This document shows positions 1-64,000 of a stretch of 64,000 bases of DNA, one piece after another; within the stretch, counting starts at the first letter, position 1; the number at the start of each line of letters is the position of its first letter. The stretch lies in contig DASSJF010000061.1 of NCBI GenBank assembly GCA_035691305.1, positions 1,329 to 65,328 of the forward strand, given 5' to 3'. This stretch comes from a bacterium (GTDB taxonomy: Bacteria > Sysuimicrobiota > Sysuimicrobiia > Sysuimicrobiales > Segetimicrobiaceae). A program made the position numbers and the translations under genes. The notes beneath the pieces were generated by a model that was not told where the DNA came from, made no database searches, and worked only from the letters and a program-made list of their open reading frames with translations.

Positions 1-1144
1 GGGACGGGTCGTGAACTCGCTCAGCAACCCGCCCGTGGCCTTCTGGAGCGACCGCAGCCGCACGCGGTGGGGCCGGCGCCGCCCGTTTATCGCCGTGGGC
101 GCCCCTGCCCTGGCGGTCTGCTTCGTGCTCTTGTGGTTGCCGCCGCGCGCCCCGCAGGGAGTGCTCTTCGCGTACGCCGCGGGGACGCTCGCGGCGTTTT
201 TCTTCCTGTTCTCGTTCGTGATGAACCCGTACGCCGCGATGCTTCCGGAGATCACGCCCGGCGGCCGCGGCCGGGCGGCGGCCGCGGCCTGGCAGGCCGG
301 CGGATCGCTCGGCGGCGTCGGGGTCACCATGATCGCCTCGGCGTGGCTGATCCGGCGCTGGGGCTTCGGGGGAATGGGCGCGGCGCTCGCCGCACTCGCC
401 CTCGCCGCGCTGTGGATCGTCGCGGGAGGCGTCCGCAATGAAGAGACGCCGGGAAGAACCGAGACGCGGCCGGGAACGTTTTGGCGCGAGATCGGCGCGG
501 TGCTGCGCCACCGCGGCTACCGGATCTATTTGCTCTCGCTCGCGCTGCTCTGGCTCGGTACGAGCATGGTCAACACGGTCGCCGTTTACGTCGTCACGGT
601 GCTGATGGGCCTGCCGCGGGACCAGGTCGCGGTGGCGCTCGGCGCCGTCTTCGCTTGTACCGTGGCTGTCCTGCCGCTTCTCGGGCGCCTGACTCGGGCG
701 CTCGGGACCGCGCGGGCGCTGACGTGGACGCTCGCGGCCGCCACCGTGGTGGTCCCGCTGATCGGCGCGATCGGGCTCCGCGGCACGCCGTCCGCGGCGG
801 CCGCGCAAGGGTACACGCTGATCGTGCTCGCCGCGGCGCCGCTCGCCGGCCTGCTCGTGTTGCCGAACGTGCTGATCGCGGACATCGCGGAGTCGGACGC
901 GCGGATCACCGGCCGCGCGCGGGAGGGAATGTTCTACGCGGTGCAGGGACTGGTGCTCAACGGCGCGACCGCCCTCTCCTCGGCCCTGCTCGGCGTGGTG
1001 CTCAGCCTCGGCTACAGCCGGGGGCACACCATCGGCCTGCGCCTTATTCCGGCTCTGGCAGGGGTGTGTACGCTGGCCGCGTTGGTGGTGTTTCGAGCGT
1101 ATCCGCGCGCGGACGCGGGCCCTCGAGGTGGCCCGTCTGGTTGA
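1..1144 (+). CDS. MFS transporter of the GPH (glycoside-pentoside-hexuronide:cation symporter) family; 5'-partial, N-terminus lies upstream of the window
   Basis: Frame is open from the window edge. 'DRSRTRWGRRRPFI' matches the GPH-family loop motif (D..GRRRP) that normally sits about 60 aa into the protein. Multiple hydrophobic TM segments. Confidence 0.7.
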   Translation, partial: GRVVNSLSNPPVAFWSDRSRTRWGRRRPFIAVGAPALAVCFVLLWLPPRAPQGVLFAYAAGTLAAFFFLFSFVMNPYAAMLPEITPGGRGRAAAAAWQAGGSLGGVGVTMIASAWLIRRWGFGGMGAALAALALAALWIVAGGVRNEETPGRTETRPGTFWREIGAVLRHRGYRIYLLSLALLWLGTSMVNTVAVYVVTVLMGLPRDQVAVALGAVFACTVAVLPLLGRLTRALGTARALTWTLAAATVVVPLIGAIGLRGTPSAAAAQGYTLIVLAAAPLAGLLVLPNVLIADIAESDARITGRAREGMFYAVQGLVLNGATALSSALLGVVLSLGYSRGHTIGLRLIPALAGVCTLAALVVFRAYPRADAGPRGGPSG

Positions 1145-1724
1145 AGGCGGCGACGCGCACCGCGTCTCCGTCCCACTCGAGCACGTTGAAGGCCGCGTTG
1201 TCCTGCGCCATGCGTCCGTAGGACTCGAGCGGCAGCCCGAGCACGCTCAGGAGCACGGCCTTGTTCACGGCGCCGTGCGCCACGATCGCAATGGTCTCGC
1301 CGGGATGCGCCGCGATGATCGCCCGCACCGCGGGCAGCACGCGGGCGCGCACGTCGCCGATCGTCTCGCCGCCCTGCGGCGCGACGCGGAGCGGGTCCCG
1401 CCGGCGGGCCGCAAGTTGCTCGGGATATCTGGCGGCAACCTCCCCAATCGTCAGGCCTTCCCACTTGCCGAGGGCGATCTCTTTGAGCGCGTCCACGGCG
1501 ACGACGGGCAGACGGTGCGGCGCCGCGATCGCGGCGGCGGTGTCGCGGGCCCGGGACAGCGGGCTGCTGTACACGGCGCGAAACGGGACCCCGGCCAGCG
1601 CGCGCGCCAGCCGGTCGACCTGTGCGCGTCCGGTGCCGGAGAGCGGGCTGTCGCACTGGCCCTGCAGCCGCTCCTCGGCATTCCAGCCGGTCTGGCCGTG
1701 CCGGATCAGGTAGACGCGGGTCAG
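1044..1724 (-). CDS. Histidine phosphatase (phosphoglycerate mutase family) protein
   Basis: The reading frame is open upstream of the tracked GTG and encodes 'RVYLIRHGQTGWN', the RHG catalytic motif of the PGM/histidine phosphatase family. There is no ATG/GTG/TTG in that extension, so a CTG start (1722-1724) is possible: it follows a GGAGAG Shine-Dalgarno and overlaps the tatA stop as 'CTGA'. The start is uncertain. Confidence 0.6.
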   Translation of the reverse strand: MTRVYLIRHGQTGWNAEERLQGQCDSPLSGTGRAQVDRLARALAGVPFRAVYSSPLSRARDTAAAIAAPHRLPVVAVDALKEIALGKWEGLTIGEVAARYPEQLAARRRDPLRVAPQGGETIGDVRARVLPAVRAIIAAHPGETIAIVAHGAVNKAVLLSVLGLPLESYGRMAQDNAAFNVLEWDGDAVRVAAFNQTGHLEGPRPRADTLETPPTRPAYTPLPEPE

Positions 1725-2164
1725 TGCGAGAGGCTCTCCTTCAACGCGGCGGCGCTCGGCTCCGACGCGAGCGAGGCCGCATCGTCCTCGGATGCCGCCG
1801 CCCCCGCGGACGCCGGCCCGGTGGATGCGTCGCCCGCGGGCGCACCGGCCTCGACCGACGCCGGATACGCCGAGACATCGGCCGCGTCCGGGGTGGCCGG
1901 TGTGCTCATCGCGGTGCCGTAATCGACGTCGGGAGCCGCGGGCGTCTCGAGCGACATAGACTCGGGCGAGGGCAGGGCCGGGGTGATGGTGTCAACGTGC
2001 TCCTGGACCGCCTGGCGAAACTCGTCGTGCGCGCCTCTCACAGCACTGCGGAAGTCGCGGATCGATCGGCCGAGCGACGCGCCCAGCGTGGCCAGCTTCG
2101 ACGGCCCGAAGATCAGGAGCGCGATCACGAACAGAATGAAGAGCTTCTCCGGATTGTCGAACAT
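1721..2164 (-). CDS. tatA: Sec-independent (twin-arginine) translocase subunit TatA/E family
   Basis: N-terminus 'MFDNPEKLFILFVIALLIFGPSKL' is the TatA TM-hinge signature. The C-terminal tail is Ala/Ser/Asp-rich and acidic. Confidence 0.85.
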   Translation of the reverse strand: MFDNPEKLFILFVIALLIFGPSKLATLGASLGRSIRDFRSAVRGAHDEFRQAVQEHVDTITPALPSPESMSLETPAAPDVDYGTAMSTPATPDAADVSAYPASVEAGAPAGDASTGPASAGAAASEDDAASLASEPSAAALKESLSH

Positions 2165-2214
2165 CGAACACCTCGTCCGAATTGGAACACACGGACAACC
2201 GCCGCATCCGCTCC

Positions 2215-2250
2215 ACAGAAAACGGCTGCGCCGCCCCGGGCGGTTCCCGT
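2215..2250 (-). terminator. Putative intrinsic terminator downstream of the metallopeptidase gene
   Basis: GC hairpin (CCGCCC..GGGCGG) followed on the minus strand by 'CCGTTTTCTG'. Confidence 0.3.
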
Positions 2251-2272
2251 CTTCAATTGTAGCGTATGACGC

Positions 2273-2806
2273 TTAGGTCCGGCGGGCCCGACCGCGCACC
2301 GGCCGTGCCGGCGCGCTACGGTGCCCGCGCGGCGTGGCGGGCGACCGCGGCGAGATCGCGGCCATCGTCTTGCCGGCCGGCTGGGCCGGCAGCAGGCGCT
2401 CCCCGTCCCGCGCGTGGGACGTGCGTCCGGTCGTGGAGGCGAGGTACTGCTGGTAGAAGCGCTCGACGGTCCGGCGGTTAATGCGGAACGTCGGCGTCCG
2501 GTGCGGGCGAATCGCGCCGCTGAAAGTCCGCGGAATGTGCAGCAGCTCGTGGATCAGGATGCGGTCCTGCTCGTCCTCCGGCAGCCGGCTGAACTCCGGT
2601 TCGATGATCTCGACGACGTAGGCGGGCCCGATCTCCAGCACCTGCTGCCACAGGCTCGGCAGGCCCCAGATCCGAGCCCACGCTTCGGACGTCGAGCCGT
2701 ACCCACGGACGCAGAAGATCCGCGACGGATCCACGTGGGAGAACTCGAGCGCCCCGACAATCCGGCGGAGACGGTCGTGAGTGCGGCGGCAGAGCTCCCA
2801 GCGCAT
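2273..2806 (-). CDS. Putative zinc metallopeptidase (HExxH motif)
   Basis: 'ILIHELLHIP' HExxH motif within an approximately 120-aa conserved N-terminal region. The C-terminal tail is Arg/Pro-rich and may be read-through. Confidence 0.5.
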   Translation of the reverse strand: MRWELCRRTHDRLRRIVGALEFSHVDPSRIFCVRGYGSTSEAWARIWGLPSLWQQVLEIGPAYVVEIIEPEFSRLPEDEQDRILIHELLHIPRTFSGAIRPHRTPTFRINRRTVERFYQQYLASTTGRTSHARDGERLLPAQPAGKTMAAISPRSPATPRGHRSAPARPVRGRARRT

Positions 2807-2816
2807 CGGCCGACGG

Positions 2817-3332
2817 TCAGCGGCCGGCTGCGCGCCCGCGGTGTGTAGGGGCGGCGGCCGGCGCCGAGATCATCTTGCGGCCGAGGTTGCGGATCAGCAG
2901 GATCTGGCCGCGATGATACCCGAGGTGCTCGAGGTAGTGCAGCAACGCCCAGTACCTGGTCGGCTGTTCCGGAGACGAGAGGCGCTTGGTCTTGGCGGGC
3001 ACCGGCAAGGCGAGGTCGGCCGCGGTCACGCCGCTCAACACGCGCCGCGTCAGCGCCCTGGCCTCTTCGACCGCGCGCAGCACGGCGCCGCGCGGCGGAT
3101 CGTCGTGCACGAACTCCGCGTCGCGGTTGCGGTGGGCCGGTACGCCGCCGATCTGCTCGCCGATCCACCACCGCTCACTGCCGGCGAGGTGGCGCAGCAG
3201 AATCGCGGCGGAATTAAACTCGGGACCGGGACACCACTGAAAGAGGCCGTCGTCGATTTCGCGCACGGCGGCGAGGAGCGACTCCCATACGTCGTCGAGG
3301 TGTTCCTGAATTGCCGCGACACCGGCATCCAT
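2817..3332 (-). CDS. DinB/YfiT-like (DinB_2) putative metal-dependent hydrolase
   Basis: 'ILLRHLAGSERWW' and 'LLHYLEHLGYHRGQI' match the DinB_2 four-helix-bundle His motifs. Confidence 0.6.
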   Translation of the reverse strand: MDAGVAAIQEHLDDVWESLLAAVREIDDGLFQWCPGPEFNSAAILLRHLAGSERWWIGEQIGGVPAHRNRDAEFVHDDPPRGAVLRAVEEARALTRRVLSGVTAADLALPVPAKTKRLSSPEQPTRYWALLHYLEHLGYHRGQILLIRNLGRKMISAPAAAPTHRGRAAGR

Positions 3333-3455
3333 CGCGCCGCACCTCCGGCGGGCTCCGTCGCGGAGACCTTCGGCCGCGCTCTCACTTCGCCGCGCGGGGC
3401 GCGTCCCCCCTGCTGAAAAATTTCGCGGGCGGCGCGCGCAGGCGATGCGGAACCG

Positions 3456-5894
3456 CTACGCTTCCGCGCTCTCCTCGCGCGTCACGATCGGCGCGATCGC
3501 CGACACGCGGTCGTTCGCGTCGAGCTTCTTGATGCGCACGCCCTGCGCCGCGCGGCCGTGCTTCGGAATATCGCTCACGCTCAGACGGCTCACGATCCCG
3601 CGCGCGGTGATCACCAGCACCTCGTCGCCGTCGCTCACGGCGCGCACCGCCACGACCGCGCCGGTCTTCGGCGTGAGGCGGATGTTCTTCACACCGCCGC
3701 CGCCGCGCGACTGCAGGCGGTACTCCTTCAGCGGCGTCCGCTTGCCCGATCCGAGCTCCGTCACCACGAGCAGATCCACGGCACCGGTGCTCACGGCCAT
3801 CCCGACGACGCGGTCCTCCTTGCCGAGCCGCATGCCGCGCACGCCGTGCGCCGCGCGCCCCATCTCGCGCACGTCGGCCTCCTTGAACCGGATCGCCTGG
3901 CCGCGCCGGCTGGCCAGCACGACCTCCTGTTTGCCGTCCGTGAACCGCACGCCGATCAACTCGTCGCCCTTGTCCAGGTTGATGGTCACGATGCCGGCGC
4001 GCTTCGCGTTCAGGAATTCCATGAGCCCGGTGCGTTTCACGTAGCCGCCGGCGGTGGCGAAGAAGAGATACCCTGCGTCCTCGAACGATCGGATGGGGAT
4101 GATCTCCGTGACGCGCTCGCCCTGCGCGAGCGCGATCAGATTGATGACGTTCGTGCCTTTCGCGGTCCGCCCGGCCTCCGGGATGTCGTAGGCCTTGACC
4201 CGGTAGACCTTGCCGCGGTTCGTGAAGAACAGGACGAACGCGTGGTTGGTGGTGACGGAGACGATCTCCACGTAGTCTTCTTCCTTCGTCTCCATCCCCA
4301 TCACGCCGCGGCCGCCGCGGCTTTGCCGCCGGTACGTATCGAGCGGCAGGCGCTTGATGTAGCCTTGGTGCGTGAGCGTGACCACGACGTCGGCGTCCGG
4401 GATCAGGTCCTCTTCCTCGAGCTCGGTCTCCTTGGCCCGGATCTGCGTCCGCCGTTCGTCGCCGTACTTCGCCTTGACCTCGTCGAGCTCGCTCTTGATG
4501 ATCGTCATCAGCCGCCGCGGGCTCTTGAGGATGTCCTCGTACTCGGCGATCGCCTTGATCAGCGCCTTGTACTCCTCGTCGATCTTCTCGCGTTCGAGCG
4601 CCGTCAGGCGCTGGAGGCGCATCTCGAGGATCGCGTCCGCCTGCGGCTCGCTCAGCTTGAACTGCTTCATCAGGCCGGCGCGCGCCGCCGGAACGTCTTT
4701 GGCCTTCCGGATCAGCGCGATCACCTCGTCGAGGAACTTGATCGCGATCTTGAGGCCTTCCAGGATGTGGGCGCGGGCCTTCGCCTTACGCAGCTCGAAC
4801 TCGGTGCGCTTCGTGACCACCGCGCGACGGTGGTCGAGGTAGTGGGTCAGCATCTGCCGCAGGGTCAGCACCCGCGGTACGCCGTCGACGAGCGCCAGCA
4901 TGATCGCGCCGAACGTCGTCTGCAGCTGGGTGTGCTTGAACAGCTGGTTCTGGAGGATCTGCGGGTTGACGTCCCGGCGCAACTCGATCACGATCCGCAT
5001 GCCCCGGCGGTCGCTCTCATCCCGCAGGTCCGAGACGCCGTTCAGCTTCTTGTCGCGCACGAGCTGGGCGATGCGCTCGATCAGCGCGGCCTTGTTCACC
5101 ATGTACGGCAGCTCGGTGACGATGATCGCGACACGGCCGCCGCGCAGCTCCTCGAGCGTCGTCGTCGCCCGGACCACCATGCTGCCGCGCCCTTCCAGAT
5201 AGGCCTGCTTGATGCCGTCCCGGCCGAGGATCTGCCCGCCGGTCGGAAAGTCCGGCCCCTTGACGATCTTCAGCAGGTCGGCGTCGGACAGCTTCGGTTC
5301 ATCGATCAGCGCCGCCAGCGCGTCGACGAGCTCGCCAAGGTTGTGGGGCGGGATGTTGGTCGCCATCCCGACCGCGATGCCGGCCGAGCCGTTCATCAAT
5401 AGGTTGGGCACCCGGCTCGGCAGGACGACGGGCTGCTTGAGGCTCTGGTCAAAATTGGGCTCGAACGGGACCGTCTCTTTGTCGATGTCGGCGAGCAGCT
5501 CCATCGCCATCCGCGAGAGCCGCGCCTCGGTGTAGCGCATCGCCCCCGGCGGATCGCCGTCGACGCTGCCGAAGTTTCCTTGACCGTCGATCAGCGGGTA
5601 GCGAAAGCTGAAGTCCTGCGCCATCCGGACGAGGGCTTCGTAGACCGGTACGTCGCCGTGCGGGTGGTAGCGGCCCATCACGTCGCCGACGACGCGGGCG
5701 CATTTGCGGTACGGCCGGTCGGGGGCAAGGCCCATCTCGGAGGCGCCGAACAGGATGCGCCGCTGCACCGGCTTGAGCCCGTCGCGCACGTCGGGCAGCG
5801 CCCGGCTGACGATGACGGACATCGCGTAGTCGAGATACGACGTACGCATCTCGCGGGCGATCGGTTGGGTAATGATCTTCTCTTCGGCGGCCAT
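3456..5894 (-). CDS. gyrA: DNA gyrase subunit A
   Basis: 812 aa. N-terminus '[30 protein letters not shown]' is the GyrA catalytic-Tyr region. The C-terminal beta-pinwheel repeats are present. Confidence 0.97.
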
Positions 5895-5907
5895 GGCGCG
5901 GCGGGCC

Positions 5908-7941
<2,034 letters not shown>

Positions 7942-8052
7942 TTATAGCATTACCTATAATAACGAAAAAACCGCCTCAGGTCAATCGGCCGAAAGTGGCG
8001 TCGCAACTGGATTTCAGCCATCGGACGCGGGCGGAACTTTAGCGGAGGAACG

Positions 8053-8322
8053 TCACGCGTCGGACCTGGCAAGTTCGGTCCCCGCGTTGGTCACCCGGCG
8101 GACAAGCGTCACAGGAGAAATCGCCGACTCATAGACTCCTCCGGTGGTCACTACTACGGCCTTGCGGTCATGAACGGGAACCTCGAACCGCATCAGGCCT
8201 TGGGCTCTCGCCCTCTCCACAAATCGTTCGTTATCGGAGTTTCCCGCGATCAGACGGGCATCGAAGATACCGATTATATCCGGGATCAGAAGGACGACTT
8301 CTCCGCCGATGTGCACGTACAC
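8053..8322 (-). CDS. DUF370 domain protein (RemA/RemB / YaaB-like)
   Basis: 89 aa. The 'IGGE..V....I..I......A..S........A...G.L........R..VV..GGV..SAI.P.TL..R' pattern matches DUF370. Its position between recF/dciA and gyrB matches B. subtilis yaaB (remB). Confidence 0.7.
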   Translation of the reverse strand: MYVHIGGEVVLLIPDIIGIFDARLIAGNSDNERFVERARAQGLMRFEVPVHDRKAVVVTTGGVYESAISPVTLVRRVTNAGTELARSDA

Positions 8323-8324
8323 GA

Positions 8325-8672
8325 TCAGGCTCGGGGACCGGTGCGATCGGCATTCGCCGCACCGCCACCGGACCCGTCGGATGCGCCGAGCGGACGCATC
8401 GTCAGCTGGATCTCCGCGATTACCCGCTCGCCGGCGCGAGCATTCAGCGCCTCGATCAACGCCGCCCGCTGCATGCCCAGTTCGTAGTAAACCGCAGGAT
8501 GGTCGGTGGCAACGACAAGAGTCTGGCCCCGAACACCGAGCGCGCGGGCATGGCGCGCCTTCGCCGGACCGATCACCACTGGCCAGGCCTCCAGCACGCT
8601 GCCCTGCCGGGCCCGACGCGGCCCGACGAGGCTCGAAAGCGCATCGGACAGCAGTTCCCTAAGCGTGTACAT
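8325..8672 (-). CDS. dciA: DciA (DUF721) replicative-helicase operation/loader protein
   Basis: 'LEAWPVVIGPAKARHARALGVRGQTLVVATDHPAVYYELGMQRAALIEALN' is DUF721-like. Its location between recF and gyrB is syntenic with Mycobacterium Rv0004. The start is taken at the internal Met (8672), which overlaps the recF stop. Confidence 0.75.
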   Translation of the reverse strand: MYTLRELLSDALSSLVGPRRARQGSVLEAWPVVIGPAKARHARALGVRGQTLVVATDHPAVYYELGMQRAALIEALNARAGERVIAEIQLTMRPLGASDGSGGGAANADRTGPRA

Positions 8673-9783
8673 CGGTGCCCGCCTCGATCGCACCACCGCG
8701 GACCATGAACATCCGGAGCGCGACGCCGGCCGCCGGCGGCGGCACCGTATGCGTCAGCAAGACCTGCGGCCCCTCGATCTCCCGCAGCAACATGATCTGG
8801 CGCGCCGGATCAAGGTCGGCGAGTACGTCGTCGAGCAGCAGCACGGGCCAGGTTCCGAGTTCGTCGCGCAAGATCTCCGCCTCGCCGAGCCTGAGACTGA
8901 GCGCGGCCGTGTGCTGCTGGCCTCGAGATCCGAAAGCCCGAAGATCGACGCCGTTCACGCCGATCCGCAGATCGTCGCGATGGGGCCCAACGAGGCTCGT
9001 CCGGCGGCGGTACTCCTCCGCGCGATGCCGGGCCAGCGCGCGCGCCAGCGCGGCGGCCTCACGGCCGTCGCCGGGGCCGGCCGAGACCGGCGCGGGGCCG
9101 CCGGGGTCGTCCGCCGTCGACGAGTAGGTCACGTCCAGCCCTTCGGAACCGTCCGAAACGCGCGCGTGCCGCTTCGCGGCCCGCGCCGCGAGCGCCCGCA
9201 CGAAACCGCGCCGGCGCTCCACCAACGTCGCCCCAAGGGCGACCAGTTGCTCGTCCCACGGCTCGAGCGCCGCACCACCGGCGCCCTCGCCGAGCAGCCG
9301 ATTGCGTTGTCGCACTACCCGGAGATACCGCGTGAGCGCGAAAAAATACGACGGGCTCGCCTGACTGAGCGCGGCATCGAGGAGCCGGCGCCGCGCTCCG
9401 GCCGCACCGCGGATCACGTCGCCGTCAAGCGGCCCCGCCAGCACAATCGCCATCCGACCAAGCAGTTGACCCCGCTGCACGACGACCCCATTGACCTTCA
9501 TGCGCTTCTCGCCCGTCGTACGATCGACGGCGATCTCAAGCACATCCGCCCGCGGATCACGCACCTCGGCCCGTACGTACGCCCGATCCTGGCCGAACCG
9601 CACGAGTTCAACGTCGGCCGAGGCACGAGGGCTCCGGCCGAGCGCCGCGGTGTAAACACTTTCAAGCAAGTTGCTCTTGCCCTGCGCGTTCGCGCCGACC
9701 AACACCGTGATGCCGGCCTCAAACGCGAGGTCCGTCGCCGCGTAGTTGCGAAAGTCCCGAAGCCGCAGCTCAGCGAGCCACAA
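8659..9783 (-). CDS. recF: DNA replication and repair protein RecF
   Basis: 'LRDFRNY' N-terminus and the Walker A 'GANAQGKSNLLESV'. 374 aa. Confidence 0.95.
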   Translation of the reverse strand: MWLAELRLRDFRNYAATDLAFEAGITVLVGANAQGKSNLLESVYTAALGRSPRASADVELVRFGQDRAYVRAEVRDPRADVLEIAVDRTTGEKRMKVNGVVVQRGQLLGRMAIVLAGPLDGDVIRGAAGARRRLLDAALSQASPSYFFALTRYLRVVRQRNRLLGEGAGGAALEPWDEQLVALGATLVERRRGFVRALAARAAKRHARVSDGSEGLDVTYSSTADDPGGPAPVSAGPGDGREAAALARALARHRAEEYRRRTSLVGPHRDDLRIGVNGVDLRAFGSRGQQHTAALSLRLGEAEILRDELGTWPVLLLDDVLADLDPARQIMLLREIEGPQVLLTHTVPPPAAGVALRMFMVRGGAIEAGTDVHA

Positions 9784-9975
9784 CGAGGTAATCCTTGCCT
9801 CCGGCGCCGACGCGGTCGCCCGGCGCGAGCTGCCGCCCGCGCCGTCGCTCGACGGCGCCGTTGACGCGCACGGCGCCCACTTGCACCATCTGTTTGGCGC
9901 GGCCGCCGGTGTCGGCGGCCCCCGCCCACTTTAAGAAATCGCCGAGGGTAATCCGCGGAGTCTCAATCTCCACTT
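9770..9975 (-). CDS. yaaA: S4-domain RNA-binding protein YaaA (RlbA-like)
   Basis: 'ITLGDFLKWAGAADTGGRAKQMVQVGAVRVNGAVERRRGRQLAPGDRV' is an S4-like fold. It lies between dnaN and recF as in Firmicutes. The start is set at the GTG just after the dnaN stop, because the upstream extension is Ser/Thr/Arg-rich junk. Confidence 0.7.
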
Positions 9976-9995
9976 CAACCGTCTCGGACTCCGGT

Positions 9996-11105
9996 CTACG
10001 AATAGACCCGAACGGGCGCGAGGACGTAGACATAGTCGGTGTTGTCGGTCGGGTGCAGCGCGCCCGGGCTGAGCGATCCGGTGAGATCGAAGTGGACGTC
10101 CGGCGCATCGATGTTCGTCAACGCGTCCATGAGAAACTTCGCGTTGAACGCAACCGGAATCGCGTCGCCCTCGACACGGACCTCGATGTCCTCCTGCGCC
10201 TTCCCAACATCCGGCGTGTTGGAAGAGATCGTGAGCGTGCCCTCCGCGGCGTTGAGGCGCACCACATTGGCGGAATCCTTCGCCGTGATGCTGGCCCGGC
10301 GCACACCGCGCAGCAGCCGTTCGGTACCGACCGTGATCCGCTGCTTGAACTCTTTTGGGATCACCTGTTCATAATTCGGGAACTGCCCGGCGATCAGTCT
10401 CGACACAAACCGCATACCCGGAAGCGAAAAGATGAGTTGGTTGTCGTGAGACGCCACCGAGACTTCGCCTTCAACCGAGCCGAGTACCCTCACCAGCTCC
10501 GCCATCGTCTTACTCGGCACGATCGCCGTAACTTTACCCCGGCCGGCGCCGCCCATCTTGGCGCGCCGCACCGCCAACCGGCCTCCGTCCGTCGCGACCA
10601 AGTGTCCTTGGTCACCGTCCACAACGAGGTAAACACCGGTCAGGAACGGTCTGGTTTCATCAGTCGATACGGCAAAACTGGTTTGACGAATCATCGTTCG
10701 TAGCAATCCGGCGTCAAATTTAACAACGACATTGCCTTCGCCGGATGGCATCAACGGGAAATCGCTGGCTGGTAGCCCTAAGATCTCAAACCGCACGTTT
10801 TCGGAGGTAATAACCGCTTTGGATTCACCCTCGGCAACCACCATTTCCAAGGGTGCCTCCGGTAGGTTCGTCACTATATCGGTAAGAATCCGTGCCGGAA
10901 GAGTAACGGCACCGCCTTCTTTGACTGTTCCAGAGACGTAGGCCTCAATACCGAGCTCGAGATCCGTAGCGGCGAGCTTCACGCCGTTTTTACTCGTTTC
11001 GACGAGTACGTTGCCGAGAATAGGCATACTAGCCCGTGGCGAGATGGCGCGGCCAACGGTTTGCACCGCTCTCAAAAGATTGTCTTGAGAGCATTTGAGG
11101 TGCAT
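9996..11105 (-). CDS. dnaN: DNA polymerase III beta sliding clamp
   Basis: 369 aa, three-domain beta-clamp. Begins 'MHLKCSQDNLLRAVQTVGRAI'. Confidence 0.95.
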   Translation of the reverse strand: MHLKCSQDNLLRAVQTVGRAISPRASMPILGNVLVETSKNGVKLAATDLELGIEAYVSGTVKEGGAVTLPARILTDIVTNLPEAPLEMVVAEGESKAVITSENVRFEILGLPASDFPLMPSGEGNVVVKFDAGLLRTMIRQTSFAVSTDETRPFLTGVYLVVDGDQGHLVATDGGRLAVRRAKMGGAGRGKVTAIVPSKTMAELVRVLGSVEGEVSVASHDNQLIFSLPGMRFVSRLIAGQFPNYEQVIPKEFKQRITVGTERLLRGVRRASITAKDSANVVRLNAAEGTLTISSNTPDVGKAQEDIEVRVEGDAIPVAFNAKFLMDALTNIDAPDVHFDLTGSLSPGALHPTDNTDYVYVLAPVRVYS

Positions 11106-11319
11106 TACTTACGCCCTCTCATAAGGTTTTCTTATATAAAGATTCGTCGTAATAGTAGTAGAACCTGTGGATTGTGTGAATATCGCCGGAGAGGCGCATC
11201 AGAAGGCGATTTTGCGCTGTGGATAACCAAATGGATGAAATTTCGCGGATGATCGGGGTTATCCCGATTGTCCCCCGATCGGTGTTTTTGACGGACACGC
11301 GCTCCTGATCGTGCACATA
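11106..11319. other. Candidate oriC (dnaA-dnaN intergenic): DnaA boxes plus an AT-rich unwinding element
   Basis: A perfect DnaA box TGTGGATAA (reverse complement of TTATCCACA) is at 11218-11226. Degenerate boxes are at 11166-11174 (TGTGGATTG) and 11259-11267 (TTATCCCGA). An AT-rich stretch at 11123-11160 ('ggttttcttatataaagattcgtcgtaatagtagta') interrupts an otherwise ~70% GC sequence. Confidence 0.6.
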
Positions 11320-12708
11320 CTATCCCCGACTACCCGCCCGTTCGGTCCGGAAGCTTTCCACAAGACTTTGGACACCGGCGTTCAGATGGGTATCTTCGGC
11401 CAGCGCGTGCTTTACACGATCGCAGGCGTGCATGACCGTGGTGTGGTCCCGCCCGCCGAACTCCTCGCCGATACGGGGTAGCGACGCGTCGGTCAGTTCC
11501 CGGCAGAGATACATGGCAACCTGGCGGGGAAAGGCAACACCCTTGGTCCGCCGCTTCGCCTTCATTTCCTCGATGCGAATCCCGAAAAACTCCGCGACGG
11601 CGCGTTGGATCGCCGGAATGGTGACCGGACGTACCCGTGCCTGCGGCAGAAGCTCCTTTAGCACATCGGTCGCGAGATCCACCGAGATCGGCGTCCGCGT
11701 CATTTCGGCGTGGGCGCGCAGCCGGCTGAGCGCTCCCTCGAGCTCGCGGATGTTGGACGAGATCCGCTGGGCGATGTACTGCGCGACCTCGTCGGGCACA
11801 ACGATTTTGTCCTTTTCGGCCTTCTTGCGAAGAATCGCGACGCGGGTCTCGTAATCCGGCGGTTGGATGTCCGCGATGAGGCCCCATTCGAACCGCGAGC
11901 GCAGTCGGTCTTCGAGGGTCGGAATCTCCCTGGGCGCCCGGTCGCTGCTGATGATGAGCTGCCGGCTCGACTCGTGCAGGGTGTTGAAGGTATGGAAGAA
12001 CTCTTCCTGGGTGCGTTCCTTTCCGGCCAGGAACTGGATGTCGTCGATCGCGAGCACGTCGACATTGCGGTACCGGTGGCGGAACTCCACCATTTTGTCG
12101 TCGCGGATCGCGTTGATCAGGTCGTTCGTGAACCGTTCCGAGGAGACGTACATCGCACGCGCTGACGGTGAATGGGTCAGGACGTAGTGCCCGATTGCCT
12201 GAAGCAGGTGGGTCTTACCGAGACCGACGCCGCCGTAGATGAACAAAGGATTGTACGCACGGGCCGGCGCCTCCGCGACGGCCTTGGCCGCGGCGTGGGC
12301 GAAACGGTTACCGGCGCCGACGACGAAGGTGTCGAACGTGTATTTCCCGGCGAGGTGGCGCGCTTCGACAGGGATCCCGGCCGTGGCCGCGTCGATGCGG
12401 GCGACGGACTGTGTCGGCGCGGTGCGGGTGTTTTGTCCGTTCTGGTCGCTCTCCGTGACGATGAAGCGAATGTCCACGCCCCGGGTCAGGACCTCGCGCA
12501 GCGTCTCCGTGATGAGGCCGCGGTAGCGGCCCTCCAGCCATTCCTTCGCGAACGCGCTCGGCACCGAGAATACGAACACGTCCTGCTCGAGCGCGAGCGG
12601 CTGCATGGCTTTGAGAAACGCTTCAAAACTCGGCTTGCTGAGCTGGCTCTCGATCCGGGTAAGGGCTTCCTGCCAGACCTGGCCGGCTGTAATGCTCTGT
12701 ACGTCCAT
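11320..12708 (-). CDS. dnaA: Chromosomal replication initiator DnaA
   Basis: 462 aa. AAA+ Walker A 'GGVGLGKTHLLQAIG', and the C-terminal domain IV 'RQVAMYLCRELTDASLPRIGEEFGGRDHTTVMHA'. Confidence 0.97.
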   Translation of the reverse strand: MDVQSITAGQVWQEALTRIESQLSKPSFEAFLKAMQPLALEQDVFVFSVPSAFAKEWLEGRYRGLITETLREVLTRGVDIRFIVTESDQNGQNTRTAPTQSVARIDAATAGIPVEARHLAGKYTFDTFVVGAGNRFAHAAAKAVAEAPARAYNPLFIYGGVGLGKTHLLQAIGHYVLTHSPSARAMYVSSERFTNDLINAIRDDKMVEFRHRYRNVDVLAIDDIQFLAGKERTQEEFFHTFNTLHESSRQLIISSDRAPREIPTLEDRLRSRFEWGLIADIQPPDYETRVAILRKKAEKDKIVVPDEVAQYIAQRISSNIRELEGALSRLRAHAEMTRTPISVDLATDVLKELLPQARVRPVTIPAIQRAVAEFFGIRIEEMKAKRRTKGVAFPRQVAMYLCRELTDASLPRIGEEFGGRDHTTVMHACDRVKHALAEDTHLNAGVQSLVESFRTERAGSRG

Positions 12709-12750
12709 GTGCTGGGCCCTCCCGTGACGCGTCGATCAGGCGACGTGCGC

Positions 12751-13569
12751 CTACGCCTTGAAGACGGAGCCGAGGAACGCGACGCCCTCCCCGGTGAGCG
12801 TCCGCTTCCCCGGATCGGCGGTGCCGACCGTCAGCAGACGCATCTGCTGCAGCGCGGACAGCTCGCGAAATGCGGTGCTGTGGCTCATCCCGAGTTCTTT
12901 CGCGATCGTGGACGGACCGGCCGCGCCGATCTCGGCGATCAGCAGTAGGATCTTCTTCTGACGGTCGGTGAGGCGCGCGGTGTCCGCCGCGGCGGCGGGT
13001 CGCGCGGCGGGTGTCTGTCGAGGCGCGGCGGGCGCTTCCGCCGCCGGGGCGGCCGGACCGACTTTGAGCGTGACGACCGTGCCGCCGCGCAGGTTCTCGT
13101 CGATCGTGATCGCGCCGCCGAGAAACGCGAGCTGTTCCTTCGCAACCGGCAAGCCGGACCCGACGCCCTTGATGAACCGCCGCATGTCGCGCGTCGCGGT
13201 GGTGAACCCGGGCTCGAACGCGCGATCCCTGGCGTTCTCGGGGATGCCGGGTCCCTGATCCGAGATCCGGATCGTGTTGCCGTCGCCCATGATCGAGACG
13301 ACCGCGTCTTTGAAATAGGCGTGAATGAGGTTCTCCACGATCTCCTTGATCACGACGAAGGGGATGCGCCCGCCGCGCTCTCGCGCGTAACGGTGCGTTC
13401 GCGCAGACAATTCGCCGATCAGCTCGTTAAAGTCCTGAGAAGAAAGGGTGATGATCTGCGGCGGTGCGAGCGGCGAATCGTAGATGGCGACGCGAACCTC
13501 AGGCGCCTGCGCCTGGTCCGACGTTCCGTCTCCTCGTTGAGACACGAGCCGCAGGAAGAAGTCTTCCAT
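12751..13569 (-). CDS. GHKL (HATPase_c) ATPase-domain protein with a C-terminal winged-HTH; no recognisable DHp/His-phosphotransfer domain
   Basis: N-box 'IKEIVENLIHA', G1 'ISDQGPGIPE' and G2 'GVGSGLP' define a Bergerat ATP-binding fold. A Pro/Ala-rich linker leads to 'LTDRQKKILLLIAEIGAAGPSTIAKELGMSHSTAFRELSALQQMRLLT', a MarR/ArsR-like HTH. Start is taken at the internal ATG 13569, which has a GGGGGAG Shine-Dalgarno 8 nt upstream; an alternative start is 13686. Only 42 bp separate its stop from the dnaA start, with no terminator. Confidence 0.6.
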   Translation of the reverse strand: MEDFFLRLVSQRGDGTSDQAQAPEVRVAIYDSPLAPPQIITLSSQDFNELIGELSARTHRYARERGGRIPFVVIKEIVENLIHAYFKDAVVSIMGDGNTIRISDQGPGIPENARDRAFEPGFTTATRDMRRFIKGVGSGLPVAKEQLAFLGGAITIDENLRGGTVVTLKVGPAAPAAEAPAAPRQTPAARPAAAADTARLTDRQKKILLLIAEIGAAGPSTIAKELGMSHSTAFRELSALQQMRLLTVGTADPGKRTLTGEGVAFLGSVFKA

Positions 13570-13686
13570 CGACGCGACTCCCCCGCGTGCGGACACAACA
13601 TTGGCCGCATGCGGGTGCCCTCCTTTTGTTTTCGCACACGCTGTGTACTTTTCGAATATCCCGCTGAAATGCCGTGGTGCGGTCAA

Positions 13687-14060
13687 CTCTGTGGAGAGAT
13701 GATCGCCGTCTTTTCAGCGGTCGCGGGCGGTCCTCGTCGCGCGCGCGGTGTGCAGGCTGTGTACCGAGCGGATAACAGCGGGTGGACCATGTTATCCACA
13801 GGTGTGGAAAAGATTGTGGACAATTTGGACGGACTCCTGCCGGCCTCGGAAAAAGCACCGCAACCCGTTACAAAACCGCACAAAACGACCGAGGTCATGG
13901 CACGGCGTCACGAAAGTGTGGACAACTGGGCACACTGCCCACAGGTTATCGCCAGTTCGGTGAAATCCGGCACGCTTTGTGGTCGGCAGCGGAGTGTCGT
14001 GGACGGTCCGCGGGCCGTTATGCTATAGTCATTTGGTCTCTTGTTAAGGGAGTGTCGTTG
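13687..14060. promoter_or_regulatory. DnaA-box cluster and divergent promoter region (upstream of the GHKL-HTH/dnaA unit and of rpmH)
   Basis: A perfect TTATCCACA is at 13791-13799. One-mismatch boxes are TGTGGAAAA (13802-13810), TGTGGACAA (13814-13822) and TGTGGACAA (13915-13923). Weaker boxes are at 13689-13697 and 13767-13775. A 'TATAGT' -10-like element lies near 14022. Confidence 0.6.
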
Positions 14061-14198
14061 GTGAAGCGTACCTTTCAACCAAACCGCAGGCGCCGCGCCC
14101 GGACGCACGGGTTCCGGGTACGGATGCGCACGCCGGGGGGCCGCAATGTGCTGCGCCGCCGCCGCCAGCGCGGACGGCGCCGTCTCTCACCCGCGTAG
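14061..14198 (+). CDS. rpmH: 50S ribosomal protein L34
   Basis: GTG start. '[41 protein letters not shown]' is the canonical L34. A GGGAG Shine-Dalgarno lies upstream. Confidence 0.9.
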
Positions 14199-14238
14199 CC
14201 GGCCAAGCGCCGCCGGCCCGACGCGGCCGCCCGGCCGC

Positions 14239-14562
14239 TTGGTGTCGCGAGCGGATTTTTCCCGAGTGTACCGCGAGGGGCGCCGCTATGCCGGAGAAAC
14301 GCTGGCGCTGTACGTCCGCTCGACGGACGGCGTGCGCCGGGTCGGTGTGACGGCGGGCCGCGGTCTCGGCGGTGCCGTGATTCGGAACCGAGCAAAGCGT
14401 CGTCTGAGGGAAGCGTACCGGCGGATCGAGGCGCGGCTGTGCGCCACGGGGGATCTTGTGCTGGTCGCGAGGTCCGCGGCGGTCAACGCCGGGTTTGCCG
14501 AGATCATGCGTGAAATGGAAGCGCTTTGCGCTGCGGGGCGGCTGCTGTGCGGCGCGACGTAG
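14239..14562 (+). CDS. rnpA: Ribonuclease P protein component
   Basis: '[27 protein letters not shown]' and the '[13 protein letters not shown]' RNR motif. The start is set at TTG/GTG just after rpmH, because the tracked ORF start overlaps rpmH. Confidence 0.85.
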
Positions 14563-14567
14563 GCCGG

Positions 14568-14804
14568 GTGGTAGGGGTCGGCGTGATCCGCGGGTACCAG
14601 CGCTGGATCTCGAGATTCCTCCCGCCGTCCTGCCGGTTTACCCCCTCGTGCTCGGAGTACGCCCTCGAGGCGATCGAGCGGTACGGAATCGCGCGCGGCT
14701 CGTGCCTCGCCCTGCTGCGGATCCTGCGCTGCCATCCCTTCCATCCGGGCGGCTACGATCCGGTCCCGGACCGGCGCGAACCAGGGAGGCCTAACGTTGC
14801 ATAA
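14568..14804 (+). CDS. yidD: Membrane protein insertion efficiency factor YidD
   Basis: '[31 protein letters not shown]' is the YidD/hemolytic-domain signature. Start is set at the GTG after the rnpA stop. Confidence 0.8.
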
Positions 14805-15612
14805 TCCGTTCGTGCCCTGGCTCGGGAGCGCACTCGCGGCGCTGTACCGCCTCACGCACGACTACACGCTCTCGGTCATTCTGCTCACGCTGATCGTGAA
14901 AGCGGTCATCCATCCGCTCACGCGCGTCCAGCTGCGGTCGATGAAGGCGATGCAGGTGCTCACACCGCACATGGAGCAGCTGCGGCGGAAGCACAAGGAC
15001 GACCCTAAGAGTCTCAACCAGGAAATGATGGCGCTCTATCGGGCCCACAACGTGAACCCGATGATGGGTTGCCTGCCGATGATCGTACAGCTGCCGGTGC
15101 TGTGGGGGCTCTTTGCGCTGCTCTCGAACCGCGCCCTGTTCGGCAATGCCACCGTGATCGGGATGCCGTGGCTGGGGCTGGCGGAGCGGCCGATGCAGCG
15201 CGTGCTCGAGGCGCTGCCGAGCCATCCCATCTACCTGCTCGCGCTGATCTTCCCGGTGCTGGTTGGGGGTACGACGTGGTACCAGCAGCGGATGAGCATG
15301 ACCGATCCGACGCAGGCCCGGTTGTTTGTTTTCATGCCGATCATGTTCGGATACTTCGCGCTCAACTACGCCGTGGGGTTGTCGATCTACTGGATTGTCT
15401 CGACCGCCGCGTACGTCGGCGAGTATTTCCTGGTTGTCGGCAGGCCGTCTCCGATGGTGGCGGCACCGCCAAAGTCTCAGGCGGCCGCACAGGCGCGCTC
15501 CTCGACGCCGGCGGCTCCTACGGCACCGGTCGGCCCGGCACCGGCACAGCCGTCCGGCGGGAGGCGCGCGAGCCGCCGCGACCGGCGTCAGAAGGGGGCG
15601 AAGCAGGCGTGA
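14797..15612 (+). CDS. yidC: Membrane protein insertase YidC/Oxa1 family (short form)
   Basis: 271 aa with five TM segments. '[16 protein letters not shown]' and '[14 protein letters not shown]' are conserved YidC motifs. The C-terminal tail is basic. Confidence 0.9.
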
Positions 15613-16361
15613 ACTCCGCAGAGGGCGCCGGGCGCACGGTGGAAGAGGCGATCCGCACCGCGCTCCGCGCGCTCGGCGCGAAGCGCGAAGACGTCGACCT
15701 CATGGTGCTGGACGAAGGGAGTCGCGGCGTGCTCGGCCTCGGCTCGCGGGAAGCGCGAGTCCGCGTGACGCTGCTTTCGGCGATCGAGGCGGGCGAAGCT
15801 CAAGAGGGGGTCGCCGCGCCGGTCGACACGGGGGACGATCCCGTCGCGGTGGCGCGGCGCGTGACGGCGTCGCTGCTCGACACCATGGGCATCGGCGCGT
15901 CCGTCATGGCGCGCGCCGAGGACGGCGGCGTGGCGGTCACCGTGACCGGTCCGCAGCTCGCGCCGCTGATCGGCCGGCACGGCCAGACGCTCGAGGCGCT
16001 CGACCTCCTCGTCAATCTGATGACGACACGCCAGCTCGGTCATCGCGTGCAGGTCGCCGTCGATGCGGAGCGGTATCGCGAGCGGCGGCGCGAAACGCTG
16101 TCCGCCCTGACACGTCGCGTCGTGAGCCGCGTCCGGCGGGACGGCCAGCCGGCGCCGCTCGATCCGATGCCGGCCTCGGAGCGGCGGTTCATTCACACGA
16201 TGCTCGCTGAAGACCCCAACGTCATGACCTACAGCGAAGGCGAGGGCGCCGACCGCCATATCGTCATCGCGCCGCGCGGCGGCGCGGTACCTGCCGGCTC
16301 GTCTTCCCGTCGCGGTGCGCCGCCCGCGGACGACGAGGCGTCGGAAGACACGGACACCTAA
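15609..16361 (+). CDS. khpB: Jag/KhpB RNA-binding protein (Jag_N, KH and R3H domains)
   Basis: The GTG start overlaps the yidC stop as 'GTGA'. 'TVEEAIRTALRALGAKREDVDLMVLDEGSRGVLG' is Jag_N, and there is a C-terminal R3H 'RRFIHTMLAEDPNVMTYSEGEG'. Confidence 0.85.
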   Translation: MNSAEGAGRTVEEAIRTALRALGAKREDVDLMVLDEGSRGVLGLGSREARVRVTLLSAIEAGEAQEGVAAPVDTGDDPVAVARRVTASLLDTMGIGASVMARAEDGGVAVTVTGPQLAPLIGRHGQTLEALDLLVNLMTTRQLGHRVQVAVDAERYRERRRETLSALTRRVVSRVRRDGQPAPLDPMPASERRFIHTMLAEDPNVMTYSEGEGADRHIVIAPRGGAVPAGSSSRRGAPPADDEASEDTDT

Positions 16362-16367
16362 GCGCGC

Positions 16368-17084
16368 GTGCCGAGTCCGCGAACGTCTCGCGGATCGGAC
16401 CTTACCATTCCGGCGGCCGCCGCCGGCCTCGGGCTGTCACTCTCCGTCGACCAGCAGTCTCGTCTCGACCGTTACCTCGCGCTCGTCGACGATTGGCGCG
16501 GCCGCGTGCAGCTGACCGGCGTGGATCCCGCCGATACGCCGTCGGTGCTCGTCGTGGGTGCGCTGTGCGTCGTCCCGTACCTCCCGGGGTCGGGTATCCT
16601 GATCGATCTCGGCAGCGGTGCCGGCGTGCCGGGGATCCCGGTCGCGGTGATGCGTCCGTGCCTTCGCGTGATGCTGGCGGACTCGGAGCGTAAGAAGGTT
16701 GCGTTTCTCGAGATCGTCCTCCGCGAGCTCGAGCTTCCGAACGTCGACGTGACGCAGGCACGCGCTGAGGACCTCGGACGCGACGCCGCACATCGCGGGC
16801 GCGCGGACGTGGTTACGGCGCGGGCGCTCGCGCCCGTGCGGGTGCTGGCGGAGTACGCGTTGCCGCTGTTACGGATCGGCGGGAAAGCGGTGTTGCCGAA
16901 GGGCCGCGGCGCGCTGGGCGAAGTGCGCGCCGCGGCCCGCGCGCTGCATCGGCTCGGCGGCGAAGCCGACCTGCACGAACCGTCCGCGTCGTTTTGTTCG
17001 CCCGTCGTTGTGCTGCGGAAGACGGCGCCGACGCCTTCGGCCTATCCCCGGCGCGCTGGTACACCCGAGCGGCATCCCCTTTAG
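16368..17084 (+). CDS. rsmG: 16S rRNA (guanine527-N7)-methyltransferase RsmG (GidB)
   Basis: The SAM-binding motif 'ILIDLGSGAGVPGIPVAV', and its position between jag and parA. Confidence 0.9.
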   Translation: MPSPRTSRGSDLTIPAAAAGLGLSLSVDQQSRLDRYLALVDDWRGRVQLTGVDPADTPSVLVVGALCVVPYLPGSGILIDLGSGAGVPGIPVAVMRPCLRVMLADSERKKVAFLEIVLRELELPNVDVTQARAEDLGRDAAHRGRADVVTARALAPVRVLAEYALPLLRIGGKAVLPKGRGALGEVRAAARALHRLGGEADLHEPSASFCSPVVVLRKTAPTPSAYPRRAGTPERHPL

Positions 17085-17233
17085 GCGAGGTCCGATGCTC
17101 GACGTCTCCGCGAAATGTACGCTCTCAGTAATGTGTATGATTCTAAACATATAAATGTCTTAACTCAAAGTCGCCGGGTGCGGAGCCGGGCGGCGCACGT
17201 GACCGGCGATCGGCTGCCACCGCATCGGAGGAT

Positions 17234-18214
17234 TTGCCGGAAGGTTGCGGGAACACGTCCACGATCGCGGGACCATCGATCGGGGCAGTGATCGCACTTT
17301 CGACGCAGCATAGAGGAGCCGATCGCACGGCGCACGTGTTTGCGATCGTCAACCAGAAGGGCGGCGTGGGGAAATCGACCACCGCCGTCAACCTCGGCGC
17401 CTCCCTCGCGTCGCTCGGCCACCGCATCCTCCTCGTCGACATGGATCCGCAGGGCAATTGTACGAGCGGCGCCGGCATCAGCAAGGCCGCGCTCGATGCG
17501 AGCACTTACGACGCCGTCGTGATGAACTCGCCGCTCGCCGGCGTTATCGTGCGCACGCCGACCGAGCGCCTCGAGATCGCGCCCGCGGACGCGCGCCTGG
17601 CGGCCGCCGAGGTCGAGCTCGTGCCGCAGATCGCGCGCGAGTCGAAGTTGAAGACCGCGCTCGCGGGCGTACGGGACCGGTACGACGTGATCCTCATCGA
17701 CTGTCCGCCGTCGCTCGGCCTCCTGACCGTGAACGCGCTCACCGCCGCCGAGGCGTGTCTCATTCCCGTGCAGTGCGAGTACTACGCGCTCGAGGGGCTC
17801 ACGCAGCTCGTCGAGACGATCGGCTTGGTGCGGCGCCACCTCAACCCCGGGCTGCGCGTGGCCGGCGTGCTGCTGACGATGGTCGATCCGCGCACGAAGC
17901 TCTCGGATCAGGTAGGCGAGGAGGTCCGGCGGCACTTCGCCGATCTGGTCTTCAAATCCGAGGTCCCGCGCAGCGTACGGCTGGCCGAAGCGCCGAGCTA
18001 CGGTCAGCCCGTTTCAACCTACGCGCCTACGTCGCGCGGAGCGGCGGCGTACACCGCGCTCGCGGCCGAGGTCGCGGAGCGATTCGGCCTGGAGTGGCAC
18101 CAGGCGGTCCATAGCGCGGCCGCGCCTGGACCGGACGCCGCACGCGAAGACATCGACGGGGAGCCTGTGCCGCCCGGGCTCAACCCAACCACTATCGGGA
18201 GGAGTGACGACTAA
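17234..18214 (+). CDS. parA: Chromosome partitioning ATPase ParA (Soj)
   Basis: Deviant Walker A 'NQKGGVGKSTTAVNLGASLA' and 'LLVDMDPQGN'. The true start may be the in-frame GTG at 17336 ('VFAIVNQKGG'). Confidence 0.9.
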   Translation: MPEGCGNTSTIAGPSIGAVIALSTQHRGADRTAHVFAIVNQKGGVGKSTTAVNLGASLASLGHRILLVDMDPQGNCTSGAGISKAALDASTYDAVVMNSPLAGVIVRTPTERLEIAPADARLAAAEVELVPQIARESKLKTALAGVRDRYDVILIDCPPSLGLLTVNALTAAEACLIPVQCEYYALEGLTQLVETIGLVRRHLNPGLRVAGVLLTMVDPRTKLSDQVGEEVRRHFADLVFKSEVPRSVRLAEAPSYGQPVSTYAPTSRGAAAYTALAAEVAERFGLEWHQAVHSAAAPGPDAAREDIDGEPVPPGLNPTTIGRSDD

Positions 18215-19062
18215 TGATCAAGCGTGGTCTCGGACGGGGGCTCGACGCGCTGATTCCCGGCGCACTGGCGGAACCGGTCGGCACCGCCGCAGAGATCGAC
18301 GTGTTCCGCATCTCCCCGAATCCGTTCCAGCCGCGCCGGGACTTTTCTGGCCGGGAGTTTGACGAGCTCGTGGCATCGGTACGCCGGCACGGCGTGCTCC
18401 AGCCGGTCATGGTGCGGCCCAAAGACACCGGGTATGAGTTGGTGGCCGGCGAGCGTCGTTGGCGCGCCGCGAAGGACGCAGGCCTCGTCACTATCCCTGC
18501 CGTCGTCAAGAGCGTGGCCGACCGCGAGATGCTCGAAATCGCGTTGATCGAAAATCTGAAGCGCACCGATCTCAACCCCATCGAGCGCGCGTTGGCGTAC
18601 CGGCGGCTGTCGGATGACTTCCAGCTCACGCAGGACCAGGTTGCTGAAGCCGTCGGCTCAAGCCGTCCCGCGATCGCCAACACGCTTCGGCTGCTTGACC
18701 TCCCGTCCGAGGTCCAGTTGTCGCTCACAACTGGCCGGATCAGCGAGGGACATGGCAGGGCGCTTCTCATGGCGCCCGACCAGAAAGCCCTGCTAGAACT
18801 CTGGAAGCTGGTGGAGGAAAAGGCGCTCTCGGTCAGGGAGACAGAGGCGCTCGTCCAGGCGCGCGTCCGCCGCGTTTCACGTGAAACAACTGTCAGGCGC
18901 GGACGGCGGCGAGATCCTCAGATCGTTGACCTCGAAACCCAGCTGCGCGAGCGGTACACCACCACGGTGGCGATCCGCGGGAAGGGCTCCCTCGGCATCA
19001 TCGAGCTCCGCTACTTTTCCAACCAGGATCTCGAGCGCCTGATCGACCTGCTCCTTCGCTAA
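18214..19062 (+). CDS. parB: Chromosome partitioning protein ParB (Spo0J)
   Basis: The ATG overlaps the parA stop as 'TAATG'. ParB box 'GERRWRAAKDAGLVTIPAVV' and HTH 'QDQVAEAVGSSRPAIANTLRLL'. Confidence 0.93.
   Translation: MIKRGLGRGLDALIPGALAEPVGTAAEIDVFRISPNPFQPRRDFSGREFDELVASVRRHGVLQPVMVRPKDTGYELVAGERRWRAAKDAGLVTIPAVVKSVADREMLEIALIENLKRTDLNPIERALAYRRLSDDFQLTQDQVAEAVGSSRPAIANTLRLLDLPSEVQLSLTTGRISEGHGRALLMAPDQKALLELWKLVEEKALSVRETEALVQARVRRVSRETTVRRGRRRDPQIVDLETQLRERYTTTVAIRGKGSLGIIELRYFSNQDLERLIDLLLR
18873..18888. promoter_or_regulatory. parS centromere-like site (15/16 match) inside the parB coding region
   Basis: cGTTTCACGTGAAACA, compared with the consensus tGTTTCACGTGAAACa. Confidence 0.75.
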
Positions 19063-20600
19063 ACGCTGGTCACGTACTCAGGTTGCTCGGTCGCCTGCCT
19101 GGCGCGGGTTGCGAGGAGCCGTCTCATCGCTGCCGACAGGCGGCGCACACCCTCTGCCAGTAGCTCCTCCGGTTTGTCTGCAAATGACAGGCGCAGCCCG
19201 GACGGGGGCGGCGTGTGCGGCAGGAAGAGATCTCCGAGTCCGCACGCGACGCCTTCTTTGAGGGATTCGTTGAACGCCTCCCTTGCCGGAATCTCGGGGG
19301 GCAGCGTAACCCACAGGTTGAAGCCGGCCGCGGGGCGGCTCCAGGTAACGCCCGCCGGCATCGACGCCTCGAGCATTCGCAGCACCGTATCCCTCCGTCG
19401 GCGGTAAGTCTCTCTGGCTATTCGAAGATCCCGAGCGTACTGCTTGGATGACAGGTAACGCCACAACGTCCGCTGGATCAGCGGCGACGTGAACCGGTCC
19501 ATGACCAACTTCGCCTCGATCAGGCGTGCCATGAGTGGACCATGGGCGACCACGCATCCGACCCGGAGCCCAGGAATGACCGTCTTCGAGAAGCTCCTGA
19601 CGAACATCACGTGCCCACCCGAGTCGTAGGCTTTGACCGCGGACGGGGCATCCCCGTCGTAGGAGAACTCGCTGCAGATGTCATCTTCCAGCACGATAAG
19701 ATTATGCTGCCTGGCGAGCGCGGCCAGCCGACGCCGCCTGTCATCGCTCATGACCGCACCCGTAGGATTCTGCGCGGTAGGGATCGTGTAGATAAGACGC
19801 GGCCGGTAGCGTTCGACGAGTGCCGCCGCCATCTCGACCCGCATCCCGTCTGAATCGACGGGCACGCCGACAAGGTTGACCCCGCGGCCTTCGAACACGT
19901 CCAGGGCCGTCGGGAACGTGGGGCTCTCGACGAGGACGTGATCTCCGGGCGCGAGGAGCGTTCTGGCCACGAGGTCGATCGCCTGCTGGGATCCGGACGT
20001 GATCAGCACATCGTCCGGCCTCGCCGTGATGCCGGTGGCGCCGCAATACTCGGCGATCCACCCTCTCAGGCTCAGATCTCCCTGGGGAGATCCGTACTGC
20101 AGGAATTTTGGATCTTCGACCGCAAGCGCACGGTGCCACATCCTGCCGAGCGCCCGTACCGGAAATAGTGTCGGATCCGGGATGCCGCCAGCCAGTGCGA
20201 TCACGCTCGACCGAACCACAGGCCTAAGGAGCGCCTCCATCGCCGTTACCCGCGGAGACCGCATGTGTATCGGTACGGACGACTGCCACTCGGTCCCATC
20301 GAGGGTGTGGGCTGTTTCACGTGAAACAGCGGATGTCTGGGCCGCTGTCTGCGGTCCCCCCGCATACGTTCCACGGCCGACCGTGGCCTGGACGAGTCCA
20401 TCCGCTGCCAGCACCTGGTACGCCTGGACGACGGTGATGAGGCTTACGTCGAGCCTCCGTGCGAGTTGGCGCACGGACGGGAGCCGCTCGCCCGTGCCGA
20501 TCTGTCCAGATCGAATCATCGAGGCGATGCCCGCGTGGAGTTGCCGGTACAGAGGCGTCTCTGATTCCCGGTTTAACGCGAGGGATTCGTGCGCCATCAT
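19059..20600 (-). CDS. pdxR: MocR/GntR-family PLP-dependent transcriptional regulator, PdxR-like
   Basis: N-terminal GntR wHTH ('PSVRQLARRLDVSLITVVQAYQVLAADGLV') fused to a class-I aminotransferase-like domain. It is divergent from an HD-hydrolase/pdxS/pdxT cluster, which is the typical PdxR context. Confidence 0.75.
   Translation of the reverse strand: MMAHESLALNRESETPLYRQLHAGIASMIRSGQIGTGERLPSVRQLARRLDVSLITVVQAYQVLAADGLVQATVGRGTYAGGPQTAAQTSAVSRETAHTLDGTEWQSSVPIHMRSPRVTAMEALLRPVVRSSVIALAGGIPDPTLFPVRALGRMWHRALAVEDPKFLQYGSPQGDLSLRGWIAEYCGATGITARPDDVLITSGSQQAIDLVARTLLAPGDHVLVESPTFPTALDVFEGRGVNLVGVPVDSDGMRVEMAAALVERYRPRLIYTIPTAQNPTGAVMSDDRRRRLAALARQHNLIVLEDDICSEFSYDGDAPSAVKAYDSGGHVMFVRSFSKTVIPGLRVGCVVAHGPLMARLIEAKLVMDRFTSPLIQRTLWRYLSSKQYARDLRIARETYRRRRDTVLRMLEASMPAGVTWSRPAAGFNLWVTLPPEIPAREAFNESLKEGVACGLGDLFLPHTPPPSGLRLSFADKPEELLAEGVRRLSAAMRRLLATRARQATEQPEYVTSV
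20313..20328. promoter_or_regulatory. parS site, perfect 16-bp palindrome, inside the pdxR-like coding region
   Basis: TGTTTCACGTGAAACA exactly. Confidence 0.8.
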
Positions 20601-20837
20601 GTCACCTCTGCCTCGACGTATTCCATCCGGCCCCTAGTCCTGCCACGAATATGGCCGTGGAACGAGTGTTTCTAATAATATTGACCTGATTGTATCTCCG
20701 TAGTATGACGTATAGTACCATCATTACGGATTTAGTCAACTATTGTTACTAAGAACATATAGTATCTGGTGTGTAATCTGCTATTTTGGATTGTAGGCGG
20801 CTTTGCCAAACGAACTGGTTGCGGAGGCGAAGCGGAG
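20601..20837. promoter_or_regulatory. AT-rich divergent promoter/operator region between the pdxR-like gene and the HD/pdxS/pdxT genes
   Basis: Sharp AT-rich island. It holds repeated motifs 'TAGTATGAC', 'GTATAGTAC' and 'ATATAGTAT' (20700-20770), which are candidates for the direct-repeat operator expected of MocR-type regulators. Confidence 0.45.
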
Positions 20838-21425
20838 TTGACGCGAGGCGAAGCATGGGCGCTCCTGGTGGCCGAGACGCCATCGGTGAATCTCCAGAAG
20901 CACATGCTGGCAGTTGAGGCTGTAATGCGGGCCTACGCCCGCCGGTTCGGCGAGGACGAGGAAACATGGGGGCTCGTCGGGTTGCTGCACGATCTCGACT
21001 ACGAAAAGCACCCGTCGCAGGACGCCGGGCATCCCTTCGCCGGGGTCGAGCTCCTGCGAGAGCGGGGATTGCCGGAGCCGCTGTGTCGGGCGATCCTGTC
21101 GCATGCCGACTACAGCGGCGTGCCGCGCGAGAGCGAGATGGAGAAGGCGCTGTTCGCCGCCGACGAGTTGTCCGGTTTCGTCATCGCCGTGGCGCTCGTC
21201 CGGCCGTCGCGCGCGATCGGGGATGTGGACGTACCCGCCGTGCTCAAGAAGATGAGGGATAAAGCGTTCGCGCGGGCGGTGCGGCGTAACGACATCACCG
21301 CGGGCGCGAGCGGGCTCGGCGTTCCGCTCGAGGAGCACATCGGCGTCGTGATCGAGGCGCTTAAGGGCATCGCGCCGCAGTTGGGTTTGGAAGGCAGCCG
21401 CGCCGGTACCGCGGCCGGAAAGTAG
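20838..21425 (+). CDS. HD-domain metal-dependent phosphohydrolase
   Basis: 'LVGLLHDLDYEKHP' HD motif plus a downstream 'HADYSG'. TTG start at 20838 with GGAGG upstream (the tracked ORF starts at 20769). Confidence 0.7.
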   Translation: MTRGEAWALLVAETPSVNLQKHMLAVEAVMRAYARRFGEDEETWGLVGLLHDLDYEKHPSQDAGHPFAGVELLRERGLPEPLCRAILSHADYSGVPRESEMEKALFAADELSGFVIAVALVRPSRAIGDVDVPAVLKKMRDKAFARAVRRNDITAGASGLGVPLEEHIGVVIEALKGIAPQLGLEGSRAGTAAGK

Positions 21426-21449
21426 CCGTCAGAAGAGGGAGGCAGGGCG

Positions 21450-22334
<885 letters not shown>

Positions 22335-22339
22335 ATCTC

Positions 22340-22951
22340 GTGACGACGCAGGGCCCTTCCCGCAACGGCGCCGCGCCGAGGATCGGCGTGCTCGCGCTCC
22401 AGGGCGACGTGATCGAGCACGTCAAGATGCTGCGGGGACTCGGCGTCGAGGCGATCGAGATCCGTACCCCCGAGGACCTCGCACAGGTCGACGCGTTGAT
22501 CATTCCCGGCGGCGAGTCGACCACGATCGGCAAGCTGGCGGTCGAGTACGGACTGGACAAGGCGATCCCGGCGCGGGTCAAAGACGGCATGCCCGTCTAC
22601 GGCACCTGCGCCGGGATGATCGCCCTGTCGAAGCGGGCGAGCGGAGGGGAGCCGCCGCTGCTGCGCCTTATGAACATCACCGTCCGGCGCAACGCCTACG
22701 GCCGGCAGGTGGATTCGTTCGAAACCGATCTCGAGATCCCGGCGCTCGGCGGACGGCCCGTGCACGCGGTGTTCATCCGCGCGCCCGAGATCGAGACCGT
22801 GGGGCCCGGGGTCGAGGTGCTGGCGTCGCTCGACGGCCGGCCCGTGCTGGCGCGCCAGGGCAACATGCTGGTCTCCGCGTTTCACCCCGAGCTCACCGAC
22901 GACGACCGCGTGCACCGCTACTTCCTCGAGATGCTCAAAAAGAAGGACTAA
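22340..22951 (+). CDS. pdxT: Pyridoxal 5'-phosphate synthase glutaminase subunit PdxT
   Basis: 'IGVLALQGDVIEH', 'LIIPGGESTTI' and the catalytic 'GTCAGMI' of a class I glutamine amidotransferase. Confidence 0.95.
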   Translation: MTTQGPSRNGAAPRIGVLALQGDVIEHVKMLRGLGVEAIEIRTPEDLAQVDALIIPGGESTTIGKLAVEYGLDKAIPARVKDGMPVYGTCAGMIALSKRASGGEPPLLRLMNITVRRNAYGRQVDSFETDLEIPALGGRPVHAVFIRAPEIETVGPGVEVLASLDGRPVLARQGNMLVSAFHPELTDDDRVHRYFLEMLKKKD

Positions 22952-23078
22952 AGCGACCGAGCCCCAACGGCGCGCACGGCACGCGCTCATCGTGTCCACG
23001 CCGCTGCCGGTTCGGTAACCCCGCACGGCCGCCGGGGAAGGCGCCCCGGACGCTCCGCGCGAATAGCCGCTTGCGGGG

Positions 23079-24650
23079 GTGATGGACATGCGCACGGGTA
23101 CGGTCGCTCGGTTCCTTGCGATCTCCGTCGTTCCGCTGCTGCTGTGGTCCGCGTGGGCGCCGGCGGCCGGGCAGGCGCGGGCCGGCGGCGCCATCCGCGT
23201 GGCGACCAACGCCGAACCGACGACGTTCGACTGGACGTCCTCGACCGCCACCGCGACGCGGCTCGTCGCATGGCACGTCTTCGAAGGCCTCTTCGCGATC
23301 GACCAGCAGTACGAGGTCCGCCCGCTGCTGGCGCAGGGCTACAGCGTGAGCGACGATGGCCTCCGCTACACGATCAAGCTGCGGCCCGGATTGAAGTTCC
23401 ACAACGGCCAGCCGGTGACGGCCGACGACGTGATCGCCTCGCTCGCGCGCTGGGGTAAGCTGAGCGGCGGCGGCCAGGAGACGTTCAAGTACGTCAAGGG
23501 CCTGCGGGCGGTCGACGCCGGTACCGTTGAGATCACGCTCTCCGCGCCGTTCACGCCGCTCGTCACCAACCTCGGCGACCCGAAGCAGTCCGCGGTCATC
23601 GTTCCGAAGGCCATCGTCGAGCGCGCGGGTCTCAAACCGCTCGAAGAACTCGTCGGCACCGGACCCTATATCTTCAAGAAGTGGACCCCCGGCCAGGAGA
23701 TCGTGCTCGCGCGCAACCCCGCCTACGCGCCGCGTACCGAGAACTGGGGCGGGATCACGGGACGCAAGGTCGCCTACGCCGACGAGATCCATTTCTTCCC
23801 GGTGACGGATCCCCAGGTGCGCCTCGCCGGGGTCTCGACCGGCCAGTACGACCTCGCCCTCGAACTGCCGCCCGACCTATACGCGAAGGTCCGCGCCGAC
23901 CGGCGGCTGACGGCCGACATCGTGACGGTGTTCAGCTGGACCGGCGTCGTGTTCAATAAGGCCCGCGGGCCGTTCACGGACATGCGGCTGCGGCAGGCCG
24001 TCCTGTACGCGATGAAGGACGCGGACCTGATGGCCGCGGCCGCGGGGCCGAAGGAGTTCTGGCAGCTGGATCCGGGCCTCTTCTTCCCGGCGCAGCGCAA
24101 TGTCTACAGCCGCGCGGGGGCGGACGTGTACAACCACCAGAACCTCGACAAGGCCAAGACGCTGCTGCGCGAGGCCGGCTACAAGGGCCAGAAGATCGTG
24201 GTCATGTCGACCAAGGACTACACCTGGAACAACAACACGGCCCAGGTGCTCGTCCCGGAGATGCAGGCGGCCGGCTTCACCGTCGACTCGCAGGTTTACG
24301 ACTGGCCGACGCTGCTCAGCCGGCGGACGAAGCCGGAGATGTTCGACATCTTCCTCACCGGGTTCTCGCCCTCGATCGATCCGACCGGCGTGATCTTCTT
24401 CGGCAAGACGTGGCCGGGCTGGTACAAGAGCGACGCGCTCGACGCCGCGCTCGCGCAGTGGGGCCGTACGCCCGTGACCGACTCGGCGGCACGGCACAAG
24501 ATCATGGATCAGATTCAGACGATCTTCTACACGGAGGTGCCGGTCGCGAAGGTCGGCAACCAGTACGGACTCGAGGTCTACAACGACCACCTGCAGGGGT
24601 ACGCCGGCTACTTCGATGTCCGTTTCTGGAACACGTGGGTGACGCACTGA
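23079..24650 (+). CDS. ABC transporter substrate-binding protein, family 5 (peptide/nickel/opine type)
   Basis: Signal peptide, then SBP_bac_5-like 'YTIKLRPGLKFHNGQPVTADDV'. 523 aa. Confidence 0.85.
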   Translation: MMDMRTGTVARFLAISVVPLLLWSAWAPAAGQARAGGAIRVATNAEPTTFDWTSSTATATRLVAWHVFEGLFAIDQQYEVRPLLAQGYSVSDDGLRYTIKLRPGLKFHNGQPVTADDVIASLARWGKLSGGGQETFKYVKGLRAVDAGTVEITLSAPFTPLVTNLGDPKQSAVIVPKAIVERAGLKPLEELVGTGPYIFKKWTPGQEIVLARNPAYAPRTENWGGITGRKVAYADEIHFFPVTDPQVRLAGVSTGQYDLALELPPDLYAKVRADRRLTADIVTVFSWTGVVFNKARGPFTDMRLRQAVLYAMKDADLMAAAAGPKEFWQLDPGLFFPAQRNVYSRAGADVYNHQNLDKAKTLLREAGYKGQKIVVMSTKDYTWNNNTAQVLVPEMQAAGFTVDSQVYDWPTLLSRRTKPEMFDIFLTGFSPSIDPTGVIFFGKTWPGWYKSDALDAALAQWGRTPVTDSAARHKIMDQIQTIFYTEVPVAKVGNQYGLEVYNDHLQGYAGYFDVRFWNTWVTH

Positions 24651-24680
24651 AGGCAGGCGCGGCCGCCGCGGACTGACCGC

Positions 24681-25622
24681 ATGCTTCGGTACGCCGCCGG
24701 ACGGGTGCTGGCGCTCGTGCCGGTGCTCGCCGTCGTCGGCGTCACCGTCTTCCTGCTGATCCATCTGACCCCGGGCGATCCGGCGGCCGTGATCCTCGGC
24801 TCGGACGCCTCGCCCGGGCAGGTCGCCCAACTGCGGACCGCGCTCGGCCTCGACCGGCCGCTCTACGTGCAGTTGGCGCTTTGGTTCGAGCGGGTGCTGC
24901 GCGGCGACCTCGGCACGTCGATCTTCCTCCGCCAGTCCGTCACGCGCGCGATCTGGGACCACCTCGGGCCGACGGCCAGCCTGACCGCGCTGGCCGAGCT
25001 GCTGGCGCTCGCCGTGGCGCTGCCGTCCGGCATCCTCGCGGCCTGGAAGCGGAACACCCGGTTCGACCAGGGCTTCATGATGCTGGTGCTGCTCGGCGTA
25101 TCCGTCCCGTCTTTCTGGACCGGCCTCAACCTGATCGCGCTCTTCGCCGTGGCGGTGCGCCTCTTTCCGGTCGCCGGCTATGTGCCGCCCTCGCAGGGCG
25201 TCGGCCTCTGGCTCGCGAGCCTCATCCTGCCGGCGGTCGCGCTCGGCTTCACCCAGGCCGGCCTCGTCGCGCGGATGGCGCGGGACACGACCATCGACGT
25301 GCTGGCCGAGGACTACATCCGCACCGCGCGCAGCAAGGGCGTCCGCGAGCGGCGCGTGCTGACCCGCCACGCCTTCCGCAACGCGCTCATCCCCACGATG
25401 ACCGTCGTCGGGACGAGCCTCGCCAACCTGCTCGGCGGCGCCGTCGTCGTCGAGACGGTGTTCGTCCTTCCGGGCATCGGCAACCTGATCGTGCAGTCGA
25501 TCAGCCGCCGCGACTACCCGGTGATCGAGGGCGTGGTGCTGTTCGTGGCGCTCGTCTACGTCGTCGTGAATCTCGGGGTCGACCTGCTGTACGCGGCGCT
25601 CGACCCCCGGATCACCTACTGA
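24681..25622 (+). CDS. ABC transporter permease (DppB/OppB-like)
   Basis: Six TM segments. N-terminal 'LLIHLTPGDPAAVILG' and an EAA-like loop. Confidence 0.85.
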   Translation: MLRYAAGRVLALVPVLAVVGVTVFLLIHLTPGDPAAVILGSDASPGQVAQLRTALGLDRPLYVQLALWFERVLRGDLGTSIFLRQSVTRAIWDHLGPTASLTALAELLALAVALPSGILAAWKRNTRFDQGFMMLVLLGVSVPSFWTGLNLIALFAVAVRLFPVAGYVPPSQGVGLWLASLILPAVALGFTQAGLVARMARDTTIDVLAEDYIRTARSKGVRERRVLTRHAFRNALIPTMTVVGTSLANLLGGAVVVETVFVLPGIGNLIVQSISRRDYPVIEGVVLFVALVYVVVNLGVDLLYAALDPRITY

Positions 25623-25632
25623 CGGCGGCCGG

Positions 25633-26541
25633 GTGATGGGCGCGTTCCTCCGGGCGCTCGCCCGGCGGCGACCGGTCGCGGCGGCGGCGCTCGCGGTGCT
25701 GGCGGCCGTCGCGCTCGCGGCGCTGCTCGCGCCGGTGCTCGGCCTGCCGGCGCCCGACGCGATCGAGATGGCGGCGCGGCTCTCGCCGCCGGGATCGGGT
25801 CATCCGTTCGGTACCGACAACTTCGGCCGGGACATCCTGAGCCGCGTGGTCTACAGCGGCCGCGTGTCGTTGCTCATCGGGCTCGGCGTGATGGCGGCCA
25901 GCACGGCCGCGGGCACGGCGACCGGGCTCGCGTGCGGCTATTACCGGCGCGTCGACGCCGTCGCGATGCGGGTCCTCGACGGGCTGATGTCGTTTCCGGC
26001 GATCCTGCTGGCGCTCGCGCTCGTCGCGGCGCTCGGGGTCGGCGCGCGCAACGAGATCATCGCGATCGCGCTCGTGTATTTCCCGCGAACGGCGCGGATC
26101 GTGCGCGGGTCGACCCTCCAGCTGAAGCAGCGGGCGTTCGTCGAGGCCGCGGTGGCCCTCGGCGAGGGCGACGGCCGGATCCTCGCCGTGCACATCTTGC
26201 GAAATGCCCTCACGCCGCTGATCGTGCAGTCCACGTTCGTGTTCGCGGAGGCGATCCTCGCGGACGCGGCGCTGTCGTTTCTCGGGCTCGGCGTGCGGCC
26301 GCCGGCCCCGACGTGGGGCAACATGCTCGACGACGCGCACATCTACATCGAGACCGCGCCGTGGTTCGTCGTCTTTCCGGGCGTCGCGATCGTCCTGACG
26401 GTGCTCTCCCTCAACCTGGTCGGCGACGCGCTCCGCGACCTCGCGGATCCGTTCGCGGTGGCCGCGCGGCGGGGCTCCTCGCGCGCGGCACGCGCCGGCG
26501 GGACGCCCGGGCGAGGACTTCCGGAGCCCGCGCAAGAATAG
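25633..26541 (+). CDS. ABC transporter permease (DppC/OppC-like)
   Basis: BPD_transp_1 core with an OppC-type N-terminus. Confidence 0.85.
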   Translation: MMGAFLRALARRRPVAAAALAVLAAVALAALLAPVLGLPAPDAIEMAARLSPPGSGHPFGTDNFGRDILSRVVYSGRVSLLIGLGVMAASTAAGTATGLACGYYRRVDAVAMRVLDGLMSFPAILLALALVAALGVGARNEIIAIALVYFPRTARIVRGSTLQLKQRAFVEAAVALGEGDGRILAVHILRNALTPLIVQSTFVFAEAILADAALSFLGLGVRPPAPTWGNMLDDAHIYIETAPWFVVFPGVAIVLTVLSLNLVGDALRDLADPFAVAARRGSSRAARAGGTPGRGLPEPAQE

Positions 26542-26554
26542 CGCGCCCAGCGAC

Positions 26555-27850
26555 ATGGCCCGGCCCCTCAGCATCTCCGCCGCCGGCGACGCCCTCATCA
26601 CGCAGCGCATCGCGTCTCGTGGTCCCGGCTTCCTCCGCCTCGCGGAGATGATCCGCTCCGCCGACGCGCGCTTCGTGAACTTGGAGGGCACGCTGCACGA
26701 TTTCGAGGGCCATCCCCAGGCGACGAGCGGCGGGACCTACGTCTGCGGCTCGCCGCTGATCGTCGACGACCTCAAGGCCGTGGGCTTCAACCTGTACTCC
26801 GTCGCCAACAACCACATGACCGACTGGGGCGAAGGCGGCATCTTCGGCACGCTCGCCACCCTTGACCGTGCGGGGGTCGTGTACGCGGGCCTGGGGCGCC
26901 ACCTTGCCGAGGCGCGCACCCCGCGATACCTCGAGACGCCGGCGGGGCGCGTCGCGCTACTCGCGCTGACGAGCACGTTCCCGCCGGGCGCGTACGCCGG
27001 CGAGCAGCGGCCGGACTGCCAGGGCCGGCCGGGCATCAACCCCCTGCGCTTTGACACGACGATCGCCGTCGACCGCGCGACGCTCGACACGCTGGCCGGC
27101 ATCGACAAGCGCGTGCACTTCAGCGCGCCCCGGCAGCACTCGGTGCAACTGGGCTTCCTGCGCCCGGATCCGGAGGGTATCACCAACCTCTTCGGCCAGC
27201 GCTTCACGGTCGGGGATCCGCCGGGCATCCGCACCGAGCCGCACGCGGCCGATCTGGCCGGCAACCTCGCGTGGATCCGCGACGCGCGGCGCCAGGCCGA
27301 GTGGGTCGTGATGAGCGTGCACGCGCACGAATCGGAGAACGGCGTGCACGAGCAGCCGGCGCAGTTCATTCCCGCGTTCTGCCGCGCCGCGGTCGAGGCC
27401 GGCGCCGACATCGTGATCGGGCACGGCCCGCACATCCTGCGCGGGATGGAGATCCATCGCGGCAAACCGATCTTCTACAGCCTCGGCAACTTCGTCTTCC
27501 AGAACGAAACCCTGTGGCGGCAGCCCCAGGACTTCTACGAGCGCCTCGGGCTCCCGCCGACGGCCACGCCGGCCGACCTCTTCGATGCGCGCGGGGCGCG
27601 CGGCGGCTTCGCGGCGGACGCGGCCTACTGGGAGAGCGTGGTCCCGATGGTGCGGTTCGACGGCGAGCGCCTGACGGAGATCCGGCTCTACCCCGTGACC
27701 CTCGGGCACGGCCTGCCGCGGTGGCAGCGGGGCAACCCCGTGCTGGCGGCGGCCGAGCCGGGACGCGCGATCATCGAGCGGGTGGCGCGCCTCTCGCCGT
27801 CATGCCGGATCAAGTGGGACAACGACGGTTTCGGAGCAGTGGCAGTCTAG
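26555..27850 (+). CDS. CapA-family (PGA_cap) metallophosphatase-fold protein (poly-gamma-glutamate capsule biosynthesis/anchoring-like)
   Basis: 'FVNLEGTL', 'GFNLYSVANNHMTDWG' and 'VMSVHAHESENG' match the CapA/YwtB calcineurin-like fold. Confidence 0.7.
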   Translation: MARPLSISAAGDALITQRIASRGPGFLRLAEMIRSADARFVNLEGTLHDFEGHPQATSGGTYVCGSPLIVDDLKAVGFNLYSVANNHMTDWGEGGIFGTLATLDRAGVVYAGLGRHLAEARTPRYLETPAGRVALLALTSTFPPGAYAGEQRPDCQGRPGINPLRFDTTIAVDRATLDTLAGIDKRVHFSAPRQHSVQLGFLRPDPEGITNLFGQRFTVGDPPGIRTEPHAADLAGNLAWIRDARRQAEWVVMSVHAHESENGVHEQPAQFIPAFCRAAVEAGADIVIGHGPHILRGMEIHRGKPIFYSLGNFVFQNETLWRQPQDFYERLGLPPTATPADLFDARGARGGFAADAAYWESVVPMVRFDGERLTEIRLYPVTLGHGLPRWQRGNPVLAAAEPGRAIIERVARLSPSCRIKWDNDGFGAVAV

Positions 27851-27854
27851 CCGG

Positions 27855-28790
27855 TTAGCGCAGCCAGCCCCTCGCGGCGCCAAACAGCAGGATGATCCCG
27901 AGGACCACGCGGTACCAGGCGAACACCCACGCGGTGTGGTCGCGCAGATACCGCACGAGAAACGCCAGCGCGAAGTACGCGGCCAGCGACCCGGACGCCA
28001 AGCCCAGCAGCAACAACTCCCACCCGTGGGCCCCGAGCCCGGCCTTGCGCAGCTGCCACAACTCGTAGAGGCCCGCCAGCACGATCGCCGGCACGCCCAG
28101 CAGGAACGAGAACCACGCGGCCGTGGCGCGCTCCATCCCGAGCCCGAGCGCCGCGGTCAAGGTCGAGCCGGAGCGGGATACTCCCGGGATCAGCGCGAAC
28201 GCCTGCGCGATCCCGACCCAGATGCCGTCGGCCGTGGTGAGATCGTTCCACTTGCGCCGGCCGCCGCGGCGGTCGTGCTGGCCGTACCGCTCCGCGAGCG
28301 CCAGCAGAACGCCCATCACGATGCACGCCCAGCCGATGACCGCGATGCCCCGCAGCGGCGAATCGCACTGGTTGAGGCGCTTCTGGAGCACGAGGCCGGC
28401 GACGCCGATCGGAATCGTGCCGATCACGATGCCGGCCGCCATCCGCAGCGAGTGATCGCGCCAGTTGTTGCGGCCGAGCGCGGACGTCGCCTCGCGCGTC
28501 ACGCGCGTCACGTCGGGCCACAAGAACGTGAGCACGGCGACGAGACTCGCGAGCTGCATCGCGGCCGAAAACGCGGAGCCCGGATCCGGCCATCCCAGCA
28601 GCGCCGGCACGATGCGGAGGTGCGCCGTGCTGCTGATCGGCAGCAGTTCCGTGATGCCCTGGACGATCCCGAGGATGAAGACCTTCCACGCCCCGAGGTT
28701 CACGAAGTTGATGCTGATTTGGGCGGCCTGCGCGCACGGGTTGGGCGTCACGGCGCACCGAAGCACGGAGAGGAGGACATGCCGAAGCAA
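27855..28790 (-). CDS. uppP: Undecaprenyl-diphosphate phosphatase UppP (BacA)
   Basis: 'ILGIVQGITELLPISSTAHL' and 'PGVSRSGSTL' are UppP signature motifs. The true start is probably about 25 aa downstream of the tracked TTG. Confidence 0.9.
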   Translation of the reverse strand: MLRHVLLSVLRCAVTPNPCAQAAQISINFVNLGAWKVFILGIVQGITELLPISSTAHLRIVPALLGWPDPGSAFSAAMQLASLVAVLTFLWPDVTRVTREATSALGRNNWRDHSLRMAAGIVIGTIPIGVAGLVLQKRLNQCDSPLRGIAVIGWACIVMGVLLALAERYGQHDRRGGRRKWNDLTTADGIWVGIAQAFALIPGVSRSGSTLTAALGLGMERATAAWFSFLLGVPAIVLAGLYELWQLRKAGLGAHGWELLLLGLASGSLAAYFALAFLVRYLRDHTAWVFAWYRVVLGIILLFGAARGWLR

Positions 28791-28894
28791 TTTCGCGCCG
28801 GTCTCGACGCCGCCCTCCCGAAATTCCAGGACCCGGCGGCGTTCGATCCGAACGAACCGGTCGACGCCTTCCCCGCCGAGAGAAAGGAGCCGAC

Positions 28895-29746
28895 ATGTCT
28901 GAGTATTTCGCGACCCGGAAGATCGGCGACGCCGTCGTTACCGTCATCTCCGAAGGCACGCTGCGGTGGGCCCCAAAGTTCGCGATCTCCGAGGACGAAC
29001 GCCGCCGCGCGATGCCGGACGCGGACGGCGAGGGCAGGCTGACGCTCGGCCTCAACCTGGCGTTCGTCCGCCTCGGCGCCCATTCGATTTTGATCGATCC
29101 CGGGTGCGACGACCCGTCGTCCGTCTGGTCCCGCGAGTTCGCGGCCAAGTGGCCGGGCCTGACGCGCACGGACGGTGTCGAAGCGGCGTTGCGACACCTC
29201 GGGGTCTCGCCCGACGACATCACGCACGTCCTGATCACACACGCTCACGAGGATCACTACGCGGGCGTGGCGATGGAGCGGGGGAACGCGCTGACGCTGC
29301 GCTTCCAGAACGCGCGCCACGTGGTCGGGCGCCGCGACTGGGAGGAGCATCCGTCGCGCAGCCAGCCGGACAGCCCGCTGAATCAGCGTCTCGGGCTCGC
29401 GGCCCGCCGGCGCGTCTTGGAGACGGTGGACCACGAGCGCGAGGTGGAGCCCGGTGTGACGATGTACGCGTCGCCCGGCGAGACGCCGGGGCACTGCACC
29501 GTGCGTATCACGTCTCGGGGGAAGCGATTCTACTACCTCGGCGACCTGTTCCACGTGCCGGGCGAGGTCGAGCACGTCGAGTGGGCCCCGCCGAATCGGG
29601 ACATCGCCGCGCTCGCCGAGTCCCGGCGCCGGCTGCTCGGCGAAGCGACCGACCAGGACAGCGTACTCGTGTTTTCACACGACCGATTTCCGGCGTGGGG
29701 CCGGATCGCGCGCGCAGACGGCGGGTACCGCTGGCGATCGGACTGA
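28895..29746 (+). CDS. MBL-fold metallo-hydrolase
   Basis: The 'VLITHAHEDHYAG' HxHxDH motif. Confidence 0.8.
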   Translation: MSEYFATRKIGDAVVTVISEGTLRWAPKFAISEDERRRAMPDADGEGRLTLGLNLAFVRLGAHSILIDPGCDDPSSVWSREFAAKWPGLTRTDGVEAALRHLGVSPDDITHVLITHAHEDHYAGVAMERGNALTLRFQNARHVVGRRDWEEHPSRSQPDSPLNQRLGLAARRRVLETVDHEREVEPGVTMYASPGETPGHCTVRITSRGKRFYYLGDLFHVPGEVEHVEWAPPNRDIAALAESRRRLLGEATDQDSVLVFSHDRFPAWGRIARADGGYRWRSD

Positions 29747-29747
29747 G

Positions 29748-32024
29748 CTAGGCGTTCCGCCGCCCGGCCGCGGCGCGGATCGCCCGCCACACCCGGTCGG
29801 GCGTCATCGGCATCCCGACGTCCTCGACGCCGAGCGGCCGCAGCGCGTCGTGCACCGCGTTCACGAGCGCCGGCGGTGCGCCGATGCACCCGGATTCTCC
29901 GATGCCCTTCGAGCCGAGCGGATTGAGCGGCGACGGCGTCTCCTGCATTGCCGAGACGATCGTCGGCAGATCGGCCGCGGTCGGCGCGGCGTAGTCCAGG
30001 AGAGAGCCCGTGAGCGGCTGGCCGTCGTCGCCGTACACGACCTGCTCGAGCAGCGCCTGGGCGAAGCCCTGCGCCACGCTGCCGTGCACCTGGCCCTCGA
30101 CCAGCAGCGGATTGACCACCCGCCCGCAGTCGTTCACCGCGACGTACGACAGCACCGTGACGCCGCCGGTCTCGAGGTCCACCTCGGCGACCGCGACGTG
30201 GGCGCCGGACGGCGTCATGACGCGCTCGGACTCGAACTTGACGCTCGCCTCGATCGGCTCGCCGGCCCGCTGCGCGATCTCGCGGAAGGTCACCGCCCGC
30301 TTTGGCACGCCCCGCACGCCGGCGCGGCCGCGCTCGAGCACGATGTCGCGCGGCGCCGCCTCGAGCAGCCGGGCGGCCGCGGCGACGATGCGCTTCCGGA
30401 CCTCCGACGCCGCGGCCGCGATCGCCGACCCGCCGAGTGAAAGCGACCGGCTCCCGAACGTGCCGACCCCTTCCGGGATCGCGTCGGTGTCGCCGTGGAG
30501 CACGGTGATCTCCTCCGGCGCGAGCCCGAGCCCGTCCGCGAGAATCTGGCTGAACGCCGTGGCGAGCCCCTGGCCGTGCGGCGATGACCCGGTGACGGCG
30601 GTGACCCGGCCGGACGGCTCGAGCCGTACGATCGCCGTCTCCCACATCTCCCCGCCGCCCGCGGTCTCGATCCACGTGCTGAGCCCGATGCCGAGCGGCG
30701 GCCCGCCGTCGCGGCGCCGTTTGGCCTGCTCCCGCCGCCACCGCTCGTAGCCGGCGAGGTCGAGCGCCCGGCTGAGCAGGGACGGATAGTCGCCGGAATC
30801 ATAGACGAGCTCGGTCGGGCTCTTGTACGGGAACTTGTCGATGAAGTTCCGCCGGCGCACGTCGGCGGGGTCGAGGCCGAGGCGCGCCGCCAACAGATCC
30901 ATCAGGCGTTCAATATAATAGGCACCTTCCGGACGTCCCGCGCCGCGGTACGGGCCGTGCGGGACCTTGTTGGTGGCGAGACCCCTGAGGTGCAGGCGCA
31001 CGTTGCGGATCCGGTACGCGCCGAGGCCCACGAGGGTCGTGAGCGTCGGGATCAGCGCCGTGACGGAGTAGCAGTACGCGCCGAGGTCGGAGAGGATGTC
31101 GCCGTCCACCGCGGTTACGGTGCCGTCGGCCTTGGCCGCCAGGCGGAACCGCGCGCGCTGTCCTCGGCCCTGGACGGTGACCCGCAAATTCTCCAGCCGA
31201 TCCTCGGCCCAGGCGACGGGCCGTCCGAGGCGCCGGGCCAGGTGCGCGGCGAGCGCTTCCTCCGGGTAGTCCATGCCTTTGACGCCGAAGCCGCCGCCGA
31301 CGTCCGGCGCGATCACGCGAACCTTCTCCGGTTCGACGTCCAGGATCTCGGCGAGCGCCTCGCGCGCGCCGTGCGGCGACTGGGTGGAGAGTGTGATCTC
31401 GAACCGTCCGGTCCCGGCGTCGTACCGCGCGACCACGCCGCGGCACTCGAGCGGCATCCCGGCGAGGCGAGGCTGTTCGAACGTCGCCTCGACGATCGCG
31501 GCCGCGTCGCGAAACGCCGCCTCGGGGTCGCCGGCCCGCACCTCGCGGGTAAAGACGACGTTGCCGCCGTACGCCGCGTGCAGAACCGGTGCGTCGGGCG
31601 CGAGCGCGGCGTCGACGTCGACGACCGCGCGCAGCGGCTCGTACTCGACGCGTACCGCGTCGGCCGCATCCTCCGCCGCGTACCGGCTGTCCGCCACGAC
31701 CACCGCGACCGGCTGGCCGACGTAGCGGACCGCGCCGTCGGCGAGAAGCGGGTGAGCCGCGTGCGCCACCGTCGGGGGTACCGGCACCGGCGGAATCCTC
31801 GGCACGGTCGCGCCGAAATCCAGGGCCGTCAGCACCGCCGCCACGCCGGGCATGGCGCGCGCCGGCCCGGCGTCGACGTGGACCACGCGGGCGTGGGCGT
31901 GCGGCGAGCGGACGACGGCCGCGTGCAGCGTGCCGGGGAGCCGGATGTCGTCGAGGAACCGGCCGGCGCCGGTCAGGAGGCGCCGGTCCTCCCGGCGCCG
32001 CAGCGGCGTTCCGACGTACGCCAC
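29748..32024 (-). CDS. Molybdopterin-binding subunit of a xanthine dehydrogenase / CO dehydrogenase / aldehyde oxidase family enzyme (large subunit)
   Basis: 'GTPLRRREDRRLLTGAGRFLDD' N-terminus and Ald_Xan_dh C-domains. The start is set at the GTG (32024) that overlaps the PaiB stop, because the upstream 75 aa of the tracked ORF is Arg-rich read-through. Confidence 0.8.
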   Translation of the reverse strand: MAYVGTPLRRREDRRLLTGAGRFLDDIRLPGTLHAAVVRSPHAHARVVHVDAGPARAMPGVAAVLTALDFGATVPRIPPVPVPPTVAHAAHPLLADGAVRYVGQPVAVVVADSRYAAEDAADAVRVEYEPLRAVVDVDAALAPDAPVLHAAYGGNVVFTREVRAGDPEAAFRDAAAIVEATFEQPRLAGMPLECRGVVARYDAGTGRFEITLSTQSPHGAREALAEILDVEPEKVRVIAPDVGGGFGVKGMDYPEEALAAHLARRLGRPVAWAEDRLENLRVTVQGRGQRARFRLAAKADGTVTAVDGDILSDLGAYCYSVTALIPTLTTLVGLGAYRIRNVRLHLRGLATNKVPHGPYRGAGRPEGAYYIERLMDLLAARLGLDPADVRRRNFIDKFPYKSPTELVYDSGDYPSLLSRALDLAGYERWRREQAKRRRDGGPPLGIGLSTWIETAGGGEMWETAIVRLEPSGRVTAVTGSSPHGQGLATAFSQILADGLGLAPEEITVLHGDTDAIPEGVGTFGSRSLSLGGSAIAAAASEVRKRIVAAAARLLEAAPRDIVLERGRAGVRGVPKRAVTFREIAQRAGEPIEASVKFESERVMTPSGAHVAVAEVDLETGGVTVLSYVAVNDCGRVVNPLLVEGQVHGSVAQGFAQALLEQVVYGDDGQPLTGSLLDYAAPTAADLPTIVSAMQETPSPLNPLGSKGIGESGCIGAPPALVNAVHDALRPLGVEDVGMPMTPDRVWRAIRAAAGRRNA

Positions 32025-32029
32025 CGGGC

Positions 32030-32674
32030 CTACGCGGAACCTTTGGTGCGGGTTGCCATGATCCCGGCGACGGCCGCGTGACCGGCCCCGCCATCCGCGG
32101 TCAGGCCTTCGTAGACGCCGGCCTGGTCGCCCGCGGGGCGATTTTGGCTCATCTTCCACTTGCCTTCGAGCCGGGTGATCCGCATCGTAAATCCGACGAT
32201 GCCCCGCAACATGCCGGCGATGAAGCCCTCCGGGGCGTCGCCGACCGCCCACGGGGCCGGCCGGGCCGCTTCGTGCGTCTCGGTCAGCCGGCGCACATGC
32301 CGGCGGAGCAGCTCGGGATCGTCGAAGATCCGAACCTCACCGTGTGCGTGGATTGCGAGATAGTTCCACGTCGGCACCACCTTGCCGGTCTCTCGTTTCG
32401 TCGGATACCAGGACGGGGTGATGTAGGCGTTCGGGCCCAGAAACATCGCGAGGGCCTGCGCGCCCGCCTGCATCGCGCGCCACTGGGGATTCGCCCTGGC
32501 GAGGTGTCCCTGCAGCGTGCCGAACGGCTCCGGCTCCGGATCGACGAGCAGCGGCAGGTGGCTCGCCTCGAGCCCTTCGGCCCCCGCCGTCACAACTGTC
32601 CCGAACCCGAGCCGCCGGATGGCGTCGTGCAGCACGGGCACACGCTCCTCTTTGAAGTGCGCCGGCACGTACAT
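32030..32674 (-). CDS. FMN-binding negative transcriptional regulator, PaiB family
   Basis: 'MYVPAHFKEERVPVLHDAIRRLGFGTVVT' is the characteristic PaiB start. Confidence 0.8.
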   Translation of the reverse strand: MYVPAHFKEERVPVLHDAIRRLGFGTVVTAGAEGLEASHLPLLVDPEPEPFGTLQGHLARANPQWRAMQAGAQALAMFLGPNAYITPSWYPTKRETGKVVPTWNYLAIHAHGEVRIFDDPELLRRHVRRLTETHEAARPAPWAVGDAPEGFIAGMLRGIVGFTMRITRLEGKWKMSQNRPAGDQAGVYEGLTADGGAGHAAVAGIMATRTKGSA

Positions 32675-32752
32675 GGGAGGATCCCTCCTGAACGATCAGC
32701 CGTTGGAATCGTTGGACTCCACGCGGAACGCTCCCTTCCACGCGGCCAAGTC

Positions 32753-33379
32753 TCACCCCGAGCGCGCCAGGAACGACGCCCGCATCGCCCGGATCTCGGC
32801 GGCCGCCTCGTCGACGGCTTTCCCGAGCGCGTCACGGTCGCCCGAAGGTACCGCGATCGGCTCGCCGACGCAGAGTGTGACCGGCCGGTGCCGGGGAATG
32901 ATCCGGCCGAGCGGCAGCGCATCGTCGGTGCCGACGATCGCGATCGGCACGATCGGCGCGCCGGTCCGCGCGGCGAGCATCGCGGCCCCGCGATGAAACG
33001 CGCGTGCCTCCCCTGCTTGGGGAATCCCGCCCTCCGGGAACACGATCAGCCAGGCGCCCGCGCGGAGCGCCTCGGTGGCGCGGCGCAGCGCCGTCGTGTC
33101 GATCGCCCGGCGCCGCAGCGGGATCGCCAGCGGCCCGTAGAGCCGCATCACCCAGGAGACGACCGGCATTCTCCACAGCTCTTCCATCGCGAGAACCGCC
33201 GGTTTGCGCGGGAGCGCGAGCGGCAGCACGATGGGATCCAGCCAGCTGACGTGGTTGGCGACGAGGACGGCGGGGCCGGACACGGGGAGCCGTTCGAGGC
33301 CGACCGCCCGAAGCGGGAACATGAGGCGCGCGAGACCGCGCACCGCGCCTCGGATCAGCCGATACACGGGACTATCCAA
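32753..33379 (-). CDS. 1-acyl-sn-glycerol-3-phosphate acyltransferase (PlsC family)
   Basis: 'LVANHVSWLDPIVL' (NHxxxxD) and 'IVFPEGG' motifs. The tracked ORF's N-terminal ~150 aa is low-complexity and overlaps the divergent SDR, so the start is set at TTG 33379 (alternatively GTG 33367). Confidence 0.7.
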   Translation of the reverse strand: MDSPVYRLIRGAVRGLARLMFPLRAVGLERLPVSGPAVLVANHVSWLDPIVLPLALPRKPAVLAMEELWRMPVVSWVMRLYGPLAIPLRRRAIDTTALRRATEALRAGAWLIVFPEGGIPQAGEARAFHRGAAMLAARTGAPIVPIAIVGTDDALPLGRIIPRHRPVTLCVGEPIAVPSGDRDALGKAVDEAAAEIRAMRASFLARSG

Positions 33380-33509
33380 TCTCCGACCAGCATACGCGGC
33401 GCGGTACGGTCGCGCAAGCGGATCCGCGGCGCGCGCGGGTGTTCGGCAGGGAGCGTGCGCCGCCGCCGAAGAAGAACGGCGACGGCGGATTCGGCCAAAG
33501 GGGTGAGGC

Positions 33510-34306
33510 GCGTGCCGGCGTGGGACCTGAGCGTTGCGGGCAAGGCTGCCGTCGTCACGGGGGCGGGCAGCGGGATCGGGCGGGCCACGGCGCTCGCGCT
33601 CGCGGCCGGCGGCGCCGCGCTCTGCGCCGTCGATCTGCGGCCGGATACGGCCCGCGCGGTCGCGGGAGAAATCGAGCGCGCCGGAGGCCGCGCCATCGCG
33701 GCCGGCGGCGACGTGAGCAAGTCCGAAGACGTGCAGCGGTTCATCGGTGAGGCCGTGCGCGGCCTCGGGCGCCTCGACATCCTCGTCAACAACGCCGGGC
33801 TCCAGTACATCGCGCCGATCCACGAGTATCCGGAAGAAAAGTGGAATCTGCTGATCGGCGTGATGCTAACGGGGACGTTTCTTTGTACCAAGTACGCGCT
33901 GCCGCACATGATGAAGAATCGCTGGGGGCGTGTCCTCAACCTGGCGTCGATCCACGGCGTGGTCGCGTCGCCGTTTAAGAGCGCGTACACCGCCGCCAAG
34001 CACGGCATCGTGGGGTTCACGCGGTGTCTTGCGCTGGAAGTGGGAGGGCACGGCATCACCGCGAACGCCATCTGTCCGGCCTACGTGCGCACGCCGCTCG
34101 TAGAGGGGCAGATCGCGGACCAGGCCAAGGTGCACGGCATCTCCCCGCAGCAGGTCGTGGAGAAAATCATGCTCGAGCCCGCCGCGGTCAAGCGCCTCCT
34201 GGAACCGGATGAAATCGCCGGCGCCATACGTTATCTCTGCAGTGACCTCGCGGGCGGTGTTACCGGCACGACGTTTCTCGTCGACGAAGGCTGGACCGCC
34301 CACTAG
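33510..34306 (+). CDS. SDR-family oxidoreductase (3-hydroxybutyrate dehydrogenase-like)
   Basis: 'GKAAVVTGAGSGIGRATA' Rossmann motif, 'NNAG' and the catalytic 'YTAAKHG'. GTG start with an AAAGGGG Shine-Dalgarno. The 905-aa tracked ORF in this frame is an artefact upstream of here. Confidence 0.85.
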
Positions 34307-34397
34307 GCGGCGCGTATTGCGGCCGGCGCCCAAGCCGGCAGGAGGTTCAGGTGCGAGACGGCCGGTCGGCGCTTTGGGGTCCCGCCCCTCCATCGCC

Positions 34398-35384
34398 ATG
34401 AGCACCATCGCGTTCCGGGACGTGACCAAAGCCTATCCGGGCGCTCCCGGCCCGGTGGTCGACCGCGTGACGTTCGACGTCCCGGAAGGCGGCATCTGCA
34501 TGCTGCTCGGCACGTCCGGCGCCGGCAAGACGACGTTGCTTCGCATGGTCAACCGCCTCATCGAGCCCACCGCGGGCGCGATTCTGATCGACGGCCGCAA
34601 CATTCTCGAGGAAGACCCGATCGCGCTGCGGCGGCGCATCGGCTACGTCATCCAGCAGGCCGGCCTCTTTCCGCACATGACCGCGGCGGAGAACGTGCGC
34701 GTTACCGGCGAGGTCGCCGGCCGCCCCAAGGACGAGATGATCCGCCGCGCCGACGAGCTGCTGGCATTCGTGGGCCTCGATCCCGCTCTATACCGAGGCC
34801 GCTACCCGCGCCAGCTCTCCGGCGGCGAGCAGCAGCGCGTCGGGATCGCGCGGGCGCTCGCGACGGACCCGGCGATTCTCTTGATGGACGAGCCGTTCGG
34901 CGCACTCGACGCGATCACTCGGAGCCGCATGCAGGCCGAACTCCTTCGCATCCAGCGCGGCGTGCGCAAGACCGTCGTGTTCGTCACGCACGATGTGGAC
35001 GAAGCGTTTCGGCTCGGGTCCCTCATCGCGGTGATGTCGGAAGGACGCCTCGTGCAGGCCGGTACCCCGGCCGAGCTCCTCACACGCCCCGCGGACGATT
35101 TCGTCCGGCGTCTGCTCGGCACGGACGCCGTCCTCCGCCAGCTGGAGTACCTGCCGGTCACCGTGGCAGTGGGGCCCGGCGGCGGCAGCCAGGCCGGACG
35201 CGCGGCGCCGCCGCTCCGTCCGGACGCGACCTTGCTCGAGGCGCTGCTCGCACTGCTCGAAACCGGCGTCCCGGCGCTTCCCCTCGACGGCAACGGCGTC
35301 GGGCCGCCACGGTACGTCACGCTGGCCGCGATCGCGCGGGAGATCGCCGCGCTGAGGCGGGCGGGGCGTCCCGCCGCCGGCTGA
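34398..35384 (+). CDS. ABC transporter ATP-binding protein, glycine betaine/carnitine/choline (OpuA/OpuC) type
   Basis: Walker A 'GTSGAGKTTLLR', 'LSGGEQQRVGIARAL' and Walker B 'LLMDEPFGALD'. The C-terminal extension resembles a CBS/regulatory tail. Confidence 0.85.
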   Translation: MSTIAFRDVTKAYPGAPGPVVDRVTFDVPEGGICMLLGTSGAGKTTLLRMVNRLIEPTAGAILIDGRNILEEDPIALRRRIGYVIQQAGLFPHMTAAENVRVTGEVAGRPKDEMIRRADELLAFVGLDPALYRGRYPRQLSGGEQQRVGIARALATDPAILLMDEPFGALDAITRSRMQAELLRIQRGVRKTVVFVTHDVDEAFRLGSLIAVMSEGRLVQAGTPAELLTRPADDFVRRLLGTDAVLRQLEYLPVTVAVGPGGGSQAGRAAPPLRPDATLLEALLALLETGVPALPLDGNGVGPPRYVTLAAIAREIAALRRAGRPAAG

Positions 35385-35390
35385 GGGCCC

Positions 35391-36047
35391 GTGCGATTCC
35401 TGCTGAATCCTGCGAGCTACGCGCTCGGCGACCCCTCGAGCGTGCCCAACCTGCTCATGCAGCACCTCGTCATCGTCGGAATCGCGATGGGCATTTCCGT
35501 CGTGATCGCGCTGCCGCTCGGGGTGCTGGTCGCGCGCTACCGCACGCTCTACCTGCCGGTGGTCGGCGTGGCGGGCCTGTTCTATACGATTCCGGGCCTC
35601 GCGCTGCTGGCCGTGCTCGTGCCGGTCACGGGACTCGGCACGACGACGATCGTCGTGCCGCTCGTCCTCTACGCTCAGCTGGTCCTGATCCGCAACACGG
35701 CGGCGGCGATCCAGTCCATCGATCCGCTGCTGCTCGAGGTCGGGCGCGCGATGGGCATGAGCCGCGGGCAGCTGCTGCGTCGGGTCGTCACGCCGCTCGC
35801 GCTGCCCCTCGTCATCGCCGGCGTCCGCGTCGCGACGGTGACGACGATCGGCATCGCCTCGCTCGCGTCGCTGGTCGGCGCCGGCGGGCTGGGCGACCTC
35901 ATCTTCAGCAGCATCCAGAACGCCAACTACGACGAGGTTTTCGCCGGCGGCCTCGTCGTCGGCGCGGTCGCCGTGGCCGCCGACCTGCTGCTGCTGGGCG
36001 TGGAAACGGCCGCCGGGCGCTGGCGGAGCACGCCGGTGTCCCGCTGA
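35391..36047 (+). CDS. ABC transporter permease (OpuCB-like)
   Basis: BPD_transp_1 protein with five or six TM segments, adjacent to the ATPase. Confidence 0.8.
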   Translation: MRFLLNPASYALGDPSSVPNLLMQHLVIVGIAMGISVVIALPLGVLVARYRTLYLPVVGVAGLFYTIPGLALLAVLVPVTGLGTTTIVVPLVLYAQLVLIRNTAAAIQSIDPLLLEVGRAMGMSRGQLLRRVVTPLALPLVIAGVRVATVTTIGIASLASLVGAGGLGDLIFSSIQNANYDEVFAGGLVVGAVAVAADLLLLGVETAAGRWRSTPVSR

Positions 36048-36697
36048 TGGCCGCGCTCCTGCGCTTCGTCGCGAGCCCCGGCGCCGATTACGCCGGCCAT
36101 ACGGTCCAGTACCTCACGCTGTGCGGAGCCTCGCTCGCCGCGGCCGTTGTCATCGGCGTCGCGGCCGGGACGCTGGCCGCCGGCCGGCCGGCCTTCGCCT
36201 TCGTCGCGACCAACCTCAGCGGCATGATGCGGGCGATTCCCATCATCGCGTTCCTGGCGTTTGCGATCCCTTATCTCGGATTGGGCTTCATCCCCGCCTT
36301 CGTCGCGCTTACGGTTCTCGGGATCCCGCCGGTGCTGTTGAATACCAGCGCCGGGCTGCGCGGCGTCGATCCGGCCGCGGTGGACGCCGCCCGCGGCATG
36401 GGCATGACCAACCGGCAAATCGCCGTCCGGATTCAGGCGCCGCTCGTCCTCCCCGTCATCGCCTCCGGCGCCCGCACCTCCGCCGTGCAAATCATCGCGA
36501 CGGCGACCTTGGCCGCGATCATCGGCGCCGGGGGATACGGCGACTATATCCTGTCCGGGCTGTATCAGGTCGACATGACACAGATCCTGGCCGGCACGAT
36601 ACCCGTGTCGGTGTTCGCGCTCGGCGCGGAGCTGGGTCTCGGGGCGGCGGAGCGCGCGCTCACGTCGCCCGGACTGCGGACGCGCGCGTTCGAATGA
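36047..36697 (+). CDS. ABC transporter permease (OpuCD-like)
   Basis: Second paralogous permease, overlapping the previous gene by one codon. Confidence 0.8.
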   Translation: MAALLRFVASPGADYAGHTVQYLTLCGASLAAAVVIGVAAGTLAAGRPAFAFVATNLSGMMRAIPIIAFLAFAIPYLGLGFIPAFVALTVLGIPPVLLNTSAGLRGVDPAAVDAARGMGMTNRQIAVRIQAPLVLPVIASGARTSAVQIIATATLAAIIGAGGYGDYILSGLYQVDMTQILAGTIPVSVFALGAELGLGAAERALTSPGLRTRAFE

Positions 36698-36760
36698 CGG
36701 CGTTGGCGTAGAGGTCCGGCACTGAAAGGAAGCGGTGAAACCGAGAAGGGAGATGGCACA

Positions 36761-37672
36761 ATGATGAAGTGGAGATCCGGAGTTTTCCTGGGACAACTGC
36801 TGGCGGTGCTCGTGATCGGCGCGTTGATGATCGCCATCGTGCCGGGCATCAGCCCGGGCGCGGCGGCGGGCAAACCCCACCTCACCGTGGGCGGCAAGAA
36901 CGACACCGAGGCGCAGCTGCTGACCAAGCTGTACGTGCTGCTGCTCCGCAAAGCGGGGTTCGACGTCACCGAAAAAGCGAAGCTCGGCACCAACGACATC
37001 GTCCACAACGCGATCACAAGCGGCCAGATCGACCTGTACCCCGAGTTTACGGCGACGGGACTGGCGCGCCTCAAGCTCAAGACCACGCACAACGACCAGA
37101 AGGATTACGAGATTGTGAAGGCCGGCTACCAAAAGCAGTTCCACATCACGTGGCTCGCGATGTCGCCGCTGAACGATACCTACGGGATCTGCACGACGCA
37201 GGCGAAGGCCGGCAAGCTCGGGACGAAGATCAGCCAACTGGCCGAGACGGCGCCGAAGCTCACGGTGGCGTCGCCGCCCGACGGCACGAGCGATCCGAAC
37301 GTGCTTCCCGGGATGAAGGCGGCGTACGGCTTCACGTTTGGGAAGACCGTCGTCCTCGACGAGTCGCTGACCTTCACCGCCGTCCAGCAGGGCCGGGCCG
37401 ATGTGAACGTGTGCTACACGACGATCGCCCTGATCCCGAAGAACCACTTTGTCCTGCTCGACGACGACAAGAATCTGTTCCCGATCTATCATCCGGCGCC
37501 GATCGTGCGCGACGATACCCTGAGCAAAGCGCCCGGCATCGCAACCGCGCTTGATCCGCTGGCCCCGAAGCTGACCACGGAGGTCAGCCAGCGGCTGCAA
37601 CTCGAGGTCGTGAACGGCTCGTCGGTAACCAACACCGCGACGAACTGGCTCAAGAGCATCGGGATGCTCTGA
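36761..37672 (+). CDS. Osmoprotectant (glycine betaine/choline/carnitine) ABC substrate-binding protein (OpuAC-fold)
   Basis: Signal/TM anchor, then 'GKNDTEAQLLTKLYVLLLRKAGFDV' and 'QIDLYPEFTATG', which are typical of OpuCC/OpuBC-type binding proteins. Confidence 0.8.
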   Translation: MMKWRSGVFLGQLLAVLVIGALMIAIVPGISPGAAAGKPHLTVGGKNDTEAQLLTKLYVLLLRKAGFDVTEKAKLGTNDIVHNAITSGQIDLYPEFTATGLARLKLKTTHNDQKDYEIVKAGYQKQFHITWLAMSPLNDTYGICTTQAKAGKLGTKISQLAETAPKLTVASPPDGTSDPNVLPGMKAAYGFTFGKTVVLDESLTFTAVQQGRADVNVCYTTIALIPKNHFVLLDDDKNLFPIYHPAPIVRDDTLSKAPGIATALDPLAPKLTTEVSQRLQLEVVNGSSVTNTATNWLKSIGML

Positions 37673-37682
37673 GAAACCTCGC

Positions 37683-38450
37683 ATGCGCCTGGCCGACAAG
37701 ATCTGCCTGATCACCGGCGCCGGTTCGGGAATCGGCCGCGCGAGCGCGCTCTTGTTCGCGCGCGAGGGCGGCGCGGTGCTCGTGGCGGACGTGGACGGGC
37801 AGGCGGGCGAACGGGTGGCCGCCGAGATCGCCGGGTCCGGCGGCCGGGCCCTCGCCGTCCGCACCGATGTGACGGATCAGGCGCAGTGCGAGCGCGCCGT
37901 CGGGCTGGCCCTCGAGCGGTGGGGCCGGCTCGACGTGCTCTTCAACAACGCCGGGATCGGCGCCGTCGGCAGCGCGCACGACGAGCCGCTCGAGCAATGG
38001 GACCGCGTGATGAACGTCAACGTCCGCGGCGTGTTTCTGATGTGCCGGGCGGCCCTGCCGCCGATGATGGAACGGCGCGGCGGCTCGATCATCAACATGT
38101 CCTCGGCGATCGCCCATACGGGGCTTGCGCGCCGGATGTCCTACGCCGCGTCCAAGGGCGCGGTGCTGGCGTTGACGCGGTGCATGCAGGTCGATTACGC
38201 GCCGTACCACATCCGGGTCAACGCGCTCATGCCCGGCACGATCCACACGCCGCTGGTGGAGCGGTACCTGCGGGCGAATTACCCGGATTACGAGAAAGGC
38301 CTCGCCGATGTCCGCGCGCGCCAGCTGACCGGAGACCTGGGTGCCCCGGAGGAGGTGGCGGCGGCGGCGTTGTTCCTCGCCGGCGACGAGTCGCGGCTCG
38401 TCATGGGCGCCGGGCTGATCGTCGACGGCGGGCTGACCGCCGGGCGCTGA
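37683..38450 (+). CDS. SDR-family oxidoreductase
   Basis: 'KICLITGAGSGIGRASA', 'NNAGI' and 'YAASKGAV'. Confidence 0.85.
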   Translation: MRLADKICLITGAGSGIGRASALLFAREGGAVLVADVDGQAGERVAAEIAGSGGRALAVRTDVTDQAQCERAVGLALERWGRLDVLFNNAGIGAVGSAHDEPLEQWDRVMNVNVRGVFLMCRAALPPMMERRGGSIINMSSAIAHTGLARRMSYAASKGAVLALTRCMQVDYAPYHIRVNALMPGTIHTPLVERYLRANYPDYEKGLADVRARQLTGDLGAPEEVAAAALFLAGDESRLVMGAGLIVDGGLTAGR

Positions 38451-38530
38451 GCGCGGCGCGGGATGAATCGCCCCCCGCGGCCCCGAAGCGAGCGGTAGAC
38501 AACGCAATCTCCCCCGGAGGTGCCGCGGCC

Positions 38531-39340
38531 ATGGGCAAGTATCGTCTGCAGGACATGTCGTGGGTGGAAGCTCAGGAGGCGTTCCGCCGGTCGGATACGG
38601 TGATCTTTCCGGTCGGTACGCTGCACGGCCACGGCCCGAGTCCAATCGGCATCGACGCGATCTCCGTCGACGCGATCGCCGACCGCGTCGGCAGGCAGAC
38701 CGGCATGATGGTCCTGCCGACGCTCGTCTACGGCGAAGACGACAAGATGCGCGACTACCCGGGATCGCTCGCGATCAGCCAGAGCACGATGGAGGCGTTC
38801 TGCACGGACATCTTCCGCAGCCTCCACCATAACGGCGTGCGCAAGGTGATCGCGTTGAACGGCCACGGCGGCAACCGCGAGCCGCTCGTCCGTGCGGGCC
38901 GCAACGTCCGCGAACTCGACATGCTGGTCCCGATCGTCGAGTGGTGGAACATCACGAAACGCCTCCAGCCCGACCTGTGCACGGACGGCACGCACATCGT
39001 CGAGCTGGCCGTCGCGCTCGCCGCCGGCGGCACCGAGGTCGCCGACATCCGGAGCGGCGGCTACAAGGGAGAGTGGGGGACGCAGCCCCCGCTTCGAAAG
39101 GTGTTCGGCGAGGCGATCAAGCCGCTCGGGTTCAACAACTTCGAGTTCGGCGGCGCGCCGGTGATCATCCCCGTGGACGCCTGGGACATCGATATCGCAA
39201 GCCCGCCGGAAGTGAACAAGAACGATCTCGAGGCGCTGCGCCGCCGCGGCGAGCAGATCATCGACCGGGCGGTCGAGTACGTGATCGCGTTTGCCGCGGA
39301 ACTTCATAAAGTGGACGTGGCCAGGGCCCTCAAGCAGTAA
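38531..39340 (+). CDS. Creatininase-family amidohydrolase (creatinine amidohydrolase / MftE-like)
   Basis: 'DTVIFPVGTLHGHG' and 'MVLPTLVYGED' are creatininase-fold metal-ligand motifs. The ATG is internal to the 484-aa tracked ORF. Confidence 0.75.
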   Translation: MGKYRLQDMSWVEAQEAFRRSDTVIFPVGTLHGHGPSPIGIDAISVDAIADRVGRQTGMMVLPTLVYGEDDKMRDYPGSLAISQSTMEAFCTDIFRSLHHNGVRKVIALNGHGGNREPLVRAGRNVRELDMLVPIVEWWNITKRLQPDLCTDGTHIVELAVALAAGGTEVADIRSGGYKGEWGTQPPLRKVFGEAIKPLGFNNFEFGGAPVIIPVDAWDIDIASPPEVNKNDLEALRRRGEQIIDRAVEYVIAFAAELHKVDVARALKQ

Positions 39341-39363
39341 GCCGGCGCCGCCTCGGGGCCAGG

Positions 39364-39408
39364 CGCCGACGGTGAACGTGCACCGTCGGCACGCCCCCCT
39401 TGGGGGGG
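39364..39408 (+). terminator. Two consecutive GC hairpins after the creatininase stop (terminator-like, no U-tract)
   Basis: GCCGACGGTG-aacgtg-CACCGTCGGC (a perfect 10-bp stem), followed by CCCCCC-tt-GGGGGGG. Confidence 0.4.
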
Positions 39409-39833
39409 AGGTCTTGGTGTCCGCCTAGAATATCCTGATCGCGCGCGCGCCGGCGGCCAGCTTCGGCGGCGGGATTTCTTCCACGAGTTCTTCATGAGAT
39501 CTTCACCCGCGACTGGTACGCTTGCTCTCGGTTGCTGCCGGGCGCCCGGTTGTCTCTGTTCCCCCCTTCCAGGCAGCAGACCCGACAGACGGCCGCGGGA
39601 CCACCCGAACGACCCACCGCGGCCGTCACCCGCCGGGCGCCCGGTCAGGATCCTGTCACGTACGATCCGATGTTCATAGTCATCACCCGCTCCGGCCGCG
39701 TGTGCCTGCGAACACTCGCCCGCGCGGCCCGATTTCATGATTTATTCATCAGTTATTCAACCGCGACCGCTAAGCTACAGATACAACGGAGCGCGAGCGC
39801 CCGCGCGCATCGCGACTCGGATTGGAGGTCCGG

Positions 39834-40799
39834 ATGCGGAAGTCGGTCGCACTCGTACTGGGGGTGCTTGTGCCGCTGCTCGGGCTGGCCGGCGTGGGGA
39901 GCGCGCAGTCCACTGTGCAGGTCCAGGGCACGATCCAGGCGGTCGACTGCCAGGCTCAAACTCTCGTCGTCGCCACCCCGACCTCCACCAACACGATCGC
40001 GGTCGTCCCATACACCGCGGTCCTCGTCGATTCTCGAGCCGTCTCACTGTGCGACCTCCAACAGTACGTCGGCAGCCCGGCGACGATCTGGCTGGTGCCG
40101 AGCGGCAACGAGTTCATCGCGACCCGCATCGACACCACCGCGCAGGCCTCCGTCGCGCCGGTGGCGCTGTCGGCCCAACAGGAAGCCGTGGCTCCGCTCC
40201 CGCTCGTGGGCATCGTGCTCGGCACGATCGTGCTCGCGGGCCTTATCTATCTGCTGGTCCGCGACGGCGATCACTACTACCGGTATCCGTATTACGGCGA
40301 GTATTACCGTCACTATTATCGGCCGGAATACCGGTCGTACGTCGGGTGGTATCCCGTTTCGTGTCCCGTAGTCTACGCCGCGGCGCCGCTCGGCGGCGTG
40401 GTACTCGGCGTCACGGTCTTCAGCGGCGTCGACTATCTGCTCGTGCGCGACCGAGACGGTCGCTACGAACGCTATCCGTATTACGGACCATACCGCGCGT
40501 ACTACTACCGGCCGGAGTATCGAGCGTACGGCGGATCATTCCGCGGCGATGCGCCCGTGCACTACGGCGACACGCGGGGCACGACCGTCTATCAGCGGCC
40601 GCCGCAATACCAGCCGCCGCAGCACCAATACCAGCAGCCGTACAACAACCAGTATCAGCGGCCGCCGCAGTATCAGCAGTATCAACAGTACGCGCCCGTC
40701 CAGAACCGGGGCGGTGGATCTCGAGGCCGCGACACGCGGCAGGTGTGCCAATCGAACGGGCAGGGGCAGTCGTGCTCGGACGGGGCGCATAACCGCTAA
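39834..40799 (+). CDS. Secreted/membrane tandem-repeat protein rich in Tyr/Arg/Pro with a Gln/Tyr/Pro-rich C-terminal tail; no recognisable family
   Basis: ATG with a GGAGG Shine-Dalgarno 5 nt upstream. Signal peptide 'MRKSVALVLGVLVPLLGLAGVGSAQS'. After an approximately 100-aa N-domain come two duplicated modules, each a TM helix, then 'YLLVRD(G/R)D', then 'RYPYYG.Y..YYYRPEYR.Y'. The tail is 'YQRPPQYQPPQHQYQQPYNNQYQRPPQYQQYQQY'. GC3 is strongly coding in this frame. Confidence 0.75.
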   Translation: MRKSVALVLGVLVPLLGLAGVGSAQSTVQVQGTIQAVDCQAQTLVVATPTSTNTIAVVPYTAVLVDSRAVSLCDLQQYVGSPATIWLVPSGNEFIATRIDTTAQASVAPVALSAQQEAVAPLPLVGIVLGTIVLAGLIYLLVRDGDHYYRYPYYGEYYRHYYRPEYRSYVGWYPVSCPVVYAAAPLGGVVLGVTVFSGVDYLLVRDRDGRYERYPYYGPYRAYYYRPEYRAYGGSFRGDAPVHYGDTRGTTVYQRPPQYQPPQHQYQQPYNNQYQRPPQYQQYQQYAPVQNRGGGSRGRDTRQVCQSNGQGQSCSDGAHNR

Positions 40800-40978
40800 G
40801 CGATCGGCGTAGAGCAGGGGGCATCTTGACGGTGGCGGGCCGGCCGGCCCGCCACCGCCGGGTTATCCGGCGAGAATCGCGGCGGGCTCAGAACTCCCGA
40901 TAGGCGATCGCTTCAGTGTTCTTCTTCGGGCATAACCCCGCCGGAGGCCGGGGCCAGGCGGACGTGGAAGCGAATCGC

Positions 40979-41614
40979 ATGGACGCGCGCTTCGCCGCGT
41001 ACGTGCTCGTGGCCGCGGTGCTCATCGTCACGCCGGGACCGGATATGGCGCTCGTCGCGCGCAACGCCTTCCGCGGCGGCACGCGCGCCGCCCGCGCCAC
41101 CGCCTTCGGCGTCGGCGTGGGAATTCTGTTATGGGGATGCGCCTCCGCCGCGGGGCTCGCCTCGACGCTCGCCGCGTCGGCCACGGCGTACGGCGCCCTC
41201 AAGCTGGCGGGCGCGCTGTTTCTCGTCTTCTTCGGCATCCGGAGCCTGCTCGGCGCCGCCCGTCAGGCGGGCCGCCCGTCCGGACCGGCTCAGGTCCGCG
41301 TTCCCGCGGGGCCGCTCCTCACTCCCGCGCGCGCGTTCGTCCAGGGGCTCGCCGGCAACCTGCTCAACCCCAAGGCCGGCGCCATCTTCGTCGCCGTGGT
41401 GCCGCAGTTCACGGCGCCGGGCGATCCGCCGGCGCGGCTGGCGGCCATGGTCGCCGCCTTCGTCGTCATGGTCACGGTCTGGCTGAACGTTTACGGTGTG
41501 CTGATCGCGCGGGCGTCCGCGCGATTCGGTCCGCGCTTCCGCCGCGCGCTGGACGCCGCCGCGGGCGTGGTCATGACGGCCCTCGGCGCCCGTCTGGCGT
41601 TCGAGCGCCGCTGA
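40979..41614 (+). CDS. LysE/RhtB-family amino-acid exporter
   Basis: 'LIVTPGPDMALVARNAF' is the LysE N-terminal motif. Six TM segments. Start set at the internal ATG. Confidence 0.8.
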   Translation: MDARFAAYVLVAAVLIVTPGPDMALVARNAFRGGTRAARATAFGVGVGILLWGCASAAGLASTLAASATAYGALKLAGALFLVFFGIRSLLGAARQAGRPSGPAQVRVPAGPLLTPARAFVQGLAGNLLNPKAGAIFVAVVPQFTAPGDPPARLAAMVAAFVVMVTVWLNVYGVLIARASARFGPRFRRALDAAAGVVMTALGARLAFERR

Positions 41615-41627
41615 CCGCGGCGGGCGG

Positions 41628-43025
41628 CTACGCCCTCAGGCCGGCGGCGTCCGACCGGCCGAGCTCGTCCAGAAAGCGCACGTAGGCACGCGTGCCGCGG
41701 TCGAACGTCCCGAGGCGCAGAAACTCGTTCGGCGCGTGGACGAGATTGTCGGGCTCGCCGAAGGCGAAGAACACGAGCCAGGTCCCCAGTTCGCGCTTCA
41801 CCAGATCGGCGACCGGCAGCGTGCCGCCGACGCGGACGCGCACCGGCTCCCTGCCGTAGGTCGCCTGGAGCGCCTTCGCCGCCGCCGTCAGCGCCGGATG
41901 GTCCGACGGCATGAGGTACGGGCGCGACTTGCCCTTGGAGCGCGTCACGGTCAGCGTTACGCCGGCGGGGGCGTGGCGGCGCACGTGCTGCTCCACCAGC
42001 TCCGCGATCTGATCCGGATCCTGGTCGGGGACCAGGCGGCATGTGATCTTGGCGTGCGCCTCGTTCGGCAGGACGGTCTTGCTGCCGTCGCCCTGAAAGC
42101 CGCCCCACATGCCGTTGACCTCCAGCGTCGGCCGGATCCAGGTGCGTTCGAGCGGCGTGTAATCCGGTTCTCCGATGAACTGCGCGATGCCGAGTTCGCG
42201 GCGCTGCCCCGCTTCGTCGAACGGCACGCGCGCCAGCTCCCGGCGCTCGGCCGCGCTGAGCGTCCGGACCGCGTCGTAGAAGCCGGCGACCGTCACCCGG
42301 TTCTGAGCGTCGTGCATCCCGGCGAGCAGCGCCGCCAGCGTGTGGAGCGGGTTCGCAACCGCGCCGCCGTAGGTGCCGGAGTGCAGGTCCGTGGACGCGC
42401 CGCGGATGTCGATCTGCAGCCCCGTCAGGCCCCGGTTGCCGAGCGCGAGGGACGGCGTCTCCACGTCCCACTGCCCGCCGTCCGCGCTGACCGTGACGTC
42501 CGCGGCGAGCAGTTCCCGCTGATCGTGCAGGAAGGGCGCGAGGTTCGGGCTGCCGGTCTCTTCCTCGCCCTCGAAGATGAACTTGAGGTTGATCGGGGGA
42601 CCGCCGGTCACGCTGCGAACCGCCTCGAGTGCCAGGAGTGGGATGAAGAGGCTGCCCTTATCATCGCTCGCGCCGCGGGCGACGAGCCGGCCGTCCCGGA
42701 CCGCGGGTTCGAAGGGCGGCGTCTGCCAGAGCGCCACCGGATCGACCGGCTGTACGTCGTAGTGCCCGTAGAGGAGAATCGTCGGCGCGCCGGGCCGCAC
42801 GGGCCACGCGCCGTATACGACGGGGCTGCCGGCCGTCGGCATCACGCGCACCTCGGGCACGCCCGTCGCCCGCAGGCGCGCCGCCAGCCATTCGGCCGCC
42901 CGCACGATGTCCGGCCGGTGCGCGGGCAGGGCGCTCACGCTCGGAATCCGGAGGAACTCCTGCAGTTCGCCAAGGTGCCGCTCGCGCTGCCGGCTGAGAT
43001 AGGCGTCCGCCGCCGCGTAGTCCAC
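41628..43025 (-). CDS. M20-family dipeptidase (ArgE/DapE/CPG2 superfamily)
   Basis: 'LQEFLRIPSVSALPAHRPD', 'LLYGHYDVQPVDP', 'GASDDKGSLF' and 'FIFEGEEETGSPNL' are M20 metal-binding motifs. The start is at a GTG overlapping/adjacent to the S9 peptidase stop. The 896-aa tracked ORF's N-terminal half is an out-of-frame artefact. Confidence 0.85.
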   Translation of the reverse strand: MDYAAADAYLSRQRERHLGELQEFLRIPSVSALPAHRPDIVRAAEWLAARLRATGVPEVRVMPTAGSPVVYGAWPVRPGAPTILLYGHYDVQPVDPVALWQTPPFEPAVRDGRLVARGASDDKGSLFIPLLALEAVRSVTGGPPINLKFIFEGEEETGSPNLAPFLHDQRELLAADVTVSADGGQWDVETPSLALGNRGLTGLQIDIRGASTDLHSGTYGGAVANPLHTLAALLAGMHDAQNRVTVAGFYDAVRTLSAAERRELARVPFDEAGQRRELGIAQFIGEPDYTPLERTWIRPTLEVNGMWGGFQGDGSKTVLPNEAHAKITCRLVPDQDPDQIAELVEQHVRRHAPAGVTLTVTRSKGKSRPYLMPSDHPALTAAAKALQATYGREPVRVRVGGTLPVADLVKRELGTWLVFFAFGEPDNLVHAPNEFLRLGTFDRGTRAYVRFLDELGRSDAAGLRA

Positions 43026-43030
43026 TGTGC

Positions 43031-45034
43031 TCACCCCTTTGCCTCGCGCGCGCCCACCGGCGCGCCGAGATGCGTGGAGAACCAGCCGAGCAGGTGCGTC
43101 ATCTCCTCCGTGCGATGCCGCGGCTGCCCGGACGACGACATGCCGTGGCTCTCGCCCGGGAAGCGCACCATGAGCGTCGGCGTGCCCTGGCGCTTGAGCG
43201 CCAGGAACAGCTGCTCTGCCTGCTCGACCGAGCAGCGGTAGTCGTTCTCGCCGTGCAGGATCAGGAGCGGCGTTTTCATCTGCCGCACGTATGCGATCGG
43301 GGAGCGCTCGAGGTAGAATTCCGGCGACTCCCAGGGCGCGCCGGGGAACTCCCACCGCGCGCCGAGATACGCGATGTCGCCGGTGCCGAAGTGGTTGTAG
43401 CGGTTGCAGGTGCTGCGCAGCGTCACGCCGGCCCGAAACCGTTGTGTGTGGCCGAGAATCCAGTTGGTCATGTAGCCGCCGTAACTGCCGCCGCAGACGC
43501 CGAGCCGCTCGGGATCGATCCACTCGTGAACGGCCAGCGCCCGGTCGAGCGCGCCCATCAGGTCCTCGTAGTCGCCGCCGCCCCAGTCGTGGTGCGTGGC
43601 GGCGAGAAACGCTTGCCCGTAGCCGTGGCTGCCCCGCGGGTTCACGTACACGACGCCGTAGCCCGCGGCGCACAGCAGCTGGAACTGATTCGAGAAGGCG
43701 TGCCCGTAGGCGCCGTGCGGTCCGCCGTGGATTTCGAGCACCGCGGGTACCCGGCGGCCGGACGCGGCCGCCGCCGGTTTCAGTACCCAGCCGTCGAAGA
43801 CGTATCCGTCCGGCGTCTTGTACTCGAACCGCTCTGGACGGACGAGCGAGAGCGCCTCGGCGATCGGCGCGTTCCACGCCGTGAGACGCCGGAACGCCGC
43901 CGGCCGTCCGCTGCCGAGGTCGGCGACCGCGAGCTCCCCGGGCGTCAGCGGGTCGGCCTCGACGCACGCCACCCGCCGCGCGGCGGCGTCGAGCGAGCAG
44001 CCGACGAGGTCGTGCTCGCCGGCCGTCTCGAGCCGTACCGTGCCGCCGTCCGCTCCCACCGAGGCGACTTGGCAGTCGCCGCGCTCCGTCGCGAGAAAGT
44101 AGAGCCGGTCGCCGCGGGGCGACCACGTCACCCCGCCCATGCCGGGCTGCGAACGGACGTCGCTTCCGATGTGGTGCCCGATGCTGCCCTCGTACCCGCG
44201 CGTCAGGCAGACCGGCGCGCCGCCGTCGGGCGTCGCGACCCATACCTGTGAGAGCGTGGCCCCGCCGCATGCGCTGTCGTGCCCGAGATAGGCGATCGAC
44301 CGTCCGTCCGAGGACCACGCCGGGGACTCGACCGCGCCGATCCGCTGCGTCAGGCGGCGCGGCGAGCCGGTCCCGTCGGCCCGGATGATCCAGAGGTCGG
44401 TGCGCTCGTCGAGGTCGGCGTCCGGGGAGTTGTCGCCGGCGTAGGCGAGCAGCGCGCCGTCCGGCGACCAGGCGGGGCCCGTATGATCATAGTCACCCTT
44501 GGTCACCTGCCGCGCCTCGCCGCCCGAGGCGGCGACGACGAAGATCTGCTTCCATCGGCCGTCCCAAAAGCCTTCGCCGTCCTGTTTGTAGTGAAGCCGG
44601 GAAATGACGCGGACGTCGCTTTGCTCGCCGCGTGCCGCCGGCTCGGGCTTGCCCGTAAACGCCAGCGACTTGCCGTCCGGCGACCACGCGAACTCAGACG
44701 GCGCGAGCGCCCCGGCCGTCGCCGCCCGAGCCTCTCCGCCGTCCACGGTGATGACCCAGATCTGTTTCGAGCCGCCGCGGTCCGAGAGGAAGGCCACCCG
44801 GCTGCCATCCGGCGACCAGCGCGGGCCGGTGTCCCGGGCGCGGGCCGTGGTGAGTTGGCGCGGTGGGTGGCTGCTGTCGACGATCCAGAGATGCGTCTGG
44901 TAGCCGTTCGCGGGTTCGTCGACGATCGTCAGCGGACAGACGGTGCGGGTGCCGTCGGGGGACAATGCGGGCGGCCCCGCGATCTTCCACTTTAGAATGT
45001 CGTCGACGGCGATCGGACGTCTTGGCGTGGGCAA
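43031..45034 (-). CDS. S9-family serine peptidase (acylaminoacyl-peptidase-like) with an N-terminal beta-propeller
   Basis: TolB/WD40-like repeats ('SPDG', 'WSPDG') and the C-terminal catalytic 'GGSYGGYMT'. TTG start at 45034 with a GGGGGAGGAGGA Shine-Dalgarno; the tracked ORF's first 134 aa overlaps YceI and is rejected. Confidence 0.85.
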   Translation of the reverse strand: MPTPRRPIAVDDILKWKIAGPPALSPDGTRTVCPLTIVDEPANGYQTHLWIVDSSHPPRQLTTARARDTGPRWSPDGSRVAFLSDRGGSKQIWVITVDGGEARAATAGALAPSEFAWSPDGKSLAFTGKPEPAARGEQSDVRVISRLHYKQDGEGFWDGRWKQIFVVAASGGEARQVTKGDYDHTGPAWSPDGALLAYAGDNSPDADLDERTDLWIIRADGTGSPRRLTQRIGAVESPAWSSDGRSIAYLGHDSACGGATLSQVWVATPDGGAPVCLTRGYEGSIGHHIGSDVRSQPGMGGVTWSPRGDRLYFLATERGDCQVASVGADGGTVRLETAGEHDLVGCSLDAAARRVACVEADPLTPGELAVADLGSGRPAAFRRLTAWNAPIAEALSLVRPERFEYKTPDGYVFDGWVLKPAAAASGRRVPAVLEIHGGPHGAYGHAFSNQFQLLCAAGYGVVYVNPRGSHGYGQAFLAATHHDWGGGDYEDLMGALDRALAVHEWIDPERLGVCGGSYGGYMTNWILGHTQRFRAGVTLRSTCNRYNHFGTGDIAYLGARWEFPGAPWESPEFYLERSPIAYVRQMKTPLLILHGENDYRCSVEQAEQLFLALKRQGTPTLMVRFPGESHGMSSSGQPRHRTEEMTHLLGWFSTHLGAPVGAREAKG

Positions 45035-45126
45035 CGGATCCTCCTCCCCCGGGGCCGGCCGCGAGACCGGCCCGCGGAGATGAGGATACGCTTCAACGAC
45101 GGCGGTCTGGGCGCCTTGGGCGCGGG

Positions 45127-45801
45127 CTAGGCGCCGAACGGATGCGCGGTGAACTGAAACTCCAGCAGCGCTTTGTCCTCGGTCTGCAGCATCATGATGC
45201 TCGGCGGATTGAATCCGAAGTCCTTCATCAGCACGGTCGACTGCATCGTGCCGGTGAGCGTGTCGCCGGACAGCTTCAGCGTCCCGGTAAACGTCGCCGG
45301 TTTCGTCGTGTTGTGAACGGTGAGGTTGCCGGCGATCTTCACGGGGACCGTCTGCCCGGCGGCGTAGGTCTTCGGCAGTCCTTCGATGGAGGTCGGGACG
45401 AACGTCGCCGTCGGGTACGCGTTCGACTCCAGCCAATGGGTCCGAATCGCGTTGTCGCGGTGGCTGTTGTCCGACGTGAACTGATTGACGTCGACGGTGA
45501 TCGTTCCGATGCGGCTCTGTTCGGGATGCGCGCGGTCGACGTACACGTCGCCCTGGATGCCGTGCGTCACGCCCACCGCGACCTGGAATGTGTTGTCGCG
45601 GAAGAGCGTCTCGCCGACGTGATACGAGGCTTCCGACGCCCGCGGATCGATGACGAAGTGCTGCGCGTTCGCCGAGCCCGGCGCCGGCGCAGCGGCGGCG
45701 AGCGTGTGCGCGACCGGCGCGGTGCCCCCGGTCGCCTGCCAGAACGCGGCCGCGGCGACCAGCGTGATCCCCGCAATCACCGCGGCAATCCGTTTGTGCA
45801 T
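45127..45801 (-). CDS. YceI-family periplasmic (polyisoprenoid-binding) protein
   Basis: Signal peptide 'MHKRIAAVIAGITLVAAAAF', and the YceI-like beta-barrel motifs 'FVIDPRASEASYHV' and 'VTHG'. Confidence 0.75.
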   Translation of the reverse strand: MHKRIAAVIAGITLVAAAAFWQATGGTAPVAHTLAAAAPAPGSANAQHFVIDPRASEASYHVGETLFRDNTFQVAVGVTHGIQGDVYVDRAHPEQSRIGTITVDVNQFTSDNSHRDNAIRTHWLESNAYPTATFVPTSIEGLPKTYAAGQTVPVKIAGNLTVHNTTKPATFTGTLKLSGDTLTGTMQSTVLMKDFGFNPPSIMMLQTEDKALLEFQFTAHPFGA

Positions 45802-45949
45802 TACAGTGCCCCTCCTTCGGACGCTCCTTGGAAATGACGCCGCCCGCGTCGCTCCCTCTTTATCTACCCTCACTAACGCCGCCGGCGCGTTCTCCCGTTC
45901 CCGAGGGGCGCGGTTGTGAATCAATTTTCACGAGATCGCTACCCGGTGT

Positions 45950-46495
45950 TCACAACTTGTGTGCCCGGACCCATGCGATTTGCGCGGTGTGGTGGCGGGC
46001 GTGCCACGCGTACGTCGCGAGGCCCTGCCAGAGCGCCACGTCGGCGCGGCTCTCCGGATGGTAGAACGTGCGCGCGAACGCCCTCTCCGGAAGGGAGCGC
46101 AGCAGCAGCCCCCATCGCGCGTGGATCCCCTCCATGATCGCGAGCGACGGCGCGACCGGCGCGGTCCGCGCGTCGGCGAGCGCGGACCAGAGGCTGGCGT
46201 CGTACGGCTTGATCGTCGGGCGCTCTTCCGTCAGCGCAAGCCGGACGCGCACGTACATGTTGAGGTGGCTGTCGGCGAGATGGTGCGTGATCTGCCGGAT
46301 CGTCCAGTTCCGGTAGGTCGTGTCGAGCTGCGCGTCGCCGAGGCCGGCCACCGCGTCGCGCAGGCGGGCCGGCGCGCGCTCGATCTCGTCGATCCAGTCG
46401 CGCAGGTCGCCGGGTCCGTAGCGCTCCAGAGGGACGAACGGTCCGGCCGGAAACTGCGGGGGTTCGGGGATCGCACGCGCGTGCATGTCTCTCAC
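45950..46495 (-). CDS. DinB/YfiT-like (DinB_2) putative metal-dependent hydrolase
   Basis: 'NWTIRQITHHLADSHLNMYVRVRL' and the 'ARHHTAQIAW' His triad. Confidence 0.7.
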   Translation of the reverse strand: MRDMHARAIPEPPQFPAGPFVPLERYGPGDLRDWIDEIERAPARLRDAVAGLGDAQLDTTYRNWTIRQITHHLADSHLNMYVRVRLALTEERPTIKPYDASLWSALADARTAPVAPSLAIMEGIHARWGLLLRSLPERAFARTFYHPESRADVALWQGLATYAWHARHHTAQIAWVRAHKL

Positions 46496-46511
46496 ACCTC
46501 CGTCCGTTGCG

Positions 46512-47456
46512 TCATGTGATGTTCGCGAGCCGGGCGGTCAATTCTTCGACCTCGGCCCTGGACGGGAAGGACGCCTGCGTACCGATCTTCGTCACCGACA
46601 GCGCCGCGGCGGCGTTGGCGAAGCGTGCGGCCTCGCGCAGCGTCGCGCCGGCGCCGAGCAGGTACGCCAGGGTGCCGATGAACGCGTCTCCCGCGCCGGT
46701 CGTGTCCACCGCGCCGACGCGCAGGCCGGGGATGTGGGCCGTGCCGCCTTCGTCGGCGATAAGCGCCCCGCGGGCGCCGAGCGTGATCACGGCCGCGCGG
46801 GCCCCGGCCTCGCGGAGGCGCCGCGCCGCGGCGGCCGCGTCATCGAGCGTGCGCACCGCGACGCCGGTGAGGGCCTCGGCCTCGAGCTCGTTCGGTACGA
46901 TCACGTCGCAGAGCTCGATCAGGTCGCCCGAGATCGCCCCCGCCGGAGCCGGGTTGAGGATCGTGACCGGACGCCGCGCCCGCCGCGCGATCGCCAGCGC
47001 TTCCTGGGTCGTCGCCGGCGGGATCTCGAGCTGGGAGACGACGGCGTCGGCTTGCGCGATCGCGTCGCCCGCGGCCCGGATGTGCGCCGGGGTGAGCGCG
47101 TAGTTCGCGCCCGGCACGTAGACGATCGCGTTCCGGCCGTCGCCGTCCACGAGGATCGCGGCGACGCCGGACGGCTGTTCGTCGTCCCACGAGACAAACG
47201 CGGTGTCGATCCCGCGGTCTTCGTAGTTCCGGACGGCGCGCTCGCCGAAGACATCCCGTCCGACCCTCGATGCCATCGTCACGCGCGCGCCGAGCCGGCG
47301 GGCCATGACCGCCTGATTGCCGCCCTTGCCGCCGCAGTCGACGTGGAACGCGTCCGCGGGCAGCGTCTCGCCGATCGCCGGAATCCGCGACACCTTCGCG
47401 ATGAGGTCCACGTTGGTGGCGCCGGCGACGCAGATTCGCGGCTCCCGCTCCGGCAT
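46512..47456 (-). CDS. Ribokinase / PfkB-family carbohydrate kinase
   Basis: 'GGKGGNQAV' (GG motif) and 'DTTGAGDAFIGTLA' (anion hole). Start set at the internal Met 'MPEREPRICVAGATNVD'. Confidence 0.85.
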   Translation of the reverse strand: MPEREPRICVAGATNVDLIAKVSRIPAIGETLPADAFHVDCGGKGGNQAVMARRLGARVTMASRVGRDVFGERAVRNYEDRGIDTAFVSWDDEQPSGVAAILVDGDGRNAIVYVPGANYALTPAHIRAAGDAIAQADAVVSQLEIPPATTQEALAIARRARRPVTILNPAPAGAISGDLIELCDVIVPNELEAEALTGVAVRTLDDAAAAARRLREAGARAAVITLGARGALIADEGGTAHIPGLRVGAVDTTGAGDAFIGTLAYLLGAGATLREAARFANAAAALSVTKIGTQASFPSRAEVEELTARLANIT

Positions 47457-47592
47457 GCGGATCGCGCGCGGCGGCGAATTCACGGGGCGGACCTCACGCT
47501 CCCCCCAATCGAAGATGCGCGGCGCCGCCCCTTGCCGCGGCACTGGGGGCGACGTTTGCGGCGATCCCGGGTACAGTCTGTAATAGCCGGCC

Positions 47593-47970
47593 ATGAAGGT
47601 GAGTTATCGGCTCGAAGAGACCGACGCGGGCGCCGTTCTCCGGGTGTTCGACGATATCGATCTGACCAACGCGAACATGCTGGCAGACGCGCTCTTCAGC
47701 GCCATCGACGCGCGCCGGGGTCTGATCATCGACGTGCGGGGGTTGCGCTACATCGACAGCGTCGGGCTGCACATCTTGTTGCGCGCCGGGCAGCGCGCCG
47801 AGCGTCTCGGCTGCGCGCTGACGCTGGTCGCCGCGCGCCCGACGCTGCAGCTTGTCGAGCGGTTCGGCCTCAACCGCCTCATGCCGGTCGTCGCGGACCT
47901 CGCGGTTTCGCATGAGGTGCGCGGGCCGCGGCGCGAGCGCCCTACCGAGCCCTCGAAAACCGAGTCGTAG
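47593..47970 (+). CDS. STAS-domain protein (anti-sigma factor antagonist-like)
   Basis: 125 aa. 'LRYIDSVGLHILLRA' is the STAS phosphorylation-loop region (DSxG). Confidence 0.65.
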   Translation: MKVSYRLEETDAGAVLRVFDDIDLTNANMLADALFSAIDARRGLIIDVRGLRYIDSVGLHILLRAGQRAERLGCALTLVAARPTLQLVERFGLNRLMPVVADLAVSHEVRGPRRERPTEPSKTES

Positions 47971-48904
47971 CACGGACCAGTTCCGCGGAAATGCCCGGGT
48001 GATCGCCCGCGTGCCCGGCCCCGGGCACGACCACCAACTCGGCGCGCGGCCACGCCTTGCTCAGCTCCCACGCCCAGGCAATCGGGGCCCCGAAATCGAG
48101 GCGGCCCTGCACCATGGCGCCCGGAACGCCGGCGAGCGCGCCCGCGCCTCGAATAAGGACGCCGTCTTCGAGCCAGGCGTTGTGCCGGACGTAGTGTGTG
48201 ACGAGCCGTGCAAAGGCGAGCGCGTAGCGTGGATCCGCAAAACGCGGCGCAAGGCGCCCCTCCGGAGGCCACGCGAGGCCCGCCGATTCCCAGGTGCACC
48301 AATCGGCCGCGGCCTTGTGGTGGACGGCGGGGTCCGGATCGTTGAGCAGCCGCGCGTAGGCGCCGACGACGTCGCCGCGCCGGTCCGCCGGCAGTCCGGC
48401 GCACAGCCGCTCCCACTCGGCGGGAAACAGCACCGCGGCGCCGCCGCGGAACCACCAATCGAACTCCCGATGGCGCCCCGTGGTCACGCCGAACAAGACG
48501 ATCTCCGACACACGCTCGGGATGCGTTTCCGCGTAGGCGAGCGCAAGTGTGCTGCCCCAGGAGCCGCCGAGCACGAGCCAGCGCTCGACGCCGAGGCGGC
48601 GGCGAAGCCGTTCGAGGTCGCCGAGCAGGTGCGCCGTGGTATTGGCGGCAAGGTCGGCGGAGGGCTCTCCGGCGTGCGGCGTGCTGCGTCCGCAGCCTCG
48701 CTGGTCGAAGAGCACGACGCGGTAGGCTGCCGGATCGAAGAGCCGGCGATGCCAGGGCGCGCACCCCGACCCGGGGCCGCCGTGGAGCACGACCGCGGGT
48801 TTGCCGGCCGGGTTGCCGCAGGTCTCCCAATACACGCGGTGTCCCTCGCCCGCGTCCAGCGTACCGCGGTCGTAGGGCTCAATCTCGGGAAAGAGCGGGG
48901 GCAC
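47942..48904 (-). CDS. Prolyl aminopeptidase (proline iminopeptidase, S33 alpha/beta hydrolase)
   Basis: 'AVVLHGGPGSGC' and the nucleophile 'LGGSWGSTLALAYA'. 320 aa. Confidence 0.85.
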   Translation of the reverse strand: MPPLFPEIEPYDRGTLDAGEGHRVYWETCGNPAGKPAVVLHGGPGSGCAPWHRRLFDPAAYRVVLFDQRGCGRSTPHAGEPSADLAANTTAHLLGDLERLRRRLGVERWLVLGGSWGSTLALAYAETHPERVSEIVLFGVTTGRHREFDWWFRGGAAVLFPAEWERLCAGLPADRRGDVVGAYARLLNDPDPAVHHKAAADWCTWESAGLAWPPEGRLAPRFADPRYALAFARLVTHYVRHNAWLEDGVLIRGAGALAGVPGAMVQGRLDFGAPIAWAWELSKAWPRAELVVVPGAGHAGDHPGISAELVRATTRFSRAR

Positions 48905-48923
48905 GGCGTGGCTCGAGGCGGCG

Positions 48924-49262
48924 CTAGTAGACCCGCCCGCCCGGCGGTACGTTCCGTTCCGCCGCGAGCAGCACGACCCGGCCTTCCTCGTCCGGTACGC
49001 CGAGCACCAGGACTTCCGACGCGAAGCCGGCGATTCGTCGCGCGCCGAGGTTGACCGCCGCGATCACCTGGCGGCCGATCAACTGCTCGGGGCGGTACAG
49101 CTCGGTAAGCTGCGCGCTCGACCCGAGCACGCCGAGCGGACCGAAATCGATCGTCAGCTTGTACGCCGGCTTCCGGGCGCCCTCGAGCGGCTCCGCGGCC
49201 GCGACGCGCCCGACCCGAAGGTCCAGCGCCCGGAACGCCTCCAGCGGATCGATCGGTGGCAC
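48924..49262 (-). CDS. csaA: tRNA-binding protein CsaA (EMAP/Trbp111-like domain)
   Basis: 'LDLRVGRVAAAEPLEGARKPAYKLTIDFGPLGVLGSSAQL' matches the CsaA OB-fold. GTG start with a GGGGGGA Shine-Dalgarno; the remainder of the 504-aa tracked ORF is an artefact. Confidence 0.75.
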   Translation of the reverse strand: MPPIDPLEAFRALDLRVGRVAAAEPLEGARKPAYKLTIDFGPLGVLGSSAQLTELYRPEQLIGRQVIAAVNLGARRIAGFASEVLVLGVPDEEGRVVLLAAERNVPPGGRVY

Positions 49263-49366
49263 GCGCCATCCCCCCGGTGATCTCCGTTTTTCGATGGAGA
49301 GGTGTGGCCCGCCGGGCCACACCTCCCATGCTACCGAAAAGACAAAGCGGCGAGCTACGGTGATGG

Positions 49367-50320
49367 TCACCTTCCCGCGTAGCGCGCGATCAGCCGGCGC
49401 GCCTGGGCCGATTCGGCCGTCGCCCGCCGCCTCGCAACGCTGAGCCCCGCGAGGATGAGCAGCGCGCCCGTCACTTTGAGCGGCCCGAATCCTTCTCCGA
49501 AGAGGACCCACGACGTGGCGCCGCCGACGACCGGCACCAGATACATGAACACCGAGGCCCGCGCGACGCCCATGCGCCCGATCGTCCAGTTCCACAGCGT
49601 CCACGCGACGTAGACGGGTACGACGACCGTCCACGCGAACGCAGCCCATCCCGCCGGCGTGATGGCGTTCCAGGGAAGGCGGAAGAGCCACGGCAGCAGC
49701 GGCAGCACGACGGGCACCGTGCCGATCGTGAGCGTGTACGCCATCATCGCGGGCAGGCGGTAGCGGGAGAGCAGCGGCCTGCTCGCCACGGTGTAGCCGG
49801 CGAAGAACGCCGCGCCGGCGAGGCTCAGCAGGTCGCCGATCCAATTTTGGTCGGCCCGCAGCCGGAGGGCCGGCAGGACGAAGATGGCCGCGCCGGCCAG
49901 CGCCACGAGCATGCCCGCGTACTGGGCGCGTCCGACCGTCTCGAGGCGCAGCCCCCGCAGGAGCGCCATCGCGAAGAGCGGCGCGAGCGCGATCAGCAGC
50001 GCGTTGGCAAACGGCGTGGTGTAGCTGAGGCCGAACGTGCTGAGCGGAATGTAGAAGGTGTAGCCGATCACGCCCACAAGCGCGAGGGCGGGCAGGTCGC
50101 CCTTGGCGAGCCCGACCGGCTCCCCTCGCTCCCGGAGCGCGAGGAAGACGCCCCAGCTCAACGCGAGCATGCCGAGATACCGCAGGCACATGAACCCCGG
50201 CGCCCCGAACTGTAGCAGCGCGATTTTTTGAAAAGCGAAGCTCATGCCCCAAATCGAGACCACCAGCAGCGCGACGAGATCGATGCCGGCCTGCTGACGC
50301 GGCGTAAGTGTCGTGTTCAT
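49367..50320 (-). CDS. EamA/DMT-family transporter
   Basis: Ten TM segments with two EamA repeats. Confidence 0.8.
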   Translation of the reverse strand: MNTTLTPRQQAGIDLVALLVVSIWGMSFAFQKIALLQFGAPGFMCLRYLGMLALSWGVFLALRERGEPVGLAKGDLPALALVGVIGYTFYIPLSTFGLSYTTPFANALLIALAPLFAMALLRGLRLETVGRAQYAGMLVALAGAAIFVLPALRLRADQNWIGDLLSLAGAAFFAGYTVASRPLLSRYRLPAMMAYTLTIGTVPVVLPLLPWLFRLPWNAITPAGWAAFAWTVVVPVYVAWTLWNWTIGRMGVARASVFMYLVPVVGGATSWVLFGEGFGPLKVTGALLILAGLSVARRRATAESAQARRLIARYAGR

Positions 50321-50462
50321 GCGGCAAGGGTAGCCCGGAACGTATCGACGGGCTATCCGATTCGGGCGGACAAACCGGTGCAGCCCGCCGCGGCACCAAG
50401 AGGTAAGATTGAGTCACGCCGCTCGCTTGCCCGGGCATGTCTCACCCTTGAGGACGTCGGCG

Positions 50463-50750
50463 ATGTGCAGGAACATCAAGACGCTGTTCAACTTCCAACC
50501 GGCCGCGACTCCTGAGGAGATTCGGGGCGCGTCGCTGCAGTTCGTCAGAAAGATCAGCGGTTTCGCCAAGCCGTCACGGGCGAACGAGCCGGCGTTCGTG
50601 GCCGCGGTGGATGAGGTCGCGGCGGCGGCCGCCCGCCTCCTCGCGTCGCTCGAGACGAGCGCGCCGCCGAAGAGCCGGGAGGAAGAAGCCGCCAAGGCGA
50701 AGGCCCGCGCCGCGGAGCGGTTCGGTGCCCCCTCGCCCGCGCGCCGCTAG
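50463..50750 (+). CDS. DUF2277-domain protein
   Basis: 'MCRNIKTLFNFQPAATPEEIRGASLQFVRKISGFAKPSRANEPAF' matches the conserved DUF2277 N-terminus. Confidence 0.65.
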   Translation: MCRNIKTLFNFQPAATPEEIRGASLQFVRKISGFAKPSRANEPAFVAAVDEVAAAAARLLASLETSAPPKSREEEAAKAKARAAERFGAPSPARR

Positions 50751-50793
50751 GGGACGGGCGGCGACGCCCGCCGGTGCCGGACCCGGCGGCGGG

Positions 50794-51621
50794 ATCATCG
50801 TTCATCTGCTCGACGGCACGTACGAGCTGTTCCGGCACTTCTACGGCCTGCGCCGGTTTACGAAGGGCGACGATCCGCCGCTCGGCGCCGCCGCCGGCGT
50901 GCTTTCCACGGTGCTGCAGATGATCGAGACGGGCGCGACGCACCTCGGTGTGGCGACCGATCACGTCGTGGAATCTTTCCGCAACACGCTCTGGTCCGGA
51001 TACAAAACGAGCGCGGGCATGGAGCCCGCGCTGCTGCGGCAGTTCCATCCGCTCGAAGAGGCGCTCGCCGCGATGGGCGTGGCGGTCTGGCCCATGGTCG
51101 AGCTCGAAGCCGACGACGCGCTGGCGTCCGCGGCGCGCATCTCGTCCGGGGACGGCCGCGTCGCCAAAGTCAGCATCTGGACGCCCGACAAGGACCTGGC
51201 GCAGTGCGTGCGGGGCGAGCGGGTCGTACAGGCGGACCGCAAGAGCGGGCGCATTCTGGATGAAGACGGCGTGCGCGCGAAGTTCGGGGTCGCGCCGGCC
51301 CGGATCCCCGATTTCCTGGCGCTGACCGGCGACTCGGCGGACGGCTACCCGGGCATCACGGGGATCGGCCCGGTCAAGGCCGCGCGCCTCGTGAACCGGT
51401 ACGGCGCGATCGAGGATTTTCCGCCGGACGCGCTCCCCGCCTCTGCGCGCAGGTCGGCGCTGCTGTTCAAAAACCTGGCGACCCTCCGGATGGACGCTCC
51501 GCTCTTCGAGGGCGTGGAGGACCTGCGGTGGCGCGGGCCGACGGAAGCCTTCGCGGCCTGGGCCGAGCGCCTTGGAGACACCCGCCTGTTGAGGCGGGCG
51601 CAAGCCGTGCCGGTCGTCTAG
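50794..51621 (+). CDS. 5'-3' exonuclease (Pol I N-terminal / flap endonuclease family)
   Basis: 'IIVHLLDGTYELFRHFYG', 'VELEADDALAS' and an H3TH 'DGYPGITGIGPVKAARLV'. There is no ATG/GTG/TTG in frame after the DUF2277 stop, so the start is uncertain: either a non-canonical ATC near 50794, or an upstream overlapping ATG at 50611. Confidence 0.7.
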   Translation: MIVHLLDGTYELFRHFYGLRRFTKGDDPPLGAAAGVLSTVLQMIETGATHLGVATDHVVESFRNTLWSGYKTSAGMEPALLRQFHPLEEALAAMGVAVWPMVELEADDALASAARISSGDGRVAKVSIWTPDKDLAQCVRGERVVQADRKSGRILDEDGVRAKFGVAPARIPDFLALTGDSADGYPGITGIGPVKAARLVNRYGAIEDFPPDALPASARRSALLFKNLATLRMDAPLFEGVEDLRWRGPTEAFAAWAERLGDTRLLRRAQAVPVV

Positions 51622-51701
51622 TCCGCGCTCCATTGTCGATTTCGGCCGGGGCCGTCCGACTACGAGATGAAAGAGACTCGAAGCCGGAAGGGAGCCCCGC
51701 C

Positions 51702-52100
51702 ATGAACCGTGTGCTCTGGATCGTGCAGGCCCTGCTCGCCGCCCTGTTCCTTTTTGCCGGCACCATGAAGCTGGTGCTGCCGCTCGAGATGATGACCAAA
51801 CAGATGCCGCTTCCCGGTTGGTTCCTGCGGTTCACCGGAACGGCCGAAATCCTCGGCGCGCTGGGTCTGATCCTGCCGGGCGTGCTTCACATCGCGGAGG
51901 ATCTGACGCCGCTCGCCGCCGCCGGACTGTCGGTAGTCATGATCGGCGCGACGGTGGTCACGCTGGCCGTCGGCGGCGGGCTGTCCGCCCTCGTCCCCGG
52001 GGCGGTGGGGCTGTTAGCCGTATTCGTGGTGTGCGGCCGCGCCGGGACCGGCGCGGCGGAGCCTGGACGGCTCGGTCCCGAGCTAACCGGCTTTCGGTAA
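51702..52100 (+). CDS. DoxX-family membrane protein
   Basis: 'ALLAALFLFAGTMKL' and four TM segments. Start set at the internal Met. Confidence 0.75.
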   Translation: MNRVLWIVQALLAALFLFAGTMKLVLPLEMMTKQMPLPGWFLRFTGTAEILGALGLILPGVLHIAEDLTPLAAAGLSVVMIGATVVTLAVGGGLSALVPGAVGLLAVFVVCGRAGTGAAEPGRLGPELTGFR

Positions 52101-52970
52101 GAACAGGGGACGCCGCAGCCTCCGGTAGCGGCCCGGCGTGAGCCCGAAAGCAGAAACGAAGGCCCGTGTGAAGTGGGCCTGATCGGCAAAGCCCGCATCG
52201 GATGCCACGTCGGCCAGCGAACGCGCCCGGTGGATCGCCTCCCGGGCGCGTTCGAGTTTGCGCATCAGCTGGTAACGGTGCGGGCTCGTCCCGAGCGCGA
52301 CCCGAAACTGGCGGGCGAGATCGTAGCGCGTGAGCCCGGTCACAGCCTCCAGCTCCGCCGAGCGGACGGTCCGGGTTCGTTCGACGTCGAGCAGCTGACG
52401 CGCGCGTTCAACGGCGCGTGTGTCGACCCGCCGCGAGGCGGTAGGTGCGCCGCGGGCGCGCTCTCCCGCCAGCAGGCCTTCCGCCAGTTCTACCACGAGG
52501 TCGTCGACGGCGAGCGGCTCGAGGCCGGCTGCGAATACCTCGGTGATCGCCCGCGCGAGCCGGACGTTGCCCGATACCGGATCCCTGAGAAACGGCAGCG
52601 GATAGGGCCGTCCGCAGACCACCCGAACCGCGTCGGCGAGCCGTGCGGGCTCTACATACACAATCCGGTATCCGAAGCCTGCCTCGCCGCCCGCGCGCCC
52701 GTCGTGGAGCTCGTCTGGGTACAGCACCGTGACCTGGCCCGGCGCGCTCGCGTGGACGGCGCCCCGATAATCGAAGACCTGTAGCCCGAAGTCGGTGAGC
52801 CCGATCGCGTACGTGGCGTGGCGGTGCTTCCGGTAGCGCTCGCCGGCGAAGGACGCCCGGAAGAGCTCGACCCCGTCGAGCGGGCCGGCGCTTGCGATCC
52901 ATTGCCGTCCCGGCTCCCGGCACGATCGTTCAAGACCTTCGCCGGCCGATGTGGTGTGCTTGAAACGCAT
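52083..52970 (-). CDS. AraC-family transcriptional regulator
   Basis: C-terminal double HTH 'AELEAVTGLTRYDLARQFRVALGTSPHRYQLMRKLERAREAI'. N-terminal cupin-like sensor domain. Confidence 0.85.
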   Translation of the reverse strand: MRFKHTTSAGEGLERSCREPGRQWIASAGPLDGVELFRASFAGERYRKHRHATYAIGLTDFGLQVFDYRGAVHASAPGQVTVLYPDELHDGRAGGEAGFGYRIVYVEPARLADAVRVVCGRPYPLPFLRDPVSGNVRLARAITEVFAAGLEPLAVDDLVVELAEGLLAGERARGAPTASRRVDTRAVERARQLLDVERTRTVRSAELEAVTGLTRYDLARQFRVALGTSPHRYQLMRKLERAREAIHRARSLADVASDAGFADQAHFTRAFVSAFGLTPGRYRRLRRPLFLPKAG

Positions 52971-53009
52971 GGCGACGATTCTCCCACGGTTCCCTAAGGG
53001 CCGCGTTCA

Positions 53010-53609
53010 ATGACTACCGGCCAGGCGGTGGCGTTCCTGCTCTTCGCCGTGGCCGCCGCCGGCACGCCCGGCCCCAGCAACGTGATGTTGACGGCGACCG
53101 GCGCACAGGTCGGCGTGCGGCGAGGGCTCCCGTGTCTCCTCGGCCAGACGACCGGCATGGGGCTTATGCTGTTCGGCGTGTTGGCCGGGCTCGGCAGCCT
53201 GGTGCTGGGACATCCGGCCGTGCTTCAGGCCCTCCGTTGGGGCGGCGCGGCGGTGCTGCTCTGGCTCGCGTGGAAGATTGCCACGGCGTCGGGCGGCATC
53301 GACGCGGCGCCCGGCGGACGGCCGCTCGGTTACCTGGACGCGGCCGTCTTTCAATGGGTGAATCCCAAAGCGTGGCTGGTCAGCGCGAGCGCCGCGGGCA
53401 CGTTCATGACGGCCGGCGCCGGCAGTCCCGTCGCACAGGCGGCGCTGCTGAGCGCGCTCTTCGTCTCGGCCGCCCTGCCGAGCTGCTTCCCGTGGCTGGC
53501 CTTCGGCGCCGCGGTGCATCGCCTGCTCCACAGCCCGGGCCGCCGGCGCCTGTTCAACGGCGCGATGGCCGCGCTACTCGTGCTCTCGATTGTGCTCATT
53601 CTGCGCTGA
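53010..53609 (+). CDS. LysE/RhtB-family exporter
   Basis: 'FAVAAAGTPGPSNVMLTATG' LysE motif. Divergent from the AraC regulator. Confidence 0.8.
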   Translation: MTTGQAVAFLLFAVAAAGTPGPSNVMLTATGAQVGVRRGLPCLLGQTTGMGLMLFGVLAGLGSLVLGHPAVLQALRWGGAAVLLWLAWKIATASGGIDAAPGGRPLGYLDAAVFQWVNPKAWLVSASAAGTFMTAGAGSPVAQAALLSALFVSAALPSCFPWLAFGAAVHRLLHSPGRRRLFNGAMAALLVLSIVLILR

Positions 53610-53621
53610 CGGGGAGGAACC

Positions 53622-54329
53622 ATGGACGCCACGGCAACGGCCGCCCTCTTCCGAGATCTGACCACGCCGCACGTCGCCGACGCGTGCCTCCGCACCGGCG
53701 TGGAAGTGCGCTGCGCCCCCGCCGGCGTTCGTGCGCTCGATCCGGCGAAGCGGGCGGCCGGCCCGGTGCGCCCCGTCCGCCACTACGGCAGCGTCGATAT
53801 CTTCCTCGAAGCGTTGGAAGAGACGTCCCCGGGCGAGATGATGGTGATCGACAACGCCGGCCGCCTGGACGAGGCGTGCGTCGGCGATCTGATCGTTCTG
53901 GAAGCGAAGCAGGCGGGACTCGCGGGGATCGTCATCTGGGGCCTGCACCGCGACACGCCCGAACTCCTGGAAATCGAACTGCCGCTCTTCAGCCTCGGCG
54001 GGTGCCCGACGGGCCCGCTGCGGCTGGACCCGCGTGAAGCCGATGCTCTGCGGTCGGCCCGCGTCGGTCCATGGACCGTGGGCGCCGCCGACGTCGCGGT
54101 CGGCGACGCGAACGGTATCGTCTTCGTGCCCGCGGCGAGGGCGCAAGAGATCGCGGTCCTCGCCCGGTCGATTCGGGACACCGAGCGCGTCCAGTCGGAG
54201 AAGATGCGCCGCGGCTCGTCGCTGCGCGCGCAGCTGCGGTTTCGGGAGTTCCTCGATCGGCGCGCGGTGACTCCGTCCGTTACCTTTCGCGATCATCTGC
54301 GCCGCATCGGCGGCGCGATCGAAGAGTAG
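53622..54329 (+). CDS. RraA-family protein (RNase E inhibitor RraA / HMG-CHA aldolase-like)
   Basis: 'GEMMVIDNAGRLDEACVGDLIVLEAKQAGLAGIVIWGLHRD' matches the RraA/MenG-like swivelling beta/beta/alpha fold. Confidence 0.75.
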   Translation: MDATATAALFRDLTTPHVADACLRTGVEVRCAPAGVRALDPAKRAAGPVRPVRHYGSVDIFLEALEETSPGEMMVIDNAGRLDEACVGDLIVLEAKQAGLAGIVIWGLHRDTPELLEIELPLFSLGGCPTGPLRLDPREADALRSARVGPWTVGAADVAVGDANGIVFVPAARAQEIAVLARSIRDTERVQSEKMRRGSSLRAQLRFREFLDRRAVTPSVTFRDHLRRIGGAIEE

Positions 54330-54339
54330 GAGCGGCGTC

Positions 54340-54840
54340 GTGCTGACGTCGATCCCGGAGTTCGTTCGGTACTTCGAGGGTGTCCGCCGCCGAACGCTCG
54401 CCGCGGTGGACCGCGTCACGCCTGGGATCCTCGACTGGGCGCCCCGGCCGGGCGCACTCGACTGCGGCACCATCATCCGGCATCTCGCCGGCGCCGAACG
54501 GTTCTTCGTGGTCAAAGTGGCTGAAGACCGCTGGACGGACGCGCTCGACCCCGGACCGAGGCTCGACCTCGAGGCGTCTCGCGAGCTCTTGGCCGCCACT
54601 CACCGGGAGCAGATGCCTCGGCTTCTGGCGTTGCCCGATGCGCGGCTGCGGGACCGGGTTCGGGATCTCGAAGGCCGAGAGGTCCGGGTCTGGCGCCTGC
54701 TGATGGGCATGGCGGAGCACGAGATTCATCACCGCAGCCAGCTGAACAGCCGGCTGTCGGCGGCCGGCATCGGCGCGCCGCAGATCTTCGGTTACCGCAT
54801 GGAAGAGGTGATCGCGCGCGCCCGCGCTGAACGTCCCTGA
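54340..54840 (+). CDS. DinB-family (DinB_2) protein
   Basis: 'IIRHLAGAERFF' and 'MAEHEIHHRSQL'. Confidence 0.7.
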   Translation: MLTSIPEFVRYFEGVRRRTLAAVDRVTPGILDWAPRPGALDCGTIIRHLAGAERFFVVKVAEDRWTDALDPGPRLDLEASRELLAATHREQMPRLLALPDARLRDRVRDLEGREVRVWRLLMGMAEHEIHHRSQLNSRLSAAGIGAPQIFGYRMEEVIARARAERP

Positions 54841-54851
54841 TCGGTGATGGG

Positions 54852-55382
54852 ATGGGACCCTTCGCGGGCTGGGACAACTTCTATGTCATCGTCGGGTCGG
54901 CCGCCGGCGCGCTGATCGGATTGCAGTTCGTCGTCATGACGCTCATTGCCGACACGCCGGTCGCGTCGGCGCAGGCCGGCAGCGCGTTTGCGACACCGAC
55001 CATCATGCACTTCGCGGCCGCGCTGCTGCTCTCGGCCGGTTTGAGCGCTCCGTGGCCGGGGAGCGGCGCCGCGGCGCTGTTCTTGGGACTCGTCGGCCTC
55101 GGTGGGCTTGGCTATTCCGGCATCGTGTGCCGGCGCATGCGGGCGCAGACGTCATATCGCCCGGACTATGAGGACTGGGCGTTCCATGCCGTGCTTCCTA
55201 TTGTCGCCTACGCGTTGCTGACCGCATCGGCGTACGCGGCCGGCGCTCACGTCCGCGAGGCCCCGTTCGGCGTCGCGACGGCGGTGCTGGTGTTGTTGTT
55301 CATCGGGATCCATAATGCCTGGGACGCGGTCACGTGGCACGTCTTTGTAACAAGACGCCGGCACGGCGGGCGCGGAACATGA
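54852..55382 (+). CDS. Hypothetical integral membrane protein
   Basis: Four predicted TM helices. Coding-like GC3. No recognised motif. Confidence 0.5.
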   Translation: MGPFAGWDNFYVIVGSAAGALIGLQFVVMTLIADTPVASAQAGSAFATPTIMHFAAALLLSAGLSAPWPGSGAAALFLGLVGLGGLGYSGIVCRRMRAQTSYRPDYEDWAFHAVLPIVAYALLTASAYAAGAHVREAPFGVATAVLVLLFIGIHNAWDAVTWHVFVTRRRHGGRGT

Positions 55383-55537
55383 GCATCACACGCGTCAATC
55401 GGTGCGAAGCGAAGCCGGGCAAGGGACCGGAGCTGCGCCGGTTCCTGCGATAGCGGCCGAGTCGCCGGCAGCGGGGAGTCCGGCGGGCGGGAGAGAAGAC
55501 TCGAAAGACCCTCGCTACCGCGCCGAACACAGGGGGA

Positions 55538-56005
55538 GTGCGTCTGTCACGTAAAATCCGGATCTCTTTGCCGGGCGACGACATCTCCGCGATCGCCGAC
55601 CTTCTCGACGAGGACTGCCCCGACACCTGCGAGGCGATCTGGCGCCTCTTGCCGCTGCGCGTGAAGGCGATTCACGACATTTGGTCCGGGCATCTGGTGT
55701 TGGCCCACCTCGACAACAAGTTCGTGCTGCCGCCCGAAAACGTCCTCACCTACCTGCCCGTTCCGGGCGACATCTTCTATTACTACAGGCCCGCGCACTA
55801 CTTCCGGGGCTCGCCCTACGGGCGAGCCGAATCGGCGGAGATCGGCATCGTCTACGACCGGGACACGCGGCCGCAGGGGCCGCGGGGCCCGGAAGCCGTC
55901 AACCTCTTTGCGAACATCTCCGCCGGTCTGGAAGGCTTCGCGGAGGCGTGCGAAGACATGATCTACCGCGGCCAAAAAGACCTCCTCATCGAGAAATTGG
56001 GGTGA
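55538..56005 (+). CDS. Small cyclophilin-like protein, probable DUF3830 family (paralog 1)
   Basis: 'LLDEDCPDTCEAIWRLLPLRVKAIHDIWSGH' and 'PGDIFYYY' fit the DUF3830 pattern as remembered: acidic .D..P.TC.A.W..LPL...A.H..WSG, then .PGD..Y. Not verified against the family model. Confidence 0.55.
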   Translation: MRLSRKIRISLPGDDISAIADLLDEDCPDTCEAIWRLLPLRVKAIHDIWSGHLVLAHLDNKFVLPPENVLTYLPVPGDIFYYYRPAHYFRGSPYGRAESAEIGIVYDRDTRPQGPRGPEAVNLFANISAGLEGFAEACEDMIYRGQKDLLIEKLG

Positions 56006-56010
56006 CCGGG

Positions 56011-56520
56011 ATGAGGAAGCTGCTCTTCGAGTTGAGCGGAACGAGCGCCGTCGCCGAGATGCACGACGACGTCGTGCCGAAGACCTGCGACGCCGTCTGG
56101 AACGCGCTGCCGCTGGAAGGGATGGCGATCCACGCCAACTGGTCGAGCCGCGAGATCATGCTGCATCTTCACGGCGAGAAGATCCTTCGACTGCCCCCCG
56201 AAGGGCCGGCCCGGCGCGGCACCACCGCACCCGGTGACATCGTGTACTTCTGGCGATCCCCCCGGATGTCGCGCGGCAAGCAGCTGGCCTACAGCGCGGA
56301 GTTCCAGCGGGAGCTGTCCGAGCTCGCCATCTTCTACGGCGACCCCGCCGCCGGAGGCCGGGCCGCGGACGACCCGGCGCGCAGCGGCCGGGACTCGATC
56401 CTTCAAGTTTCCACGCTCTTCGCCGCGTTCATCGACATCCCCAAGGCCTTCGCGCGGAAGTGCGAAGCGATCCGCCATCACGGCCTGCAGAAGCTCGTCG
56501 TGAGGAGACTCGACCAATGA
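56011..56520 (+). CDS. Small cyclophilin-like protein, probable DUF3830 family (paralog 2)
   Basis: 'MHDDVVPKTCDAVWNALPLEGMAIHANWSSRE' and 'PGDIVYFW' are clearly paralogous to the preceding gene. The ATG is internal to a longer tracked ORF. Confidence 0.55.
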   Translation: MRKLLFELSGTSAVAEMHDDVVPKTCDAVWNALPLEGMAIHANWSSREIMLHLHGEKILRLPPEGPARRGTTAPGDIVYFWRSPRMSRGKQLAYSAEFQRELSELAIFYGDPAAGGRAADDPARSGRDSILQVSTLFAAFIDIPKAFARKCEAIRHHGLQKLVVRRLDQ

Positions 56521-56966
56521 CGCGGGTGAAAATCACGCTGGGAAGCGTCGAGGCGTTCGCGGAACTGGCCGAGCAGGACGCGCCCGAGAGCGCGAAATGG
56601 CTCAAGAAGATGCTTCCGATCGAGGCGCAGGCGATCCACAGCATGGAGAACGGCCGCGAAGTTTACGCCGTGCTCGATACTCCCGGCCGCGTCCCGGAAG
56701 AGAATCAGACGATCTACCAGACCGTCGGTGATCTGTTCCTGTACTACAAACCGGCCATCTTCGTCGAACCCGAGTGGCCCAGGCACGTCCGCGACGTGCT
56801 CGTCATCGGCTTCATCTACGAGCGTGACAGCGCGGTACGGGGCATCGACGGCCCGCTCGCGACGAATCTCGTCGGGAGGATCACCGAGGGGATCGACGCC
56901 CTCGCGCACGAGGCCCCGCGGATGCGTCGCGAAGGCATGGGGAAGATGCGCCTCAGCCTCGCCTAG
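56517..56966 (+). CDS. Small cyclophilin-like protein, probable DUF3830 family (paralog 3)
   Basis: 'LAEQDAPESAKWLKKMLPIEAQAIHSMENGRE' and 'VGDLFLYY'. The ATG overlaps the upstream stop as 'ATGA'. Confidence 0.55.
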   Translation: MTRVKITLGSVEAFAELAEQDAPESAKWLKKMLPIEAQAIHSMENGREVYAVLDTPGRVPEENQTIYQTVGDLFLYYKPAIFVEPEWPRHVRDVLVIGFIYERDSAVRGIDGPLATNLVGRITEGIDALAHEAPRMRREGMGKMRLSLA

Positions 56967-56970
56967 TCCG

Positions 56971-58002
56971 ATGGTCAGGTTTGGACTCGGCATGGCGCCG
57001 GTGGAGCCGCTGAAGAAAGTCGTTTCGGTGGCGAGACTGGCCGAGGAACTCGGCTTCGAACACTTCGTCCACGCCGATCAGCGATTTTCGGGTGAGAAGG
57101 ACGTCTTCGTGACGCTCGCCGCCGACGCTCTGAGCACCACGACGATCAAGCTCGGACCGTGCGTGTCCGATCCGTACTGCCGGATCCCGGCGATGCTCGC
57201 CACCGCCGTCGCGAGCCTCGACGAACTTTCGGGCGGGCGGGCCCTCCTTGCCCTGGGCGCCGGCGGATCCGGATTCGCGGAGATGCACCTCGAGCGGAAG
57301 CATGTCAACGAGGCCCTCCGCGAAACGATCACCATGGTGCGGGGGCTGTTCAGCGGTGAAGCGGTCAACTTCGACGGCCGGCTGTTCAAGCTCACCAACG
57401 CCCGCCTGCGGTTTGAAGTGCGGCCGGACATCCCGATTCTCATCGCGAGCAGAAGTCCGCTGAACCTCGAGCTCGCGGGCGAGATCGCGGACGGCGCGAT
57501 CATCGCGACCTACGTGTCGAAGGCGCAGCTGGCGTTCGCGATCGAGCGGGTGCGGGCCGGAGCCTGGAAGGCGCGCCGGCGCCTGGAGGACGTCCGGCTG
57601 ATTTCGTGGGTCTACACCTCGATCTCCGACGACGGACGGCAGGCCGTGGAGAACGTCAGGCCGTTCGTAACGCAGGCGCTGGTGAATACCTCCCCGGAGG
57701 CCTACCCCGCCATCCTCGAGGGCTTTGACGAAGCCCTGCCGCCCTTCCTCGTGCAGTGCCGGGAGCGGGGACGGGCGGGGCTGGAGGCGGCGTACCGGGA
57801 CCGGCGGTATCTCACCGACGAGGTCATCAAGCGGTTCTCGGTCGCGGGCACGGCCGAGGATTGCATCAAAAAAATCGAAGAGATCAGGTCCTTCGGCATC
57901 GACGAGATCTGGTTGCGGTGCTTTTCCGCTCCGCGGTCCGAGGTGGAGCACGAGAAAGTGATCGTGCCGTTCGCCGAAAAAGTGATGCCGAGGTTCAGGT
58001 AG
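56971..58002 (+). CDS. LLM-class (luciferase-like) flavin/F420-dependent oxidoreductase
   Basis: 'FGLGMAPVEPLKKVVSVARLAEELGFEHFVHADQ' TIM-barrel N-terminus and 'LALGAGGSGF'. The ATG lies 5 bp after the third paralog. Confidence 0.8.
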   Translation: MVRFGLGMAPVEPLKKVVSVARLAEELGFEHFVHADQRFSGEKDVFVTLAADALSTTTIKLGPCVSDPYCRIPAMLATAVASLDELSGGRALLALGAGGSGFAEMHLERKHVNEALRETITMVRGLFSGEAVNFDGRLFKLTNARLRFEVRPDIPILIASRSPLNLELAGEIADGAIIATYVSKAQLAFAIERVRAGAWKARRRLEDVRLISWVYTSISDDGRQAVENVRPFVTQALVNTSPEAYPAILEGFDEALPPFLVQCRERGRAGLEAAYRDRRYLTDEVIKRFSVAGTAEDCIKKIEEIRSFGIDEIWLRCFSAPRSEVEHEKVIVPFAEKVMPRFR

Positions 58003-58765
58003 CCGCGTCGACCCGCATCGCATGCATCTCCAGGAGTTTCGCGCGGACCTTGTTGGCCGCGGCGACGAATTCGACGTGGGAGCGCATCGCCGGATCTCTG
58101 GCGGGCGGCAGGCGCACCGGCACTTCTTCGACGATCTCGCCCGGCCTGGGCGACATGACGAGGATCCGATCGGAGAGGAAAACCGCTTCCTCGATGTCGT
58201 GGGTCACGAGCAGGGCGGTGGCGCGGAGCGTTCGGATCAGGGTGCCCAGCTCGGTCTGCAGGGCCTCTTTGGTCAGTTCGTCTACGCCGGTAAACGGCTC
58301 GTCCATCAGGGCGATCGACGGCTCGTGCACGAAGGCGCGCGCGATCGAGACCCGCCGCTGCATGCCGCCGGACAGTTCGATCGGATAACTCCGCTCGAAC
58401 CCCTTCATGCCGACCATGCCGATCAGCCGGTCGACGGTCCCCAAATCCTGTTTCTTGACGACCTCCAGCGGCAGCTTGACGTTGTCGTAGACGGTCCTCC
58501 ACCGCATCAGGCTCGAATCCTGGAAGACGTACCCGACGACGAACTGCCCGCCGGCCGTCTCCCGGCGGATGCTCCCGCTTCCGGGCTGCTCGACCCCCGC
58601 GATCAGGCGGAGGAGCGTGCTCTTACCGCACCCGCTCGGTCCGACAATCGCGACGGTCTCGCCCGTGCGCACCGACAGGGAGACGTCCTTGACCGCCTGG
58701 ACCTCGTTCCCCTTGACGGTCGTGTAGTGTTTGCTGACGTGCTCCAGGACGACGACGGAGTTCAT
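57995..58765 (-). CDS. ABC transporter ATP-binding protein, NitT/TauT (nitrate/sulfonate/bicarbonate) family
   Basis: Walker A 'GPSGCGKSTLLR', 'LSGGMQRRVSIARA' and 'ALMDEPFTGVD'. Confidence 0.85.
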   Translation of the reverse strand: MNSVVVLEHVSKHYTTVKGNEVQAVKDVSLSVRTGETVAIVGPSGCGKSTLLRLIAGVEQPGSGSIRRETAGGQFVVGYVFQDSSLMRWRTVYDNVKLPLEVVKKQDLGTVDRLIGMVGMKGFERSYPIELSGGMQRRVSIARAFVHEPSIALMDEPFTGVDELTKEALQTELGTLIRTLRATALLVTHDIEEAVFLSDRILVMSPRPGEIVEEVPVRLPPARDPAMRSHVEFVAAANKVRAKLLEMHAMRVDAAT

Positions 58766-58768
58766 GTC

Positions 58769-59554
58769 CTAACTCGACCGGTACCACGGCATGAGCTGCC
58801 GCGCGAGCACCACGACGATGCCGTACAGCAGCAGGCCCAGCGCCGTCAGGATGGTGAACGCGCCGAACGCCGCCACGGTGTTGAACGTATACTGCGAGTT
58901 CAGAATGAGGAAGCCGAGGCCCGCGTTGGAGCTGACGAACTCCGCGACGATCGCGCCGACCAGGGCGCCCGACACGCCGATCTTCAGTCCGTCGAAGAAG
59001 TACGGAAGGGAATTGGGGAGCCGCACCTTGTAGAAGATCGTCGCCCTGCCGGCGCGGAGCGACTGCAGGAGGTAGATCAGGTTGCGATCGACGTCGGTCA
59101 GGCCGGTGCTCACGTTGATGACGATCGGAAAGAACGTGAGGATCACGATCAGCAGGATCCTCGACGTGTTGGTGAAGCCCAGCAGTATGTAGATGATCGG
59201 CGCGATCGCCACCTTCGGCAGTACCTGAAGCGCCACGATGTACGGCATGAGGATCTTGCTCAGGATCGGCGAGAGCGTGATCACGAGGGCGATCGCAAAA
59301 CCCACGACGATGCCGATTACGGAGCCCGTGACGGCCTCGTTCAGGGTGATCAGCGTCTGCTGCAGCCAGTTGACGTGGCCGGTGAAGAAGACTTGCGCGA
59401 TCGCCAAGGGCGACGGGAACAGGTACGCCGGGATTCGCAACAGCTGCACCACGAGCTGCCACAGGACGATGCCGGCGACGAAAGAGAGAATCGGCAGGCC
59501 GTAGTCGGCCAGCCCCGGCAGGCCAAGTTTTCTCGGGCTGCCGATCGGCGCCAC
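58769..59554 (-). CDS. ABC transporter permease, NitT/TauT family
   Basis: BPD_transp_1 protein with six TM segments. Confidence 0.8.
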   Translation of the reverse strand: MAPIGSPRKLGLPGLADYGLPILSFVAGIVLWQLVVQLLRIPAYLFPSPLAIAQVFFTGHVNWLQQTLITLNEAVTGSVIGIVVGFAIALVITLSPILSKILMPYIVALQVLPKVAIAPIIYILLGFTNTSRILLIVILTFFPIVINVSTGLTDVDRNLIYLLQSLRAGRATIFYKVRLPNSLPYFFDGLKIGVSGALVGAIVAEFVSSNAGLGFLILNSQYTFNTVAAFGAFTILTALGLLLYGIVVVLARQLMPWYRSS

Positions 59555-59566
59555 GCCCCAGGCCCG

Positions 59567-60607
59567 CTACGGGTGCTCGGCGAACCGGTTCGTGTAGAGG
59601 GTTGTCGGGCTGAAGGCCTTCTCGATCTTGAACATCGCCTTGAGCTCCGGAAGCGTCGCCGCGACGAGCTGTGGATCGAACCACCCCAGCTGGAGCGGCT
59701 TCATCTTCCGGACCGTCCCGGCGTCCAGCCCGTACTGCGCCTTGAGCGCGACCTTCCACTCCGCCAGCGTCTGATCGTAGTCACGGCCCGGATTCTTGGC
59801 GATGAAGTCTTTGATGCATTGATCCGGCTTGACCACGCACAAGTAAAGCCCTTCGTTGAGCGCGGCGGCGATCGCCCCCGCGGTCCCCGGATTCCTGTCC
59901 ACGAGGCCCTTCTGGACCACCACGGCGCCCAGCGGCGAAGGCATGTGGTAATCGCCGAACAGGAACGATCCGATCTGCTGGCCCTGCTGCTTCGCGACGA
60001 TGTCGAGGCTGGCCAGGCCCCGCGCGAACTCGCAGATGGCGTCGACCCGCTTCTGCATCAGCGCCGGATGGAGCGCGCCGAAGCCGATGTTCTGAATCCT
60101 CACCTTGTCCTTGGCGATCCCCTGCTTCTGGAGGAAGATGTCGAGGTACTGTTCGGACAGGCTGCCGGTCGGGACCCCGATCGTCTTGCCGGCCAGGTCG
60201 CGGGGGGACTTAATGCCGCTCGACTGCAAGAAGATCAGGGCCACCGGATTCCTCGGCTCGTTCCCGGCGATGCCGATGAGCGGGGGCGCGCTGGGGTTCT
60301 TGTCGGCCAGCAGCATCTCGTCCAGGATATCTCCCTGCACGAAGGCGCGGCCCGTCCGGTCGGCCGCGACGGCCTGGACGGCCTGGGAGGTGCCCTCCAG
60401 GATTACGAAGTTCACCCTGAGGTTGTGCTTGGCGAAGATTCCCTCCGCGTCCGCGGCAAAGTCCTGAGGCGCACTGCTGGTAATCCCGCCGACGTAGTCG
60501 TTCACCGTCAGGGGCGTCCCGGGACTCGAGAAGACGGTGCCGTAGGCGGCGGCGACGCCGACGGCAATCACGAGGACCGCGGTCACGGCTCTGAGAACAC
60601 GAGGCAT
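59567..60607 (-). CDS. ABC transporter substrate-binding protein, NMT1/THI5-like (SsuA/TauA/ThiY-type)
   Basis: Signal peptide and a periplasmic-binding type-2 fold. Adjacent to the NitT/TauT permease and ATPase. Confidence 0.75.
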   Translation of the reverse strand: MPRVLRAVTAVLVIAVGVAAAYGTVFSSPGTPLTVNDYVGGITSSAPQDFAADAEGIFAKHNLRVNFVILEGTSQAVQAVAADRTGRAFVQGDILDEMLLADKNPSAPPLIGIAGNEPRNPVALIFLQSSGIKSPRDLAGKTIGVPTGSLSEQYLDIFLQKQGIAKDKVRIQNIGFGALHPALMQKRVDAICEFARGLASLDIVAKQQGQQIGSFLFGDYHMPSPLGAVVVQKGLVDRNPGTAGAIAAALNEGLYLCVVKPDQCIKDFIAKNPGRDYDQTLAEWKVALKAQYGLDAGTVRKMKPLQLGWFDPQLVAATLPELKAMFKIEKAFSPTTLYTNRFAEHP

Positions 60608-60845
60608 CCCATTCCTCCTCTGTTTCCCGGGCCCAGGGAAGGCGGCGGGTTGCGGGCGTCTGGGGTCGGCTCTCGATTCCAGGGGAACCCGCCCCTATCC
60701 TTGCGAGGCGTGATCGCGAACTTGGGGAGATACAGTACCGGGTTCGGCACTCTGCCCGGGGTGCGCCGAGCCGTGGTCGATCGAGTCACCTTTCAGGCCG
60801 AGCTCGACGCACGCCCCGTAGCCTGATGCGTGGAGGGAAGAACCC

Positions 60846-61271
60846 ATGAAATCCGCCTCGGCACAAATCGACGAAAGGATCAAGACGCTGGGGGACTGGC
60901 GCGGGAAGACGCTCGCAAAAGTGCGCGAGCTGATCCATGAGGCGGCCCCCGAGATCGTCGAGGAGTGGAAATGGGTGAAACCCACGAACCCTGGGATCCC
61001 GGTCTGGTCCCATAACGGCGGTATTTGTACGGGCGAGACCTACAAGCACGCGGTCAAGCTGACGTTCTTCAGGGGGGCGGCGTTGAATGATCCTTCACGT
61101 TTATTCAACTCCAGCCTGGAGGGCGGTGTTCGGCGCGCCATCGACATCCACGAAGGGGACAAGCTCAATGAGGGGGCCTTGAAGGCTCTTATCCGCGCCG
61201 CGGTGGCCCTCAATCTCCGGGGCGCGAACAAGCCGGATCGCCGGCGAACCAACGGCAGGCGAGCCCGCTAG
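60846..61271 (+). CDS. DUF1801-domain protein (YdhG-like)
   Basis: 'WRGKTLAKVRELIHEAAPEIVEEWKWVKP...GICTGETYKHAVKLTFFRGA' is a DUF1801-type sequence. Confidence 0.6.
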   Translation: MKSASAQIDERIKTLGDWRGKTLAKVRELIHEAAPEIVEEWKWVKPTNPGIPVWSHNGGICTGETYKHAVKLTFFRGAALNDPSRLFNSSLEGGVRRAIDIHEGDKLNEGALKALIRAAVALNLRGANKPDRRRTNGRRAR

Positions 61272-61361
61272 CTTCACGGCGTGTGGAGCACGACGTAGAA
61301 GCCGGCCACGTTATCGGCGGCGCTTGGCGGGCGCGCGATCGCCGGCCGCCCGCGGAGCGCG

Positions 61362-62321
61362 CTAACTTGCGACGAGTCCCGCATCCGCCCTTCGGCCCGC
61401 CGGCGCGAAGGCGGCCACGAAGCCTTCCCGCCAGCTCGGGTAGCGCAGCGTCCAACCGAGCTCGCGCTTCGCCTTCGCGTTCGAGGCACCGCGGGACCCG
61501 GTGGCCATCACGACCATGGCTTCGCCCGCGAACAGCCGTGCAAGCCAGGGGGAGACACGGCGGGGGGGCTTGGCCCCGAGCACGCTCGCGAGCACCGGGA
61601 GCCACTCGCGCATCGGCGCCGGCTCGTCGTCAACGACGTGGTAGATGCCGGCGCGGCCGCGTTCGAGCGCGAGCACGGTCGCCGCCGCGGCGTCCTCGAG
61701 GTGGATGAACGAGAAGATCCCGCCGCCGTCGCCGACGATTGGGAACCTCCCTTTGCGCACCGCCTCGAGCATTCCATCGTTCGGCGCGCCGTAGAAGCCG
61801 CCGTAGCGAAGGGCGATCCCACCCGCGCCCGTGACGGTCTCGTCCAGGCGGCGCATCGCGGCGGCGGTTTCCCGCATCGCCGCCACGGGCGTGGGGTCGA
61901 GCGGATCGTCCTCGGTTTTGACGGGCCCGCCCTCGCGCGCGTACCGCATGCTGGCGAAGCTCTGGGCGACGAACCGCCGAACGCCGGCCGCGCGCGCGGC
62001 GGCCAGGAGCGCGTCGGTGCCTTCGGTTCGCAGCCGATTGGTCTGCGCGAAACTGCGGTCGAAGTGCTTGAAGTCGCGCAGGTTCGTCAGCGCGGTCGCC
62101 TCGTGGACGATCGCCTCGGGTTTGGCCTCGAGCACCGCCTTGCGCACGGCGCCGGCGTCGAGCAGATCAAGCCGGATCGGCTCCGCGCCGAGCGCGCGCA
62201 CACGTTCGGCGTGCCCCGGCGATCGGAAGGTGCCGATCACCTCGTGGCCTCGAGCGGTCAATTGAGGGACGAGTCGAGTACCGATTGCACCGCTTGCTCC
62301 CACAACGAAAACCCGCATCAT
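61362..62321 (-). CDS. NAD(P)-dependent epimerase/dehydratase (extended SDR)
   Basis: 'MMRVFVVGASGAIGTRLV' Rossmann motif and a 'Y...K'-type active site. Start set at ATG 62321 with an AAAGGAG Shine-Dalgarno. The tracked ORF's upstream 220 aa is rejected. Confidence 0.8.
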   Translation of the reverse strand: MMRVFVVGASGAIGTRLVPQLTARGHEVIGTFRSPGHAERVRALGAEPIRLDLLDAGAVRKAVLEAKPEAIVHEATALTNLRDFKHFDRSFAQTNRLRTEGTDALLAAARAAGVRRFVAQSFASMRYAREGGPVKTEDDPLDPTPVAAMRETAAAMRRLDETVTGAGGIALRYGGFYGAPNDGMLEAVRKGRFPIVGDGGGIFSFIHLEDAAAATVLALERGRAGIYHVVDDEPAPMREWLPVLASVLGAKPPRRVSPWLARLFAGEAMVVMATGSRGASNAKAKRELGWTLRYPSWREGFVAAFAPAGRRADAGLVAS

Positions 62322-62408
62322 CTGCTCCTTTCGCGTGTCGTCACCACCATGACGAGCGGAGCTCTGCCGACGTGACAAACGCCACCAATCACTTGCTACC
62401 CTGAATGC

Positions 62409-62915
62409 ATGGGGAATCCCAAGGCAAGAAGGCCGCGTCGGCTGGTCGTGACGTTCGTCCTGATAGAGTTTGCGCTTTTTCTCGGGGGGTGGCGGGTTGG
62501 AGCGGGTCTCGCCGCGGCCGTGCTGCCTGGATTTGCGGGGGCTACTCCCGCGACGGCGGCCCCCGCCGGTCTCGCCGGCCGCTGGGTTGGGACCTGGAAG
62601 AGCGCTCAATTCCCGGCCAACGGACATTTCTCCGCCACGTTGTCGAGAAAGCCCGCGTGGTGGGGAGGCGCGGAAATCGTTGGGACGTTGGAATTCGGCG
62701 GAGACCGATGTGTGGGCGGATTGAAGGCGTCCGGCACTTACTACCGCGGGCGCGAGTATCTCCTCACCGCCAAGGCGGCAGACGGCGCGGTCCGGCTTAC
62801 AGCCACAGTGGCCATTTCGACCGGCGCGCCTCGATCTCTGTCCGGTCATTACGACGTCGCGCCGAGCGGGGCGTGCGGCGCCGATTCGGGAACGCTGAAG
62901 GCGACCGCGCGTTGA
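62409..62915 (+). CDS. Hypothetical small secreted protein
   Basis: An N-terminal TM/signal segment and Gly/Trp-rich mature part. GC3 is lower than in neighbouring genes and there is no clear Shine-Dalgarno. Confidence 0.35.
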   Translation: MGNPKARRPRRLVVTFVLIEFALFLGGWRVGAGLAAAVLPGFAGATPATAAPAGLAGRWVGTWKSAQFPANGHFSATLSRKPAWWGGAEIVGTLEFGGDRCVGGLKASGTYYRGREYLLTAKAADGAVRLTATVAISTGAPRSLSGHYDVAPSGACGADSGTLKATAR

Positions 62916-62998
62916 GGAATGCGCCGAAGGCCGACAGACGCCTCGGTTCTCTATAGAGGAACGTATTCCTCTATAGTGGAATAGCTCCAATCGACGCC

Positions 62999-63634
62999 AT
63001 GGCGGTCGCCGTTCGTCCGGTAACCGGTGTCAACATCCTCGACCTTGGCATCCGGATTCGCGAGGAACGTCAACGGCGTGAGCTGTCGCTCGCCGATCTC
63101 GCCGGACGCGCCGGTGTGAGCCGAAGCATGTTGTCGGGCGTCGAACGGGGGCAGAAGGTACCGACGGTCCTCGTCCTCGACCGCATCGCGACGGGCCTCG
63201 GCACAAGCATCGCCCGGCTGCTCGGCGAGCCGCAGACGCGCGACGTCGTGCTGTTGCGCCGCGAGGATCAGGACGTGGCGCGAGATCCGTCCGGCTGGGA
63301 ACGCCGGATTCTTTCGCCCGTGCTTCGAGGCGTCGAGTTCGAGTTCATGCGCACGACGATCGGTCCCGGTGTCAACGCGGGCGAATTTTCCCCGCATGCG
63401 CCGGGGTCCCGCGAATACGTCGCCGTCGAGCAGGGCGCGTTGCGGCTCACCATCGGCGGAACACCGTATACACTTCGTCCCGGCGACAGCATCTACTACG
63501 ATGGAAACTGCCGGCACGAGTTTGCCAACCCTGGTCGCGTGCCGTGCGTCTACTACCTCGCGATGGACCTGGCGGGAGATCCGAGGCGCGCCGGCCATCT
63601 CTCCGGCCAGCGGCGGCGCGGGCCCCGTCGATGA
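62999..63634 (+). CDS. XRE-family HTH transcriptional regulator with a C-terminal cupin domain
   Basis: 'LSLADLAGRAGVSRSMLSGVERGQKVPTV' is HTH_3. The C-terminus 'YTLRPGDSIYYDGNCRHEFAN' is Cupin_2. Confidence 0.85.
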   Translation: MAVAVRPVTGVNILDLGIRIREERQRRELSLADLAGRAGVSRSMLSGVERGQKVPTVLVLDRIATGLGTSIARLLGEPQTRDVVLLRREDQDVARDPSGWERRILSPVLRGVEFEFMRTTIGPGVNAGEFSPHAPGSREYVAVEQGALRLTIGGTPYTLRPGDSIYYDGNCRHEFANPGRVPCVYYLAMDLAGDPRRAGHLSGQRRRGPRR

Positions 63635-64000
63635 CCCGCCGCCGCCGTGCTCGTGTCAAGGTGCGATCGGCGGCCGCGGTCGATACCGGACGCGGCGGCG
63701 CCGCGCCCCGCGACGAGCCGCGGACGCTCGCGATGAGCCCCGCGGAGTTCCGGCGCCTCGGCCACCGCGCGGTCGACCTGGTGGCGGAGTACCTCGCCGG
63801 CGCTCGCGACAGGCCGGTGTACCGGCCGATGACCGTCGAGCAGCGCCGCGCCCTGCTCGAGCAGCCGCTCCCTGACGACGGCCTCTCCCCCGAAGCGGCG
63901 CTTCGCCGGCTTCAGGAATCCGTGCTGCCCCATCCGATGGGCAACGGCCACCCGCGCTTCTTCGGGTGGGTCAACGCGCCGCCGGCGCCGGTCGCGGTGC
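63631..64000 (+). CDS. Pyridoxal-dependent (group II) amino-acid decarboxylase; 3'-partial at the window edge
   Basis: The ATG overlaps the regulator stop as 'ATGA'. 'EFRRLGHRAVDLVAEYLAG...RPVYRPMTVEQRRALLEQPLPDDGLSPEAALRRLQESVLPHPMGNGHPRFFGWVN' is the typical AADC/GAD-family N-terminus. Confidence 0.75.
   Translation, partial: MTRRRRARVKVRSAAAVDTGRGGAAPRDEPRTLAMSPAEFRRLGHRAVDLVAEYLAGARDRPVYRPMTVEQRRALLEQPLPDDGLSPEAALRRLQESVLPHPMGNGHPRFFGWVNAPPAPVAV

Follow-up and report, generated by a model that had tools for sequence, protein, structure and literature searches.

Introduction

Sensor histidine kinases of the "F-x-P-F-F-T-T" type, such as CckA, ThkA, KinB, and CovS/VicK, carry a CA/HATPase_c domain with N, G1, F, and G2 boxes, which is common to the protein described here. 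The same fold is used without a DHp domain by the kinases SpoIIAB/RsbW and mitochondrial PDK/BCKDK, and SpoIIAB, PDK, and the GHL enzymes use a glutamate located four residues before the Mg-binding asparagine as their general base. The GHKL domain of NifL is a nucleotide-sensing, non-kinase regulator of NifA, which gives a precedent for a kinase-type domain operating as an ADP/ATP sensor. On the replication side, oriC is bound by the HTH proteins Spo0A, CtrA, MtrA, and AdpA. To our knowledge, DnaA is controlled by lineage-specific regulators, which have been described mainly in Proteobacteria and Bacillota, and none is known for most phyla. Among YabA, SirA, Soj/ParA, Spo0A, Hda, DiaA, SeqA, HobA, CtrA, MtrA, and AdpA, we know of none that has a GHKL domain or is encoded by the first gene of a dnaA operon.

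Here we analyzed a gene next to dnaA in a 64-kb stretch of DNA (the window) from Sysuimicrobiota, an uncultivated soil and hot-spring phylum. Its product combines a GHKL ATPase domain with a winged helix-turn-helix (GHKL-wHTH), and its likeness to the regulators listed above would be functional, in that it would act as a small accessory protein associated with DnaA and the origin; neither sequence nor fold kinship to any of them was found. The gene and its downstream neighbor are located as follows.

12751..13569, minus strand: GHKL-wHTH protein gene, 272 aa plus stop codon, starting with ATG
12709..12750, minus strand: 42-nt spacer between the stop codon of this gene and the ATG of dnaA, containing the dnaA Shine-Dalgarno sequence GGGAGGG
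11320..12708, minus strand: dnaA (462 aa), second gene of the putative operon

Results and Discussion

Reading frame and start codon

The product of the gene is identical to NCBI HET7265154.1, which is annotated as "ATP-binding protein [bacterium]". A longer frame starting from TTG 13686 is also open and would encode 311 aa, and an earlier note on this DNA had accordingly given the length as 272–311 aa. A search for homologues returned 1208 proteins, and the best 120 of these 1208 exhibited 58–100% identity and mostly equal length (240–287 aa), with the MQDFF N-terminus forming the alignment start in nearly all of them. Because the homologues begin at MQDFF and the additional 117 nt carry conserved non-coding blocks, among them a promoter-like element, the 272-aa start was favored and the 311-aa reading was discarded. 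The ORF is hence real and lies between the rpmH-proximal DnaA boxes and dnaA, as the note had placed it, but only the shorter of its two lengths is correct. Another ORF, which starts from ATG 13609 in a different frame from the GHKL-wHTH gene and is preceded at 7 nt by a strong AAGGAGG, was considered as a conserved leader peptide, and was rejected because 1-nt indels occur right after its first codons in relatives. The high G+C content of the window generates many long spurious ORFs.

Domain architecture

The protein is composed of an N-terminal extension, an HATPase_c domain, a disordered Pro/Ala linker, and a C-terminal MarR-like winged helix, for which structural models of moderate confidence (mean pLDDT 73–77) were obtained.

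13375..13569, minus strand: family-specific N-terminal extension, codons 1–65, modeled as a short helix, a β-hairpin, and a long helix
13054..13374, minus strand: histidine-kinase-type HATPase_c domain, codons 66–172, assigned by sequence and fold matches
12976..13053, minus strand: Pro/Ala-rich disordered linker, codons 173–198, pLDDT <50
12754..12975, minus strand: C-terminal winged helix-turn-helix of the MarR/Csa3/PhiH1-repressor type, codons 199–272

No Pfam match was obtained for the N-terminal extension (codons 1–65), in which R26, A28, D31, and P37 remain unchanged across two phyla. The HATPase_c domain contains the invariant motifs E76-x-x-E79-N80 (N box), D104-x-G-P-G108 (G1), and G135-x-G-x-G139 (G2) together with a likewise invariant F-box-like segment, F-x-P-G-F-T-T, and residues E76, E79, N80, H83, D104, G106, P107, G108, G135, G137, G139, and T167 are identical in both phyla. 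Judging from the invariance of these nucleotide-binding motifs, selection acts on ATP binding. The earlier description of a Bergerat fold with complete N, G1, and G2 boxes therefore holds, except that the fold is not a generic one but of the histidine-kinase CA type by both sequence and structure. The linker varies more than tenfold across the family, from approximately 25 to more than 400 residues, while the architecture is constant, and it is long and of low complexity in members from Coriobacteriia. The winged helix is confined to roughly the last 74 residues of the protein, with the recognition helix S-x-S-T-A-x-R-E-L and the wing G-K-R-T-L-T. The 10 longest family members differ only by longer linkers or N-terminal extensions, and neither a fusion to DnaA nor an extra replication-type domain was found among them.

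Comparison with known families

The family comprises approximately 387 clusters at 50% identity (E ≤ 1e-30) and is well separated from generic kinases. Neither a curated family nor a paper on the GHKL-wHTH gene was found, the sources consulted saying only "ATP-binding protein", and the profile and fold searches that the earlier note had suggested gave no characterized family that fits the protein. Its statement that the protein is neither a classic histidine kinase nor of the RsbW type was borne out by the absence of a HisKA/DHp domain, of an HATPase_c_2 match, and of partner genes. That is, no Pfam match to HisKA/DHp was detected even at E ≤ 1, no invariant histidine that could accept a phosphate precedes the N box in a 38-sequence alignment, and no receiver-domain gene of a response regulator was located within 5–6 kb of the GHKL-wHTH loci. 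The protein further differs from sensor histidine kinases in lacking a sensor or membrane segment, in its own N-terminal β-hairpin and helix, and in the fusion to a winged helix. In addition, the glutamate E76 is located four residues before the Mg-binding N80, where the aligned histidine kinases have asparagine.

This glutamate is shared with SpoIIAB/RsbW-type proteins, in which the corresponding residue occupies the same position as that of the invariant E76-x-x-E79-N80 motif. The CA-type domain could thus be that of a DNA-tethered protein kinase, a variant of the reading preferred below, which would phosphorylate DnaA, DnaN, or DciA in trans on Ser, Thr, or His in the manner of the kinases that dispense with a DHp domain. 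Such a kinase appears improbable, however, for no Pfam match to HATPase_c_2 (PF13581) was obtained at E ≤ 1, and PDB chains of SpoIIAB matched the family profile at only E 0.085–0.1. Neither STAS anti-anti-sigma nor sigma factor genes, which would be the expected partners, occur in the 10–12 kb contexts of the loci, the sequence names no substrate, and many GHKL domains, including that of NifL, bind nucleotide only. SpoIIAB/RsbW-type proteins are also single domains of about 140–160 aa, in contrast to 272 aa including a wHTH, and neither they nor PDK/BCKDK possess an HTH.

The C-terminal GHKL domain of NifL gave the best NCBIfam match (TIGR02938, E 1.6e-11 across the GHKL domain), although its 43.5 bits are far below the cutoff of 242. 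Unlike NifL, the protein has no PAS domains or NifA partner and carries its own DNA-binding domain. Both this match to a nucleotide-sensing domain and the overall make-up, which is that of a small regulator, would suit an ordinary one-component transcription factor, in which a GHKL domain sensing ATP/ADP or another ligand controls a winged helix with targets elsewhere. The place in the dnaA operon would then merely provide origin-proximal gene dosage and an expression coupled to growth rate or cell cycle, and the protein would have no part in initiation. We consider this reading somewhat unlikely on the basis of the linkage data given below.

The GHL ATPases (MutL, GyrB, Hsp90, and MORC) have a motif I of E-x-x-x-N-x-x-D/H-A, with which the segment K-E-I-V-E-N-L-I-H-A agrees. 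The NCBIfam model mutL matched residues 70–120 at E 4.6e-5, far under its cutoff, and MutL and GyrB were obtained as weak PDB matches in this region, while a short-peptide PDB search with motif I gave chance matches only, such as CENP-X. The mutL, MutL, and GyrB matches, together with the motif K/R-E-I-V-E-N-L-I-H-A and the long low-complexity linkers of Coriobacteriia, which would suit bridging, speak for a possible function in chromosome organisation or segregation in the origin region, in which ATP-driven GHKL dimerization as in MutL and MORC would act to bridge, compact, or position origin DNA. We regard this possibility as very unlikely. The transducer domain that follows the ATPase in GHL proteins (ribosomal S5 domain 2-like, with the catalytic Lys) is not present.

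As for the winged helix, its fold is shared with the MarR family, but the scores of MarR (18.7 bits) and MarR_2 (20.6 bits) did not reach the cutoffs of 24.6 and 27, respectively, and the N- and C-terminal dimerization helices of MarR proteins are absent. PADLOC models of CasR, Csa3, and CARF-HTH matched the wHTH alone (residues 193–263, E 5e-6 to 8e-3); the protein contains no CARF domain, so that only the DNA-reading module is shared with Csa3/CasR regulators. Proteins of the COG2865 type, represented by C. diphtheriae DIP2311 (PDB 3lmm), combine AlbA_2, HATPase_c_4, and a wHTH, but they differ in size and domain order and are not linked to dnaA, and no Pfam match to AlbA_2 or HATPase_c_4 was found in the GHKL-wHTH protein.

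Linkage to dnaA in relatives

The conservation of the locus was evaluated for 81 related loci, consisting of 69 species-level loci from a GTDB scan and 12 places obtained by exact look-ups. They cover Sysuimicrobiota/CSP1-3, ANGP1, and Actinomycetota, the last including MAGs of Ca. Aquicultor, the cultured Olsenella sp. KGMB02461, and Collinsella. The divergent rnpA/rpmH adjoins the GHKL-wHTH gene in 81/81 loci, dnaA is the next gene in every locus where the contig continues downstream, and dnaN follows where the contig reaches further. The synteny survey thus answered the question raised by the earlier note, in that the gene is neither absent nor relocated in relatives; none of the 81 loci places it in another context. 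The GTDB scan also gave a single copy per genome, and the gene is a genuine, single-copy, and strongly conserved one.

In an alternative view, the ORF would be spurious, or would have been inserted recently as a mobile or lineage-specific element bringing its own promoter and terminator. These observations refute this view, to which we give hardly any credence. Nothing speaks for it beyond the high G+C content that produces long spurious ORFs, while hundreds of homologues with invariant catalytic motifs and the constant position in two phyla stand against it. Furthermore, the window showed neither repeats nor integrase genes nor a compositional break, and the PADLOC matches are confined to the winged helix.

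The gap to dnaA, which had been noted earlier as 42 bp free of a terminator, is exactly 42 nt, and no promoter-like site, terminator-like site, or DnaA box was found in it (12709..12750). Across the loci the gap has a median of 39 nt and is 3–15 nt in most loci of Actinomycetota, and none of the related loci contains a DnaA box between the two genes. An apparent ATGA-type 4-nt overlap with dnaA was observed in one locus (L057), and one candidate start each gives such an overlap in two others (L072 and L075). The gap extends to approximately 200 nt in Olsenella, so the coupling to dnaA looks looser there. The short gaps, the 4-nt overlaps, and the promoter-like element located upstream of the gene provide comparative support for the proposal that the dnaA transcript begins with this gene. 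On comparative grounds, the GHKL-wHTH gene and dnaA are hence supported as a unit of two genes, of which the former is promoter-proximal, and a dnaA-specific promoter may additionally exist within the GHKL-wHTH coding sequence. The linkage is tight in two phyla, and no locus that extends as far as dnaA has lost the gap or had it invaded; the linkage is therefore tighter than expected for a mere passenger carried for gene dosage, which argues against the ordinary transcription factor considered above, as do the single copy per genome and the constant context. Synteny at oriC alone is nevertheless a weak guide to function; recF, an S4-like gene, jag, rsmG, and yidC keep their places near dnaA just as faithfully without controlling initiation, and the occurrence of several such genes that do not act on oriC is a point in favor of the ordinary factor.

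Upstream region and bipartite origin

The region between the gene and rpmH contains DnaA boxes and several promoter-like elements.

13600..13624, minus strand: bipartite promoter-like AGGAG-N15-CCAAT with fixed spacing, approximately 55 nt upstream of the gene ATG
13655..13698, minus strand: conserved block with a weak DnaA box CTCTCCACA (13690–13698), TTGACC, and GGCAnnTCAGCGG (13661–13673)
13792..13823, no strand assigned: triple DnaA-box array, reading TTGTCCACA-ATC-TTTTCCACA-CC-TGTGGATAA on the minus strand
13917..13925, minus strand: further DnaA box TTGTCCACA of the rpmH-proximal cluster, with degenerate boxes around it
14000..14197, plus strand: divergent rpmH, with the promoter-like TGGACG-18-TGcTATAGT at 14000–14029 (extended −10) and the coding part at 14060–14197

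DnaA boxes (TTATCCACA, ≤1 mismatch) are located at 13792, 13803, 13815, and 13917, that is, 4 within 134 bp, and the whole 64 kb contains 8 such sites against 2.1 expected by chance. The triple array is nearly invariant in all of the aligned relatives (11/11), and TTATCCACA is present in 57/64 upstream regions of the related loci. Between the DnaA boxes and the start codon, the AGGAG-N15-CCAAT element was detected at −48 to −62 in 26/64 related loci, in contrast to 1.3% of shuffled controls, and anywhere in the scanned window in 29/64; the letters of its spacer are not conserved. The block at 13655..13698 may serve as a second promoter or as an operator. Its GGCAnnTCAGCGG occurs exactly once in the window, and the three matches with 1 mismatch are at chance level. 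When the DnaA boxes were masked, no second conserved motif that would serve as an operator candidate for the winged helix was common to all lineages, and what was left consisted solely of blocks specific to single clades and of the promoter and start of rpmH. This lack of an all-lineage operator in the origin region, the DnaA boxes aside, would be natural for a transcription factor having its targets elsewhere. No Rfam family was identified in 10900–14300, the sole sub-threshold match being AsdA (antisense RNA of dnaA), which was located inside dnaA and scored 23.5 bits, the gathering score being 52.

The other side of dnaA carries the following feature.

11106..11319, minus strand: dnaA–dnaN spacer, a Bacillus-type unwinding module with boxes, trio-like repeats, and an AT-rich stretch

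This spacer contains a perfect DnaA box (11218–11226), two adjacent boxes (11166–11183), CTA/TTA trinucleotide repeats resembling DnaA-trios (11149–11161), and an AT-rich stretch at approximately 11121–11140, and the module 3′ of dnaA is conserved in most of the loci sampled. The two DnaA-box clusters are set apart by the gene and dnaA over approximately 2.6 kb, close to the 2.5 kb estimated before. As judged from these motifs, the GHKL-wHTH gene lies inside a bipartite Bacillus-type oriC, because the dnaA–dnaN spacer carries a Bacillus-type unwinding element; the DnaA-box array is located upstream of the gene, and the box-trio-AT-rich module downstream of dnaA. The GC skew of the whole window is too weak to place the origin alone, and its local sign change at approximately 11–12 kb tracks gene orientation.

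Proposed role of the protein

A role as a regulator of replication initiation or of the origin may be proposed from the position of the gene and its co-expression with dnaA. The best explanation, to which we assign about an even chance, is that the product is an ATP-dependent, DNA-tethered protein made together with DnaA that tunes dnaA expression or origin firing. In this mechanism, the gene and dnaA would be transcribed from a promoter located just downstream of the DnaA boxes, and the protein would therefore be produced with DnaA at a tied ratio and under DnaA autoregulation. The winged helix would anchor the protein on DNA, most plausibly on the origin/dnaA control region, so as to let the tethered ATPase domain act locally in an ATP-dependent manner. 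This domain might read ATP/ADP as the GHKL domain of NifL does, or it might hydrolyze ATP or pass phosphate to a partner such as DnaA, and in either mode dnaA expression or origin firing would be tuned.

A more specific form of this explanation is that the protein represents a new class of initiation regulator, namely an origin-tethered, kinase-like ATPase that is made with DnaA and acts directly on DnaA, for example by phosphorylation or ATP-dependent sequestration, or on origin DNA. It would thereby couple ATP status to firing in Sysuimicrobiota and basal Actinomycetota (Collinsella and Olsenella). We put this form forward tentatively, as a possibility that is less probable than not.

Implications

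In all cases examined, the family is embedded in the dnaA operon and in the bipartite origin, which makes it a good and concrete candidate for an initiation regulator of Sysuimicrobiota and of Actinomycetota lineages including Coriobacteriia. Olsenella and Collinsella are gut genera, and the presence of the family in these cultured genera makes the hypothesis directly testable by biochemistry and genetics. Even if the protein were an ordinary regulator, the label "ATP-binding protein" should give way to a curated family name and a more informative annotation. Should DnaA prove to be the target of the ATPase domain, the control of initiation would gain its first GHKL-type enzyme, and with it a new link from energy status to the cell cycle.

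Gene Layout and Conserved Position

ORF reading of the origin region placed the GHKL-wHTH gene between dnaA and rpmH, in agreement with the layout drawn in the earlier note:

9996-11105, minus strand: dnaN
11320-12708, minus strand: dnaA
12751 (end of stop) to ATG 13569 (272 aa) or TTG 13686 (311 aa), minus strand: GHKL-wHTH ORF
14060 (start), plus strand: rpmH, followed by rnpA, yidD, yidC, jag, rsmG and parA

The 311-aa version was rejected, as the best 120 homologues are 240-287 aa long and nearly all of them align from their first residues. Because the N-termini of homologues align at ATG 13569, and the 117 nt lying 5' of it carry conserved non-coding blocks, the 272-aa start is judged from the alignments to be the correct one; the resulting protein is NCBI HET7265154.1. 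An out-of-frame ATG at 13607-13609 (minus strand), located 7 nt 3' of a strong AAGGAGG, opens an ORF of 63 codons that overlaps the start of the gene. It probably does not encode a leader peptide, since its frame is not kept in relatives.

Six divergent members, looked up by exact match, contributed 12 places, and 69 loci came from scanning a single genome for each GTDB species; rnpA, dnaA, dnaN and recF were located by tblastn in all of them. The gene adjoined the divergent rnpA/rpmH in every locus, and dnaA came next without exception wherever the contig extended downstream. Neither absence nor relocation in relatives, the main objection that the earlier note had raised against its own reading, was seen in these 12 places and 69 loci, and no second copy was found in the loci examined. 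The readings of this gene as a spurious ORF or as a mobile insertion are excluded. The main rival explanation is that an ordinary regulator merely rides on the origin-proximal, growth-coupled dnaA promoter; a position near oriC is also conserved for recF, jag and rsmG and is not proof of function, though we consider this explanation rather improbable. According to record titles, the gene occurs in Sysuimicrobiota/CSP1-3 (Sysuimicrobium, Fervidifonticultor, Thermofontivivens, Geohabitans and Tepidifontimicrobium), in 'Bacillati bacterium ANGP1', in MAGs labelled Bacillota or Armatimonadota, and in Actinomycetota MAGs including Ca. Aquicultor secundus, as well as in Atopobiaceae and Collinsella MAGs. 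In the cultured Olsenella sp. KGMB02461, its ORF spans 445 aa and includes a long linker of Pro/Gln/Gly. The gene is also present at this position in two low-G+C MAGs (loci L064 and L077; 48-50% identity), 38-42 nt from dnaA, and the family may extend with them to a third lineage. A DciA-family gene (PF05258, helicase operator; 8325-8696, minus strand) lies directly 3' of recF, overlapping its end, and is followed by a RemA-like gene and gyrB. This order is kept in all relatives examined (L001, L004, L006 and others), so that the origin region encodes DnaA, DnaN and DciA together.

Junction with dnaA and Organization of the Origin

The stop codon of the gene and the dnaA ATG are separated by 42 nt containing only a Shine-Dalgarno sequence, and a consensus scan of this gap detected no promoter-like or terminator-like site, so the terminator-free 42-bp spacing reported earlier stands. 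Across 75 loci, the median distance was 39 nt. When the junctions were inspected, the gap was 3-15 nt in most loci of Actinomycetota and in a few of Sysuimicrobiota (L022, L029 and L041). L057 has a 4-nt ATGA-type overlap, as do L072 and L075 if one of their candidate starts is used; Olsenella was an outlier with a gap of about 200 nt. No DnaA box was located in this gap in any locus. We infer that a promoter situated shortly after the DnaA-box array drives the gene and dnaA together, and an additional promoter may exist within the coding sequence. Inside dnaA, a sub-threshold Rfam match to AsdA, an antisense RNA of dnaA mRNA, was observed at 12164-12237 (plus strand; E 0.09; 23.5 bits, gathering score 52); its most likely cause is that the dnaA coding sequence is conserved.

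Scanning of the 64-kb window with one mismatch or fewer allowed gave 8 DnaA-box sites compared with 2.1 expected by chance, including those upstream of the gene at 13792, 13803, 13815 and 13917 and a perfect box at 11218. Among 64 upstream regions of 520 nt, TTATCCACA was present in 57, and the most enriched k-mers were all DnaA-box variants. An alignment of 11 relatives, together with the scan for the bipartite element, outlined the following:

13792-13823: triple DnaA-box array TTATCCACA-ATC-TTTTCCACA-CC-TGTGGATAA, near-invariant in 11 of 11 aligned relatives
13655-13698, minus strand: conserved block CTCTCCACA...TTGACC (TGACC)...GGCAnGTCAGCGGCA / GGCAnnTCAGCGG
13600-13624, minus strand: bipartite element AGGAG-N15-CCAAT, about 55 nt 5' of the start codon

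Two boxes of the triple array face each other across 2 bp, and its flanks have diverged. The GGCAnnTCAGCGG motif of the block at 13655-13698 is found just once in the window; the block may serve as another promoter or as an operator site, perhaps one bound by the winged helix of the protein. The AGGAG-N15-CCAAT element looks like a promoter, because both halves are conserved at a fixed distance around a spacer of variable sequence, and it loosely resembles the Bacillus sigma-H consensus. Of 64 loci, 26 have it at -48 to -62 relative to the start codon, and 29 have it anywhere in the region scanned, compared with 1.3% of shuffled controls. The spacer is palindromic in some relatives (CCGCATGCGG, GGCATGCC and GCACCATGGTGC), which makes an RNA or DNA hairpin an alternative to the promoter-like reading.

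The dnaA-dnaN spacer (11106-11319, minus strand) contains four elements, in this order on the gene strand:

11218-11226, minus strand: perfect DnaA box
11166-11183, minus strand: two adjacent (abutting) boxes
11149-11161, minus strand: CTA-CTA-CTA-TTA repeats, resembling DnaA-trios
After the repeats, minus strand: AT-rich stretch

This arrangement was kept in most of the related loci sampled (L001-L077 spacers), including Actinomycetota MAGs. By our own comparison, it matches the basal unwinding system described for Bacillus subtilis, in which DnaA boxes are combined with DnaA-trios and an AT-rich element (PMC6669920, PMC10721633). From this Bacillus-type layout, the origin is predicted to be bipartite, as in Bacillota. 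Separation of the two DnaA-box clusters was also confirmed: the gene and dnaA together part the origin halves by about 2.6 kb. The cumulative GC skew exhibited a local minimum at about 10.7-11 kb and was weak across the whole window.

Family and Domain Architecture

A word-indexed search gave 1208 matches, of which the best 120 were 58-100% identical and, where they are named in their sources, bore generic labels, among them 'hypothetical protein', 'ATP-binding protein', 'predicted HTH transcriptional regulator' and 'CsgD family'. An exhaustive HMMER search over 1.84 billion representatives yielded 387 clusters at E<=1e-30; the number rose to 521 at E<=1e-10 and to 3431 at E<=1e-3, indicating by these counts a large family clearly separated from generic kinases. 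The ten longest representatives retained the architecture, with a longer linker and in some a longer N-terminal extension (up to several hundred residues), and contained no added domain or DnaA fusion. In Coriobacteriia and other members, the linker is a Pro/Gln/Gly-rich low-complexity segment of 200 to >400 residues between conserved end domains (L076 4743-6080 of Olsenella sp. KGMB02461; family representatives P0325, P0343 and P0378). Gene calls in several Coriobacteriia assemblies either break this gene into two overlapping ORFs, one for the ATPase and one for the HTH, or leave it truncated (L079 4001-5205, L080 4001-5348 and L078 4001-4615); these calls are probably frameshift errors in this linker and not real split genes.

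Pfam matched HATPase_c at residues 73-170 (E 2.5e-15) and IclR/MarR-type HTH families, sub-threshold or borderline, at residues 200-256. An AlphaFold2 model built with a 30-sequence alignment (mean pLDDT 72.8) exhibited a short N-terminal helix, a β-hairpin (24-29, 38-43) and a long helix (44-64), followed by the Bergerat fold (71-170), a disordered segment (175-197, pLDDT <50) and a confidently modelled winged helix (pLDDT 80-94). The structural score was highest against histidine-kinase CA domains (CovS/VicK 10.7, CpxA 9.7 and ThkA 9.6), followed by PDK2 and BCKDK (8.6-8.7), DIP2311 (8.0), SpoIIAB (7.6), topoisomerase II (7.1) and MutL (6.6). The family profile likewise matched KinB (E 5.6e-5), CheA and BCKDK in the PDB, and SpoIIAB only at E about 0.09. 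A role in organizing the origin, of the MutL/MORC kind, is less likely, because the protein lacks the transducer domain of GHL ATPases and its structural scores against MutL/MORC-type enzymes are lower.

Over 38 family sequences from two phyla, the invariant residues are R26, A28, D31 and P37 in the N-terminal part, and G66, E76, E79, N80, H83, A84, F86, D104, G106, P107, G108, G121, A125, G135, G137, G139, P141, N159, G163 and T167. Such invariance across two phyla argues for strong selection on the nucleotide-binding site and also on the family-specific N-terminal strand motif R-x-A-x-Y-D. The invariant E76 lies four positions before the Mg-binding Asn, where the canonical kinases VanS and ThkA align an Asn instead. 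The equivalent position is the general base in ATP-hydrolysing or hydroxyl-phosphorylating GHKL enzymes, such as MutL (E29/N33), GyrB (E42/N46), SpoIIAB and PDK/BCKDK.

Comparison with Known Systems and Possible Function

Although its domain belongs to the HATPase_c superfamily, the protein itself is no histidine kinase. Pfam gave no HisKA/DHp match before the ATPase domain, and the 38 sequences contain no conserved His there. The DHp/H box and response regulator of histidine kinases, and the HATPase_c_2 match and partner genes of SpoIIAB/RsbW kinases, were all absent, which upholds the view that this is neither a classic histidine kinase nor an RsbW. It shares only the winged-helix core with MarR-family proteins, belongs neither to the GHL ATPases, whose transducer domain it lacks, nor to the COG2865-type proteins, and showed no relationship to any known DnaA or oriC regulator. 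Placement in a characterized family, another possibility raised beforehand, was not found: no curated Pfam or NCBIfam family covers the protein, and the best NCBIfam match was the NifL GHKL domain (43.5 bits, cutoff 242). A literature search whose coverage excluded most subscription journals found no description of such a gene between rpmH and dnaA. In this protein, an HTH is joined to a kinase-type ATP-binding domain, and the origin context is new and strictly conserved.

As read from the compared sequences, the protein comprises an ATP-binding kinase-type domain with an intact, conserved active site, a flexible tether whose length varies greatly and a small winged helix, and its gene is single-copy, tightly coupled to dnaA, and inside the origin downstream of a conserved DnaA-box array. 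The finding on the gene itself holds, and comparison across genomes supports it more strongly than the sequence alone could show; as to function, we infer the following. The protein would be made with DnaA under DnaA autoregulation, the winged helix would anchor it to DNA, and ATP binding or turnover would modulate dnaA expression or origin firing, a scheme to which we assign an even chance. Direct action on DnaA or the origin is put forward tentatively, as a somewhat doubtful possibility. Within the functional link, a nucleotide-sensing (NifL-like) mode and a catalytic mode carry roughly equal weight; the latter, toward which the invariant E76 points, would involve either hydrolysis-driven switching or transfer of phosphate to a partner, for example DnaA. 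The functional claim is directly testable in cultured Olsenella and Collinsella strains, and if it is true, the protein would represent a new class of initiation regulator.

What the first reader, a model, noticed from the sequence alone, without database searches (positions are those of the whole stretch)
39834..40799. Secreted tandem-repeat Tyr/Arg/Pro-rich membrane protein with a Q/Y/P-rich prion-like tail
The protein has a signal peptide and a roughly 100-aa globular N-domain. Two duplicated modules follow, each a TM helix, then YLLVRD(G/R)D, then RYPYYG.Y..YYYRPEYR.Y. A C-terminal tail of (P)PQYQ / QYQQ repeats closes it. The composition (about 15% Tyr in the repeat region) and architecture have no obvious bacterial homolog. 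Tyr-rich repeats are associated with oxidative cross-linking, adhesion and matrix or amyloid-like assemblies. The gene is preceded by an unusually long 490-bp non-coding region containing hairpins and a direct repeat (GCCGGGCGCCCGGT at ~39540 and ~39635), suggesting complex regulation.
Basis: seen in the sequence. Interest (0 to 1): 0.75.

Follow-up and report, generated by a model that had tools for sequence, protein, structure and literature searches.

The report
Exported tyrosine-rich repeat protein, uncultured soil bacteria
This is a real, conserved gene for an exported protein found only in one uncultured group of soil bacteria; its two tyrosine-rich repeats, read at first as membrane helices, are more likely a new small beta-sheet domain, and its function is still unknown.

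Summary
The ORF at 39834-40799 (+) is a real gene. Residues 1-246 have dN/dS 0.12-0.16 against close orthologues. The search found 219 homologues, all unnamed, from metagenomes and MAGs, some labelled ANGP1, which the taxonomy places in Ca. Sysuimicrobiota (CSP1-3).

The signal peptide, the roughly 75-aa N-domain, the two duplicated modules, the Q/Y/P tail and the upstream repeat are all present. The interpretation changes in three ways:
- AlphaFold2 models both "TM helices" as beta-hairpins (pLDDT 92-97). Polar residues are tolerated only at the predicted turns. Module 2 is too polar to span a membrane. Module 1 remains hydrophobic enough to be an anchor.
- The N-domain is a CusF-like OB barrel without CusF's metal ligands.
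- The tail is hypervariable, and across the family it is P/Q/R-rich rather than prion-like.

The upstream region holds two copies of a family-specific promoter: three 11-nt-phased TTCAY repeats, then 10 nt, then TAnnnT. This resembles an OmpR/PhoB-type operator. A very stable structured leader lies between the two copies.

Best reading: a lineage-specific exported envelope or matrix protein switched on by a response regulator. The function is unproven.

The parts
39480..39522 (+). Distal promoter-like module: three 11-nt-phased repeats (TCCAC, TTCAT, TTCAC), then 10 nt, then an extended -10 (TGGTACGCT)
   Evidence: (period-11 tandem repeat). It is conserved in L001, L007, L008 and L009.
39529..39660 (+). 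Structured leader, or operator pair. Two copies of the palindrome CCGGGCGCCCGG (39538-39549 and 39633-39644) can pair to close a three-way junction.
   Evidence: The RNA fold is -75.1 kcal/mol with z = -5.6. There is no covariation among 4 sequences and no Rfam match.
39734..39776 (+). Proximal promoter-like module: TTCAT-N6-TTCAT-N6-TTCAA, then 10 nt, then TAAGCT (-10)
   Evidence: 2 matches in 64 kb against 0.05 expected by chance; 17 of 33 loci have exactly one match, each on the gene's strand. For the family loci whose upstream sequence was printed it lies about 100-205 nt upstream of the start codon; 14 distinct family promoters share the same spacing.
39784..39828 (+). Short 5' UTR hairpin followed by the Shine-Dalgarno sequence GGAGG (39824-39828)
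   Evidence: -26.5 kcal/mol, z = -1.55, so not exceptional. The stem carries a variable-length insertion in L001 and L009.
39834..40799 (+). Coding sequence, 321 aa plus stop. It is identical to NCBI 'hypothetical protein VFL28_10980 [bacterium]'.
   Evidence: dN/dS is 0.12-0.16 over residues 1-246 against the four closest orthologues.
39834..39905 (+). Signal peptide (aa 1-24): MRK, a hydrophobic core, and conserved A24|Q25. There is no twin-arginine motif and no lipobox Cys.
   Evidence: Read directly from the sequence. A24 and Q25 are near-invariant. No dedicated signal-peptide predictor was run.
39915..40136 (+). N-domain (aa 28-101): a small OB-type beta-barrel with invariant C39 and C73
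   Evidence: AF2 pLDDT ~96. Foldseek matches CusF and SilF at E 3e-4 with TM ~0.7. The Cys pair is invariant in the 45-sequence alignment.
40194..40355 (+). Module 1 (aa 121-174): PxP, a hydrophobic hairpin GIVLGTIVL-AG-LIYLLVRD, then the HYYRYPYYG strand and a Tyr-rich helix
   Evidence: E127-134, E137-144, E147-152, H155-161, pLDDT 92-97..
40380..40571 (+). Module 2 (aa 183-246): a copy of module 1 with a polar turn (S-G, then D200), ending in the conserved APV(R/H)xGD
   Evidence: 62% identity to module 1. (polar residues at positions 197, 198 and 200). (family median dG +2.7).
40572..40745 (+). Disordered Q/Y/P/R-rich tail of short imperfect repeats. It is hypervariable in length and sequence across the family.
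   Evidence: pLDDT < 50. TRF repeats. Family tail length 1-268 aa. dN/dS 0.2-0.5.
40746..40775 (+). C-terminal Cys-x8-Cys loop (C305...C314)
   Evidence: A Cys pair with spacing 6-8 lies in the last 40 aa of 105 of 120 homologues; 108 of 120 have a pair with some spacing between 4 and 11. C314 is invariant in the 45-sequence alignment.
40831..40871 (+). Two terminator-like GC-rich hairpins 31 nt after the stop codon, with no U-tract
   Evidence: I4, a perfect 14-nt inverted repeat. (-41.9 kcal/mol, z = -2.2).

Best explanation
The gene encodes a lineage-specific exported protein of the cell envelope or extracellular matrix. It belongs to a group of uncultured soil bacteria that is probably Ca. 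Sysuimicrobiota (CSP1-3).

Proposed mechanism:
- A Sec-type signal peptide is removed. The mature protein then has four parts.
- (i) A small OB-type beta-barrel with a probable disulfide.
- (ii) One compact domain built from two tandem copies of a roughly 55-aa module. Each module is a very hydrophobic beta-hairpin, a third strand (xYYRYP) and a short Tyr-rich helix. The invariant tyrosines clad the aliphatic core.
- (iii) A cationic, disordered P/Q/Y/R-rich spacer whose length evolves quickly.
- (iv) A terminal Cys-x6-8-Cys loop.
- The hydrophobic stretches are therefore structural beta-strands, not membrane helices. Paralogues with a single module would need to pair up to bury the same surfaces, so the module is probably a self-association unit.
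- Transcription is switched on by an OmpR/PhoB-type response regulator. It would bind three 11-bp-phased TTCAY repeats that sit where a -35 element would be, exactly 10 bp from a TAnnnT -10. In this orthologue group the promoter is duplicated, and a stable structured leader lies between the two copies.

Shown: the gene is real and under purifying selection; the architecture, the duplication and the promoter motif are conserved; there is no known family and no solved fold for the module.

Inferred: export, the beta fold (a prediction), the extracytoplasmic location of the whole protein, self-association, the type of regulator, and the structural role.
For: Gene and family:
- dN/dS is 0.12-0.16 over residues 1-246 against the four closest orthologues.
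- 219 homologues share the same architecture.

Beta fold rather than TM helix:
- Two independent AF2 runs gave hairpin, strand and helix, twice over, at pLDDT 92-97. One run used the full protein and one an N-domain-less paralogue. In the second run the whole two-module stretch, including the inter-module linker, stays above pLDDT 90, which reads as one compact unit.
- Inside the hydrophobic stretches, polar or charged residues occur almost only at the predicted turns. In module 1 they are at 134-136 (8 of 120 sequences). In module 2 they are at 197 (44/110), 198 (23/110) and 200 (92/110), with G/N/D/S followed by G/N/S, which is typical turn chemistry.
- One subclade has 'DG' in the middle of module 1.
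- Module 2 has a family median dG of +2.7, and only 7% of members fall below 0.

Extracytoplasmic location:
- Conserved Cys pairs sit both in the N-domain and at the C-terminus.
- A relative carries a Cu_amine_oxidN1 domain (E 6e-36), and its tail contains three Cys-pair repeats.

Promoter:
- The motif occurs twice in the 64-kb window against 0.05 expected, and both copies lie upstream of this gene.
- It occurs exactly once in 17 of 33 loci. Wherever the upstream sequence was read it lies upstream of the family gene.
- All 14 distinct promoters have the same spacing to TAnnnT, and 9 of them (plus the window's distal copy) carry a TG extension.
- A PHO box is defined as 11-nt direct repeat units, with the core GTTCACC in Streptomyces (PMC4415409).

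Genomic setting:
- The gene stands alone with no conserved neighbours.
- Some genomes hold up to 4 paralogues.
Against: - Module 1's stretch (LVGIVLGTIVLAGLIYLLV) has a summed Hessa dG of about -2.8 in this protein and a family median of -1.8; 85% of members fall below 0 (the figure for this protein is my own hand sum). Thirteen of its positions never carry a polar residue. A Sec translocon would be expected to retain such a segment as a membrane anchor.
- K+R counts are 0 before the stretch and 1.8 after it, which fits an N-out, C-in topology.
- The beta fold is a prediction only. My own covariation test was uninformative.
- No solved structure resembles the module.
- There is no expression, localisation or regulator data.
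- The envelope type of this phylum is not described in the two papers checked.
- The window's own assignment to Sysuimicrobiota is inferred from homologues and was not tested.
Confidence: 0.45

Rival explanations
1. It is a bitopic (type I) membrane protein. The OB domain faces outward. Module 1's hydrophobic stretch is a genuine TM helix carrying a GxxxG motif. Everything after it lies in the cytoplasm: the first Tyr/Arg segment, module 2, the disordered tail and the Cys pair. It would act as a surface-displayed or signalling anchor.
For: - Module 1 has a family median dG of -1.8, and 85% of members fall below 0.
- Thirteen core positions never carry a polar residue, and Ala is held at the 'turn' in 107 of 120 sequences.
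- G126-x3-G130 is conserved.
- K+R counts are 0 before the stretch and 1.8 after it.
- Single-module relatives have a long P/A/Y-rich stalk between the OB domain and the hydrophobic stretch, as anchored surface proteins often do.
Against: - AF2 models a beta-hairpin at pLDDT ~96 in two separate runs.
- Module 2 is homologous (62% identity) yet cannot be a TM helix.
- A subclade carries Asp in the middle of the stretch (VDGL). My hand sum for that variant gives a dG of about +1.9 (sequences).
- The residues just after the stretch are acidic (RDxD, and RDDDD in some members).
- The conserved terminal Cys pair, and the three Cys-pair repeats in P0131, would then sit in the reducing cytoplasm.
Confidence: 0.3
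2. The protein is a secreted matrix or adhesion protein whose tyrosines are oxidatively cross-linked (dityrosine), or whose Q/Y-rich tail forms amyloid-like or prion-like assemblies.
For: - The modules are 20% Tyr, and this protein's tail is 25% Gln.
- The tail is predicted to be disordered.
- The tails of two family members match Pfam Extensin_1, best E 3e-10.
Against: - The tyrosines are invariant at fixed positions inside a confidently folded module. That fits a packing role better than free cross-linking sites.
- Family tails are rich in Pro (19%) and Arg (11%) and are hypervariable, which does not suit amyloid or prion-like domains.
- No laccase, peroxidase or amyloid-export gene is a conserved neighbour.
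- The Extensin_1 hits are driven by composition and do not occur in this protein.
Confidence: 0.1
3. It is a periplasmic metal chaperone or metal-binding protein related to CusF/SilF.
For: The best Foldseek matches for the N-domain are CusF and SilF (E 3e-4 to 7e-3, target TM 0.6-0.7).
Against: - Residues 25-105 contain no His and no Met, and the only Trp (W86) is not shown to align with CusF's cation-pi Trp. CusF's Cu/Ag site, as I recall it, is His/Met/Met plus Trp (for the sequence).
- There is no Pfam hit.
- No metal-efflux genes lie nearby.
- OB barrels are a very common fold.
Confidence: 0.03
4. It is a chance ORF, or drifting low-complexity sequence in a GC-rich genome.
For: The window has many long spurious ORFs.
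Against: - dN/dS is 0.12-0.16.
- There are 219 homologues, with about 30 invariant residues in a 45-sequence alignment and 10 in the 120-sequence one.
- A Shine-Dalgarno sequence, a conserved promoter and a terminator-like hairpin are present.
Confidence: 0.01

Closest known systems
CusF / SilF periplasmic Cu(I)/Ag(I) chaperones (small OB-fold barrels)
   Same: The N-domain model superposes on them (Foldseek E 3e-4, TM ~0.7, 75-90 aligned columns). Both are exported single small barrels.
   Different: Sequence identity is 11-16%. There is no Pfam match. The His/Met ligands are absent. This domain has an invariant Cys pair instead, and it is fused to the modules and tail.
PHO-box promoters, i.e. 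OmpR/PhoB-family response-regulator operators (S. coelicolor PhoP core GTTCACC; 11-nt direct repeat units)
   Same: Both have direct repeats with an 11-nt period and a TTCAC/T core. Here the repeats lie where a -35 hexamer would be, a fixed 10 nt from the -10 (definition from PMC4415409).
   Different: The regulator is unknown. No pst or pho gene with this motif was seen in the sequence held. There are three repeat units, and the third is TTCAA or TTCGA. In this orthologue group the whole module is duplicated.
Chromo / Tudor / SH3-like small beta folds (three-stranded meander plus a helix)
Tyr/Pro-rich structural proteins cross-linked through tyrosine (plant extensins; Bacillus spore-coat CotC/CotU, recalled from memory)
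   Same: Exported or surface-located, very Tyr-rich, repetitive, with Pro-rich spacers.
   Different: There is no sequence relationship. Here the tyrosines are invariant parts of a folded module. Cross-linking is untested.
Single-pass membrane anchors with GxxxG motifs, and glycine-zipper lipoproteins (Pfam Gly-zipper_Omp, Gly-zipper_YMGG, Rick_17kDa_Anti)
   Same: Module 1 has a 19-residue hydrophobic stretch with G-x3-G, and sequence-based tools would probably call it a TM helix.
   Different: There is no Pfam hit to any glycine-zipper family. Its homologous twin (module 2) is too polar. AF2 models a beta-hairpin.

Membership tests
CusF/SilF metallochaperones | Small five-stranded OB barrel | tested here: met
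   Foldseek E 3e-4, target TM 0.67-0.72. The query is a predicted model with pLDDT ~96.
CusF/SilF metallochaperones | Met/Met/His metal site with a capping Trp (recalled from memory) | tested here: not met
   Residues 25-105 contain no Met and no His (sequence).
CusF/SilF metallochaperones | Sequence-family match (Pfam) | tested here: not met
   No such hit at E <= 10 for this protein or at E <= 1 for 120 homologues.
Bitopic or polytopic membrane protein (TM helices) | A hydrophobic segment of about 19 aa with negative insertion free energy | tested here: inconclusive
   Module 1 has a family median of -1.8 (85% below 0), so it meets the test. Module 2 has a median of +2.7 (7% below 0), so it does not (simple Hessa sum).
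Bitopic or polytopic membrane protein (TM helices) | The segment is helical | tested here: not met
   AF2 gives beta-hairpins at pLDDT 92-97 in two runs. This is a prediction, not a measurement.
Bitopic or polytopic membrane protein (TM helices) | Experimental topology | not testable with these tools
   This needs reporter fusions or protease accessibility assays.
Glycine-zipper outer-membrane or lipoprotein families (Pfam) | Match to Gly-zipper_Omp, Gly-zipper_YMGG or Rick_17kDa_Anti | tested here: not met
   No such hit. There is also no lipobox Cys in the signal peptide.
Extensin-like or dityrosine cross-linked structural proteins | Extensin repeat signature | tested here: not met
   Pfam Extensin_1 hits only 2 of 120 homologues, in their tails, and does not hit this protein.
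Extensin-like or dityrosine cross-linked structural proteins | Tyr-Tyr cross-links | not testable with these tools
   This needs biochemistry.
Prion-like or Q/N-rich aggregation domains | Q/N-rich composition with few charges and few prolines, conserved across the family | tested here: not met
   This protein's tail is 25% Q. Family tails are P 19%, Q 14%, R 11%, G 10%, with lengths of 1-268 aa.
OmpR/PhoB-type (PHO-box-like) activated promoter | Direct repeat units with an 11-nt period | tested here: met
   TRF period 11. The motif is specific to the family promoters. The definition is from PMC4415409.
OmpR/PhoB-type (PHO-box-like) activated promoter | Repeats take the place of the -35 element at a fixed distance from the -10 | tested here: met
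   No sigma-70 -35/-10 pair was found. All 15 motif instances have TAnnnT exactly 10 nt after the third repeat.
OmpR/PhoB-type (PHO-box-like) activated promoter | Bound by a response regulator; shared with pst/pho genes | not tested
   No whole genome of the lineage was available. A metagenome scan with the strict motif returned only chance hits in AT-rich contigs.
Known RNA families (Rfam) for the leader | Covariance-model match | tested here: not met
   No hit at gathering score in the window. In 39341-39840 the only hit is a chance match at E 0.71.

The most novel reading that the evidence does not exclude
The roughly 55-aa module would be a previously undescribed extracytoplasmic fold: an all-hydrophobic beta-hairpin clad by invariant tyrosines. 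In sequence it passes for a TM helix. Two copies, in one chain or from two chains, would assemble into a self-associating unit. The family would then form a regulated, phylum-specific envelope or matrix layer in Sysuimicrobiota. It would be switched on by a dedicated two-component system through a promoter that is almost private to the family.
Probability: 0.25. Interest if true: 0.6.

Novelty: new variant of a known kind. Interest (0 to 1): 0.4.

Why it matters
- It defines an unnamed protein family restricted to a widespread but uncultured soil phylum. The family has a module that matches no Pfam or NCBIfam family and no solved structure.
- It is a concrete case where hydrophobicity-based TM calls and structure prediction disagree. 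That affects how such proteins are annotated.
- The family-specific promoter with 11-nt-phased repeats gives a handle on a regulon in organisms that cannot yet be grown.
- The practical importance is limited until expression, location and function are measured.

Tried and rejected
- Mutual information with APC correction on 120 sequences (Neff ~52), to test hairpin against helix contacts. The top pairs were phylogenetic noise and uninformative.
- Foldseek against afdb50: the library was unavailable.
- Foldseek against the PDB for the module-only model: no hit at E <= 1e-3.
- Profile search with the N-domain alone: it returned only fragments or frameshifted copies of the same family, so it gave no functional lead.
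- PDB sequence profile search: only chance hits to TM subunits at E >= 2.
- Metagenome scan for the strict promoter motif, to find other regulon members: all 45 hits lay in contigs of 17-46% GC and none was next to a family gene. These are chance matches.
- RNAalifold on the leader, with 4 sequences: the pairs are invariant, so there is no covariation evidence either way.
- Rfam, at gathering score and at the E-value threshold: nothing.
- Exact-protein contig look-up for the window's own protein: not on record.
- Literature searches for the YPYYG motif and for the envelope of Sysuimicrobiota: nothing relevant.
- P0144, in which a hydrophilic hairpin replaces the hydrophobic one. I did not use it as evidence, because a K-rich to R-rich composition switch at the junction suggests a chimeric assembly.
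- Gene-neighbourhood inference: neighbours differ between loci, apart from local synteny among close orthologues.
Full report
**1. Observation**

The window has an ORF at 39834-40799 (+), 321 aa. It starts at ATG, with GGAGG 5 nt upstream; an in-frame TTG at 39822 is less likely to be the start. The protein is identical to an NCBI MAG protein named only 'hypothetical protein VFL28_10980 [bacterium]'.

- An N-terminal MRK plus hydrophobic stretch ending in a conserved A|Q.
- A folded N-domain.
- Two modules that are a true tandem duplication: 62% identity over 52 aa, E 1e-10 with composition-adjusted BLASTP.
- 26 Tyr in 128 module residues (20%), and a tail that is 25% Gln.
- Short QYQ/PPQY repeats.
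- GCCGGGCGCCCGGT at 39537-39550 and 39632-39645, inside a 493-nt non-coding stretch.

**2. It is a real, conserved gene**

The search found 219 homologues at E <= 1e-3, all unnamed. Alignments of 45 and of 120 sequences keep the same order of parts. About 30 residues are invariant among the 45 sequences, including C39, C73, Y151-P152-Y153, R213-Y214-P215-Y216 and C314; 10 remain invariant in all 120.

Against the four closest orthologues, dN/dS is 0.12-0.16 for residues 1-246 and 0.2-0.5 for the tail.

**3. Distribution**

- A scan of one genome per species (185,579 species) found 27 loci in about 15 MAGs, with up to four paralogues per genome.
- A profile of the two-module region, searched against 1.84 billion cluster representatives, found only 45 clusters at E <= 1e-3.
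- Several source MAGs are labelled 'Bacillati bacterium ANGP1'. The taxonomy resolves this name to Ca. Segetimicrobium genomatis, phylum Ca. Sysuimicrobiota (CSP1-3). Other MAGs carry vague labels such as bacterium, Bacillota or Firmicutes.
- That the window itself belongs to this phylum is an inference from these homologues.
- There is no paralogue elsewhere in the window.

**4. Known families**

- There is no Pfam or NCBIfam hit for this protein.
- No consistent Pfam hit appears across 120 homologues. The matches are weak TM-like hits plus Extensin_1 in two tails.
- There is no sequence match in the PDB.

**5. Structure prediction**

With the 120-sequence alignment, AF2 gives the following:
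- pLDDT ~96 for residues 28-101, a beta-barrel.
- pLDDT 92-97 for residues ~121-245.
- pLDDT below 50 for most of the tail, from about residue 249.

A second run used a natural paralogue that lacks the N-domain. It gave the same result, with the whole two-module stretch, including the inter-module linker, above pLDDT 90, which reads as one compact unit.

Foldseek matches the N-domain to CusF and SilF (E 3e-4, TM ~0.7), and more weakly to an S-layer self-assembly domain. However, residues 25-105 contain no His or Met, so the CusF metal site is absent.

**6. TM helix or beta-hairpin?**

Points for a TM helix in module 1:
- The family median summed Hessa dG is -1.8, and 85% of members fall below 0.
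- Thirteen positions never carry a polar residue.
- G-x3-G is conserved.
- K+R counts are 0 before the stretch and 1.8 after it.

Points against:
- Module 2 is homologous but has a median dG of +2.7, and only 7% of members fall below 0.
- In both modules, polar residues are tolerated only at the predicted turn. These are positions 134-136 in module 1, and 197 (G/N/D/S), 198 (G/N/S) and 200 (E/D/Q) in module 2.
- One subclade has 'VDGL' in the middle of module 1.
- The flank after the stretch is acidic (RDxD, up to RDDDD).
- Conserved Cys pairs lie at both ends of the protein. A relative with an N-terminal Cu_amine_oxidN1 domain (E 6e-36) has three Cys-pair repeats in its tail. If these are disulfides, both ends are outside the cell, so the number of membrane spans must be even. 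Since module 2 cannot span, that number is zero.

I therefore favour the all-exported beta-module model (about 0.45) over the bitopic model (about 0.3). The translocon argument for module 1 is a real objection, and only an experiment can settle it.

**7. Variants of the architecture**

- Single-module proteins: OB domain, P/A/Y-rich linker, one module, and a C-terminal WC...WCR.
- Proteins that lack the OB domain.
- A different N-domain with a weak T2SSC-like match.
- The Cu_amine_oxidN1 fusion (also seen at L027 and L032).

The module is the constant element. It always comes before a variable, Pro-rich, cationic disordered tail. Single-module proteins would expose the hydrophobic hairpin unless they pair up. 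This is the basis for proposing self-association.

**8. Context and regulation**

Neighbouring genes are metabolic and differ between loci, so the gene stands alone. Two GC-rich hairpins follow the stop codon.

The upstream region is conserved among close orthologues. The strongest signal is TTCAY-N6-TTCAY-N6-TTC.
- It occurs twice in the window, at 39480 and 39734, against 0.05 expected by chance.
- It occurs exactly once in 17 of 33 loci, each time on the gene's strand. In the loci whose upstream sequence was read it lies about 100-205 nt upstream of the family gene's start.
- In all 14 distinct family promoters, and in the window's distal copy, TAnnnT follows exactly 10 nt after the third repeat. 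Ten of these 15 instances carry a TG extension.
- No canonical -35/-10 pair is present.

Direct repeats with an 11-nt period that occupy the -35 position are the hallmark of OmpR/PhoB-type activators. PHO boxes are defined in this way, with the core GTTCACC in Streptomyces (PMC4415409). Whether the signal here is phosphate is unknown. A metagenome scan for further targets returned only chance hits in AT-rich contigs.

Between the two promoter copies, 39529-39660 folds as RNA at -75.1 kcal/mol (z = -5.6). It forms a three-way junction closed by pairing of the two palindromes. The palindromes are conserved in L001 and L009, and one copy is present in L007. Four sequences give no covariation, and no Rfam family matches. 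The element could equally be a pair of DNA operators. It remains unexplained.

**9. Verdict**

Three parts of the interpretation need revision:
- This is not a two-TM membrane protein.
- The tail is a hypervariable spacer rather than a conserved prion-like domain.
- Homologues exist, but only in one uncultured lineage.

The most likely role is a regulated, exported structural or adhesive envelope protein built around a new Tyr-clad beta module. Function and location are inferred, not shown. Interest is moderate. The family and module are new, and the promoter is unusually specific to the family. There is, however, no evidence yet for an unusual mechanism.

Noticed in passing
window 3456-12708 (- strand): gyrA (3456-5894) and dnaA (11320-12708) are confirmed by Pfam. 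ORFs between them have the sizes expected for gyrB, recF and dnaN. The window therefore probably lies next to the chromosomal replication origin, about 27 kb from the finding.
   Followed up: partly
window 39529-39660: A very stable predicted RNA three-way junction (-75.1 kcal/mol, z = -5.6) is closed by two identical 12-nt palindromes. It lies between two copies of the same promoter module. The first palindrome plus its downstream T-rich run also scores as terminator-like. Whether this is an RNA leader, an attenuator, a small RNA or a DNA operator pair is undecided.
   Followed up: partly
loci L007, L023, L031, L033 (one MAG); L022, L024, L025, L029 (another MAG): Up to four diverged paralogues of the family occur per genome, at unlinked sites. 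Many but not all carry the TTCAY promoter.
   Followed up: partly
L027 and L032, upstream of position 4001; protein P0131: In some genomes the family protein is fused behind Cu_amine_oxidN1 ('stalk') domains. In P0131 the tail carries three repeats of a roughly 30-aa unit, each with a Cys pair.
   Followed up: partly
protein P0144: This protein has a Lys-rich N-terminal part with a hydrophilic hairpin. It joins module 2 exactly at 'YIVTxD|AYGH'. It is probably a chimeric assembly and was not used as evidence.
   Followed up: no
window 39365-39400: Two adjacent hairpins lie just after the upstream creatininase-like gene. One is a 13-nt inverted repeat; the other is CCCCCC-TT-GGGGGGG. They are probably that gene's terminator.
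   Followed up: no
window 58022-60826 (+) and 8506-9864 (+): Long ORFs of 934 and 452 aa have no Pfam hit at E <= 1e-5. They may be spurious frames in GC-rich DNA or uncharacterised genes.
   Followed up: no

What the first reader, a model, noticed from the sequence alone, without database searches (positions are those of the whole stretch)
55538..58002. Three tandem, translationally coupled cyclophilin-like (probable DUF3830) paralogs fused into an operon with an LLM flavin oxidoreductase, convergent with a NitT/TauT ABC importer
Three small paralogs of 155-169 aa share an acidic motif (LLDED.P.TC.A.W..LPL...AIH..WSG) and a PGD.(F/V)YY motif. They lie head-to-tail with 5 bp and ATGA spacing, followed 5 bp later by a luciferase-like monooxygenase/oxidoreductase. 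Ending opposite them is a sulfonate/nitrate/taurine-type ABC transporter (SBP, permease, ATPase). No function is established for this small-protein family. Triplication next to a flavin/F420 enzyme suggests substrate-presenting, chaperone-like or multimeric partner subunits in an uncharacterised oxidative pathway, possibly acting on the imported organosulfur or heteroaromatic substrate.
Basis: partly seen in the sequence, partly recalled or inferred. Interest (0 to 1): 0.7.

Follow-up and report, generated by a model that had tools for sequence, protein, structure and literature searches.

The report
Three Pictet-Spenglerase-like proteins with F420-type reductase
Three tightly linked small genes of an uncharacterised family (DUF3830), which I find to be related to the catalytic barrel of opine- and alkaloid-forming Pictet-Spenglerases, always travel with a Mer-like (probably F420-dependent) oxidoreductase and usually with an uptake transporter; this is probably an undescribed pathway for breaking down an imported nitrogen compound in uncultured soil and sponge bacteria.

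Summary
Window 55538-58002 (+) carries three DUF3830 paralogs: A (155 aa), B (169 aa) and C (149 aa), only 30-35% identical to each other. They are spaced by 5 bp, an ATGA overlap and 4 bp, followed by a luciferase-like (LLM) gene. A NitT/TauT-type ABC importer is convergent.

The order A-B-C-LLM is kept in all 20 related loci found. These are MAGs labelled Bacillota, Limnocylindria, Dormibacteraeota and Acidimicrobiia. Orthologs are 62-92% identical. About half the loci carry a D-aminoacylase homolog between C and LLM.

Three new points:
- Such barrel proteins also sit in cucumopine catabolic clusters beside ABC importers.
- The LLM is closest to F420-dependent Mer. It has invariant Gly at Mer's catalytic Glu6 and at Asp96, so it is not Mer.

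Best reading (confidence 0.4): a hetero-oligomeric C-N (imine/iminium) handling component works with an F420-type hydride transferase on an imported amino-acid-derived compound. The organosulfur reading is not supported. The LLM link is specific to this clade, not to the whole family.

The parts
55383..55537 (+). Intergenic leader and probable promoter region upstream of A
   Evidence: 155 bp without an ORF. No Rfam match at E<=1 and no sigma-70 consensus hit. Similar only in the closest genomes, L008 and L009.
55538..56005 (+). DUF3830 paralog A (155 aa). Signatures: HDIWSGH, PENVLTY, PGDIFYYYRP, DTRPQGPRG.
56011..56520 (+). DUF3830 paralog B (169 aa), with its own insertions (SPQMSRGKQLAYS, DDPAR)
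   Evidence: PF12903 at 60.2 bits. About 35% identical to A. Orthologs 67-92% identical, and 73 of 169 positions invariant.
56517..56966 (+). DUF3830 paralog C (149 aa). Its start overlaps the stop of B (ATGA).
   Evidence: PF12903 at 76.5 bits, plus weak Cyclophil_like and Cyclophil_like2 hits. Orthologs 65-87% identical, and 65 of 149 positions invariant.
56971..58002 (+). Mer-like luciferase-like oxidoreductase (343 aa), probably an F420-dependent hydride transferase, not a true Mer
   Evidence: PF00296 at 187.5 bits. The best NCBIfam hits are Mer at 180 and 176.6 bits, below the cut-offs of 276 and 348.7, and the next 15 hits are also F420-named LLM families. PDB 1Z69 at E 1.5e-45. Mer Glu6 aligns to Gly7 and Asp96 to Gly99, both invariant in 19 orthologs.
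57995..58765 (-). ABC transporter ATPase (NitT/TauT type), convergent. Its stop overlaps the LLM stop by 8 bp.
   Evidence: PF00005. Best NCBIfam hits are SaoA, taurine and nitrate-type ATPases, all below their cut-offs. Orthologous copy (67-89% identity) convergent in 13 of the 20 distinct loci (window included), and fragmentary in L021.
58769..59554 (-). ABC transporter permease
   Evidence: PF00528. Best hits are SaoP/SsuC/NtrB-like, all below their cut-offs.
59567..60607 (-). NMT1/THI5-type substrate-binding protein with an N-terminal signal or anchor. Ligand unknown.
   Evidence: PF09084 at 89.1 bits. SsuA_fam scores 45.9 against a cut-off of 163.5, and the taurine model 26.8 against 304. 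The best solved relative is ThiY (formylaminopyrimidine-binding, 3IX1) at only E 1e-7.

Best explanation
This is a conserved, horizontally mobile module for using an imported nitrogen compound. The compound is most likely an amino-acid-derived conjugate: opine-like, N-substituted, or a cyclic amine or imine.

Shown:
- A, B and C are ancient paralogs of one beta-barrel family.
- That family is homologous to the catalytic barrel of Pictet-Spenglerases.
- The three always occur 1:1:1, in one order, translationally coupled, together with one Mer-like LLM.
- The LLM lacks Mer's pterin-handling residues.
- An ABC importer accompanies the module almost everywhere.

Inferred:
- A, B and C assemble into a hetero-oligomer whose barrels bind an alpha-amino-acid-like moiety and make or break a C-N (imine, iminium or aminal) bond.
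- The LLM uses F420/F420H2 to transfer a hydride to or from that C=N. This is the same chemistry Mer performs on the iminium form of methylene-H4MPT.
- The direction is catabolic. The conjugate is imported, the C-N bond is oxidised to an imine or iminium, and this is cleaved to an amine plus a carbonyl compound.
- In sister lineages a D-aminoacylase-type hydrolase in the operon first removes an acyl group. DHDPS-type aldolase, RidA, aminotransferase or DAO enzymes then take the products onward.

The substrate is not identified.
For: Module conservation:
- The order A-B-C-(amidohydrolase)-LLM is identical in all 20 distinct loci.
- Orthology is one-to-one: A 62-88%, B 67-92%, C 65-87%, LLM 74-89% identity. 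The paralogs stay at about 30% to each other.
- 39-49% of positions are invariant across MAGs labelled as different phyla.

Homology to catalytic barrels:
- The DUF3830 profile hits McbB by sequence at E 8e-7.
- hhalign against Pictet-Spenglerase barrels gives 97.7% probability and E 2e-12 over 118 columns.
- The family's most conserved motif, H-x-x-x-S-G, lines up with the H-A-(M/V)-V-S-G loop. The backbone amides of that loop hold the Trp carboxylate in AsKslB.

Precedent for catabolic use:
- On pRi2659, on the T-DNA-less catabolic plasmid pAtAg67, on pTiAg57 and on a Paraburkholderia symbiosis plasmid, Pictet-Spenglerase-like genes lie between an ABC importer and the hut genes. PGAP annotates some of these genes as DUF3830.
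- Cucumopine is a His plus 2-oxoglutarate Pictet-Spengler adduct (PMC12536604).

Hetero-oligomer:
- Natural fusions of two different DUF3830 domains exist.
- McbB and KslB are homodimers whose partner subunit completes the active site.
- 3KOP has 6 chains in the crystal.

LLM:
- It aligns over its full length with Mer.
- All best NCBIfam hits are F420 families.
- F420 LLHTs are known to reduce endocyclic imines (Fps/Apd6; PMC8498797).
- F420 is made by Actinobacteria and Chloroflexi (same review).

Context theme around DUF3830 genes generally: a transporter, a C-N hydrolase, a C-N oxidoreductase, an aminotransferase or RidA, and a GntR or IclR regulator.
Against: - No biochemical data exist for any stand-alone DUF3830 protein.
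- The Pictet-Spenglerase catalytic Glu (McbB E97, KslB E274) aligns to Arg111 in A, Arg124 in B and Ala106 in C.
- The helical-bundle domain PF18631, which completes the Pictet-Spenglerase active site, is absent. Catalysis, if any, must therefore differ.
- F420 dependence rests on homology only. No NCBIfam F420 family cut-off is reached. No F420 biosynthesis gene was seen among the roughly 40 window proteins I annotated, and the rest of the genome was not available.
- The hetero-oligomer is not modelled or measured.
- Neither the SBP nor the neighbours give the substrate. The window's own version lacks the D-aminoacylase, DHDPS and RidA genes.
- The direction of the pathway, catabolic or biosynthetic, is inferred from the importer and the neighbours only.
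Confidence: 0.4

Rival explanations
1. Accessory-subunit model. A, B and C are non-catalytic partners that scaffold, present substrate to, or stabilise the LLM enzyme. The LLM alone does the chemistry.
For: - The Pictet-Spenglerase catalytic Glu is not conserved and the helical domain is absent.
- The proteins are small.
- In this clade they never occur without the LLM.
Against: - Other DUF3830 clades work without any LLM, next to amidase, DAO or M20 enzymes. The fold therefore has a function of its own.
- His46 and Glu67 are nearly invariant across the family, and the carboxylate-binding-loop motif is retained. This points to a small-molecule site.
- Mer and other solved LLM hydride transferases are described without such partner subunits. 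jMer is a homodimer.
Confidence: 0.2
2. Biosynthetic model. A, B and C condense an amine with a carbonyl compound and the LLM reduces the imine, making an opine-like secondary amine, for example a metallophore or signal. The ABC system re-imports the product.
For: - All characterised relatives (McbB, KslB, StnK2, cucumopine and mikimopine synthases) are synthases.
- F420H2-dependent LLHTs reduce imines in antibiotic biosynthesis.
- Opine-type metallophore operons pair a synthase with an importer (my own knowledge, not tested here).
Against: - No exporter, NRPS, PKS or other biosynthetic genes recur near the module.
- The recurrent neighbours are catabolic: D-aminoacylase, DHDPS-type aldolase, RidA, aminotransferase, DAO, isochorismatase-type hydrolase, and GntR or IclR regulators.
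- Related barrel proteins sit in opine catabolic regions.
Confidence: 0.12
3. Sulfonate, taurine or organosulfur utilisation. The LLM would be an SsuD-like FMNH2-dependent monooxygenase fed by an Ssu/Tau-type importer.
For: The transporter belongs to the NitT/TauT class. LLM enzymes of the SsuD type are often next to such transporters (general knowledge).
Against: - SsuD models score 47.6-49.8 bits against cut-offs of 510-518.
- SfnG scores 38 bits against a cut-off of 383.
- SsuA_fam scores 45.9 against 163.5, and the taurine SBP model 26.8 against 304.
- No flavin reductase (SsuE/Fre type) was seen among the called neighbours.
- The closest solved relatives are F420 enzymes.
Confidence: 0.03
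4. The LLM is a genuine methylene-tetrahydromethanopterin (or methylene-tetrahydrofolate) reductase of C1 metabolism, and the DUF3830 genes are unrelated neighbours.
For: Mer is the best match by far (E 1.5e-45) and aligns over the full length.
Against: - The catalytic Glu6 is Gly and the pterin-contacting Asp96 is Gly, invariantly in 19 orthologs.
- Scores are below both Mer equivalog cut-offs.
- No C1-pathway genes are in the window or in related loci.
- The strict co-linearity with A, B and C argues against chance neighbourhood.
Confidence: 0.02

Closest known systems
Pictet-Spenglerases of the McbB / KslB / StnK2 / cucumopine-mikimopine synthase family (beta-barrel plus PF18631 helical bundle)
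   Same: - Shared features include the N-terminal strand, the ..P..C..(W)..LP helix motif, the His-x-x-x-Ser-Gly loop, the (G)D strand and the ..YG strand.
- These proteins also work as oligomers, and some also sit next to ABC importers in catabolic clusters.
   Different: - A, B and C have no helical-bundle domain.
- The catalytic Glu is replaced: Arg in A and B, Ala in C.
- DUF3830 has its own near-invariant Glu67, where most of the Pictet-Spenglerase-like barrels aligned here have Arg, Val or another residue; only the Nonomuraea homolog has Glu there.
- Here there are three distinct paralogs rather than a homodimer, and they are coupled to a redox enzyme. Pictet-Spenglerases need no cofactor.
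3KOP (Arthrobacter sp. FB24 protein of unknown function), the structural representative of DUF3830
   Different: Single copy, in cultured Actinomycetes. It is coupled to an amidase and sits beside Asp/Glu-racemase-like, RidA, M20, M24/creatinase-like, aminotransferase and GntR genes. There is no LLM.
Mer, the F420-dependent methylene-H4MPT reductase (1Z69, 8QPM)
   Same: - Same TIM-barrel LLM fold, aligned over the full length at E 1e-42 to 1e-45.
[quoted passage not shown]
- The expected chemistry is hydride transfer to an iminium carbon.
   Different: - Glu6 (proton donor) and Asp96 (pterin contact) are both Gly.
- Scores are below the equivalog cut-offs.
- The setting is bacterial and non-methanogenic.
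- It is always encoded with three barrel proteins.
F420H2-dependent LLHT imine reductases (Fps/Apd6: LmbY, TomJ and similar)
   Same: They are luciferase-like hydride transferases that reduce a C=N bond in an amino-acid-derived ring (PMC8498797). This is the kind of reaction proposed here.
   Different: They are biosynthetic, from Streptomyces, and have no DUF3830 partners. I did not make a direct sequence comparison because no sequence was at hand.
Opine catabolic systems of Agrobacterium (ABC importer, FAD opine oxidase, amino-acid catabolic genes)
   Same: The logic is the same: import a conjugate, oxidise or cleave the C-N bond, and feed the parts into central metabolism. DAO-family oxidoreductases are coupled to DUF3830 in Caballeronia, and one is convergent to the module in Dormibacteraeota.
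   Different: Here the redox partner is a Mer-like LLM rather than an FAD oxidase. The importer is of the NitT/TauT type. The hosts are uncultured soil and sponge lineages.

Membership tests
Pfam PF12903 (DUF3830) | Score at or above the gathering threshold (26 bits) | tested here: met
   A 87.8, B 60.2 and C 76.5 bits.
Pfam PF12903 (DUF3830) | Fold of the family's solved member, 3KOP (a cyclophilin-like beta-barrel) | tested here: met
   [not shown]
Cyclophilin-type peptidyl-prolyl isomerases | Match to the cyclophilin PPIase sequence family | tested here: not met
   [not shown]
McbB/KslB/cucumopine-synthase Pictet-Spenglerases | Homologous beta-barrel domain | tested here: met
   [not shown]
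McbB/KslB/cucumopine-synthase Pictet-Spenglerases | Cucumopine_C helical-bundle domain (PF18631) | tested here: not met
   No PF18631 hit. A, B and C are 149-169 aa single-domain proteins. The plasmid homologs do have the domain.
McbB/KslB/cucumopine-synthase Pictet-Spenglerases | Catalytic glutamate (McbB Glu97, KslB Glu274, AsKslB Glu276) | tested here: not met
   hhalign puts the T-E-P glutamate opposite T110-R111-P112 of A. By alignment A1 this corresponds to Arg124 in B and Ala106 in C. Acidic residues exist nearby in the same loop, so the loop alignment leaves some doubt.
Bacterial luciferase-like (LLM) superfamily, PF00296 | Pfam gathering score | tested here: met
   187.5 bits against a threshold of 27.9.
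Mer (F420-dependent methylene-H4MPT reductase) | NCBIfam equivalog cut-offs (TIGR03555 348.7; NF002619 276) | tested here: not met
   176.6 and 180 bits.
Mer (F420-dependent methylene-H4MPT reductase) | Catalytic Glu6 and pterin-contacting Asp96 (jMer numbering; PMC11094777) | tested here: not met
   The residues align to Gly7 and Gly99. Both are invariant in 19 orthologs.
F420-dependent luciferase-like hydride transferases (LLHT) | Uses F420: binding residues and the cis-peptide backstop in the protein, and F420 biosynthesis in the host | tested here: inconclusive
   The 17 best NCBIfam hits are all F420 LLM families, but none reaches its cut-off. The G-P-G-V cis-peptide site is G-P-C-V, invariant. 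Host F420 genes could not be searched.
SsuD/MsuD alkanesulfonate monooxygenases | NCBIfam cut-offs (TIGR03565 518.2; NF001939 510) | tested here: not met
   49.8 and 47.6 bits.
NitT/TauT-family ABC importers | NMT1-type SBP plus a BPD_transp_1 permease plus an ABC ATPase in one operon | tested here: met
   PF09084 at 89.1 bits, PF00528 at 83.1 bits and PF00005 at 110.4 bits.
Sulfonate, taurine or nitrate specific transporters | Substrate-specific NCBIfam models | tested here: not met
   SsuA_fam 45.9 against 163.5. Taurine SBP 26.8 against 304. NtrB 76.7 against 209. SsuC 82.4 against 347.

The most novel reading that the evidence does not exclude
A, B, C and the Mer-like LLM form a new type of multi-subunit, F420-dependent C-N oxidoreductase/lyase, in effect a 'retro-Pictet-Spenglerase' or opine-type cleavage system. 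The barrels hold an amino-acid-derived cyclic amine or secondary amine. The LLM abstracts a hydride to give an iminium ion. The barrels then open or hydrolyse it. This would give the DUF3830 family its first function and reveal an F420-linked route for alkaloid, opine or aldehyde-adduct catabolism in uncultured Chloroflexota, Dormibacterota and Acidimicrobiia.
Probability: 0.15. Interest if true: 0.75.

Novelty: new variant of a known kind. Interest (0 to 1): 0.55.

Why it matters
- DUF3830 has a solved structure (3KOP) but no function, and no paper in the searchable library mentions it.
- Linking it by sequence and fold to the catalytic barrel of Pictet-Spenglerases and opine synthases gives concrete, testable hypotheses: a binding site for an amino-acid-like ligand, and His46 and Glu67 as functional residues. 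So does seeing such barrels in catabolic clusters.
- The strictly conserved three-paralog set, together with a Mer-like enzyme that has lost Mer's pterin residues, suggests an undescribed multi-subunit F420 enzyme.
- The module occurs in lineages (Dormibacterota, Limnocylindria, sponge Acidimicrobiia) whose organic-nitrogen metabolism is largely unknown.
- It could also supply new imine-handling biocatalysts.

Tried and rejected
- Riboswitch or leader RNA that might name the ligand: no Rfam match at E<=1 in 55300-61000. The upstream DNA is conserved only among the closest genomes.
- Promoter and terminator scans were uninformative.
I obtained Pictet-Spenglerase-like sequences from plasmids instead.
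- Contexts of the distant representatives P0124 and P0125: the contigs were too short to help.
- My first two GC3-based gene callers mis-called antisense ORFs. I replaced them with tblastn against annotated reference proteins.
- Gln178 of jMer could not be placed reliably in my residue count, so I did not use it.
- Considered and rejected: a true Mer, SsuD-type desulfonation, and a cyclophilin PPIase (see rivals and membership tests).
- Taxonomy of the window: NCBI labels the source MAG only as 'bacterium'.
Full report
**1. The observation**

On the + strand the window carries four closely spaced ORFs:
- A: 55538-56005, 155 aa, GTG start.
- B: 56011-56520, 169 aa.
- C: 56517-56966, 149 aa.
- An LLM gene: 56971-58002, 343 aa.

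The gaps are 5 bp, an ATGA overlap and 4 bp. A, B and C each pass the Pfam gathering score for DUF3830 (87.8, 60.2 and 76.5 bits against 26). The fourth protein is a luciferase-like protein at 187.5 bits.

On the opposite strand lie an ABC ATPase (57995-58765), a permease (58769-59554) and an NMT1-type binding protein (59567-60607). The ATPase stop overlaps the LLM stop by 8 bp.

The only corrections are that C is 149 aa and that the last gap is 4 bp.

**2. Conservation**

A search with A found 217 clusters of close relatives (62-98% identity), almost all from metagenomes. A scan of one genome per species (185,579 species) found the gene in only 15. All are MAGs, labelled Bacillota (Centralia coal-fire soil), Candidatus Limnocylindria, Candidatus Dormibacteraeota, Actinomycetota/Acidimicrobiia (including sponge-associated Spongiisociaceae) or simply 'bacterium'.

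In every locus with enough sequence the order A-B-C-LLM is the same and orthology is one-to-one:
- A is 62-88% identical between loci.
- B is 67-92%.
- C is 65-87%.
- LLM is 74-89%.
- Any two paralogs remain about 30% identical.

Between 39% and 49% of positions are invariant in each protein, and each paralog has its own conserved loops. The triplication is therefore old, all three copies are under strong selection, and the module moves between phyla.

In ten of the distinct loci (L011, L015-L023; L024 repeats L023) a gene of roughly 490-534 aa, split into two calls in L022, sits between C and LLM. It is a close homolog of D-aminoacylase and N-acyl-D-glutamate deacylase (E 1e-86 to 1M7J).

The orthologous NitT/TauT-type transporter is convergent in most loci. 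In L007 the gene convergent to the LLM is a diverged NMT1_2-type binding protein, and homologs of it cluster in L009 and L012. The Dormibacteraeota loci have an amino-acid ABC system and L022 has a sugar-type one.

Recurrent further neighbours are:
- DHDPS-family aldolases;
- RidA;
- a class I/II aminotransferase with a GntR/FCD regulator;
- a DAO-family oxidoreductase;
- isochorismatase-type hydrolases;
- IclR.

The window has the minimal form. No D-aminoacylase, DHDPS or RidA homolog is present in its 64 kb.

**3. What the small proteins are**

The relation also shows at the sequence level. A profile of 100 diverse DUF3830 proteins hits McbB (3X27) at E 8e-7.

tblastn of A and of the McbB N-terminus against plasmids hits the same genes on Ri and Ti plasmids, which PGAP annotates as 'DUF3830 family protein'. 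I took six Pictet-Spenglerase-like barrel domains from those plasmids and from Nonomuraea. With these, hhalign gives 97.7% probability and E 2e-12 over 118 columns.

Several elements are shared:
- the first strand;
- the helix motif ..P..C..W..LP;
- the His-x-x-x-Ser-Gly loop;
- the (G)D strand;
- the ..YG strand;
- the C-terminal helix.

In AsKslB the backbone amides of Met225-Val226-Ser227 hold the carboxylate of L-Trp (PMC12547825). In the plasmid homologs this stretch reads H-A-V-V-S-G, and it aligns with H46-D47-I48-W49-S50-G51 of A. My placement of the AsKslB residues on this motif is an inference.

Two defining features of the Pictet-Spenglerases are missing:
- A, B and C have no Cucumopine_C helical bundle.
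- The catalytic Glu (McbB E97, KslB E274) aligns with Arg111 in A, Arg124 in B and Ala106 in C.

DUF3830 has its own near-invariant residues, notably His46 and Glu67 in A numbering. A, B and C are therefore relatives of the Pictet-Spenglerase barrel but not members of that enzyme family.

**4. Evidence that the fold is used in catabolism and in oligomers**

Two Pictet-Spenglerase-like genes with permuted domain order lie divergently on four plasmids:
- pRi2659, the cucumopine type;
- pAtAg67, an octopine/cucumopine catabolic plasmid that lacks T-DNA;
- pTiAg57, where the copy in McbB-like domain order is annotated only as two short hypothetical fragments;
- a Paraburkholderia symbiosis plasmid.

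In each case they sit between an ABC importer and the histidine-utilisation genes, with hydantoinase/oxoprolinase A and B nearby. Cucumopine is the Pictet-Spengler adduct of L-His and 2-oxoglutarate (PMC12536604). These genes are therefore placed as if they release histidine from the imported opine. That is an annotation-level inference, not a tested one.

Single-copy DUF3830 genes elsewhere are coupled to different partners:
- an amidase in the 3KOP clade (2052 hits in cultured Actinomycetes);
- a DAO-family oxidoreductase in Caballeronia;
- M20, ArgE and amidohydrolase genes with an NCS1 transporter in Halorientalis.

A transporter is encoded nearby in the Arthrobacter, Caballeronia, Halorientalis and Rhizobium examples; the Nonomuraea locus has only an ABC-2-type ATPase/permease pair. 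None of these has an LLM. The LLM link is thus specific to the trio clade. The wider theme is import plus C-N hydrolysis or oxidation of amino-acid-like compounds.

On oligomers:
- The family is small, with 674 clusters at 50% identity among 1.84 billion proteins.
- It contains natural fusions of two different DUF3830 domains: P0124, P0153, P0161, P0190, P0242, P0243 and P0245.
- McbB and KslB are homodimers in which the partner subunit completes the active site.

Together with the 1:1:1 coupling, this supports a hetero-oligomer of A, B and C. The assembly itself was not tested.

**5. The LLM**

Its best relatives are F420-dependent methylene-H4MPT reductases:
- PDB 1Z69 at E 1.5e-45 and 8QPM at E 2e-42, aligned over the full length.
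- Mer models at 180 and 176.6 bits. These are below the cut-offs of 276 and 348.7.
- The next 15 NCBIfam hits are other F420 LLM families. FMN families score 57 bits or less.

In jMer, Glu6 protonates methylene-H4MPT to the 5-iminium cation and Asp96 contacts the pterin (PMC11094777). These positions are Gly7 and Gly99 here, and both are invariant in 19 orthologs. [quoted passage not shown]

The enzyme is therefore a Mer-like hydride transferase that does not handle a pterin. F420 use is inferred from homology.

F420-dependent LLHTs that reduce endocyclic imines are known (Fps/Apd6), and F420 is made by Actinobacteria and Chloroflexi (PMC8498797). I could not check the host genomes for F420 biosynthesis. 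None of the roughly 40 window proteins I annotated is F420-related.

**6. Mechanism proposed**

Steps shown: paralogy, homology to a catalytic barrel, strict co-occurrence with a Mer-like LLM that lacks the pterin residues, and an importer nearby.

Steps inferred:
- A, B and C form a hetero-oligomer that binds an alpha-amino-acid-like moiety and makes or breaks a C-N bond.
- The LLM moves a hydride between F420 and that C=N.
- The direction is catabolic.
- In sister lineages a D-aminoacylase first removes an acyl group, and aldolase, RidA, aminotransferase or DAO enzymes finish the job.

I put this at 0.4. The substrate remains unknown. The SBP's best solved relative is ThiY at only E 1e-7, and it is far below the sulfonate, taurine and nitrate cut-offs.

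Rivals:
- Non-catalytic accessory subunits of the LLM: 0.2.
- A biosynthetic imine-forming and imine-reducing pair: 0.12.
- SsuD-type desulfonation: 0.03.
- A true Mer: 0.02.

**7. Novelty and interest**

The genes are already annotated in NCBI as 'DUF3830 family protein' on a 133-kb contig of an unclassified soil MAG. The family and its fold are known.

The following are not described in the searchable literature:
- the homology of stand-alone DUF3830 proteins to the Pictet-Spenglerase barrel, used as a functional lead;
- the presence of such barrels in opine catabolic clusters;
- the conserved three-paralog module with a Mer-like LLM.

I rate it a new variant of a known kind, with interest 0.55. 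It offers a well-defined, testable route to a first function for a structural-genomics orphan family, and possibly to a new multi-subunit F420 enzyme. There is no experimental anchor yet.

Noticed in passing
window 3456-19062: This is the chromosomal replication-origin region. It holds gyrA 3456-5894(-), gyrB 5908-7917(-), recF-like 8659-9783(-), dnaA 11320-12708(-), jag/KhpB 15069-16361(+), parA 17234-18214(+) and parB 18214-19062(+). GC falls to 0.588 at 10-12 kb against about 0.69 elsewhere. The DUF3830 module lies about 43 kb from dnaA.
   Followed up: partly
window 19059-22951: A MocR/PdxR-type GntR-aminotransferase fusion (19059-20600, -) is divergent from pdxS (SOR_SNZ, 21450-22334, +). 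An ORF at 22340-22951, probably pdxT, was not annotated.
   Followed up: no
window 55520-55560, compared with L003 and L006-L010: The window lacks about 27 nt present in the closest orthologs at the 5' end of gene A. This removes their 'SDQ...' N-terminal extension. The GTG start at 55538 now abuts the GGGGGAG that serves as the ribosome-binding site in the orthologs, so the true start of A in this genome is uncertain.
   Followed up: partly
L030 7672-9957 (pRi2659); L031 8650-10963 (pAtAg67); L033 7449-8420; L034 6648-8964: Cucumopine-type Ri, Ti and catabolic plasmids, and a Paraburkholderia symbiosis plasmid, carry two divergent Pictet-Spenglerase-like genes with permuted domain order. One is barrel plus Cucumopine_C and the other is Cucumopine_C plus barrel. 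They sit between an ABC importer and the hut genes, with hydantoinase A/B nearby. They look like catabolic (retro-Pictet-Spengler) enzymes, and one is still annotated 'hypothetical'.
   Followed up: partly
proteins P0140, P0155, P0172, P0205 (library representatives): An N-terminal DUF3830 domain is fused to a 150-270 aa C-terminal region with weak BNR/sialidase-like repeats. Six other 294-420 aa proteins have an unassigned C-terminal extension.
   Followed up: no
L035 6252-8779 (Caballeronia plasmid pSBC1_4): GntR, DUF3830 and a DAO-family FAD oxidoreductase are translationally coupled. They are divergent from a class V aminotransferase and a branched-chain-type ABC importer. This is a second case of DUF3830 paired with a C-N oxidoreductase, here a flavoenzyme instead of an LLM.
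   Followed up: partly
window 57995-58002: The stop codons of the LLM gene (+) and the ABC ATPase gene (-) overlap by 8 bp. The two convergent operons therefore have no room for an intergenic terminator.
   Followed up: no
window 37886-39340 and 41628-45436: A creatininase-domain protein has a long N-terminal extension (484 aa by my call). It lies downstream of a glycine-betaine-type ABC system (34317-37672). An M20 peptidase and an S9 prolyl-oligopeptidase-family protein are nearby. A creatininase gene also flanks the module in Dormibacteraeota.
   Followed up: no
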